From Reclinomonas americana ATCC 50394 (lineage: Eukaryota), in assembly GCA_048213135.1 (NCBI GenBank), contig PS015169.1, positions 1 to 53,793 of the forward strand: a stretch of 53,793 nucleotides of DNA, given 5' to 3'. The translations under genes were made by a program, and so were the position numbers. How positions within the stretch are numbered: the stretch's first letter is position 1; each line of letters opens with the position of its first letter. Under the pieces are notes generated by a model, which had not been told where the DNA came from, did no database searches, and saw only the letters and a list, made by a program, of their open reading frames with translations. Positions 1-53,793 of the stretch are shown piece after piece.

Positions 1-3976
<3,976 letters not shown>

Positions 3977-4118
3977 TGAGCGGTGGCAAATTTCAATGCC
4001 TTCTCTTCTCTGTTTCTCGTCGCCACCACTCTTTTGTTCAAGCGGCGAATCGAAATAAAGTTCCTCCTGACGATGTCACAAGTCGGGGAGTCGGGGACTT
4101 AAAAGATGGACGGGAAGT

Positions 4119-6088
4119 TTATGGAGATTGCTGACGAGAGCCCAGCTCATCATCGTCGCTGCTCTCTTGCTCCGAGTTGTCGAATCTGGTCGTCGAGATA
4201 TCTTCATCGCTGTGTGCGCCTGGGCGATGCTTGCTAATCACAATAGGGGTGAAGGCAAGCACAGAATCGCCACCTCCAGTGGCCTTCCTGCTGTCGCCAT
4301 TGGCCTTTTTGTCGACGAGGTGGTCCCAGTCGCTGAGCAGGTCTGGCAGTTGCTTCTGCTCCCGCACGCGGCGGAAGCCGAAAGTGATGCGCAGCAGCGG
4401 GCCGAGCCAGCGAAGGCACGACAGGCAACGCGTGTCCTTCTTCTCCCACACCGAGAGACCGTGCTTGATTCCGTTGTGGAGCGGCAGGAAGAGGATGCCA
4501 AAGAAAAAGTAGGCAGCCACAATGATGATGGTGTGCATCATGGCATACGTCCAGTAGAAGCGCACGGCCATCTGCAGCACCATGGACGAAAGAGTGAGCA
4601 CGGCGACAACGTGTGGCGGTGGCATGCAAGCAGCAGTCACCTGAATCAGAAGCAAAATTACCAGAATGCCGAGCAGTTCCCCCGTGGCCGACGTATTCCG
4701 GTACACCTTGTGACTTAGCGAGTAGCGAAGCTCGCTGATTCGCGTAGCATGATCCACCACGAGCTGACGGTGCGCCGCGGCGTAGGCTTCGCTCTTCTCG
4801 GCAAATTTGACCTCCTGCGCGGCCACATCCTTCAGCCAGTTGGACTCGACTTGACCCTGCCGACATGAGTGAGTGAAGAGCACAATTTACCCCTTGACGT
4901 TCTCGTACTGACCGCACAGATGCGTGCATTCTGCACCTCGGCCTTGCGACTGATGAGGTTGACTACGAATCCGAGCCAGCCAGCAAATGCAATGGCGATC
5001 ACTGTGCAGTACACGAACACAATCACGTTGGACAAGGCGGGCGTCTGCGTCGTTCCGTCAGCGAGCACCTCATCGGGGAGCTGTTTCGTGGAGGCGGCGG
5101 CGTGGGTGATGATGACGATATGTGTGGCATAAACATAGCGTGTACGCACCTCCATCCACGCAGTGGCAATCGTAAACATCAAAGTACCGACCACACCAAA
5201 CACATCGAGCGATTTGTCTTGGTTGTCGAGGTGATCGGTGAACGCCGCTGTACCCCGTTCAACATAGTCGACCAGCTCCTGCATCACTTCCGTTGTCGGC
5301 GGCGCCGTCGTCGACTGCTGGTCCTGCGCAACTGCCGCTGCTGCTGCTGCTGCTGCTGCCTTTGCCGTCGCCTTGCTAGAAGGCGCACCACCGTTGGCGC
5401 AGCAGCAGCAGAGACGTGACAGGCCGCTCTTGCGTGGCTTCGAGAGGGCGACATTGGCGGCTGTGGGCGAGGACAAGTCGCCACGATGCGTCCTGCTCTC
5501 GACGGCCTTGGTGACGGCCTTGATCAGACGCCGTCGATGCACGCTCTTGCTGAGCAGCGAGGCCACGGCAGGCGAGATACCGACAGGTTGCGCACGCGCC
5601 GATGCCAGCGTAAACACCTCGCCCGCCGGCAACTCCAGCTCCTCCAGCTCGCCCTCCGGTACATCGCTCTCCACTGCCTCCTCCTGCTGCTCGCCACCAA
5701 CGTCCGACTGCTCACGGAGCACACGCCGGTTGCTGCTGCTGCTACGATAGCGATGGCGGGGGGTGGCGGAGACCACGCGCAAGTTGAAGCTTGGGACCAC
5801 GCGGCGGGACGACAAGTGAGTGGCGGAAGCAGCAGCAGCAGCAGCACGCCGCGACGTCTGCTTGCGAGGGACTATCGCCTCTTGTTGCTGTTGCTGCTGT
5901 TGTTGTTGTTGTTGTTGTTGACGAGGAGAGAATTCGTCGCGAACAACGTGAAACGCCAGTTCGTCGTGTGGGTGGTGGCGCCGTGGTGATTGTTGCGCGT
6001 GCTGCTGCGCGTGAGTCGTGATCAATGCGGTCGGAGGCGAAGGCGGCAGCACTGGGGAGAAGAGCGGTGGAGGGACGTGCAGCTCCAT
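4119..6088 (-). CDS. Multi-pass membrane protein with low-complexity N-terminus (polyQ/polyA), 2 introns, function unknown
   Basis: ATG at 6088. Introns 5149-5081 and ~4911-4857 join ORFs 4832-6316 and 4119-4883. About 4-5 hydrophobic segments (VFGVVGTLMFTIATAW; VIVFVYCTVIAIAFAGWLGFVV; LLGILVILLLIQV; IIIVAAYFFFGILFL). Confidence 0.75.
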
Positions 6089-7095
6089 TTCTTCTTGCGT
6101 TCTCTCGCGAATTGATGCAAAGTGATGGAGATTAAAACGGCTATGAAAAGATACTGCCGCTTCAATCAGATTTTCAACCCCGACACAGTGGGCATGCCTG
6201 TGGACCGATGAGCATGCCTGTGGACTGACTGTGGTGGAGGTCACTTCCAGTCGATCTGCATGCCAATAACCACAGCAATGCGCAAAACGCGTACGAATTC
6301 GAATATCCATATTCATGATCAGAAGATCTGGAGAAACTGTGTGTTTTTCGGGCCCTGTTTTTGCATACCTATATTGTTATTGTGCCGAGGCCATTGTCGG
6401 CAAGCAACAACAAATTCATTCACCAACAAACAAGCAACAGCTGTCTTGATGACCAAGTTCAACCGTACGCGTATCCAAAACATCAACACAGACACCAATC
6501 TTGAGGCAGCAGCAGGTTCCTTGTGTGTGTTAGGGCATTTGTCGCAAAATAGCAATGTGGTGAATGAAGTGTTTTGTTTGCGAGATCGATCTAGAGTTCG
6601 AATCAAATATCTCATCGATCACGGCCGACAAGCCCCTCCCGCAATTACCACGTGCTTTCAGAGTGCTCAACCCAGGCAGTAGTGTTCGATACTGCCTCAA
6701 GCCACCACCGATATGAGCCCCACAAACAACATGACAAGCTCTCTTTTGTTTCAACCACACCACCAACGTACGACACCACCACTGTTTTTGCTCTGCTTGN
6801 NNNNNNNNNNNNNNNNNNNNNNNNNNNNNNNNNNNNNNNNNNNNNNNNNNNNNNNNNNNNNNNNNNNNNNNNNNNNNNNNNNNNNNNNNNNNNNNNNNNN
6901 NNNNNNNNNNNNNNNNNNNNNNNNNNNNNNNNNNNNNNNNNNNNNNNNNNNNNNNNNNNNNNNNNNNNNNNNNNNNNNNNNNNNNNNNNNNNNNNNNNNN
7001 NNNNNNNNNNNNNNNNNNNNNNNNNNNNNNNNNNNNNNNNNNNNNNNNNNNNNNNNNNNNNNNNNNNNNNNNNNCTCTCTTCTCTTCTTCTCCTT

Positions 7096-7215
7096 TCCTC
7101 CTCCTCCTCCTCCTCCTCCTCCTCCTCCTCCTCCTCCTCCTCCTCCTCCTCCTCCTCCTCCTCCTCCTCCTCCTCCTCCTCCTTCCTCCTTCCTCCTTCC
7201 TCCTCCTTCCTCCTC
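7096..7215. repeat. (CCT)n microsatellite next to N-gap 6800-7074
   Basis: Directly visible. Confidence 0.95.
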
Positions 7216-7290
7216 ATCTCTCCCTGTCCCTGTCCCTTTCCACCCATCCCTTCCCCCACACCCTTCTCCATCCCTTTCTATATATCACAG

Positions 7291-13474
<6,184 letters not shown>

Positions 13475-13617
13475 GCCCCGCGGCAGCAACGCCGACCAGC
13501 CAGTTGAATACAGTGAACGCCATCAAGGCAACGAAAAAATTGATATGAGTTGGATCTACTCATTTGTTATAAACTCACTTCTTCAGCACTGCGCACGACA
13601 CGGGGGACGATTGTCGG

Positions 13618-14527
13618 TCACGAGTCGGGGATGGGACGCAGATTCGACAACATGAACTGGCGGAACACCGGCTCAAAGTCGTCGAATGTCGCCGCACTCG
13701 CCATCATCTCCAAGCCGAGGGCCAGACGGCCCTCAAACCGCGCCACCAGCAACACCTTCATCTCCATGTTGTTGCGTGGAATGACGGCGGTGCCCTGTGC
13801 ACATACACCAACAAGAATGAACAGTGAGCCGAAGCGCCCCACACGCAGTAGCGAGTGACGACGCACCGAAATCTCGGCTTGCACAGGTGACACGACGGTA
13901 ATCTCTCCCAGGTTGGTGATCGGCATGACAGTCATGTGCGCCACACGCACACGATCGGCCCATTCCTCAATCTTCGGCTCCGACTGTATCGAATCGGGGA
14001 TGCGGAAACGCAGCACCTGCAAAGAAAGGAGGTTCAGAAAAGGCAGCCAGCTCGGCGGACATGGAGTGCACGCACCCTGATACCGCACTGGGGCACATTG
14101 AAGAACGACGGGTCGGCCGGTGAACGGAACGTGGCAATGTGCAGCGGCGCACCGTACTGCAGATGCATGCGATGAGAGGAGGAACTCAGCCAGCGACATT
14201 ATATGACACGTACGTTTTCGAGCACTTCCCAGCCCTCCAGCGCCGGCAGCTTGAATCGGTCGCGCTCGTTGATGTACCACAAGTAGGACAGCTGTTCCGA
14301 GTCCACGTCTTCCGGGAGGGCGATTTCTGATGGGAGGGCAGGGAGGAAAAGAGAGAGCGAGACAGGGAGAGAGAGAGAGGAAGTGAGAAGAGAGACAGCG
14401 AGAAAGAATGAAAGGAGGAAAAAAGAAAGATGAGGAAGAGAAGGAGAGAATGAAAGAGAGAGAGAAAGAGAGAGAGAGGAAATAAGAAAGAAAGAACAAG
14501 ACAAAGAAGTAAGGAAGAGAGAGAGAG

Positions 14528-14574
<47 letters not shown>

Positions 14575-17500
14575 ACGAGACAAAGAAAAGAAAGAAAGAG
14601 AGAAAGAACAATGAAAGAACAAAACCAGAGGAAGAGAGAGCGACACAAGAACGGCAGGCGCATCTCTCCCTTTTGTTGCGTTGCGCACCTGGCAGCTCCT
14701 CGAGAATTCGGAAGTTGCTGATAACACGCTCGCCAACCTCCACGAAGCGGTCCACCAGTTGTGCGTACGAGCTGAACACCACGACCCACAGACTGGTTGC
14801 GTGACTTATGGTCAGTCAAAGAATATCATTATATCGACACTCTCATGCAACAACGGCATCTCACCGGCCGTCCGCCTTGAGGCCGCGGCACACTGCCTTG
14901 TATCGTTCCTGCGAAAGAATAACAATAGCTAAGTCACAGGGGCACGGGGAAATTGTTCCGCGCTACAGTCTCACATTTTCCACGACGACTTCCATTGCAT
15001 CGTCATGTCCGCTCAGCGTGCACGGCTTGGTGCTGACAATCCTGCACGTGCCGAACCCCCAGAACGGTGCTCGTGCCGCAAGGAATGCCTGCACAACGTA
15101 TGAGGGAGAGAGAGATGAGGTGACTCGTACCTCACTGTGCAGCAGTTGTGCGACAAGAGTGAGCGCACCGAGAAATCCTCCTCGGCTGCGGCCGGCGTAG
15201 GTTCCACGCGCAGCGACAAGTCGAGGACGAGGCTCATTGCCGGCACCTCGGCACTGATCTCCAAGAGTTCGACGCCGGGCGTGGAGTCGTCGCATTCGTA
15301 CGCCCAGTGACAGGGGAACGCGAGGCTGTAGCGCGACTTGTGCGACACGTACAGCACGTGTGTTTTCTCTGTGGGAGGGAGGGAGGGAGGGGGTGAGGGA
15401 GAGGGAGGGGAGGGTAGGGGAGGGGAGGGGAGGCGCACCGTCGCCCACGAGGTCGTTGTAGGCCAGCTCGACGGGGCTGATGTAGCCAGTGGGGATGGCC
15501 TGGAAAGAGGGGGAAGGGATTTAAGAGCACAGGCAAATGTGGGGTGAGATACAAGGAGGACGATACGCGTGTTGCTCGTGGTGAGAAGAACAAGCTGATG
15601 CACAAGACTCGGCATGGAATGAGTAAGTAGGAAAGATCGCGGCGGAGGCAGATGTTTCGGGATGAGATAGAGGAGTTGGAGGGAAGGTACACGAACGATA
15701 CACGCATGACGCATCGCGAGAAGAAGGGGGCGAACGGCGGCGTGCGCACTCGAGCACAACCAGGCGAACACGAAGACGGAACATGGAGATAGAGTGCAAG
15801 ATCGAACAATGCGATCAGGGAGGGAGAGAGAAAGCAAACCTTCGCCAACTGAGCGCACGCCTCCTCGTAGAACTCGGGCTCGGCCGCCAGCGCCAGAATC
15901 ATAATGATGTTCTGGTACATGCCAAAGATGGTCCTGGAGGGAGAGAGACACAGTAAGCGCAAACCGACAGGAAAATGCTAAACACCGACACACACACACA
16001 CACGCACCAGTACTTGGTCACTGTGCCGTCATCCGCAGTCTGCACGGAAGATAAGTGGATTAGAAGAAGAGCTGCAGCGTGCATTCTTTGTCTCCCCTCC
16101 CCTCCGAGAACGCGTGACAGAAGATCCATGCAAAGAAGAAAACACTCCTCTCTCTTCTCCGATCACTCTGCATCTCCGCGCACAATCGCAAACTACAACA
16201 ATGCATTTCCAAGCCTTGCTATCTAAGATCGCAGTCTCAAACCACAAAACCAAGCACCCCACCTTCCTCTCTCTCTATCTCTATCTCCCCTCACGATCAA
16301 GCGTGTCTCGCTCACAAAGATCACTGTCTCGTGCACACAGCAGCACACGCCTCGCTTCTACGGGCTCGAACACTATTCTTCCCTGCTCGCCTCGTGCACA
16401 TCAAAGCAGGCCCCTGCGCCCTCCCTCCTTTCTCCCGCCAATCCCATCTCACTTTCCCACACTCCCGCACAGACACAGCATCTCCTCGCACGTCACAAGC
16501 ACGGCTCGAACACTCTTCTTCCGAGTCCCGTGTTCACCAAAGCAAGCGCTCTCCCTTATCCCCTCCCATTCCTCTCCTCCCATCTCTCGCACTCTCTCAC
16601 CAAGGCACAAACACTGAGCTTTCACGCTTGCCTCGATCACAAAGGTCGCAGTGTCATACCCCACAGAAGCAAACGCGCCTCCCTCCTTCCTTCTTTCCCC
16701 TACCATTCCTGTCCTCCCCTCTCTCTGCCTCGCTCACCAAGGCACAAACACTGATCTTCAAGCTTGCTTCGATCACCGAAGCAGACGCGCCTCCCTCCCT
16801 CCCTCCTCCCTCACCTCTCCTTCTCTCTCTCTCTCTCTCTCATATCTTTCCCATCTCTCTCTCCCTCCTCAGTCATTCATCCGCCCATCGGAGACGCAAC
16901 ATGCGTGGCCTTCAGATGCAGCGCGCCTCCCAGAAAGTCAGCTTCCGTGCCCGCTGACAGCTCCTTGGTGATCTCCATCGCACCACCTCCAGAGCCTAAT
17001 GCGAAGACACACACACAGAGAGAGTGAGAGAAAAAAGAGTGAGACATGTCGCTCTTTGTTGCCTCGTTTCTCTCACCAATCACATGTTGACGCATGCGTT
17101 GTGCCAAGTGCATGCAGATCTACAGTAAGAGTGAGTGAGTGAGTGAGTGAGTGTGAGTGAGAGACAGAGGTGGGGGGGNNNNNNNNNNNNNNNNNNNNNN
17201 NNNNNNNNNNNNNNNNNNNNNNNNNNNNNNNNNNNNNNNNNNNNNNNNNNNNNNNNNNNNNNNNNNNNNNNNNNNNNNNNNNNNNNNNNNNNNNNNNNNN
17301 NNNNNNNNNNNNNNNNNNNNNNNNNNNNNNNNNNNNNNNNNNNNNNNNNNNNNNNNNNNNNNNNNNNNNNNNNNNNNNNNNNNNNNNNGGGGGGAACGCA
17401 ACTGTGAGCATATCAGGCATCTGATGACCCATCATTGGCATGCGATGCGGAGTCACCCAGAACTGCATTCCCCTGAGAGAGAGAAGAGAGAGAGAGAGAG

Positions 17501-18260
17501 GAGACGCAAAGTGAGCACACACAAACACACACACTCCTGCACACTCTTGCACTTAAAACACACACTTTGGCACACATAACTCTCACAAACACACACAAAC
17601 ACACACTTTTGCACACACAAACACACACTTTTGCACACAAACACACACAACATACAAAACACACACACTTTTGCACACACAAACCCCCACAAACACACAC
17701 AAACACACACTTTTGCACACAAACACACACATTTGCACACAAAGACACATATAGTTCTTCCTTTCACACTCCTCTTCTTTCNNNNNNNNNNNNNNNNNNN
17801 NNNNNNNNNNNNNNNNNNNNNNNNNNNNNNNNNNNNNNNNNNNNNNNNNNNNNNNNNNNNNNNNNNNNNNTCTCTCTCTCTCTCTCTTCTCTCACCAGTT
17901 CTCCTTATCCTCCGCGCCCTTTGTCGCATCCTTCAGCCGCACCCGCACATCTCCCGCCACTCCATTCGGAGTTGGTCCCATGACGCTCGCCGAGGCGCCG
18001 CCCTCACTCAGTCCACTGTTGCGAAACGCGGGAACCCACACGGCAGGGATGTTCATGTGGAAGCCAAAGTGAGGCACCGAGTATAGCACCTCGTCGTCGG
18101 CGAGTGGCAAAGGGAAGGACTCGGCAGCTGGAGCTGCTGCACTGCCACTGCTGCTGGATCCGTGATCGTGATCGCATGCTTCTCCGTGTTCGTGATGGTG
18201 GTGGTGGCCGTGGTGACTGTGATGGTGAGGGCAGCCTGGGTGGTGCTGGTGGCCGCTCAT
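13618..18260 (-). CDS. Protein with His/Cys-rich N-terminus and three tandem PsbP/Mog1/DcrB-like repeats (~14 introns)
   Basis: ATG at 18260 (MSGHQHHPGCPHHHSHHGHHHHHEHGEACDHDH). Three internal repeats begin LYSVPHFGFHMNIPAVW, LYVSHKSRYSLAFPCHW and WYINERDRFKLPALEGW, and each ends in a beta-strand plus amphipathic helix (e.g. ATFDDFEPVFRQFMLSNL). The fold call is by motif resemblance only. Confidence 0.7.
14340..14640. repeat. Purine-rich (GAAA/GA)n intron tract
   Basis: Directly visible. Confidence 0.9.
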
Positions 18261-18475
18261 GGTGATCGGATTGATACTTTGTAGCTGACACTGGGACAAC
18301 TTTGTTCACCACCTGAGCACTTTTTTGTAGTCGCCGAGTGGCAGAGGGAAGGACTCGGCACCTGGAGCTGCTGCACTGCCACTGCTGCTGGAGCCGTGAT
18401 CGTGGTCGCATGCTTCTCCGTGCTCGTGGTGATGGTGGTGGTGGCCATGGTGACTGTGATGGTGAGGGCAGCCTG
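18096..18475 (-). repeat. Local ~145-bp duplication of the His-rich coding segment (18096-18238 and 18330-18475)
   Basis: Manual alignment shows 7 substitutions and one extra CAC codon. Confidence 0.95.
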
Positions 18476-19767
18476 CAACTTCATTCACCAGCGTAACACC
18501 AGTCTTCAGTGACACCGAGCAACCGCTGCTGAAGCCGTGATCGAGGTCGCCAGCTTGGCGACGTCCGGATCTGCGAAACCCCTTGGTGAGCTACAAAAAC
18601 GCCACTGCAGGCAGCGCGGTCGCCCATAAATCACCTCCTTCCCGCATCACCGACTCAGAAGCGCAATCTGGGTTCCACGGCGCACCGCTGCACCACCACG
18701 GCCGCCTCCTCGACGATGCAGCATCGCATCACAATGTCGACCAGGCAGCGCGGATCCTCGTCGTCAGCATCGTCCTCCTCCTCCTGCCCCCGTTGCCTCT
18801 GCAGCTCGTGTACAACCTGCATGGCGCGGCGAGCGCTATCGAGTTCCCACCGAGCGAGGCCGAGGGGCGTGCACCACACGCGCACCACGGCCTCGTCGTT
18901 TCCCGTCACCACGTGCTGACCATCGGGAGTCACCGCAACAGAATTCACCCCAATGGTGGGGTCGAATTCGTGCACCTGACTCACTACCACGCCATTCGCC
19001 ACGGCCCACACCCGCACGCCGCCGTTCCAGTCGCCAGTCACCATGTGTTGCCCGTCGGGTGTGGCGACAACCGACGACACCCCACCCGTGTGTCCCACCA
19101 GCCGACGTACCTCCTCTCCAGTCACCAGCGACCACACGCGCACGGAGTCGTCCCAGCTGCTGCTGACCACGAACTCCCCGTCGGGTGTAAAAGCCACCGT
19201 CGACACCCAGTCCGTGTGTCCTTCAAACTGTCGCACCGCCTCTCCACTTGCCAGTGACCACACTTGCACCAGCTTCTCGTAGCCTCCATTCGCCACAAGC
19301 CGACAATCGGGAGAGACAGCAACGCAGCGCAGTCCACTGATCTTCTCCTTCAACTGTCGCACCTCTCCCTCGCCCGTCAGTGGCCACACACGCACAAAAC
19401 CATCGCGGCTGCCAGTGATGAGATGCTGCCCGTCGGGAGCGGCAGTAACAGACCACACCCTGTCAGCGTGACCCGTGAAGCGCCACTGCACCTCCTCTCC
19501 GCTTGCCAGCTCCCACAAGCGCAGGTCACCGTTCTTGCACGCGACTGCCAGACGCTGACTGTCTGGCGTGATGGCGATAGAGTGGTTGCCGGCTGTGCCG
19601 ACGTTCAAGCACCACACATGCTCGCCACTGGCCAGTGACCACATCCACACTGTTCCATCGTGATCCGCACCGACAATGTGCTTGCAATCGGCGGAGGCAA
19701 CGACATTAAGCAGTGCTCCCTCGGGCCCGCGCAGGGTCTTGCGCAAGATAAGCGGAACGGATATCAT
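18306..19767 (-). CDS. WD40-repeat protein, paralogue 1 (unspliced stop at 18655; probable 115-nt intron 18685-18571 extends it to a His-rich tail ending 18306)
   Basis: Seven GH...WD-type repeats (GHTDWVSTVAFTPDGEFVVSSSWDDSVRVW). Phase-2 donor CG|GTGCGC, branch CTCAC and TCGCAG acceptor restore the frame into ORF 18306-18515. Confidence 0.85.
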
Positions 19768-19894
19768 GGGTTGGAGGTGAAGACGGAGTGTGTGCGAGAG
19801 TGGGGACAGGACTGTCCTCGGTGACTTGCCCTCTTCCGTCGTTCCCTTTGCTCTTTATTAACATGACGTCCCTCCGGTGATTACTGGTGGTGGC

Positions 19895-20968
19895 TCACCA
19901 GGGATCTTCTTCGCATCGAAACAGCACGACTTCGGCATCTTCGACAATGAAGCAGCGCAACACCAACTCGACCAGACAACGCCGCGACTCGCCCTGCTGC
20001 ATCTGCTGCACGGCTTGCAGCGCCAGTCGAGCATCGCGGAGCTCCCACCGGATGAGGCCACTCGGCGTCGACCAGGCACACACAGTGCTGTCTTCACCGC
20101 CACTGACGATGTGCTGCCCGTCGGCGGTGACGGCCACACAGTTCACCCAGCCAGTGTGACCCTGCAGCAGCTGCACTCGTCGTGGGCCGCTCGCCAGTGA
20201 CCACACGCGCACCGTCTTATCCCAACTTCCGCTCACTACGTACCGTCCGCACGGTGTAAAGGCCACCGACGACACCGCATCGGTGTGCATGACCAGCCGT
20301 CGCACCTTCTGGCCAGTCACCGCAGACCACACACCAACGGTGGTATCCAAGCTGCCACTGGCGACCAGCTCGCCATCCCGCGTGACGGCCACCGACAACA
20401 CCCAGTCCGTGTGCCCCTCCAACTTTAACAACTCTGCGCCACTTGCCACACACCAGATGCGCACCGTGCGATCTGCGCTGCCGCTCACCAGGCGCTGTCC
20501 GTCGACCGTGAACGCGACACACGACACAACATCCGTGTGGCCCTCAAAGCACCGACTGTCACTGCTGTCGTCGTCTGCGGTCAACGAGCACATGCGCACA
20601 ACATGCTCGTCACACCGCACAACGTGCTGACTGTCGCGAGTGGCGGCGAGAGCAAACGTGGAGCCGACAGAGTCCTTCAAGCGACGCACTTGCTCGCCAC
20701 TCGCCAGTGACCACACACGCACCGACATGTCACCGCAAACAGCCACCAGCAGCTGAGCATCGGGGGTCACGCACATGCACATTACCCTGCTGACGTGGTC
20801 TCCCAGCAGTTGCACTGGCACCTGTGACTCCTCACTTGACCACGGCAACTGCTGCTCGTTGCTGGCACTCACAATGCGCTCCCCGCCCGGAGTGATGACA
20901 GCGATGGATGACACGGGTCCAGAGACACGGCGAACAGTGCTGCTGAGGAGCAGAGGAATGGATGCCAT
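19895..20968 (-). CDS. WD40-repeat protein, paralogue 2 (intronless)
   Basis: 357-aa ORF with WD40 repeats and the shared C-terminal TPSGLIRWELRDAR...RCLVELVLRCFIVEDAE motif. Confidence 0.92.
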   Translation of the reverse strand: MASIPLLLSSTVRRVSGPVSSIAVITPGGERIVSASNEQQLPWSSEESQVPVQLLGDHVSRVMCMCVTPDAQLLVAVCGDMSVRVWSLASGEQVRRLKDSVGSTFALAATRDSQHVVRCDEHVVRMCSLTADDDSSDSRCFEGHTDVVSCVAFTVDGQRLVSGSADRTVRIWCVASGAELLKLEGHTDWVLSVAVTRDGELVASGSLDTTVGVWSAVTGQKVRRLVMHTDAVSSVAFTPCGRYVVSGSWDKTVRVWSLASGPRRVQLLQGHTGWVNCVAVTADGQHIVSGGEDSTVCAWSTPSGLIRWELRDARLALQAVQQMQQGESRRCLVELVLRCFIVEDAEVVLFRCEEDPW

Positions 20969-21046
20969 GCGCAGTTGAAGAGAAGGAAGGAAGAACTAAT
21001 GGGGACAACTGCTGTGACGAAGGACGTCTTTCGTTTTCACTCTCTC

Positions 21047-22132
21047 TCACCAACGATCCGCGGCGCACCGATGTAGGCACACCTCTGCCTCCTCGACTAT
21101 GAAGCAGCGCAGCACCACCTCCGCCAAGCAGCGCGAAACGTCACGACCCGCTACTTCCGCTTCATGCTGCATCTCTTGCACGGCCTGTGTGGCCTGCCGG
21201 GCGCAGTCGAGCTCCCATCGCGCGAGGCCGCATGGAGTGGACCAGACACGCACCACGGTTTCCCAACTGCACGCGCTCACAATGTGCTGGCAGTCGGGCG
21301 AGACGGCGACTGAGGCCAGCTGTCGAGCCTGAGCATCGACTGCCTCCACCTCGTCGCCACTTGCCAGAGACCACACTCGCATGAGTGTGTCGCGGCCTCC
21401 ACTGACAATGTGCCGGCCGTCGGGGGTGACAGCCACACAGAGCACCTCGCGAGCGTCGCCGTCGAGCTGCAGCACTTGCAGACCGGTGGCCAGTGACCAC
21501 ACTCGAATTGTTCCGTCCTTGCCACCACTAACGAGATGCTGCGCGTCGGGAGTGACCGCGATCGAGTGCACCCAGCCCACGTGTCCGCGCAGCTGCAGCA
21601 GCTCCTCTCCACTGGCCAGCGCCCACACACTGATGGTGGCATCGGCACTGCCGCTCACCACAAAGAGGCCATCGGGCGTGACAGCGACCGCATACACCAG
21701 TGCCGTGTGCCCCTCCAATCGTCGCTCCTCCGTGCCACTGGCCAGAGACCACACACGCACAGTCTTGTCCCAGCTGCCACTCACAGCGTGCTGACCGTCG
21801 GGAGTGACGGCCACCGAGGTCACCTCGCCCGTGTGGCCCTCGAGTTGCAGAACCTCGTCTCCGCTCGCCACAAACCACACTCGCACCGTCCTGTCTGCGC
21901 TTCCGCTCACCACGTACTGACTGTCGGGGGTCACTGCCAGTGACGACACGCCCATGGTGTGTCCCTCCAGGCGGCGCACCTCTTCGCCACTCGCCAGCGA
22001 CCACACACGCACAGTTCTGTCTGCGCTCGCGCTCACTGCGTGCTGTCCGTCTGGAGTGACGGCGACAGCCTGAAGAAAGGCGGCGTGGCCACGCAGGCGT
22101 TTGCAGAGGAGGGTGGGAGGAGGTGATGCCAT
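21047..22132 (-). CDS. WD40-repeat protein, paralogue 3 (intronless body)
   Basis: ATG at 22132 (MASPPPTLLCKRLRGH), seven highly similar WD40 repeats, shared C-terminal motif. Confidence 0.92.
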   Translation of the reverse strand: MASPPPTLLCKRLRGHAAFLQAVAVTPDGQHAVSASADRTVRVWSLASGEEVRRLEGHTMGVSSLAVTPDSQYVVSGSADRTVRVWFVASGDEVLQLEGHTGEVTSVAVTPDGQHAVSGSWDKTVRVWSLASGTEERRLEGHTALVYAVAVTPDGLFVVSGSADATISVWALASGEELLQLRGHVGWVHSIAVTPDAQHLVSGGKDGTIRVWSLATGLQVLQLDGDAREVLCVAVTPDGRHIVSGGRDTLMRVWSLASGDEVEAVDAQARQLASVAVSPDCQHIVSACSWETVVRVWSTPCGLARWELDCARQATQAVQEMQHEAEVAGRDVSRCLAEVVLRCFIVEEAEVCLHRCAADRW

Positions 22133-22719
22133 TGCTTGCGCTCTCTCAGACTTGCAAGAAAATAATGACAGCTTGCAATTGGAGATATCGATATCGAACA
22201 CCATTGTCGGAAATCGCAGACTGGACAACAACGCGACAACTTTACCCGCTTCTGTCGGTTGCACAACTGCACTAATGCATGTGGGAGATCTAGAGATCGC
22301 GGAGAGATCAACTGGAGGCGACTTCGAATTCGAACACGATGCAGACGTCGACGTCGCGGTCGATATTGGAGGCCAACGCACGCGAGTCGAGTCCATCCAC
22401 AGAAGCGAGGCAAGTTGGAGGGGCGACAGGTATGCATCCTTCTCTGCAATACAAGTCATGCGCTGGCCGGGTCCGGATCAGAAAGTAAAAGATCCGGATT
22501 GCGACGTACGCGTTGCAATTGACAGCTTCAGCACTCTGCTTGCAAGAGTGCACTCGTCGAGTACATGCTGTTTACCACATGTATGTCAGACCTCTGCACC
22601 ACTCGGCATGCAGGCAACATGCACTTGGACCTTCGCGCATGCATGCAAACTTGTCCTGCTTCTCTTTCTGCTCGCCGTCACTGGTCTCACTGTGCGCCTT
22701 TCTCGTGACATTATAAGAG

Positions 22720-22836
22720 ATGTCTGGTCGCAACGTGCAGGAGGGTCGCGCGGGAGTGCAATATGGTCTGATCCTCTTCAACAAGGGCGGGAAGAGTGGT
22801 CCCTCTTCGAGTGCGCCTCCAAAGAAGCCGAGCGCG

Positions 22837-22922
<86 letters not shown>

Positions 22923-23096
22923 AGACGCACAAAGAGAGGGAGAGAGAGAGAGAAGAGAGGGAGGAATGCATATGCGAATCAATGCATGCAAGCCAGTCAC
23001 ATATTCTCTCTCTTTCTCTCTCACACAAACACTCACACTCACTCTGTGTATGTTCACTCAGACTTTAGTGGAGGCTGCACCCCTTGCATTCTCACC

Positions 23097-23133
<37 letters not shown>

Positions 23134-25029
23134 CTTTCTGTCTCAGACAGTCACTCATTCTCTCTCCCTCCCCTCACTTCCTTCGTCCATGAGTTGGAGC
23201 TGCACCCTCTGTACCTCGCTTGTATTCTCACCCCGTTTCTCTCACTCTCACTCTCTCACTCACAATCGCTCTTTCATTGCATGTTGATGCAGGTACAAGT
23301 GGGAGGAGCTGCACCTTTTTGTTCTCACCTCTGTTCTCTCTCAGACACTGTCTTTCTTCGTCCGTCAGTGGCGCTGCACCTTCCATGCCTCGCTGGCATT
23401 CTCACCTCCTCTCTCCCTCGCTCTTCTCCTCTCTCAATCCACTCTATTCTGTCTCTCTCTCCCCCCTCTCCCTCTCCCACCCTTTCTCCCCCCTCTCCCT
23501 CTCCCACTCTTTCTCTCTCTCACTCTCTCCCTCACTCTTCTCCTCTTTGACCCCTCCCAGTGGCGCCCTGAGCGTCGACTCAGTCTTTGGCAACCTCGGC
23601 GACGATGATGACGATGGCGGAGCCCCGGCAGCACCCACGGTCACTCCCCCTCACCCGTTGCCTCTCTCTATCTATCTCTCACACACGTCTCTCAGATCAC
23701 CAAAGGCAAGGCCGCGGTGGCCAGCTCACGCGCCACTCTCATGGCCGAGGCCTACCAGCGACAGCTCACCAAGAAGCAGCAGGATGACATGGCGGCGGCG
23801 TTGGCCGCCGACCCCACCGCCTTTGACTATGACTCGCACTTTGACGATATCCACAAGTTGCGCGCACACACACGCACGTACGCCTTCTCCTCCTCCTCCT
23901 CTCACCATGCTGCAGGCAACGCGATCAGAACCGCCAAGAGGTGCTGGCACGGGCGGCCGACAAGCGACCGAAATACATGGACCTGTTCATGAAGACGGCG
24001 GAGGAGCGGAAGCGTGAATTCGAGCGGCAGTACGAGAAGAAGAACCTGCGGGAGCGCCTAAAAGACGACCATCTGTTCGAGGACAAGGAGAAGTTCATCA
24101 CGTCGGCGTACAAGCAGAAGCTCAAGGAGGACAAGCTGTGGGAGATTGAGGAGGCGCGCCGCGAGGAGGAGAACAAGAAGCTAGATGTGCGCTCCAAGAC
24201 GGGCCTGGAGGATTTCTACCGCCACATGCTCAACACGGGTGGCGCCAGTCGCTCGTCGTCGGCTGTCGACGGCGAGGACGAGAAGATGATGGAGAAGGAG
24301 CGAAAGCGGTTGGCGCAGGAGGAAGTCATTTCGGCGCGCATTCGCGAGCAGTTTGAGCGCGACTGGGAGGCACGCGAACGGGCGGCTCGGCGAGGAGAGA
24401 GTGCTGGCGAGGAGGCGGCAACTGCTGGAGAGGGTGCTGGCGACGGAGATGGAAGTGAGCGACCGCTCAGTATGCTGGAGAAAGCCAAACTGCAGCGCGA
24501 GCGTGTGGCTGCTGCATTGGCTGCTGCCGCCTCCGCCGCTGCCTCCTCTGCGGAGGGTGCCGCGGAATCACCACCGCCTTCGTCATCGCGTCGCCGGAGT
24601 GCTGAGCACACGACCGGGTCGGGAAGTGACGGCGATGGCCACGATGCAGAGCCGCCGCGGAAACGCGCCAGACACGGATCGCCGCCACCCGCCGGCGCCA
24701 CGGCAGCTGTGGATGCCACGACACCCACGTCGCCGACGGCGATCGCAGCAACGTCTCCGGCGGCGGAGAGTGCTGCGCCGATGCTGGATCCTGTCGAGGA
24801 ATTGCGTCTGCGACGGGAACGGGAGGCCAAGGAGGAGGCCGAGCGTCTGGCGCGACTGCGAGAGGAGTACAAGAAGCACGCGGTTGACGAGAGCGCCATT
24901 AGCAGCGCACGGCAGAGGGCACTGGAGCGCCGCCAGCAACGTCAACAGCAACAGCAGCAGCAGCAGCAGCAACAACAGGCACACCATCATCACCACGGTC
25001 ACCACCACCACCAGCATCACGCCACATGA
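22720..25029 (+). CDS. NSRP1: Nuclear speckle splicing regulatory protein 1 (CCDC55/DUF2040 family), 3 introns
   Basis: Motifs QYGLIL, ADPTAFDYDSHFDDI, PKYMDLFMKTAEERKREFER, KEKFITSAYKQKL and C-terminal AISSARQRALER, followed by a polyQ/polyH tail. Confidence 0.88.
22839..22960. repeat. (GT)n-(GA)n microsatellite at the start of NSRP1 intron 1
   Basis: Directly visible. Confidence 0.95.
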
Positions 25030-25098
25030 GACTCAATGCACCACGTACGATGCGGTTGAGTTCACATACAAATGTTTTCACTGAATAGTTAATCTGCG

Positions 25099-28000
25099 CT
25101 ATAGTTTTCGGATTAGTAGGTAGGCCTTGGTGAGGCCTTTGCCCTTTAGCATCACTTCCCTCTCCTCGAAGAGGTAGTGGTCGAATGCGATTTCGTAGCA
25201 CCGCCGACTGACCTGCACGACGACACGAACGAAAAAAATCGTCAATAATCTCTTTTCTTTGCATCAACGAGACACACAAACACACACCTGGATCCTCATC
25301 GGTTCGCTGCTGCTTTCCAGTCGCGAAGCCACGTTAACATTGTCGCCCCACAGGTCGTACTGGAATCTCTTTTGCCCAATGACGCCGGCGGTGACGGAGC
25401 CCATGTTGATGCCGATGCGGATCTGAATGCCGTTCTGCCGTGCAATCTCCAAGAACGAGAGCGCACACTCAATCATGCTAAGCGTGGCCTTGGCCACAGC
25501 TCGCGGATCCGTGGCACCCAAGCCAGACACGGCCATGTAAGAGTCTGTGGCATTACTCAGGTAAGTGCCCGACACCTTTCTCGACGTCTGTGCTTCACCC
25601 CACTCATGCCTGGCACCTTTCTCTCCTTCTCTCCTTCTCTCCCCCTGCCCTCCCTCCCTTCTCCCCGCTCCTCCCCACTCACCACCAATAGTCTTGATCT
25701 TGGTGACGCCGTGCTTCTCTGCCGCCTCATCCATTTGCGTGAATAATCTGTCGAGCAGCTCCACGAGTTCGATGGACGAGATGTTGGAGGCCATGGAGGT
25801 GAACGACACAATGTCGCTGAAGAGGATCGTCGCAAACTCGTGCGACTCGGCAATTGGTCGCTCGCCGTTCTGCAGGCGCACGGCGACATGCGGTGGCAGA
25901 ATGTTGAGCAGCAGCTCGCTGCTCTTCTTCTTCTCCACCGCGAGCAGGCGTTTCTGGTTTTGTCGCAGAGTGACGTCGCGGAAGAAGCACGTGAAGACGC
26001 TGGTGTTGCCGATGGTACCGAAATTCAGCGAGACCTGTTCCACAAAAATACAAAGTGTGAGCGTCAAAAGGGCGGGGCGGTGAAAGAGGCAGAAGCAAGT
26101 GCACTCTCACCTGCGCGGGGAACACGTCGGCAATGTGCATGCCGACCACCTCCGACGCCTGCACCGATTCGCCGTCGTGTTCGCTCGTGGAGCGGTTGGG
26201 TGAGGCGTGGCTGCCGCCGTTGGTGTTCGGCTCACCGGGCACGGGCACGGGCACGGTAAGCGTGCTGGCTTTGCGGCTCGCCTGATTGCCAGACTGGCGA
26301 CTGCCGTGGGCGGTGACCGACGATCCGCCACGTGCCGGCGTCCCGTGTGCACCCACGCGGCCGCCACCGACGACACCCGGAGTAGCCGGTGACAGTACTC
26401 GCGACGGAGTGCGACCGGCATGCAACCGTGTGGGGCGAGTCGGCGATGCCACGTCCTCCCTGGTCGTACCACGGTCGGGAGAACCGTCGCTCGACGACGA
26501 CGAGCTGGCATCGAAGTGCTGCTCGAGCACCTCTTGGGCCAGCGGCGCGCCCACATTAGGGGCGTAGCGAATGCACTTGTACTGCGCAGAGAGTTGAGGG
26601 TATGAATGAGAGGAAAGGTAAAAGAGGATGAGCTCACCAGTCGCTCAAAGGTTCGTCCACCGGCCTGCTTGCCGGCAACGTGGCTCTGCACTTCGCGAAG
26701 GATCGATTCGAAACTGACTGGATCGAAAACAACCGACAGCTGCACGTGCATCATACAGACAATGAGTGGGAGGTGACGAGGCAGAAAAGGAGAGCAGAAA
26801 GGGACGAAACATTGCGGCCGACGACCAATGAGCTCTGCAAGCCAAACATTTGCTCGGCTGACTTGTTGACATTGATGATCACGCCGTTGCTGTCGAACTC
26901 CATGAAACCGTCGGCAGCCGTCTCGAGAATGCGATGCATGCGCACTTCGCTCTCGTCCACCACCTAGCAAACAAGTATGTGTGAGTTGTGGGCTGCGGTG
27001 GAGCCCCCACTTCCTGTCACACCTTGTCGATTTCTCTCTCGTCAATCTTCTTGCCGTCGATGAGGAAGGAGCGGATGGGGTTGACTTCGGCAATCACTGA
27101 CGGCGGCAGCATCAGCAGCAGCTTGATGGTGCGCTTGTTCTGTATTCGGCAATGCAGCAGTGAGTGACCATGTCTTCGGTGATGATCACACATACACACT
27201 CGCACAAACCTCGTCGTCCAGATGACGGATGAACTGACGCAGACCAAAGAGGTACAGCGAAGGGATAATGAAGAAGGACAGGCTGAAAATCACGTCCATG
27301 GCGGTCTGGTAAGCGTGAACACGCGGCGAGTAGGCGCGACGCACAGCACTCATCAGATTCGAGTACTTGGTCTGCAGCGCACCCGCAGCAATGGTCACTG
27401 CGAATCACCAAATCACGTCAGTTTCTGCGCTCCACATATGATGTTTTGTGGCCCGCGACGCAACTGAGCACGGCAGTATCGACCAGTTTGTCCGTCTGGT
27501 TGTTGTAGACGGCCGAGGCGGTGGAGCTGACTTGTCGCAAAATGACGTCGGTGGAGTAGCAGTCGACAGAGGTTACCAATTCGCACGAGGCCTGGAACAC
27601 CGCCTGCACACCACCAACAAGAAAGGATGAGTACTGACTGACTGCAGTCTGTTGCACTTGCGGTACACATGCGGCGACACGCAACATCAGTCAACGCGGA
27701 CTCCGCCACCAGTGCCGGAATGTTCTGGTCCGCGTCTCCATAGGCCGTGTCTTGCCATAAGTCATCGAATTTTTGATACGCCGTGTATAAACTCGCTCTG
27801 CAGTGTGCGTTTCGTGCAGAGCGAGTGAGAAGAAATGTGTGTGTATGTTGGGAAGAGAAGATTCCGAGTCAGTACCTGGCCACGGTCAGTTCCGAGGGAC
27901 TGGTGGTAAAGGCCACGCGCAGTGTCTGGTACGCCGTCCGCCACGCCGAGATGCCCACACTCTGCGCATTTTCCATAAACACCCAGCACGGGAAAAATAC

Positions 28001-31000
28001 AGATGGAACCGCAGAGCATGGTACGCACCGCCGCCGAGTAGATGCTGTTGATGGTGGGATCGTCTTGATTGGAGCTGGTAATCATGATGCTCGTCATGGC
28101 AAAAATGATGCTGGTGACCACAATAAGCACGATGGAGTAGGCGATAATCAGCTTGGTCAGGCCCGAGTTGTTTGTCGACACGCTGCTAGCTGCTCGACCA
28201 GAGAGAGTCAGTGAAAAATGAACCCCATGATTGGCTGCTGAAGTAAAAGTACGTACCAACACGTGCGCTTCCGAGACGGCTGGCCGTATTGTCGTTGCCG
28301 TTCAGCATGCGCGAGCACTCGGCCAGCAAGTTGTTCAGATGGCGGTAAATGCGCGTGATGACGTACTTTGGAATGAGCTGGAAGAGCGACAATGTTCTGC
28401 ACCGCAAAAAAGGGTCTTGAGTTTCGAGGAGACACGCACAACCCCCAGTGCGCACAATGCTCACCGCTTTCGCTCGTTCACGGCCGACAAGAACGACGGA
28501 ATGCTGAAGAGGCCGGCGAACAGGAGGATCGAGGCGCACGAGATTGCTGAAATGACAATCATGGCGCGGTGCGAGTATGACACGTTGCTCCGCACCGCCT
28601 GCATCACGCAAATAAATGTCAGCACCACGGTATAAGAGAGCAATGTTGATGTACACACTCAGCAACGCACCGCCAGACTGGCCACCACCACGCGACCAAT
28701 GGCATCGGCAAACGCATCACCAATGTTGCCAAAGATGAAGCGATAGGCCTGCTGGCACACGGCAGCAGTCGGTGTCTTGGTGCACTGTGGTGGAAAACAG
28801 ACACGATCATGAGCAATCGATATTACACAAACACACACGCAGAGTGCACTCAACTGTGGCGCTCGACAAGATACCCAGTTGTGTGAGCATCTCGTGACTC
28901 GCGTCCAGGAGCGGCAGGCTGGTGGTGCTTTCGCTCAGGCTACCATTGGTGCCGACAATCAGCGTGCGATAGGTCGTCAGCGAAGTGGTCGCCTGGATGG
29001 TGATTGCCGACTGAGTGAACGTGGTGATTTGCTGTAGTAGCGATTGATACTGTGTCGCAAAGGTGACTCGGTGTCAGATATCTTCAGAGACAATAGCAGC
29101 AGACATGCGCCGAGCAAACCTGCGTGACCAATGTCGCTAAACCGCTGGCAATGGTGGCGTCGGTGGGTTTCGCAGCCGACAGCAGCAGTTGATTACCGAG
29201 CCGTTCCACTGTGACTGCGAAATCCACCACCAACAGCAGACAGTCGGCGGGATCCGCGCCCGTCTGCTTCGGCGACAGCATGTGCGACATGGAGTCCGAC
29301 ATTAGCATGCGCGACGTGACAAACATGACAATGATGATGGCGGCGGAGAGCAGCAGCACCAGCCACTGCATGCACCAAAGTGAGGACGAATGCAGTCGAT
29401 CTTCTGTTCATCTGCGAAAGCACAACAACGCACCACTTGCATGCGCACACGCCACGCCACCGATGACTTCTTGTCATCCAAACGCCTCCGAATCTCGTGA
29501 TACTCCTGGTCGACGCCGCGGAATGTCACGCGAGTCATTTCCGTGGGAGCACCGGCGTCGGATCCCGCACGGGTTCGTGCCTGCAGACGAGGGTGATCAG
29601 CGAGCTGCGCAAACCAAACGTCTTCACATTGAACACGCACCATGGCGGGTGCCGCGCTCTGTACTGCCGCGCCCTCCAGGGCAGTACGGTCCAGCCGACG
29701 AGCAGGAGTAGGGCGGATGCGTGATGTCAATGCCTCGTCGTAGGGTGACAGATCGGGGGCGGCCAGTTGATTTGCAGCTTGCTCATGGACCATGAATGAT
29801 GTCATTTCTGCGCGCGCGTGTGTGTGGTCAGTGAATGGTGCTCGTGTGTTTGATGGCAGAGTCACTCACCAATGTTTGTGCGCTGGTCCTGTTGCCTGTG
29901 GCTGCTCTGCGGCGTGCCGTACACGGGAGGCGGAGTGAGCTGTCCACCGATGGCTCCGGCGCCATTCATGCCCGTGCTCGAGGGCGGGGCAATGGCAGGT
30001 GGACTGCTCAACCACAAGTGAGTGACGACGTACAAGGAAGGAAGGAAGGCACAGCGCTTGCCAAACGCACCCCGTCATCATGCGAGCCGTGTTGGGCGGC
30101 ACTGGACTCGTGACACCGTTGCCGCCACCGCCGAGGCTATTCGGGAGGCTGCCGCCGGGATTGCCGGTAGTGGCCGCGAACCCGGATGCCGGCTGCTGGA
30201 ACGCCGCCCACATGTCTTGTCCCATGGGTTGTTCCTCGAATTGGTCAGCGGCTTCGAGCAGGTCGGCGGCACGCAGTGGACTGTTGGCGGAGTAGTGAGT
30301 AAGCAAAGGCGCGACTATGCACAACACTCGTCATCACGAAACTCATTATCAATGTCGTGGATCCAGCGAGCGTACGCGCGCAACAGGCTGGTGCTGTTGG
30401 GGAATTCGCGAAGCAGACGCGCGTACAACACAGCACCTTCCTCTTCGCCGCGAGCTGCACGCACAGCGATGGAGGCTGTGAGAGGCCACATTCAAGCCAA
30501 TACTGTTTCAACAAAGACAACAAACCAATGCTCCAGATGGTGGCCGCCGTGCTCGACAAGTCCGTGTCGGAGCGCATAAAGTTGTGCCAGAAATGACTCA
30601 TGTGAGTCAACACATCCTGTCGCCGCATCTCCAGCTTGTGCAGTGCGCGCGTCAGGTGCTTATTTTCTGCTCCAGGAGTAGTGCCCTGCACGTCGTCGAC
30701 AATGAGCTGCATGATACGCAGCGTCATCACCAGGTCCGGCATGTTGGCGTTCTTGCGCGACCGCAGCAGCTGCAGAGGAGAGCAGCGACAGTGAGCTCGT
30801 TGGTATGAGGAAGGCGGTGAGGAGAATGAAGCACAAATACAAACCTTGCACAGAGTGGGAATAATCGCAAATGCCGATTGCTCGGGTGTGTTGAGCAGGT
30901 AGATGGCGTAGGCGAGACGCAAGGAGAGCGACTTGGGGAACTTTTTCTGTCCCGCCATGAACACCTCCTCGGCGAGTGACTTGTCCAAGGCCCCGAGTCG

Positions 31001-32343
31001 CACCGCTTGCTCCACCTCGTGAGGAGAGTCGCACGACTCGAGCAGCGCGTCCACAAACAGCTCTTCCGCAGTCGGCATGTCCTCCCGCGTCGAGTCGTCG
31101 GCTGTCCGCGTCTCGATCGGATCGGTCAGCAGGTTAGGATCGGTGACCGCATACGCGGCGCTTCGTGCCTGCGCGCACAACTTGTCAGCCGTGCTCCATT
31201 GCAAACACAAACCATTCACACGTGCTCGTACCTTGTTCATCGCCGCCGCACGGAGATTCTTGACCGTGTGCTGGAGGGCCCACACTCGCAGATACACCGT
31301 GGCGAAGCCAAGGAGAGCCGAGCCACCGACCGATGCCGCCAGGGCAAGACGCCACTGCTGCGTTTGCAACCAGACACCCGAGAAGAAGGCGAAGGTGTAG
31401 AGCGAGAACATGGTGGCGTTGGAGCTGACCGAGAGGTGCGGCAGGTATTTCAGCGTGTACCACGCTCCAATGACTCCACCGGAAATCAGGCAGGCGACCT
31501 GGAGGCACACGATAAAATGTTCAGAAATGGTCACACAAGCCACAATCGTTGAAGTACACGCAACAGTCAGCGTGGTCGGCATCAGTTCGAGGGAACAGAT
31601 AATGACAGCAATCTGGTACACGTGCGTGTAGAACCAGATGCGACCGTTGACGGAGCAGGTGCACATGTTGACGTCCTCCTGGCTGTGCTGAATGAACGTC
31701 AAGTAGTACAGCGGCACAATGCAGAGGACCAGCGGCACAGTTCCTGTTTCCCACGTATGAGTGAGTGCTCATGTGAACACCCGGAAGCGCGCAAGGAAAC
31801 CACTCACCGACAAGGAGCACGACAAAGCTGACGGCCACCGTGCTGTCACCGAGCGACGAGGGGTAGTCGCTGATCATCGACACAATGGTAATCATAAAGG
31901 CCGGGGCCGTACATGTGGACAGCGGCAGGAGCCACACTACACCCGACAGGGCGTAGCCGCTCTGCAGCGAGCGCGAACTGCGTCGGGATGCGCTGACCGA
32001 GTGCTGCCAGATGACCACCACCAGACACAGTGCCAGCAGCGCCATGTTGCCAATGGCCGTGTACGAAATCACCGAGTGTACCAGAGTGCCCCACGGCGGC
32101 AGCACCGCGCTGCGCTGCCAACCCCACAAACCAAACACCGCGGCACACAGAGTCACGCGGAGCCAAAACAACAGATCCCATAACGCGGGTGGCACACTCG
32201 AGTGCACCTGCACATGATTGGTGAGTCATGTGCTCTGAACACAAAGGCACTCGTGGCGGTCAAACGTACCTCGAGGCGCAGAGCATGGATCAGCGACGCA
32301 TGCTCTTCGTACCAGCGTTCCCCGTTGACATTTACACCACTCC
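25099..32343 (-). CDS. TmcB-like multi-TM, PAS-domain class III adenylyl cyclase, paralogue A (~26 introns; start codon unresolved, upstream of 32343)
   Basis: N-terminal TM bundle; helical region (LLRAYARWIHDIDNDPLRAADLLEAADQFEE); TM-flanked ectodomains; PAS (ILETAADGFMEFDSNGVIINVNKSAEQMFG...FTCFFRDVT); cyclase (LLLNILPPHVA, ILFSDIVSFT, KIKTIGDSYM, QYDLWGDNVNVASRLES). K and D residues indicate ATP specificity. Stop at 25099-25101. Confidence 0.9.
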
Positions 32344-33247
32344 TGCAGCGTGATAAGAATTGTGAGTGATCACTGGACTCATATCTTCAGTGCGTGAGAG
32401 ATGTGAGATGGGTGACCAAGTCTGGCACATGAAACTTTGATATTGAAACAACACGAATTCTTCAGCTGGGAGTATACACGCACGTGCGTGTATGTGTGAG
32501 TGTGTGAGAGAAGAAGAGAGGATGAGAGGAAGAGAGAGAGTGTGTGTGTGTGTGTGAGAGAGAGAGAGTGGAGATCGACTGTGCGCTCGCCAGTTGTCTC
32601 TCGCTCCCTTGCCATCGTGTGCATACACAGCGTCACACTCACTAATGTGTATATACAGTGTCCACTGTGTGAGCGTCTGTGTGTGCTTCTTGAATGTGAC
32701 GAGTGCGTCGTCGCGACATACCACAATAAAGAACACCCATTCTCAGATTGCTGTTTTGCACCCCCGGCTCATACACGCACTCACACACACGCACACAGAT
32801 TAACAATGGCACTCACCCCAAGCCCAACAGCTCATCGTCAGAGGTCGATGTGTCCACCGCCGACCGCGACGACATTCACTTCTCTCACTCACACTCACAC
32901 AGCAAGACAACACTGTGTTCTCCTCTCGTCTCTCACACACAGAGAGAGCAAGCCAGAGAGAAGAAGCGTCGAGGGAGGGAGGGAGACACTCGCACTCACA
33001 CACTCACACACACGCACACAGGTAGACACACTGAGCGCAACGTTCTCTCGCTCTGACTTTTCTCCAACAAAAACGGAACTGCAATCTCAACGGTCGAAGG
33101 CATTTTCGTCGCGTCGGAGGAGAAATTGCATTTCAGGCACACGCTTTCGCTCCCCTCGCCACGCACCAAGGGTGTGCATGCGCGGTTGTGTGTGTGCGTG
33201 TGTGCAAGGGATAGAGAAACCGTCTCCAGAGAGCGAAGGAGGCGGCA

Positions 33248-36200
33248 ATGGAAGGTATTCAGCATGTAACGTTGACACGTCTGTTTCGCCCGCTTGGGCG
33301 TTACGCCCTCTCTCTCTCTCTCTCCCCACACACACGCAAAGAGACGCACACAGGTATCCACTCTCTCCATCTTACGCTTCTCACACTCACCGCAGGTGGG
33401 AATCCGAACCTACCAGCCACAGCGCACACCACTGGCACTCGAACTGAACACGCCTTCACTCGCACGCACCACCATGCCACTGCGGGAGCCTTGAGCATTG
33501 CCACCTCGGCTCCGGGTTCCGCCGAGGCCATTCACCGCACACTGCACGGCTCACTGGCATACAACCTCATGCAGCTGATATGGTCGCTCAGCAGGTAACA
33601 TTGATATTAATGTCATCCTCGCGACGTGTGATGCTCACCATATATGTGTGCAGGGAGGTGGAGTCGTTGCGGCCGCGATGGACAGTGTCGGCTGCCACTC
33701 TTGCGCACTTTGTGCTGGCCTGTTTGCTCTCCGCCACGTGGCCGGTGGTGCAGCGAGAGGGTGCTCCGTATGTGGTGTGGCTCATGAAGCATCAGGGCGG
33801 TGGCGTCGTGCATGCGGTGTGCACGGCGGTGTTGTCAGTGGCGGCAGTGGTGTGCACGCTGGCGGTGCTGTACGTGGTGCTGGCGGCGCTGGCGGTGTAC
33901 CGATCGTGCCGACAACACGGTGCCTTTAATGATCGCACCCTGCACCGCTTGCTGGCCTGGTGGCTGGTGTCGGCATTCGGCCTGTGGCCAGCCGCACTGG
34001 CCTTCCTCCAGCTCATCCAGGTGGCCATCGATGCGCGCCGAGCACTGCTCATGCCCACGGCCTTGTGGCAGACGTCGCTGGTGCTCATGTCGATTGGCAT
34101 GATCACCTTGCTGCTCACCGCCGTGCCGCTGTACGCCACATTCATGCAACGGCGCAGCGTGCTGCCGAACACTCTGTTCACCGTCAGCGTGCACAGCCGC
34201 AGCCTGCTGTGGTTGCTCATGGTGGAGCTCGCAATATTCGCGTGCGGCCTCGCACCCTTGCCCATTGCTCTGTCGGTTCGCCTCCTTTCTTTGCCTGTCT
34301 GCCTCGCCCTCGCCCATTGCCTCTCCTCATGCACTGCATGCGCCCCTTCCTTTTGTGTCTTGTGGAACTGGTCCATAGGTGGCGTGCCAGATCGTCTGCG
34401 GCTTCATCGGCTGCCTCTACGCTCGAAAGACGCTGCCGTTTGCCTTTTCCATCTCAAACATGATCATGGTGGCGGTGTTTTCCTTCTCGGTTGTCTCCGG
34501 TATAGCGCTGGCCCTCGACTCGCTGATTGCCTTGGCATGCGCGCTGCCGGTCGCGATGTTGGTGAGTGCGCACGTGCACACAGTCCGATTGCCTCTGTCA
34601 TGCTCTCATCGTCGCACGCAGGTGGGTTTTGTGGCCGTCCGCACCCGTGAGCGCGCTGTACTAAGCAAACTTTCCGCTCTGGCGGTGCGTGCCAAGCAAA
34701 GAGTTGCGCGTCGACACCTCGTTTGCAGTGTCCCCCGGCATCCAAAAGTCCTCCCTGGATCCCTCCCTGACCCAGTCTGTCGTTGCGCAGGCGGAGGTGT
34801 ACCGAACCGACACCAATGCCGCGCCCAGCACTCAGCAACTGCCCGACGAGACTGGTGAGGCGACTGCCAATCCGGCCGAGGACGCCGCGCACGAGGCACA
34901 GCTGCTGCAGGACCGCGAATTCTGTCGCACGATTGTGGACAACAGCGCTTCGGAGGCCGAGCTGTTGCTGTGTATTCGCTTTGTGCTGAACGGTCTGCAA
35001 GCGCAAAGTGGCGAGGAACTGTTTGCCATGGCGCACGAAGCCATGCCCACAAGCGTGCGTCTGCACTTGCTGCACGCCATGTTCCTCGATGAGCTGGTCG
35101 GACGCGAGATGAGCCATCGTGTCGCGCCTCGTGTTTCGCGGGTTTGTAAGAGCATTCCCTTCCTCTCTCCGTCTCATACCTGCCCAGTGTGTCTCATTCC
35201 GAATCGCCCGCAGACGCTCGAGGGCTTTGAGAGCGCTGCAGCACCAGATCTGCGCTTCTTTGTCATGTGCTTTCACTTTGCGCAAATGGAGAACGTGGCC
35301 ACGGGCTCGCCGACCAACAAGAGTGTGTACTGGCGTGTCCGGCTGGCGGCTCAGCTGCATCAGCGTCTGCTCGGGCTGGTGGGAGAGTTTTGGCGTGCCT
35401 TCCTGTCGCCTGTGCCGTGCGAGAAGGCGCTGTCGAAGATTGTGTCGGAGCTCGGTGAGTGACATGGATAGGCAGCGACTGCGGCAGGTTTGCTGACTTT
35501 GCGTTGTGCAGCGGTGAACAATGATCGAGTCCGCGGCATCTTTCGTGGCCTCATTCAGGAGGCACCGCGAGATCCGGCAGTAGTACGAGCCTACGCTCAT
35601 TACGGTGCGCTGGACCATTCATCTGTTCTGTTTTTTTGTTTGCATTTCTGTGGCTCACTGCGTTTGCGGCAACAGTGGAAGACATGGAGAATGAGTTGCG
35701 TCACGCGTTTGGCATCGTCTCACAACAATTAGCTCCTCACTGGTGTGTCACACAGCGAGGTGACCTCCAAGCTGCTGAGGCGCCGTGCCGACGTACTCGA
35801 GGACGATGCGTCCAGTGTTCGCCGTGGTCGCCGACGGAAACGTCCAGCCACATTCCTGCGTGCTCAGTTGCGTGTGGCGACCGTGTCTCCACTCCACACA
35901 CTTGTACGTTGCACTCAATCCGTCTTTCCTGCACCACAGAACTGCTGTGGGCGCCGACGCGGAGCCACAACTCCCGCCGCCAAATGGGATTGCCAGAGGG
36001 GCGCCGCTGGCGCTCTCGCCCATCAGCTGCGAATCGTCGGTTGGCTCGACCTCACCGGTACACATGCACTCGCCTTGCACGCCCCTCCACATGCCGTCGT
36101 TCGTGCCGTCGCCGTTGGCGGACGCCGACGGTGCGGCTGTCGTGCGTCGGCGGTCCACAGCGCCAATTGGTCCGTGGCAGGCAGCGCCGGGCCTCAATGA

Positions 36201-39200
36201 ATCGGCCAGTCTCATTCGCCCGCTGCCTCGAGAGTCTCGCTCGGCCTCGTTGTCGGGGGCGGCCGTGGCAGCGGCCGTGGCCATGGGACTCGGCTCGGCA
36301 AGGCGAGATTCGGTGCGCACACACGAGCAGGGTGCATCGCACGCCCAGATGAACGCGACAGCGAGTCCGCTCGGCTCGCCAGCATCCTCGGTGCAGCAGG
36401 AGCAGCAGAGACTGCGCGAACTGCCACCTGTGCAGCTTCACAAACCCTTCAATGCCGACGCCGCCTGGCGACCCAACGTGCCCGTACCGCCGCAGTCACG
36501 CAGAACTTCGGTGGTTTCGGCGGCGGCTCCGAGCTGCGCCGTCCCCGCAGCGGTGGACTTGGCGAAGGCTCTCCAAGACGCGGCCGACATGGAGGCGCTG
36601 GAGGAGTCCAACACCTCGTGGCTGTCGCACCACTTGCAGCAGCTGCCGTCGATGGGTGCCAATGGTGTCGCCGTCAGCGATGACTTGGACTCGGACGACG
36701 ACATGGCGGCGCGCGAGGTGGCCGGCCGCATGTCGACGCCGTTGATGGCTGCGCCCAATGGCATTCTGAGTCCGGTGCAGGCTGCAATCTCGACAGCACC
36801 GTCGGCATCCAGCAGCGCGGCCACCTCCCAGTCTCCCAAGCTCACAGGCATTGTGCGGCCGGCATCACATTACGGCCTGCTTGCCGGAAGCGCGAACGGT
36901 GTGGCGGACGACCTGAACGGCACCGACAGTTCCCTTCGTCGGCCGTCTGCGTCGATGGAGGCAGCGGCTGCAGGTCTCGGCGTCGCCGCGCTTTCCGATG
37001 ATGTGCCGACTGCAGAGCTTGTGCCGCGGGTGGTTGGTGCTCGGCGAGGAGGCAGGTGGTGGGGTGGCAGACACGCTGGTGGCGCCGGCAGGCGAACACA
37101 ATCATCCGTGCCTGCCGTAGAGTCGCTGGATCGCGAAAGCCGACGTTCGAGTGTCGCTCAACCGCTACCACCGCTACGTCTCTCCGTGGGCGGAGACACC
37201 GAGAGCGCGGCAGTCGGTCCCGGTGAAGTCGCAGGCCGTCGTATGTCGGCCAGTCACGCCGCCATGGCTCGAGCCAACGAGGACGCCATGTCGATCAGTG
37301 GTGGCGGCGGCGACATGGTGGGAGCACACACGCTCATCGACCGTCTGGTACGCACCAGAAGCGGTGGTCGTCGTGTGACGCAGAACTTGGGCAGAGGGAC
37401 CGACGACAGCGATGCGAACAATGGTGACGACAGCGATGTCGAGGATGGCAGGTTTGTGCTTCGACAGAACCGCGGAATGCGCCACAATCAGCAACGCAGC
37501 AAGCACACGGCTCACGCACGATCGGCGACGATGCCTGGTGTTCCTTCGTCGCGCGACCTTGCTCTCGACTTTATAGACTCGCCGACTGGCAGGGGTGTCG
37601 GTGTTGGCGGAATGGGTGGCGCAGGAGTCGCTGCTGGTGGTGTTGCTGGTGGAGTCAGCAGCGGTGGGACGCCCGTCACCTTTGCCAACGACACGCAGAC
37701 CAGCGGCGGTGGCGGTGGCGGGTTGCGCGGGCTGGCCCCGCAGGTCAGCATCGACCTGACACCCTCCACCGCCACTGGTATTCCGTTGTCGCCGAACGAG
37801 CAAGACGATGCGGACGATGATGGTCGTCACGGTGCAGATCCAGAGGCCGAAGACATGCAGGTATTTGACCGCATAGTGTGTGATCCGTGGTCCCTTCCTT
37901 TGCTCAATATTGTGAGCCACATCAGAATGCTGGCATGCCACCACGGCTGCAGAGCAAAATGGCCGCGAAGCGTGAGCAGCTGCAGCTGATGACCATCAGA
38001 TCGCGGCTACAGTCGCGCAAGTCCACTGCCGTGTTCCGACTTACCACACAGGCGGTGAGTTGGACGGCGTGACACATGCGGTGGACCACCACCAACTGAT
38101 TTCGTTTTGTGTCACACAGTGGGTCATTGTTCTCGGATTTCTCGCCTTGGCGCTTGCGCTCTTTGTGATGAACCAGAGTGTCATTGAGCAGCAGACGGCG
38201 GGGACTGAGCTGCTGCCTTCGCCACCCACGCCAAGCGGTGATCTAGCACCCTTTGCAGCCTGGGCGGCATTCTTGGTGACAAATTCGCGAGCCGGTGCGT
38301 GCACTCTGTTTGTTCTGCGTTGCATGTGCACGCTTCCTATTCTGCTCACCTCATCTTTCTACCTGGGTAGCTCTCGCCATCTCCGACATGTACACGGACT
38401 TGCTAGCCACCGCCACAATTCAACCATCGGGCCTCTCTCAGTTTGCCGCCACAGCCGCAGCACAGGTTTGTGTCGCATTGTTTTTCTTTGCCAATGAGGA
38501 CTCGATTCCCACTTTTGCGGCCCAACGCAGGTGCAATCCGCGTATCGTTCCTTGCACGCGCTCAGTCTGTCAAGTGAGGCCACGGAAGCACTGGAAAGCA
38601 TGATACCCACTGTGGTGGCTCCTGCTGGCACCGCCACCAGCCCGTCGTATGTGATGACAACGCAACGCCTGTCCAACCTGAAATTCGAGGTTGTGATGGC
38701 CACACAAACGGCGGCAACGGTGCGGGGGAGCGTCAAGGCGTCAACACGCTTCTCTTCTTGATCTTGCTCATCATTGCTTTTGCCATGCAGTGTCTGGCCA
38801 CTGGCAGTGCTGGTGCACTGAGCGACCCGGGGTGCGATGCGGCCGCTCGTCGCGTTTTCTACAATGGCAACGAGTCGCTACAGGCGGAGTTGCACGAAGC
38901 CACCGACGAAATTGGCGACGTGAGTTGAGGTGTTTGGCCATGAACTTAACTCGCCGTTGCTTACACGTGCCGAGGCAATGCAGGCTCTTGCGACGTCGAG
39001 TCGGTCAACCTTTTTGTTCAAAACATTGGCGGCAGCCGGCTCCTCATTGTTGGTACTCATTGGCATCACGCTGATCACCATTCCGTCATTCCGCAGTGCC
39101 ATGCGTGAGCGCCTCAAGTTCCGTTCCTGTATCCCTTATCCCGTGCCACACTCTCATCGACTCATCCGTTCTGTGCTGCGGCGGCAGTGTTATTGCGCTC

Positions 39201-42160
39201 TTCAAGCTGGTCCCCAAGACGGTGGTTCGACACGTTTACAAGCGCATCCGTCGCAAGCAGATGTTCTTGGCGTCGACCGCCACTCGGTCTTCGTCGGACC
39301 ACAACCAGTGCGGGGCGGCAGGCAGCGTGGCCAATGGTGTGAGGGAGGGGTCCAGTCGTCGACCGTGATCCACACGCATGCACTCACTCACTCTTTTCCC
39401 TCTTCGGCGCAGGTCACACTGCCAGTCTCCGCAAGCTGCTGATTGTGTTTGCCGTGTGCGTGACCATCTTCCTGACGCTCACCATGGCGTTCACCATCAT
39501 GCACTCGATGTTCGGCAAGGTGCATGGCGACGTGCTCAATCAGCTGTCGGTGATGTCGGTGAGTGAGTGCAACCGGCATGGTGATAAACAACCTCGTTCG
39601 GTAATGTGTACTGACATGGTGAAACAGCGCTTCGATTCGTCGCTGTATGCGGCTGCCAACTCGGTGGTGCAGCAAGCAAGCGGGCAGACGATGGATGAGA
39701 GCACGGCCAGGTGAGAGAGAGCTGAACGACATCAGTGTTCGCATGCAGCTCGCTCACTCGGGAGTCTCGTCACAGAGCCAATACTGCAGGGCACTTGAGC
39801 ACAGCTCGCGAGTTCTGGGACTTAGTGGTGTTTGGTGCCGAGGCCGGCAGCGAGTACTCGCAGGCTGGCCTCCTGGGCATCACCGACACTCTCACGCAGG
39901 CGCTCACTGGCCCTCAATGTGACGACATTTCGCTGAGCGCCTGCAAGTCCACTGACGCGCTCGTCCGTCGCCTCTTCTCACTCCTCGGAAGGCTCTCCGC
40001 CGATTCGACCTCACTACGTGGCGTCAAACTGGACTCGGTCGCCGACTGGAACGAAGTCGGTGCGCACGTGCCATTGAGCGTCCGTGTGCGCTCTCCCCCC
40101 CACGTGTGCTTACTTTGCACTTGTGCGCCTGTGCAGTCGATATTCTCACGAATTCTGCGCTGTACACGAGTCGCTTCGCGCAAGTGCAGAATGCGTGGTA
40201 CCAGATGTACTCGCCAATCATCGTCAGCTTCAGTGCCGCCAACAGTGCCCTAATTGCCGTGTGCTTTATCGTGTTCCCGCTGTTGTACACGATCCTGTTG
40301 CAGCCGCTGATTGCGCATATCGCGAGTGAGGTGCGTGGTGGAGAGAGAGGGTGGTTGGAAGGGAGAAAGAAGTGCAGTTGCTCATTAGGGAACTTGATCT
40401 TGCAGCACAAGCAAACGATGCAGTTGCTTCTTATGTTGCCGCTGCCGGTGATGGATGCGATCGCGCCGATCCACACGTTTGTGATGGGCGGCGATGGTTC
40501 ACTCGCCTCCAGCGAGAGTCACCACCTCGTGCAGCAACGGCAACAGAAAATGCACAAGGTTCTGGAGACGGCCGCCGACGGTTTTATGGAGTTTGACGAG
40601 AGCGGGTGTGTCAGACAGTTGAACAAGTCGGCAGAGCTCATGATTGGGTTGCCGGCGACGCGGCTGCTGGGTGATGGGGTGAGTGCGGGGGGGTGTACAG
40701 GAAAAAAGGAGTGTTTGTGCCGCTGCTCACTCCTTGCGGGTGTGCAGATGAAGCAAGTGTTTGATCCACGTGGAGTGAATCAGATCCGACTGGAGGTGCA
40801 GGACTACATCAAGGGTCGACAAGAGACGCGCATGTTTGAACGAGAGGTGAGTGGGGAGCTTGACGCAGGAGTGCGTGCGCTGGAACTGACATACTACCGG
40901 TGCCACAGATGAATTGCATCCGCTGGGACACGTTCTTGGGCGAGGGCGATGTGCCGGTGAACGACGAAGGCATGATTGGTGACGAGATGCTGACGGACGC
41001 CGACGACATGCACGTGCAACTGTTGCATGCCAAGTCGAGTCTGTTCCCCGTGTGGGTGAGTTCGAAGTAGCGTCGCGCTGCAAGTGAGGGAGACTGCATC
41101 TCATGGTGTGCCTCGCAGGTCTCGTTCCATTTTAGTCGCGTCGGCGAGAACCACATATTTACGTGTTTCTTCCGCGACTTGACGCAAGAGAAACGACGAC
41201 AGCAGCACCTTGTGGAGGAAAAACTGCGCAGTCACAATCTGCTCCTCAACATTCTGCCGAGTCGTGTTGCGTCTCGAATACAGAACAAAGACTGGCCAAT
41301 TGCCGACTTGTACGACCGAGCCTCTATTCTGTTCCTCGATGTTGTCGGTGCGTGACCGCGTTCTCCTCGCTCGTGCATGAGCATGAAAATGATGTATGTG
41401 TGCAGGATTCACGGCGCTTGCCGCCACCATCTCGTCCATCGAGCTGGTGGAGATGCTGGACGACCTCTTCACCAAGTTTGACGAGATCTCCGAGGAATTC
41501 AACGTGACGAAGATCAAGACGATTGGTGACTCGTACATGGCGTGCACGGGTCTGGAGGCGCACGATGAGGCGGCTGCCGCTCGCGCTGCGGTGTCACTGA
41601 TCGAAGCCGGCCTGAATTACATTGAGACGGCGGCTTTGATGGGACTGGCGGTGCGTGCACCTGTGCAACGACGCCGCGATGCTGATGTGCAGAAAACATA
41701 AGAAGCGCTTATTATATATATTGTCTCATCGCATAGATTCGAGTCGGTGTTCACACTGGCCCGGTGACGGCGGGCGTCATTGGTCGCAAGCGCTTCCAGT
41801 GGGATATGTGGGGAGGTCAGTTGCATGTATTCCTTTCTCTCTCTTCTGTTGTGTGGGCACGTATTCTGACGCAGGCGCTGTGTGGCAGACACGGTCAATG
41901 TGGCCTCTCGCATGGAGTCCACCGGTATTCCTATGCACGTGCAAGTCAGCGAAAAGACGGCCAGCATGACACGAGACGCGTACATTTACGAGGAGCGCGA
42001 GGTGGATGTGAAGGGCAAGGGCCTCATCACCGCCTTCTTGTTGGTGGATCGACCGGAGGCGCAGGCACTCGAGCAGCTGATGTTTGACGAGCAAATGATG
42101 ATGCAGCAGCAGCAGCAGCAGCAGCAGTTGGCCACGGAGGGGAGCTCGCAGTTGCTGTAG
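33248..42160 (+). CDS. TmcB-like multi-TM, PAS-domain class III adenylyl cyclase, paralogue B (~28 introns)
   Basis: Same architecture as paralogue A plus a ~640-aa low-complexity exon (35940-37860). PAS: VLETAADGFMEFDESG. Cyclase: LLLNILPSRVA, ILFLDVVGFT, KIKTIGDSYM, QWDMWGDTVNVASRMES, VKGKG. PolyQ tail; stop at 42160. Confidence 0.9.
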
Positions 42161-42886
42161 TGGTGGGGGGAAGGAGGGCCGGGGAAAATCAATTGGAAAT
42201 AATTGTTTATGGAGTGAATAGTACAATGGAGGTTGTTGACTCACGGGTAAGGGGAAGAACGAGGGCACGTGATGCCAGGCGAACAGAGCTGGGAGGTCTA
42301 GGTCATCCATACTTGTCACGAGCCGTGGTTTCTCGCTATAGATCTTGCAGAAACGCCATCTCGACTTTTTCTCGTTTTTCCGTGGTGTCTGAGTTTCTGG
42401 TGCTCACTCAAGACGGTGATCGTCATATATGCTGTGTTGCTGTTTGGATTAGTACAACAACAACAACTTTACTAATCCAAACAGCAACAGCCGCTTGATG
42501 ATCACCATCTTGAGTGATCACCACCATGAACAAAGTTGTTGTTTTCGTTGAATCCAGATCCCTTCTTCACGGATCCGGACCATCCTCTGCCAAGGCTTGG
42601 CCTTCTGCAGAAGAATGAATGTGCCATTCATGCCCGGCGAAACGCAGAGCTGTCAAACCCCACTTTTCTGAGCAGATCTCGACTTGTTCGAAGTTCCGAG
42701 AGTGAATTCCGAACACAGCAAAGAAATCCCCTGCCGTTGCCGGTGTTTGCGCTCATGTTGTGGATGTGGTTGGAGTTGCTAAGCACAACAGCTGCTTTGC
42801 TGGCAGGTTGGCGAAGAAGTTGCATACACCAATTGTGATTGACTTTCGCGCCAAAATACGATTTTCTTGCATTTGAGAGAGAGAAG

Positions 42887-45800
42887 ATGAGTCTCTCCTC
42901 ATACTCATCCATCTCCGACAGCAGCAGTGGCACACAATCAACCACCGTCTCCTCCATTCCCGCCAACGCCATGGGCGCCAGTGCATACTCAGGTATCCCT
43001 TCCTCTTCTCATCTTTCCTTGTTTTTCGCGCGCTCTCACTCTCTCTGTGTTTCCCGCGCGCGCGCGCAAAGACGCCACTGTGAACCTCTCCGATGCCACA
43101 GCACCTCCGCGCCACTCTCTCCTCTCAGGCGACTCGCCTCCATCGTACGCGCCTCTGGTCAATCCACTCACCGGGCAAGTCATCAGTCCACTGACTGCGA
43201 CCTCGGCCTCGTTCTCCACTCCTCCTCGGCCTTCCTCTCAACACCACCACCACCACCACCAGCAAAGACCTTCAATGGACTCCACGAGTGATCACATGCT
43301 GAGCGAGGACGATGATGATGATGATGATGATGAAGAGCAACAGCCTCCTGCGCAACTCGAGTACTCGATTGACACATTGTCGCGAGTTGCGTCTCTTTCT
43401 TGTGTTGGTGAGTGGCATTATGTGTTAATGGGTGGATGTGGGGCAGGTGATCCCGGAGGAGTTCTCGTTTGATCAGCAGACGGCGCGGGAACAGCTGTTT
43501 TTGTTGCAGGAGAGGCGCATGGCGAGCTTGGAGGATATGGTGAGGGATCCGTCCAAGCTGGTGACGCCGCCGGAGGGGATGAGGGGGGAGAGAGTGGTGG
43601 TGAGTGGGGGGAAGGGGGGAAGGGGAGAAGGGGAAGGGGGGAAAGGGGGAAGGGGGGCGAAGGGAATGGGAAAGAAACAAGGGAGTCATAGTGGCTCTTC
43701 AAGGCGAGTGCAGCATCAGAGGAGAAGGCGAGGCTGTGTAGGAAGAGCGACTGAGGAATGAGTGAGAGAAGGACTCTGGAGAATGAGGAGAAGCAAGAGA
43801 CAGGGGCAGGGGAGAAAGGGAGAACAGAGAGGAGCTGGGGACTGTTTGTGACCTCCACGGCTGCTTCCCTCTCAGCGTGAGATGATGATGGGCAGTGCAT
43901 CGATTCTCTCCCTTTTCTTCTTTATCTTCTTATTCTTCTTCATCGTCAAGACTCTTGGGAATGAGGAGAAGCAAGAGTGAGTGCAGTAACAGGTGAAGTT
44001 GAGCTGCTGAAAGGGAGAAGGCGAGCGAAGCAGCAGCAGAGCAGACAGGGAGGCTGTGTTGGAAGAGGGGCTGAGGAGTGACTGAGGAGAAGAAAGACTG
44101 TTGGGGAACGAGGAGAAGCAGAGTCAGAAGCAGGGAGTGAGAGATATTGACTGTCGGAGGCGAGCAGGGGAGAAAGGGAGAGCAGCGCAGGGGGGAGCTG
44201 GGGAATGTTTGTGAACTCTACGTCTGATTTCCTCTCAGCGTGAGATTATGATGGACAGTGCATCGTTTGTCTCCCTTGTCTTCTTTATCTTCTTCTTCTT
44301 CTTCTTCTAGACTCTTGGGAATGAGGAGAAGCAAGAATGAGTGCAGGAACAGGTGAAGTTGAGCTGCTGAAAGGGGGGAGGCGAGCGAAGAAGCAGCAGA
44401 GGAGACAGGGACACAACGCAGGAGGAGGGGCTGAGGTGACAGACAGACTATTGGGAATGAGGAGAAGCAGAACAGGTGAAGTGGATGCTGCAGAATGGGA
44501 GAGACACAGAGAGTCTCTGGGAGGCGAGCGAAGCAGTAGCTGAAGAGAACGAGAGGCAGGACCTGGGAATTGTTGACTTAGAGAATGACTCTGGGGGAAT
44601 GAGGAATGGGGCTGCTGAAAGGGACAGAAAGACGGACTCTTGGAGTCACGAGTGCAACAGAGGGGGACAGCGCCCTGTAAGGTTGCAATCGTGTTGACTT
44701 CACGCTGCCTCACAGCTATGGCGCGACTCGGATGCCGGTGCCTCGTCCAACGGCGAGGATCGAAGCGGCAGTGCTGGACGATCGGCGTCGCGGCAACGCG
44801 ATGGCAGCGATTCGGGATCGGTGTGTGGCTGCCGATTGTTGTTTACTGTCGGCGACGACTGCAGTGCTGACGAGTATTTGTGTGCGTGCAGTTGTCATCG
44901 CGGAGCACTCTAGAGGCTGGCGTGCAGACAGACATTTCCGTGTCGCCGGTGGTGAGTCTGTCATTGTGAAACTCCACTGTTCCATCGGCTGCTCTGACAA
45001 CGTGCTCTGTGCTGCAGGCGGTTGCTCCGCTGCCTCCCGCCGTCGGCTCTCCCTCCATGGCGTTCACGCCACCGGCCGACAATAGTCGAGCGCCGCCGTT
45101 CTCCGACCTGCCAAACTTGTCGCCCATTCGGAGGTGGGCAACGAGACTTGCATCGTGAATATCTCGTGTCGCTGATTGTCTCTTGTTTATCGCTCGGGCA
45201 GCGACGGAAGCTCGCCGATCGTGCGTGTACGAACACCGATCTCATCCCCGTGGAATCGCCTGCCGCCTCGTAGTCCCGCACGATGTTGCGTACAAGAAGC
45301 AGTTGTGATGGCACTGCGCCAGATTTTCTCATCATGCTTTCCATCGCAGCTGCTTCTGTCTCGAAACAACTGCGGTTCCAGCTTCCCGACGATCACTCAC
45401 ATACACCACGTTGCGTCCCCGCTCCACCTCACACTCTCCACTCTGTGTGTGACCTGACTCGTGTGTGACTTGCAGCGTCTCCAAACACGCCCTCGCCCGG
45501 ACCAGCACTGGAGTACGGCGGCATGGACGATCGGTCACCACCAAAGCCGTCGCTGAGCCCCGTGGGCGACCCTTTCGGTCTCTCGTCCATGCGTCAAGTG
45601 CAGCAGCTGCAACCGCAGCCGCAGCCGTCACAGTCGCTCTCCGCTTCTGCTGCTCGTCAGTCCACCCTGTGTTCGTGGGACGTGTCGTCTCTGCAGTCAA
45701 TGTCGGTGTCACACGTTCCGCAACCCGGCGTGGACTCGACTTCAATGCATCAGTCGCCTCCGCCACTGCCACCGCGACAGCAACAGCCGGCGCCCCCCGT

Positions 45801-46426
45801 ACGCCAAACACAACCACCGCCACCGCATCATCATCATCATCATCATCACCAGCGTCGATCGAGTCGTGCCCCACCACCCGAAGCCGCGCATCTGTACCGC
45901 TCATTGTCGTCAGCAATGTCGGACGACTACACGGAGGAGCACTATGACGAGGTGATCATGCCTCTTCCCCTTTTCCTTCCCCTTCCCCCACCCCCCTTCC
46001 CCCATGTCGCTCATCTGTCTCATGCAGGCCTCTCCCGCTCGAACCGGCTGGCCTCAATTCTCGGTCGATTCGTCGTCGTATGGCACGGCGGATTGGAGTC
46101 GTCGGTCGTCAACATCGGCCAACGGGACGTTCAACAACGGCGTTGCGCTGCAGTATGCCGCCTCTCCGCAGAAGGCACATGCAGTGCCGCAGACGGATTA
46201 CAGCTGGCACGAGCAGCAGCAGCGGAGGCACATGGCGGCGTTGGTGGCCGCGCAGCGCAAGGCAGAAGCTGCCATGGTGGCGCACCGCCGTCGGTTACTG
46301 CAAGCCGCCGAGGCTGCAGAGATTGCCAACGACCGCGACGCACTGACGCAACGGACGCCGCTCAGTCCGGCCGGGTACGCTTTCCTGCGCGACCGCTTGG
46401 TGAACAGTTTGAGGGGCAACTCATGA
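42887..46426 (+). CDS. Ser/Pro-rich low-complexity protein of unknown function (9 introns)
   Basis: A continuous frame is obtained through GT-AG introns at 42993, 43386, ~43600, 44820, 44952, 45133, 45285, 45410 and ~45952. It joins ORF pieces 42927-43472, 43432-43761, 45523-46443 and 46004-46426. No recognisable domain. Confidence 0.7.
43700..44500. repeat. Imperfect ~360-bp tandem duplication inside a 1.1-kb intron
   Basis: ACTCTTGGGAATGAGGAGAAGCAAGA at 43951 and 44311; CTCAGCGTGAGAT and AGGTGAAGTTGAGCTGCTGAAAGGG recur at about the same period. Confidence 0.9.
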
Positions 46427-46532
46427 ATATAGTCGACAATTAATGATGGGGCTGGATAACAGCTGCAGAGTACACTTGAGATTGAGCAAAGGGGCGTGGG
46501 AGGGTCGGCGGCAGGCCACCGTGTGCACTCTC

Positions 46533-48021
46533 TTATTCGTGGTCGGCGGTCGAAACGCAGCCGGGTGAGGTCTGAATCATGCGCTTGCAGCACGACCACT
46601 GCGCGTGAGAGATGGTGAGTAGGCGACTACACAAGAGCGCACTGGAAGCAAGGAATGCGACGCACTCGCTGCAGGGGAGGGACAAGAGAGCGGAGTGAGT
46701 TGCAACGACAAATGCATGAGAATGCAGTTTGGAATACGCAACATACTGCAGTCGGTATCCAACGAGGCGAGACGCAAGAGGGGAAAGGGAAGTGAGTTAA
46801 TGATACAGGAACGCGGGCAAGCAACAGACGCACATTCTGCGATGAGGGCGAGCGATGAGTGGAAAGCGCAGATAATGAAAGGATGAATGCGAGCGTGCAC
46901 GATACCTTCCATTCGCCCGTGTGTCGCACGCACGCTGGATTGGAACGTTCCTGGCCACAGCGCGAGCACTACACGTCGCACACGCATCGCAATGTCAGCA
47001 TGATACGCTATATGTGCGAGACGGCTAGCGAGCGACAAACCGTGCCCGTCGCCGCGCTGCCTCCCGCTGCTGCCGACGATGCTGCAGATGATGACGAGGA
47101 CGATGTTGCCACAGCGGTCACGGTCGGGGGTGCCACTGGCGGGAATGGCTGGTGCGGGGTCAAGAGGGGGGCGGGACTCACGGCCGGTCGTCCCTGATGT
47201 GCATACAAACAAGCGCAGAATGTCAACCGCATGTGGAACAGGAAAACAGCCACACTCGTCTCTTTTGGCACACTCACCAACAGCAGTCTCTCCAGCTGGT
47301 CGGCGGCGCCGGTCGGCGGCTCAGCCACCTTTTCGGGGTTGAGAGTGACGGTCAGTTGGCTGTCGTCGAGAGTGAGGATCATCGGAGCCTGCAGAACCCC
47401 ATGAGCGATCCGTGAGTGCACGATGTCGACGATGGCAGACGCAACTTCGGCCTCCAAATCAGGCTGCACGCAGATCGGTCGGTCGCCGAGTCGGCCCTGG
47501 AATCGCGGCACCGATAGCACGCGGCAAATGCTGTGAAATAGTCAGACAAGGTCTGGATCGCCCCCTCTCTCTCTCTCTCCTCACTCCACGCAACTCGGCG
47601 ACGACGCGATGCACGGTCGGATACAAAATGTCGCCGAGGTGAGGCACGAGAGAGGCCGGTGACAGTGTGGCAAATGATACAGTGTCGACGACCAGCTGGC
47701 CACCAATGCCGGCCGCCTGCATCTCTTGCCGCGCACGCACCAGACTGGACACGTGAGCGGCCAGCGACGGACGCGCCAGCACCAAATGCTCCTTGTCGCC
47801 CTGAATCAGCTGGCTGGCCGGTCCGCGACCAATGTCGTCGCGCAGACTGTTAATGGCGTCGGCCTAAATGAAGGAGAGGAATGAGTTGAGAGGCGGGGGG
47901 AGGTGAGAAAAGGGCAAAACTGGGCGCACCCATTGCTGCGATTCGGCGGCGGTTCGACCTGCAAGGAACAAGAGAGCGCGGGTTGGTGAAAGAGGAGGGA
48001 AAAGGGAGGAGAGAGGAGAAG

Positions 48022-48067
<46 letters not shown>

Positions 48068-49402
48068 ATGCACGTAGTAGGTGCGATCGCCAGTGACCAG
48101 GTGCAGCACAAAGGCGCACCCCGGCAGCGTGTCGGACACCTGCGGTCCGTCGACTTGCACGAGGTCGGTGACGGGGATGCTTCGGCGGGGTTTCGACTGG
48201 GGGGAAGAGATGGGGAATGGGTGGATGAGGGGGAAAGGGAAAGGGATTGGGGCAAAGGGGTAAGGGGAAAGGGGGCGAAGGAAAAGGGAGCGGAGGGGTG
48301 GGGAGAAGAACAAGGAGAAGGGGGAGGAGAACAAGAAGAAGACTGAGAGGAAAAGGAAGAGAAGAAGAAGAATACATGTGAGAACAACAACAACAAGAAG
48401 AAGAAGAAGAAGAAGAAGAAGAGAGAGACGACGTAGAGACGTAGACGNNNNNNNNNNNNNNNNNNNNNNNNNNNNNNNNNNNNNNNNNNNNNNNNNNNNN
48501 NNNNNNNNNNNNNNNNNNNNNNNNNNNNNNNNNNNNNNNNNNNNNNNNNNNNNNNNNNNNNNNNNNNNNNNNNNNNNNNNNNNNNNNNNNNNNNNNNNNN
48601 NNNNNNNNNNNNNNNNNNNNNNNNNNNNNNNNNNNNNNNNNNNNNNNNNNNNNNNNNNNNNNNNNNNNNNNNNNNNNNNNNNNNNNNNNNNNNNNNNNNN
48701 NNNNNNNNNNNNNNNNNNNNNNNNNNNNNNNNNNNNNNNNNNNNNNNNNNNNNNNNNNNNNNNNNNNNNNNNNNNNNNNNNNNNNNNNNNNNNNNNNNNN
48801 NNNNNNNNNNNNNNNNNNNNNNNNNNNNNNNNNNNNNNNNNNNNNNNNNNNNNNNNNNNNNNNNNNNNNNNNNNNNNNNNNNNNNNNNNNNNNNNNNNNN
48901 NNNNNNNNNNNNNNNNNNNNNNNNNNNNNNNNNNNNNNNNNNNNNNNNNNNNNNNNNNNNNNNNNNNNNNNNNNNNNNNNNNNNNNNNNNNNNNNNNNNN
49001 NNNNNNNNNNNNNNNNNNNNNNNNNNNNNNNNNNNNNNNNNNNNNNNNNNNNNNNNNNNNNNNNNNNNNNNNNNNNNNNNNNNNNNNNNNNNNNNNNNNN
49101 NNNNNNNNNNNNNNNNNNNNNNNNNNNNNNNNNNNNNNNNNNNNNNNNNNNNNNNNNNNNNNNNNNNNNNNNNNNNNNNNNNNNNNNNNNNNNNNNNNNN
49201 NNNNNNNNNNNNNNNNNNNNNNNNNNNNNNNNNNNNNNNNNNNNNNNNNNNNNNNNNNNNNNNNNNNNNNNNNNNNNNNNNNNNNNNNNNNNNNNNNNNN
49301 NNNNNNNNNNNNNNNNNNNNNNNNNNNNNNNNNNNNNNNNNNAAGTAGAGAAGACGAAAGAAGAAGAACGTAAGAAGAAGAAAGAACGAAAGAAGAAGAA
49401 GA

Positions 49403-49434
<32 letters not shown>

Positions 49435-50318
49435 AGAAGAAGAAGAAGAAGAAGAAGAAGAAGAAGAAGAAGACGAGAGAAGAAGAAGCAGAAGCAGACA
49501 AAGAGTGCAAGGAGGAGAAGAGAAACAACACTGAGAAGGAGAAGGAGGAGGGGAGGGGGGAGAAGCAGTGGACATCAAAGACAATGAGCGGACAAGAGCA
49601 GCAACTGAGGACTCAACATCCGACTCGCTCTTGAAGTACGACAGATGCGTCGCAGTCAGCACAAAGAAGCGCTCTTTCCACGAGTGAACCACGCGACCTG
49701 GAAGAAAGAAAGGGAGAAATGCAATAATTAGTCACTGTCAGTGAGTGAGTGAGTGAGTGAGTGAGTGAGTGAGTGAGTGAGTGAGTGAGAGAGAGAAGAG
49801 TGAGAGACAGAGTGAGTGAGTGAGAGAGAGAGAGAGGGAGTGAGTGAGTGAGTGAGAGAGAGCAGAGTGTGTGTGAGCGAGCGAGAGAGAGCAGAGTGAG
49901 AGAGGGTGTGTGTGAGTGAGTGAGTGAGTGAGTGAGAGAGAGAAAGAGCAGAGTGTGTGAGTGTGAGAGAGAGAGAGAGCAGAGTGTGTGAGTGAGTGAC
50001 AGTGAGTGAGTGAGTGAGTGAGTGAGTGAGTGAGTGTGTGAGTGAGTGTGTGTGTGTGTGTGAGTGAGTGTGTGAGTGAGTGTGTGTGTGTGTGTGAGTG
50101 AGTGGGTGAGTGAGTGAGAGTGAGTGAGTGAGAGTGAGTGAGTGAGTGAGTGTGTGAGTGAGTGAGTGTGACTGCAGCTCCGAGCATCATTCAGCATCAT
50201 TCATGCAAGACAATAAAGAGAATGATTGACTGTTCCTTTGACACATACCTCGTTTGGTGAGGTTTCCACTCTTAATGGGCTCTTGTTTGCCCTTGAGCGC
50301 GCTTCCCTGTGAGCCCAT
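46533..50318 (-). CDS. Putatively N-myristoylated PH-domain protein with C-terminal Btk-type zinc finger (11 introns, three 3-nt microexons)
   Basis: MGSQGS start at 50318. PH domain: IKSGNLTKRGRVVHSWKERFFVLTATHLSYFKS...RTYYVHGRTAAESQQWADAI. C-terminus: CSRC...RHTGEWKNYRWSCCKRMIQTSPGC. Stop TAA at 46533-46535. An N-gap (48448-49342) lies within an intron. Confidence 0.85.
49738..50172. repeat. (GAGT)n/(GT)n/(GA)n composite microsatellite in PH-gene intron 1
   Basis: Directly visible. Confidence 0.95.
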
Positions 50319-50873
50319 TCCTTGCTATGCCCTTTCCGTCCGTCGCACAAAGAAACGAACACAAAGGACGAAATGCATTCGCACTCGTCACTGAGCTTCC
50401 TGCTTGGTGTTGGAGATAACGCGGAATAGAGAGGAGCACGATGCTCCTCTGAGAGGGTTGTTAGCATTTACAAGGAGCGACAATTCAACGTCGCGAAGTT
50501 GACGTCGCCAGATGACCCTTTTCGCCTCTCAGCTGCAACTCTTTGCGCTCTATGACCTCTGCACTGTCAACTAGGACCTCTTCAGTTCAACAACTCTTGT
50601 GAGTATTGGTGTTGACGTCGCGGTTTCGAGCTGTGTTTCTGTTTTTGACCTTTTGCCCTTGCATCCATGGCCCTTGATCTTTGGAGGTCCAGGCTACTCA
50701 GCCCCATTTCCTTTCCCCTTGTCCCTTCCCCTTTCACCGTCCCCCTTCTCCTTCCCATTCTCTTTCTGCACTTTCGTTTCTCTCTATCCATGCAGCGCGT
50801 TGTAAACTTTTCTCCTTCACGTTCATTTTTTCTTGATCCCGCCCGCAGCAGCAGCAGCTCTTCCGCGCTCCTC

Positions 50874-53793
50874 TCACTCGTTGTTGGTGTTGGGTGAGTA
50901 TGTTGGGGAGGACGGGGAGTAGGCCGGGCTGCGACGAACAATTCGATGAGCGACATGAAGCGAGAAGGAAGGGGAGGAGAGAGAGTGTGCGTGCAAACCT
51001 CGACGGTGAGTACGCCGGGCTCGACGGGCTGTAGCGAGGTGACGATGGCGAGTAGGCTGGACTCGACGGACTGTAGCGCGGCGATGACGGCCTGTGGAGA
51101 AGAGTGAGTCGACTGCGATAAGCGACGAACGAACTCAATAGCACGCAACGAGTACTGCGGACTCGATGGCGAGTATTGCGGGCTGCAAGGGAAAAGAGAC
51201 GAGTTAGCATACATGGCGCTCTCAGATACGAAGAAGAAGTCACTGCAAGACGAAGAGAGACAAAGCCAACGAATATCACCCGCCCCTCTTTTTCCCTCCC
51301 CACGTACTCACCTCGACGGCGAGTACTGTGGTGAGGCCGGCGAATACTGCGGCGACGCTGGCGAGTACTGCGGTGAGGCTGGCGAGTATTGCGGCGAGGC
51401 CGGTGAATACTGGGGCGATGCCGGCGAGTATTGCGGAGACGAGGGTCCGTGGACCGGCGACGCGGGGGAATACTGAGGCGAGGCCGGACTGCGACCAACG
51501 ACCATCGTAAGAGTGAGAGAGAGGGCTGATTTGAACAGGGAAAAGAAGTGCTTCAAACCTGTACTGTGGACTGGCCGGCGAGTACCGCGGCGATGACGGC
51601 GAGTAGCGCGGTGATGCGGCACCACCGCCAGAGTGATACGGCGAGTACGCAGGACTGCCTGGCATGTAGCCCGGCGACGACGGCGCACTGCACAGAGAGT
51701 CAGTTGAGTGGATTCACGAAAAAACAACCAGAAATCGCAGTCACGCACTGATTCGGTGACGACATGTACGGACTGGAGGCTCCGGCTCCGTAGGGGCTCT
51801 GCGGCGCCGGCGAGAACATGGGGGCGTACGGTGAACCGGCGCCGGGCGTGAACATGACATTGTACGGCGTGCCGCCCGGCGTCTCGGAACCAATGTACGG
51901 AGTCACACCGCCCGGCGAGCGACCCGGCGTGCCCGGCGACATGGGGTAGTCGTACACATTCGAGCCCGACTCGCGCAGCATCATCTCCTCCGGCGGCAGC
52001 TCACCCTCGATGGCGTGGCGCATCTTGTCGAGGTCGAGCAGCAATTCGAAGGCACCCGTGCCTGCACGACAACATCAGATCAATAACCATGTCCCCATTT
52101 TCGCCCATTCCTTCACCCTCTGCACTCACCAATCGGAGCCGTCTTGCCCAGCATGACATTGGCCGACACACCCTTCAGCAAATCCACCTCAGCATACGCG
52201 GCGGCCTTCATGAGAATTTCCACACTCTCCTCGAATGTGGCCTTCATGAGGGGGCCAACGTTGCGCCGGTTGATTCCGTGACGCGTAATGGGCATGTAGC
52301 GGCCGGAGCTGGTCATTGTGTCGCACAGCACGGCCAAGTGGCGGTAGTTCACGTAGAGACCGTAGTTGCTGAGCACGGAACGAATCTCGTTCAGCAGCGA
52401 GCGGCGCGCCGCCTCAATGCCCAGCACCGTAAACATTTGCACAATGTCGTTGCAAATGGTGCGCTTGTGATCCACCATGCGGTGGCTCATGACCTTGAGC
52501 ATGTTGACGCCCTCCGTGTCCAGCACGAACTCCTTGTACTTTTGCTTGACGCCCTTGTCGTCAAACACCTCGCGGTCGGCCTTGCGCATAAACACCTTGC
52601 GAATGCCGTCAACGCCCTTGAGGTACAGGTTGTGGAGCAGGCGCGTTTCGATGCGCTTCAACATCTTCAGAGTCGGGTCGCCCATCGAGCTCTCCATCTC
52701 GTCCATGTCGGCACCGGCGCCCTTCTCCGCCGCACCCGTGTCGTTGATACGGATGCGGAGCACCTGATGGTCGTCGGCGCCCGGGTTCCTCGGGTACACA
52801 ATGTTGAGTGCACTGCCCCATTCGTTGTTGATGCGCGTCGCCACCAGATCAATGTCCATGCCACGGCCGTACAGCGTTTGGCCCTTGATGACCATGCGCA
52901 GCACCCATGGAGACAGGTTGGCCATTGATTCGTCCTGGGTGGGGGGAGGAGGAGGGGGTGGGGAAAGGGAGAGTGAGAGGGGGAGGGTGGGGAAAGGGGT
53001 GGGGAAAGAGAGAGGGAAAGAGGGAGGGGGAGAGAGAGATGGAAAGGGAGAGCGAGGGAGAGAGTGAGAGTAACGGCAAAGAGAGAGGGGGGAGAAGGAG
53101 AGAAATGGAGAAAGAGGGCAGTGAGAGCGCAGAGAAGACGAAAAAATAGAAGAGAAAGGCACGAATGTGAGAACGGGGCAGGGAGGACAGTGCATGCACG
53201 GAGGAGTGAAGCAGAAAATATTCAGAGCACATGCACACAGATCAAGACTGACGAGGGGGAGAGTGACAAAGAGAGATGAAAGGCACGAACGAGAGATAGA
53301 GAAGGTCAGAGAATACTGAGAGCACAGACCAAGACTGACAAGTAGTAAAGAGCTTCTGCACATTCGAAGCCTCACGCACATCATTGAGTTCAGCCCATGT
53401 CTCCACTGCCTCCTTGTCCTCAATGACCACAGTCGAGCGTGGATCGGGGTCGTAAAGAATCTCGGTAAAGGCCACCACGTCACGCAGCACCGTGTACTCG
53501 AGATCGGAGCGCGCGCGAGTCGCCTCTTCGTCGTCGAGCGCAAACTCGTCCTTCAAATACACGTTCATACCACTGGTCTTGACGTGCTGGTTGACGTTGA
53601 TCAATTCCTACAACAACGGAGAGCAACATGAGTTCATGATGGCTAGCTTCTCTGTCTCTCTCTCTCAATCCCCTCTCTCTCTCTCCCTTCCTTTCGCCCA
53701 ATCACGCACCTTCACACGCGGCACACCGAGTGTCACATTCTGCGCCGACACACCAGCCGAGTGGAACGTGTTGAGCGTCATCTGCGTGGCCGG
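50874..53793 (-). CDS. RPB1: RNA polymerase II largest subunit, 3' part including trigger loop and CTD (8 introns in window)
   Basis: [74 protein letters not shown]; ~18 YSPxSPx heptads; stop TGA at 50874-50876. Confidence 0.98.

Follow-up and report, generated by a model that had tools for sequence, protein, structure and literature searches.

The cyclase paralogues and their gene models

The window, by which we mean the whole 53,793-nt stretch of DNA that was analyzed, carries two divergently transcribed paralogous genes, each represented by a stop-free curated model with Pfam matches. Gene A (25098–32341, minus strand) is modelled as a multi-TM/PAS/class III cyclase gene with 26 GT-AG introns and a product of 1805 aa; no start codon was found for it, 32341 serving as a frame anchor, and its low end is approximate, with a stop near 25100. 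Gene B (33569–42160, plus strand, high end approximate) has its ATG at 33569, 27 GT-AG introns and a product of 2229 aa, and it contains a 640-aa low-complexity exon that A is without. The two proteins are 31.5% identical over 1662 columns of a MAFFT alignment. The Guanylate_cyc family (PF00211) matches single exons of both genes with 48 to 84 bits, and the PAS family (PF00989) scores 35 bits in A and 21.4 bits in B, the latter slightly below the cut-off of 22.6. Judged by these matches, A and B are class III adenylyl/guanylyl cyclases with a PAS domain, and they are old duplicates, in a GC-rich protist, that hold most of their intron positions in common.

All splice junctions discussed here are predictions that draw on reading frame and on alignment of the paralogues or, in a third gene (C, below), of orthologues; the last exon base (−1) was never used in choosing a donor. 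Exon length and frame are preserved without gaps over the A/B junctions. Automatic gene models from three dynamic-programming runs read through introns or invented them, and the best neutral run recovered 17 of the 26 curated introns of A and 18 of the 27 of B exactly, so automatic models for the rest of the window were kept out of the statistics. Certainty is lowest for intron 4 in model B, and there is also some doubt about a few placements in the alignment. Protein word-index searches with single exons as queries gave no match at E ≤ 0.001. A metagenome scan with one cyclase exon of A found seven loci, which matched in tblastn at 26 to 49% identity over the generic cyclase domain only, the N-terminal and PAS parts being absent, and which therefore provide no third lineage with which to polarize donor changes.

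One donor motif, two placements at the cut

The GT-AG donors of these genes share a motif, GKTNMGT, whose placement at the cut site takes two forms. In the N class (G/GTNMGT, the slash marking the exon-intron border) the first G of the motif is the last exon base. In the S class (W/GTTNMGT) the motif has slid one base inward, such that its first G is intron position +1 and its second base is T, and the exon ends in a base other than G, mostly A. The S class makes up nine of the 53 introns of A and B, with the donor strings GTTGCGT, GTTTCGT, GTTGAGT and GTTCCGT, and all nine have a non-G base at −1 and T at +7. Among introns with a non-G base at −1, 9 of 11 are S-type, compared with 0 of 42 among those with G(−1) (Fisher p = 1.2e-8). 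The rule is leaky, as two of the 11 non-G(−1) introns, both with C(−1), are N-type.

With six S donors from elsewhere in the window the class comes to 15, among which the −1 base reads A 11 times, T three times, C once and G never, whereas 39 of the 41 N donors of A and B have G there. The baseline used for the slid motif is position −2 of the N donors. Against it, A at −1 of S donors is enriched (13/39 at the N position; p = 0.0018) and the lack of G is not significant (4/39; p = 0.39), G being missing because the motif slides and not through a separate avoidance. The slide leaves one feature unaccounted for: C stands at +5 in 14 of 15 S donors and at the matching +4 of the N donors in 15 of 39, a stronger preference than would be expected had the N motif simply moved by one base. 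G occupies +4 in most S donors.

The motif can also be counted in the window without any gene model. The heptamer GTTGCGT occurs 26 times where 8.8 are expected, an excess of about 3-fold, and N-type heptamers are in similar excess (GGTGCGT, 28 observed and 12.6 expected; GGTGAGT, 31 and 10.3). G is weakly depleted before GTTNMGT (2/45 vs a 16% background, p = 0.04). Introns of the two classes are alike in length (S 69 nt, N 70 nt). When the acceptor contexts were compared by eye, untallied, the 3' ends of S and N introns looked similar.

Donor class at intron positions shared by A and B

The alignment and models place 18 intron positions in common between A and B, in the same phase, and the homology of positions on which the first-pass annotation had built is thereby borne out by the paralogue alignment that it had itself named as a refuting test. 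All 12 donor strings that it listed are present, its positions being those of the first intron base (+1 G) and not of the last exon base. Seven of the 18 pairs differ in having G or a non-G base at −1; five of these also differ in donor class, and none of the other 11 does (5 and 2 against 0 and 11, p = 0.0025). Five shared positions are thus mixed N/S, with class tracking the −1 base in each, and one is S/S. In what follows, introns of A lie on the minus strand and those of B on the plus strand.

Four of the mixed pairs coincide in both alignment column and phase. A intron 3 (31499–31564; S-type act/GTTGCGTG) is partnered by B intron 2 (34276–34378; N-type tcg/GTTCGCCT, with G at +5), both in phase 0 before VAC. 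A intron 12 (28785–28854; S-type aca/GTTGAGTG) is partnered by B intron 14 (38720–38790; N-type acg/GTGCGGGG), both in phase 0 (AT/C), and here the −1 difference is synonymous, ACA and ACG both encoding Thr. The conserved Cys after this junction is consistent with the GT-AG borders and not with borders moved by one base; such moved borders, with the intron starting TT, were rejected since the junction codon would change. The only mixed pair with B as the S copy is A intron 14 (28397–28464; N-type gcg/GTGAGCAT) and B intron 16 (39118–39187; S-type caa/GTTCCGTT), in phase 2. Within the PAS domain, A intron 22 (26740–26810; S-type aat/GTTTCGTC) faces B intron 22 (40679–40747; N-type ggg/GTGAGTGC) in phase 0. 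The fifth mixed pair, which the annotation had fairly called probable, is A intron 19 (27398–27464; S-type tca/GTTGCGTC) and B intron 20 (40060–40136; N-type tcg/GTGCGCAC), one column apart and both in phase 1. At the S/S position, in the ND codon, both copies have A(−1) and both donors are of the shifted form, as had been proposed: A intron 7 (30281–30342; tga/GTTTCGTG) and B intron 8 (35695–35755; tga/GTTGCGTC), in the same column and in phase 2, the latter directly preceded on its 5' side by a 19-nt microexon (35676–35694).

Two further S donors, which the earlier list left out, belong to copy-specific introns of the models and alignment, namely A intron 18 (27604–27685; gat/GTTGCGTG, or gat/GTTGCG) and B intron 9 (35867–35939; tca/GTTGCGTG, or tca/GTTGCG). 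Also omitted were the two C(−1) donors of normal register. B intron 15 (38920–38983; gac/GTGAGTTG, or gac/GTGAGT) has a consensus normal donor, and its partner at A 28670 (gcg/GTGCGT) is identical in column and phase. B intron 4 (34721–34790; ctc/GTTTGCAG, or ctc/GTTTGC) has a likely partner at A 31231 (aag/GTACGA), six alignment columns off across a gap. An alternative donor for B intron 4 at 34687 (gcg/GTGCGT) was rejected, no acceptor keeping the downstream frame. The proposal that the G(−1) copy is normal and the non-G copy shifted therefore holds for the five mixed pairs and fails for these two donors; in the same way, the covariation of donor class with −1 stands for the G/non-G state and is not strict, given the C(−1) N copies and the normal donors with A(−1) or C(−1) in gene C.

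Turning to the origin of the S introns, a blastn-short comparison among all 53 introns gave 59 short matches, the best being 14 nt between A intron 12 (S) and A intron 26 (N), and found no S-S similarity beyond the donor heptamer among the nine S introns. The S introns are alike only at the donor and are therefore not an inserted intron family. An introner-like origin is further opposed by the six paralogue-shared positions at which S introns sit, and the view of the first-pass annotation that the shifted class is not an inserted lineage agrees with the mixed and S/S positions. That the same intron was kept for very long while its donor changed register would likewise argue against separate origins of the two classes. 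U12-type introns have an extended donor consensus of the RTATCCTT kind; the minor spliceosome was rejected as an explanation, the ATCC core being found in none of the S donors.

The further suggestion that the change is reversible and has run in both directions is not supported as written: the comparison covers a single duplication with no outgroup, and each mixed pair fits a one-way change in either lineage, whether from N to S or from S to N.

S-type donors in other genes

The S class was seen in at least three further genes besides A and B, and the six S donors outside A/B have weaker model support than those within. Gene C, a TTC21/IFT139 homologue (ARM_TT21_N in Pfam) unrelated to A and B, has an S-type aga/GTTGCGTC at 8443–8506 (plus strand) in its gene model, and the orthologue P0096 continues across this junction, at residue 313, without loss. 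An S-like aaa/GTTGCGCC at 12399–12462 (plus strand, phase 2, acceptor coordinate approximate), with C and not T at +7, lies at a junction that is gapless against the orthologues P0136 and P0096, and a third S donor of the gene model, at 11057, is followed by an exon that matches an orthologue. Gene C also carries normal-type donors with a non-G base at −1 (aga/GTTCGTT and ccc/GTGCGT). When 17 further S-like sites were screened for ORF continuity, usable support was obtained for three (23857, 47594 and 47445), for which this continuity is the whole basis; the other 14 were left uncounted because no combination passed or because the outcome was ambiguous (e.g. 45410, 46742, 51149 and 18018).

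U1 pairing and alternative explanations

The most likely mechanism, in our view, is a shifted register of U1 pairing, in which U1 snRNA would pair with the S donors one nucleotide further downstream. Opposite U1 C9 the intron G+1 would then replace the exon G−1, the exon A−1 would pair with U10, and U+2 would be left as a single mismatch; cleavage would be directed by U5/U6 to the single available GU, which lies one base upstream of the junction that U1 defines. Assuming the usual U1 5' end, which may differ from that of this organism, the mean number of pairs formed by S donors is 3.9 in the canonical register and rises to 6.8 in the shifted one, whereas for N donors it falls from 7.6 to 5.2. 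With A(−1) expected opposite U10 and G dispensable, the A found in 11 of 15 S donors is what the shifted register predicts. Turnover of donors might then be constrained such that one of the two registers has to stay intact: where a synonymous or an amino acid change removes the G at the exon end, the site would persist mainly in the S form, and non-G(−1) donors of N form, of which four were seen, are plausible intermediates. To this explanation as a whole, one motif in two registers with shifted U1 pairing and a turnover that keeps one register intact, we give a probability of roughly 0.55. A compensatory role for the S form, as put forward in the first-pass annotation, is something that we infer, the S donors pairing weakly in all registers with the usual U1 5' end.

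An alternative within U1 pairing is that G+1 and U+2 pair normally, that one U (+2 or +3) bulges and that pairing resumes from +4 to +7, so that a non-G base at −1 would be offset by a longer helix on the intron side. The bulge(+3) register also gives the S donors a mean of 6.8 pairs with the usual U1 5' end, and pair count is therefore not decisive by itself; the shifted register moreover wins no −1 pair for the three S donors with T(−1), and bulge +2/+3 registers have been validated in human, with 68 predicted sites tabulated (PMC4856993). In such a register, however, −1 still lies opposite U1 C9, and G should be favoured there as in ordinary donors, whereas the S donors have A in 11 of 15 cases and G in none, which makes the bulge improbable as the general explanation.

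About equally improbable is a separate factor as the reader of the S motif (GUUGCGU in nearly every case), whether a variant U1 snRNA, U6 or U5 acting first, or a protein. S donors are far more uniform than a slid N motif would be, at +5 and mostly at +4, and the duplexes predicted for them with the usual U1 end are weak whatever the register (mean −2.4 vs −7.4 kcal/mol for N donors). On the other side, a search with Rfam found no snRNA gene in the window, the likeness of S and N introns in length and, by eye, at their 3' ends gives no hint of separate handling, and nothing speaks positively for such a factor.

It is very improbable that the S donors are an artefact of hand-built models or their link to −1 a small-sample accident, for although the junctions are predicted, curation mattered given the modest automatic recovery, and B intron 4 and a few placements are uncertain, frame and exon length run gap-free between the paralogues, orthologues back the S junctions of gene C, the donors were chosen blind to the −1 base with which class is so strongly associated, and the excess of GTTGCGT is independent of any model.

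Returning to the shifted register, the pattern suggests the routine use here of a mode of splice-site reading that is rare in humans. We tentatively propose, at somewhat less than even odds, that this lineage uses a U1 (perhaps U6) register shifted by +1 as a second major donor class, in about one intron in six, and that individual introns swap registers in the course of evolution as the last exon base changes. If a slid donor is common, sharply defined (W/GTTGCGT) and tied to the last exon base, then register shifting would be part of routine splice-site definition; if the same holds genome-wide, it would offer hundreds of natural cases of covariation for splice-site models, and a second major class would be a natural genome-scale system in which to measure the uncoupling of the positions of U1 binding and cleavage. 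For gene prediction, a standard donor model would score S sites as very weak. A full-text literature search returned no published description of such a slid donor class, which is weak evidence, as many journals lie outside its coverage.

Comparison with known systems

Noncanonical U1 registers have been worked out with minigenes in human cells and are treated as a small minority of sites; taken together, they are put at about 1.5% of human sites (PMC11162779). The tandem donor of STAT3, for which a shifted U6 register has been proposed (PMC11162779), resembles the present case in that the cut site and the paired intron positions are one nucleotide out of step; there the evidence comes from suppressor U6 at one alternative donor in human. 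The dependency between −1G and +5G, with two donor classes linked to loop 1 of U5 and to the ACAGA box of U6 (PMC11732430, PMC8283771), is similar in that an exon lacking its final G is accompanied by an altered intron side of the donor. In that framework, however, the intron side strengthens in the same register, whereas in the S class it is the position of the conserved G and U that changes, from +5/+6 to +6/+7. The bulge +2/+3 and asymmetric-loop registers (Roca et al. 2012; Tan et al. 2016, PMC4856993) are also alike in that their donors look like a consensus into which a single nucleotide has been added somewhere from +2 to +5, and in that +7 and beyond matter, but the sites described there keep the usual exon end (CAG/ or AAG/, then GUUU...), unlike the S donors with no G(−1) in 15. 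The human shifted-register sites (Roca and Krainer 2009, via Tan et al. 2016, PMC4856993) represent an established mode of U1 recognition. In them, as here, GU opens the intron, complementarity to U1 picks up again after a delay of one base, the last exon base is A and not G (the test oligonucleotide for this register has A at −1), and the cut stays at the GU. Such sites are rare in humans, whereas here the S form accounts for 9 of the 53 introns in two genes and recurs in others, and, unlike the human sites, its motif retains U at +3 and hardly departs from GUUGCGU.

Gene models and shared intron positions

Genes A (25.1-32.3 kb, minus strand) and B (33.6-42.2 kb, plus strand) are PAS/class III cyclase paralogues with divergent transcription, and the ~1.1 kb between them (32450-33400) carries dense GT/CA and GA/CT microsatellite runs. 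Automatic dynamic-programming models of this region were unreliable, and the introns were curated by coordinates from the sequence, the open frames and piecewise BLAST of gene A against gene B, with the last exon base (-1) never used in picking donors. As modelled, gene A is a stop-free ORF of 1805 amino acids with 26 introns, its start codon not located, and gene B is a stop-free ORF of 2229 amino acids with 27 introns; all modelled introns are GT-AG, and single exons of the two genes match Pfam Guanylate_cyc and PAS. Gene B contains a 19-nt microexon (VEDMEN; 35676-35694, plus) between a B-specific intron (35605-35675) and the intron in the ND codon, which has a slid donor as defined below, and this microexon is supported by 13 residues that align with gene A without gaps (RAYA...ND). 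Gene B also has a 640-residue low-complexity exon rich in Ser, Ala, Gly and Arg (35940-37860, plus), the counterpart of which in gene A is far shorter and is split by introns A8 and A9.

The two proteins are 31.5% identical over 1662 columns of a MAFFT alignment, and the duplication is therefore old. They have 18 intron positions in common, all with identical phase, of which 14 fall in the same column, two lie one column apart, and two (A4/B4 and A15/B17) are separated by 5-6 columns across gaps; 8 introns in A and 9 in B are without a partner. The first-pass annotation had placed pairs of contrasting donors at homologous positions, and every one of its pairs is among the 18, including the pair it called probable (27464/40060), which is in phase and one column apart. 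Its 12 donor strings were all found in the sequence, the coordinate in each case being the first intron base.

All results refer to the 53.8-kb window, a stretch of GC-rich eukaryotic DNA with numerous short introns, in which GC content is about 55-60% once N runs are set aside. The six N runs (1253-1272, 6800-7074, 11552-11859, 17179-17388, 17782-17870 and 48448-49342; 1797 bases summed) are assembly gaps or masked stretches, and because of the last of them the dip in the GC profile at 48-50 kb is only apparent.

Two donor forms and the last exon base

Donors with G at +5 were classed as normal (N), those with T at +3 and G at +6 but without G at +5 as slid (S), and the rest as other (O), which divides the 53 introns of genes A and B into 41 N, 9 S and 3 O. 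The N form is G/GTNMGT (the slash marks the exon end), with G 28, T 7, A 3 and C 1 at +3, C 15, A 15 and T 9 at +4, and T at +6 in 27/39. All nine S donors read W/GTTNMGT, with T at +7, which is the N motif with its exon G placed one base further into the intron and its second G changed to T. Mean intron length is 69 nt for S and 70 nt for N, acceptor contexts appear similar by eye, and blastn-short among all 53 introns found no sequence common to the S introns past the donor. Intron 17 of gene A (27798-27875, minus; donor cag/GTACTGAC) follows G(-1) and carries G at +6 but not at +5; without T at +3 or T at +7, it is outside both definitions.

The S form follows G(-1) in 0/42 introns and non-G(-1) in 9/11 (Fisher p=1.2e-8, A/B introns), the -1 base of the nine being A in six and T in three. 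When each of the 18 shared positions is taken as one independent contrast, the copies are discordant for G versus non-G at -1 at seven, five of which are also discordant for donor class, compared with 0/11 where -1 is concordant (p=0.0025). The earlier claim that donor class switches together with the -1 base thus stands at five of the seven positions and fails at two, where gene B keeps a normal donor after C(-1) opposite a partner with G(-1). Both counter-examples had been omitted: 34721 (ctc/GTTTGC), the least secure part of model B, and 38920 (gac/GTGAGT), which is solid. Also omitted were the S donors at A 27685 and B 35867, both in copy-specific introns, while at the ND-codon position, with A(-1) in both copies, both donors are S, as had been stated. 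At A12/B14 the -1 change is synonymous (ACA vs ACG). We confirm the association of donor class with the -1 base, which lies statistically well outside chance expectation.

Slid donors outside genes A and B

Counted over both strands of the window, irrespective of gene models, GTTGCGT has 26 occurrences against 8.8 expected (second-order Markov), and the excess is similar for the normal-form heptamers GGTGCGT (28 vs 12.6) and GGTGAGT (31 vs 10.3). A G precedes GTTNMGT in 2/45 cases, compared with 16% preceding GTT overall (p=0.04).

Gene C (7100-13480, plus; Pfam ARM_TT21_N) is a homologue of TTC21/IFT139, a component of intraflagellar transport, and the organism is therefore probably flagellated. 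Orthologues were obtained by exhaustive HMMER search, and tblastn with two of them, P0136 and P0096, confirmed the S-type junctions at 8443 (aga/GTTGCGTC) and 12399 (aaa/GTTGCGCC), as well as the exon downstream of the donor at 11057 (cac/GTTGCGTA). The model alone places normal-form donors after A and C at 10008 (aga/GTTCGTT) and 10232 (ccc/GTGCGT). Gene C extends across the N run 11552-11859, and in its model at 9245-9330 the frame changes between two orthologue HSPs.

Three further S donors were assigned by ORF continuity only. Two are consecutive, at 47594 (cga/GTTGCGTG) and 47445 (gaa/GTTGCGTC), in a minus-strand gene at 47200-48200 whose model is unreliable beyond 47200, and the third, S-like donor at 23857 (caa/GTTGCGC) precedes a 370-codon open frame in a plus-strand gene (ORF 23845-25029) that ends near the 3' end of gene A. 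Over the 15 S donors (nine in A/B and six elsewhere) the -1 base is A 11, T 3, C 1 and G 0; C is at +5 in 14/15, most being the single heptamer GTTGCGT, and at the matching +4 A and C are equally frequent among the N donors (C 15/39).

Recognition of slid donors

We favor a reading in which U1 pairs with S donors one position shifted, such that the G it needs would end the exon in N donors and open the intron in S donors, and the -1 base of S donors would face U10, with A favored. Against the usual U1 5' end, which is assumed here and may differ from the organism's own, S donors form weak duplexes whichever the register (-2.4 vs -7.4 kcal/mol for N), and the preference for C at +5 is not what sliding the N motif by itself would predict, given C at +4 in 15/39 N donors. 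For these two reasons we retain the alternative that a variant U1 or another factor reads the S donors, although we consider it improbable.

Pair counts to the same assumed U1 (S donors: canonical 3.9, shifted 6.8, bulge(+3) 6.8; N donors: 7.6, 5.2 and 6.3) cannot tell a shift from a bulge, since S donors reach 6.8 in both, but the exon end can, because a bulge would leave the -1 base opposite C9 and keep G there. With G(-1) in 0/15 S donors, it is doubtful that they are read in the bulge register. Consistent with the shifted register, A at -1 of S donors (11/15) is enriched over A at -2 of N donors (13/39; p=0.0018), and the absence of G(-1) matches that same N position (G 4/39; p=0.39). As this absence is no greater than the baseline, the -1 association is best read as an outcome of the slide.

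The first-pass annotation regarded the slid class as a reversible compensatory state co-evolving with the exon terminal base in both directions, and not as a separate lineage of inserted introns. The latter point is upheld, in that mixed N/S pairs at shared positions show that either form can occupy one intron position, and the S introns have too little sequence in common to suggest that they were inserted as a class of their own. Non-G(-1) donors of N form are plausible intermediates. A metagenome scan for orthologue DNA of the cyclase genes returned generic cyclase domains only. The interpretation as a whole is partly supported; the two paralogues compared are compatible with change in one direction as well as in both.

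In human cells, pairing of U1 with donors one position shifted or with a bulged nucleotide is described (PMC4856993), and noncanonical registers, summed, are put at ~1.5% of sites (PMC11162779). The S donors, as predicted junctions, are a new and abundant form within this already known type of splice-site recognition.

Follow-up and report, generated by a model that had tools for sequence, protein, structure and literature searches.

The 307 nt separating two coding exons on the minus strand of the analyzed window (the whole 53,793-nt stretch of Reclinomonas americana DNA) are composed of four intron-like units and three isolated codons, AAT, TAT and CGA. The exon located upstream of this region (designated exon A) encodes CSRCGQERSNPACVRHTGEWK, and the one located downstream (exon Z), which is the terminal exon of the gene, encodes WSCCKRMIQTSPGCVSTADHE. 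Judging from the nucleotide sequence, AAT, TAT and CGA are probably genuine tandem one-codon exons that are included in most of the mRNA. The 307 nt would then correspond to four ordinary short introns, rather than one, and the Asn-Tyr-Arg exons would be present in at least the main mRNA of the gene.

Re-reading of the minus strand reproduced, base for base, the layout of exons, introns and microexons that a first-pass annotation had proposed for positions 46599–46905. Exon A (46968–46906, minus strand, as are all of the elements described in this paragraph) ends with TGG AAG and contributes the motif C-x2-C-x8-C-x2-H, plus a Trp placed four residues past that His. It is followed by intron 1 (46905–46837; 69 nt), with a GTATCG(T) donor, an ACTCAT branch-like motif and a CAG acceptor, and by the first 3-nt microexon, AAT (Asn; 46836–46834). 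Downstream of it are located intron 2 (46833–46746; 88 nt; GTGCGT donor), microexon 2, TAT (Tyr; 46745–46743; 3 nt), intron 3 (46742–46669; 74 nt; GTTGCGT donor), microexon 3, CGA (Arg; 46668–46666; 3 nt) and intron 4 (46665–46599; 67 nt; GTGCGT donor). Introns 2, 3 and 4 all contain the ACTCAC motif and end with CAG. Exon Z (46598–46533) begins with TGG TCG TGC TGC and is terminated by a TAA stop codon.

Complete intron signals flank each of the three 3-nt units, which fall within the upper size limit of a microexon (30 nt): an acceptor with a branch motif and pyrimidine tract on one side, and a donor on the other. The distance from the branch-like motif to the end of the intron is 18, 46, 26 and 16 nt for introns 1, 2, 3 and 4, respectively, the value for intron 2 being at the far limit of the range found in the window. 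The pyrimidine content of introns 1–4 is 66–70% (70% in intron 1), compared to 45–54% in the three flanking exons examined. The earlier description of the four units as typical introns of this genome proved accurate within the window: their length, donors, ACTCAC/ACTCAT motifs and CAG acceptors are all as stated, and they resemble other introns of the window. The weakest donor among the four is that of intron 1 (GTATCG).

A search of both strands of the 53.8-kb window with the pattern YAG-N3-GT(T)GCGT yielded four matches, three of which are located within the 307-nt stretch; the fourth (10226, plus strand) is an ordinary donor of the TTC21 gene that is preceded by CAG on the exon side. When the AG and the donor were placed at any other spacing between 0 and 12 nt, 0–4 scattered matches were obtained for each spacing in the window. 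When the 307 nt were shuffled 100,000 times with dinucleotide composition preserved, one strict match was observed in 450 shuffles and two or more in none. With the donor relaxed to GTNNGT or GTNNCGT, three matches were reached by 2 of 100,000 such shuffles. These counts ignore the branch motifs, the intron-typical spacing and the position of the pattern exactly between two coding exons. The signals present in the 307-nt stretch are not accidental.

The lengths of the four units are in agreement with the other introns of the gene. The five remaining introns of the hand-built gene model are 64–108 nt long (donors GTGTGT, GTGCGC, GTTGCGT, GTGAGT and GTTTGT), a range into which units of 67–88 nt fit, while an intron of 307 nt would be an outlier, approximately 3 to 4 times larger than the others. 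This bears on the possibility that the whole region is a single 307-nt intron, in which the internal acceptor/donor pairs are unused decoys or relics and exon A is joined to exon Z, giving H-x7-CC. The direct junction of exons A and Z is also in frame, and another long intron may be present in the same gene around an assembly gap (see below). However, three consensus pairs at intron-typical spacing are not a product of chance and, if unused, would have no reason to persist; moreover, the resulting loop would be three residues short of the BTK spacing. Taken with the size of the putative intron, these observations make a single 307-nt intron very improbable.

The splice signals of the window were characterized using 44 heuristic intron candidates located outside the locus, a set which was chosen by our own regular expressions with an imposed length filter of 55–110 nt and which includes false positives; their median length is 70 nt, with which the 67–88 nt of the four units agree. 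The most common donors among these candidates are GTGCGC (9), GTGCGT (5), GTACGT (4) and GTTTGC (4). GTNTCGT donors occur in three of the 44 (GTTTCGT in two and GTCTCGT in one), and the GTATCGT of intron 1 fits the 7-nt GTNNCGT register. In this set, no position on the exonic side of either splice site carries more than 0.14 bit, so a 3-nt exon loses little signal. Splice-site recognition seems to be intronic, as a 3-nt exon requires.

The 7-nt donor GTTGCGT/GTNNCGT recurs in the window beside the 6-nt donor GTGCGT/GTGCGC. Sites of the 7-nt type were noted at 51149–51092, 47594–47531, 46742–46669 (intron 3), 27685–27604 and 27464–27398 on the minus strand, and at 45410–45475 on the plus strand. 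That GTTGCGT is a true donor is evident from the intron 51149–51092 (minus strand) in the region encoding the C-terminal domain (CTD) of RPB1, whose boundaries are dictated by the heptad reading frame. In the 7-nt donor, one extra base seems to be bulged upon pairing with U1.

Further analyses addressed the origin and structure of the four introns. An introner or recent tandem-duplicate origin was rejected within the window: the introns share no likeness beyond that of shuffled sequences, with between 13 and 226 of 300 shuffles scoring as high or higher in the six pairwise local alignments. Searches of the window for copies of the four introns (blastn-short) returned just chance matches of 11–15 nt. 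No special RNA fold was detected over the 326-nt region that holds the 307 nt (46590–46915; z = −1.67, with 7 of 100 shuffles as good), and no Rfam families were found in the window.

Inclusion or skipping of the three codons can be combined in eight ways, all of which are in frame, and the Cys-Cys pair of exon Z then follows the His of exon A at a distance of 7, 8, 9 or 10 residues. This agrees with the earlier statement that skipping preserves the frame and shortens the His-to-Cys loop. The motif H-x8-aromatic-x-CC-x9-C, previously assigned to the full-inclusion product, was also found, and is equivalent to H-x10-CC-x9-C; it occurs in one of the eight isoforms, namely that with all three codons. 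The zinc ligands of BTK, as given in the available text of PMC3836457, are His143, Cys154, Cys155 and Cys165, i.e. they have the same spacing as the full-inclusion isoform.

Comparison of exon Z alone with the Pfam BTK profile (PF00779) gave a match with an E value of 0.0015 and a score of 18.8 bits, which is under the gathering cut-off of 24 bits. Residues 1–17 of the exon align without gaps to profile positions 12–28 of 30. No match to this profile was obtained for exon A alone. Since exon Z starts at position 12, its Trp is preceded by 11 profile positions; assuming that the profile keeps the BTK numbering, the His of exon A would fall on profile position 3 only upon inclusion of all three codons.

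The Pfam match also bears on the possibility that the gene model itself is wrong and that exon Z lies outside the frame of the zinc motif, because either the frame runs unspliced from exon A or the GTGCGT at 46933 is the true donor. Read without splicing from exon A, the sequence is open from stop to stop for 113 codons (46968–46627, minus strand), passing through introns 1–3 and acquiring a Cys-rich tail. Intron 1, if retained, is in frame and stop-free, and the first in-frame stop is encountered in intron 4; exon Z is left out of frame by such a reading (307 = 3 × 102 + 1). Furthermore, the in-exon GTGCGT together with the acceptor of intron 1 would delimit a 97-nt unit. On the other hand, the stretch is as pyrimidine-rich as introns are, exon Z matches the Pfam BTK profile solely in the splice-reached frame, and reading of the sequence indicates that use of the donor at 46933 would remove the His and cause a frameshift that soon runs into a stop codon. 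The strand is pyrimidine-rich and poor in stops, so that long open frames are frequent on it; the 113-codon reading is most likely a by-product of this composition. An error of this kind in the gene model appears extremely unlikely.

The designation of the C-terminal module as a Btk-type zinc finger, made in the first-pass annotation, holds only in part, most clearly with respect to the ligand spacing upon full inclusion. The module resembles the Btk motif (PF00779) of Tec kinases and GAP1-type RasGAPs in its H-x10-CC-x9-C spacing, in the Pfam match of the terminal exon and in the presence of a PH domain in the same protein. It differs from this motif in the score of exon Z alone, which is under the gathering cut-off, in its additional ligands and in its distance from the PH domain. 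In Tec kinases, the Btk motif immediately follows the PH domain on its C-terminal side and packs against it. No Btk motif in such a position is present in the hand-built model, where the C-terminal helix of the PH domain is at approximately residues 54–65 and the zinc module begins at residue 279 (numbering of the partial model), i.e. about 215 residues lie between them. The additional ligands are C-x2-C-x8-C-x2 ahead of the His and a trailing His five residues past the last Cys.

Altogether, eight ligands are present in the order C, C, C, H, CC, C, H, an arrangement which we take to resemble a shortened, compact CHORD-like module binding two zinc ions. The CHORD domain (PF04968) presumably has the same eight-ligand order (C, C, C-x2-H, CC, C, H), as well as the WSCCKR and C-x2-H-x-G signatures; the loops of the module described here are shorter than those of the CHORD domain. 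Neither exon A nor exon Z matched PF04968 in Pfam at E values up to 10, which is a weak test for segments of 21 residues each. The resemblance to CHORD is a lead only.

The in-frame character of all eight combinations raises the question of whether AAT, TAT and CGA act as combinatorial cassette microexons. Up to eight in-frame isoforms would be produced in this case, with loops of 7 to 10 residues, only some of them zinc-competent. The three internal site pairs all look strong, which favors constitutive use, and in systems where short introns are recognized as units the usual error is intron retention and not exon skipping. Against this stand the donor of intron 1, weaker than the other donors, and the preservation of the frame in eight of eight combinations; in addition, 3-nt cassette exons are known in animals, at least from the examples cited below, and skipping would be mechanistically easy for exons so short, given the steric hindrance at microexons discussed in the available text of PMC10250204. 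Cassette use of the three codons is an unlikely alternative to constitutive inclusion.

In the explanation preferred here, the three codons are predominantly included, and the splice sites of this genome appear to be read almost wholly from intronic signals: (i) a GTGCGT-like or 7-nt GTNNCGT donor, (ii) an ACTCAY or ACTGAC branch motif, (iii) a pyrimidine-rich intron body and (iv) a YAG acceptor. Each 67–88-nt unit could then be defined as an intron whatever the length of the adjacent exon. As a 3-nt exon offers no room for a spliceosome on both of its sides, the introns would have to be removed in succession, the simplest course being co-transcriptional removal in the 5′ to 3′ direction, with each microexon first fused to the growing upstream exon. 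Steric hindrance and ordered splicing have been argued for animal microexons (available text of PMC10250204). At the protein level, the Asn-Tyr-Arg residues would bring the loop that leads from the exon A His to the Cys-Cys pair of the last exon to a length of 10 residues. The C-terminal Cys/His module would thereby acquire Btk-type zinc-knuckle geometry (H-x10-CC-x9-C), and the three residues may complete its zinc-binding loop.

A more far-reaching reading can also be considered, in which the one-codon stack is a splicing-controlled switch: skipping would take the loop from 10 to 7 residues and turn zinc binding on or off. It further assumes that introns are defined by intronic signals alone in this lineage, so that exon length would be effectively unconstrained and one-codon exons could be stacked, and that ultra-microexons are common genome-wide and missing from annotations. 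We regard this combination of assumptions as decidedly doubtful.

Among known systems, human RPS24 contains three consecutive microexons of 3, 18 and 22 bp, which give rise to several isoforms (available parts of PMC12207440 and PMC11162997). The locus described here is similar in having three neighboring microexons, one of which in RPS24 is just 3 nt long. However, as far as these parts of the sources describe it, RPS24 has one single-codon exon, and its microexons are located at the 3′ end, are alternative and function in a vertebrate exon-definition setting; in the present case all three would be 3 nt long, in phase 0, placed between introns of 67–88 nt and situated inside a folded zinc motif.

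Even shorter exons have been identified in plants: the available text of PMC8831610 lists 1-nt exons of APC11 and VPS55, as well as adjacent 5-nt and 12-nt exons in rice, which were validated. These ultra-short microexons share with the units described here a size far below that suited to exon definition and the capacity to adjoin one another; those of plants are spliced accurately and are usually missed by annotation (PMC8831610). According to the same text, the plant exons are confirmed by RNA-seq and RT-PCR, are conserved across land plants and occur with at most two adjacent to each other, whereas the run predicted here comprises three. Single 3-nt microexons have been described in animals, in the region encoding the PH domain of cytohesin-1 (PMC6314551) and in Drosophila homothorax (PMC7392893), in both cases as judged from the available text. 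As in these genes, one codon on its own exon would alter the length of a protein loop. The exons of cytohesin-1 and homothorax are, in these descriptions, single regulated cassette exons, while the present locus would stack three of them, each probably required for the same motif.

The proposed stepwise removal of an intron-sized stretch is also reminiscent of recursive (ratchet-point) splicing, by which long Drosophila introns are removed in several steps at internal acceptor/donor pairs, as outlined in the available text of PMC6110457. In recursive sites the AG and GT abut and nothing remains between them; in the present case the 3 nt between them would be kept in the mRNA, and the individual steps would generate no new donor. 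Strict recursive splice sites were ruled out, as 3 nt part AG from GT at all three sites. A spacing-0 AG/GT pattern has one match in the window, which is not at this locus.

No run of three consecutive one-codon exons was found in the literature search, whose scope was openly accessible main texts. Exons of 1–3 nt and short runs of microexons are already known, and three one-codon exons in a row would represent a new extreme of this known kind. If confirmed by transcripts, the locus would constitute a natural system in which to test what the minimum distance between two sites of spliceosome assembly is, whether a 3-nt exon can be handled by intron definition alone, and whether the introns have to be removed in a fixed order. 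A warning for the annotation of intron-dense protists would also follow from it: the loss of 9 nt is in frame and yields a probably misfolded zinc motif that is invisible to frame checks. The DNA represents a sparsely sampled part of the eukaryotic tree, whose splice-signal rules (e.g. the 7-nt GTTGCGT register) are barely described.

The hand-built model of the host gene comprises 323 codons in a single open frame, which is closed by the TAA codon of exon Z; all of its exons are on the minus strand. Upstream of the modeled exons, on the same strand, lies a further exon, encoding the N-terminal part of the PH domain (49618..49697; …RVVHSWKERFFVLTATHLSYFKSESD) and followed by a GTTGAGT donor; a 26-residue piece of its product matches the Pfam PH family (PF00169) with an E value of 1.6e-4 and a score of 22.6 bits. 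The PH domain is interrupted by an assembly gap inside the gene (a run of N, 48448..49342), which probably hides its middle part. Long microsatellites, namely (CTT)n, (CT)n, (GT)n and (CACT)n, occur in the flanks of the gap (48030–48065 and 49350–50190, minus strand). The first exon of the model is a PH-domain exon (48067..48196; SKPRRSIPVTDLVQVDG…TYYVH), which is in frame and is followed by a 29-nt exon (47930..47958) with introns of 108 and 66 nt on its two sides, which encodes the start of the C-terminal helix of the PH domain (…AESQQW). As exemplified by this 29-nt exon, small exons are routine in this gene.

The remaining part of the model contains a 269-nt exon (47595..47863; ADAINSLRDD…), assigned to no Pfam family and ending at a GTTGCGT donor, a 253-nt exon (47278..47530) and a low-complexity exon rich in Pro, Ser and Ala (47041..47193), after which come exon A, the three codons and exon Z. 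The 253-nt exon includes an optional in-frame intron-like unit of 57 nt (47445–47389), with GTTGCGT, ACTCAC and CAG signals; its length is a multiple of three, it is stop-free and it could be either coding or an intron, i.e. a retained or optional intron. The predicted protein thus consists of a PH domain, some 170 residues without a recognized family, a low-complexity linker and the C-terminal Cys/His module.

Database searches were performed with several parts of this protein. The 93-residue product of the exon at 47597–47863 had no homolog among longer proteins, and no predicted protein containing this 89–93-residue exon was present in the protein collections searched. The sole match of the 89-residue form among 1.84 billion representatives (P0001) was a tandem-repeat protein of 2155 residues, and was rejected as spurious. 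The frame of the last exon (residues 48–87 of the open frame 46536–46796) gave no match at E values up to 10, and phmmer searches of solved structures with exon Z gave none at the same limit. Among metagenome loci, none contained the 93-residue exon or the 50-residue frame ending in exon Z. No paralogous zinc motif was found in the window, in which just chance H..CC strings in non-coding frames were detected. An ortholog or paralog carrying three residues at this place was found in none of the protein, metagenome and window searches, which counts against inclusion of the Asn-Tyr-Arg exons as the best explanation.

Other candidate small exons were encountered in the window. An apparent 6-nt exon at 9147 (plus strand), reported by a scan for tandem units, turned out to be a false positive located inside a coding exon of TTC21. 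Two further candidates are each placed between intron-like units. One, 11 nt long (45274–45284, plus strand), lies in the apparent 5′ leader of a plus-strand gene that is arranged tail-to-tail with the gene containing the microexons; the other, 8 nt long (39097–39104, plus strand), lies in a gene at 38.9–39.2 kb.

The neighboring gene encodes RPB1 (50900–53793, minus strand) and contains short introns inside its heptad tail. The heptads have the form YSPxSPx, in which the first x is A or S and the second Q, R or A. The best database match of this RPB1 is the protein of the jakobid Seculamonas (54% identity over the conserved part), followed by matches with about 47% identity. The source is accordingly taken to be an intron-dense, deep-branching and probably jakobid-like eukaryote. 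The window also encodes a piece of TTC21/IFT139, a HECT domain and two WD40 proteins. The TTC21/IFT139 gene (8500–13300, plus strand) contains many introns of about 65–80 nt, as judged by eye, with GTGCGT, GTTTGC, GTATTA and GTTCGT donors. The presence of this gene, whose product belongs to intraflagellar transport, indicates that the organism is flagellated.
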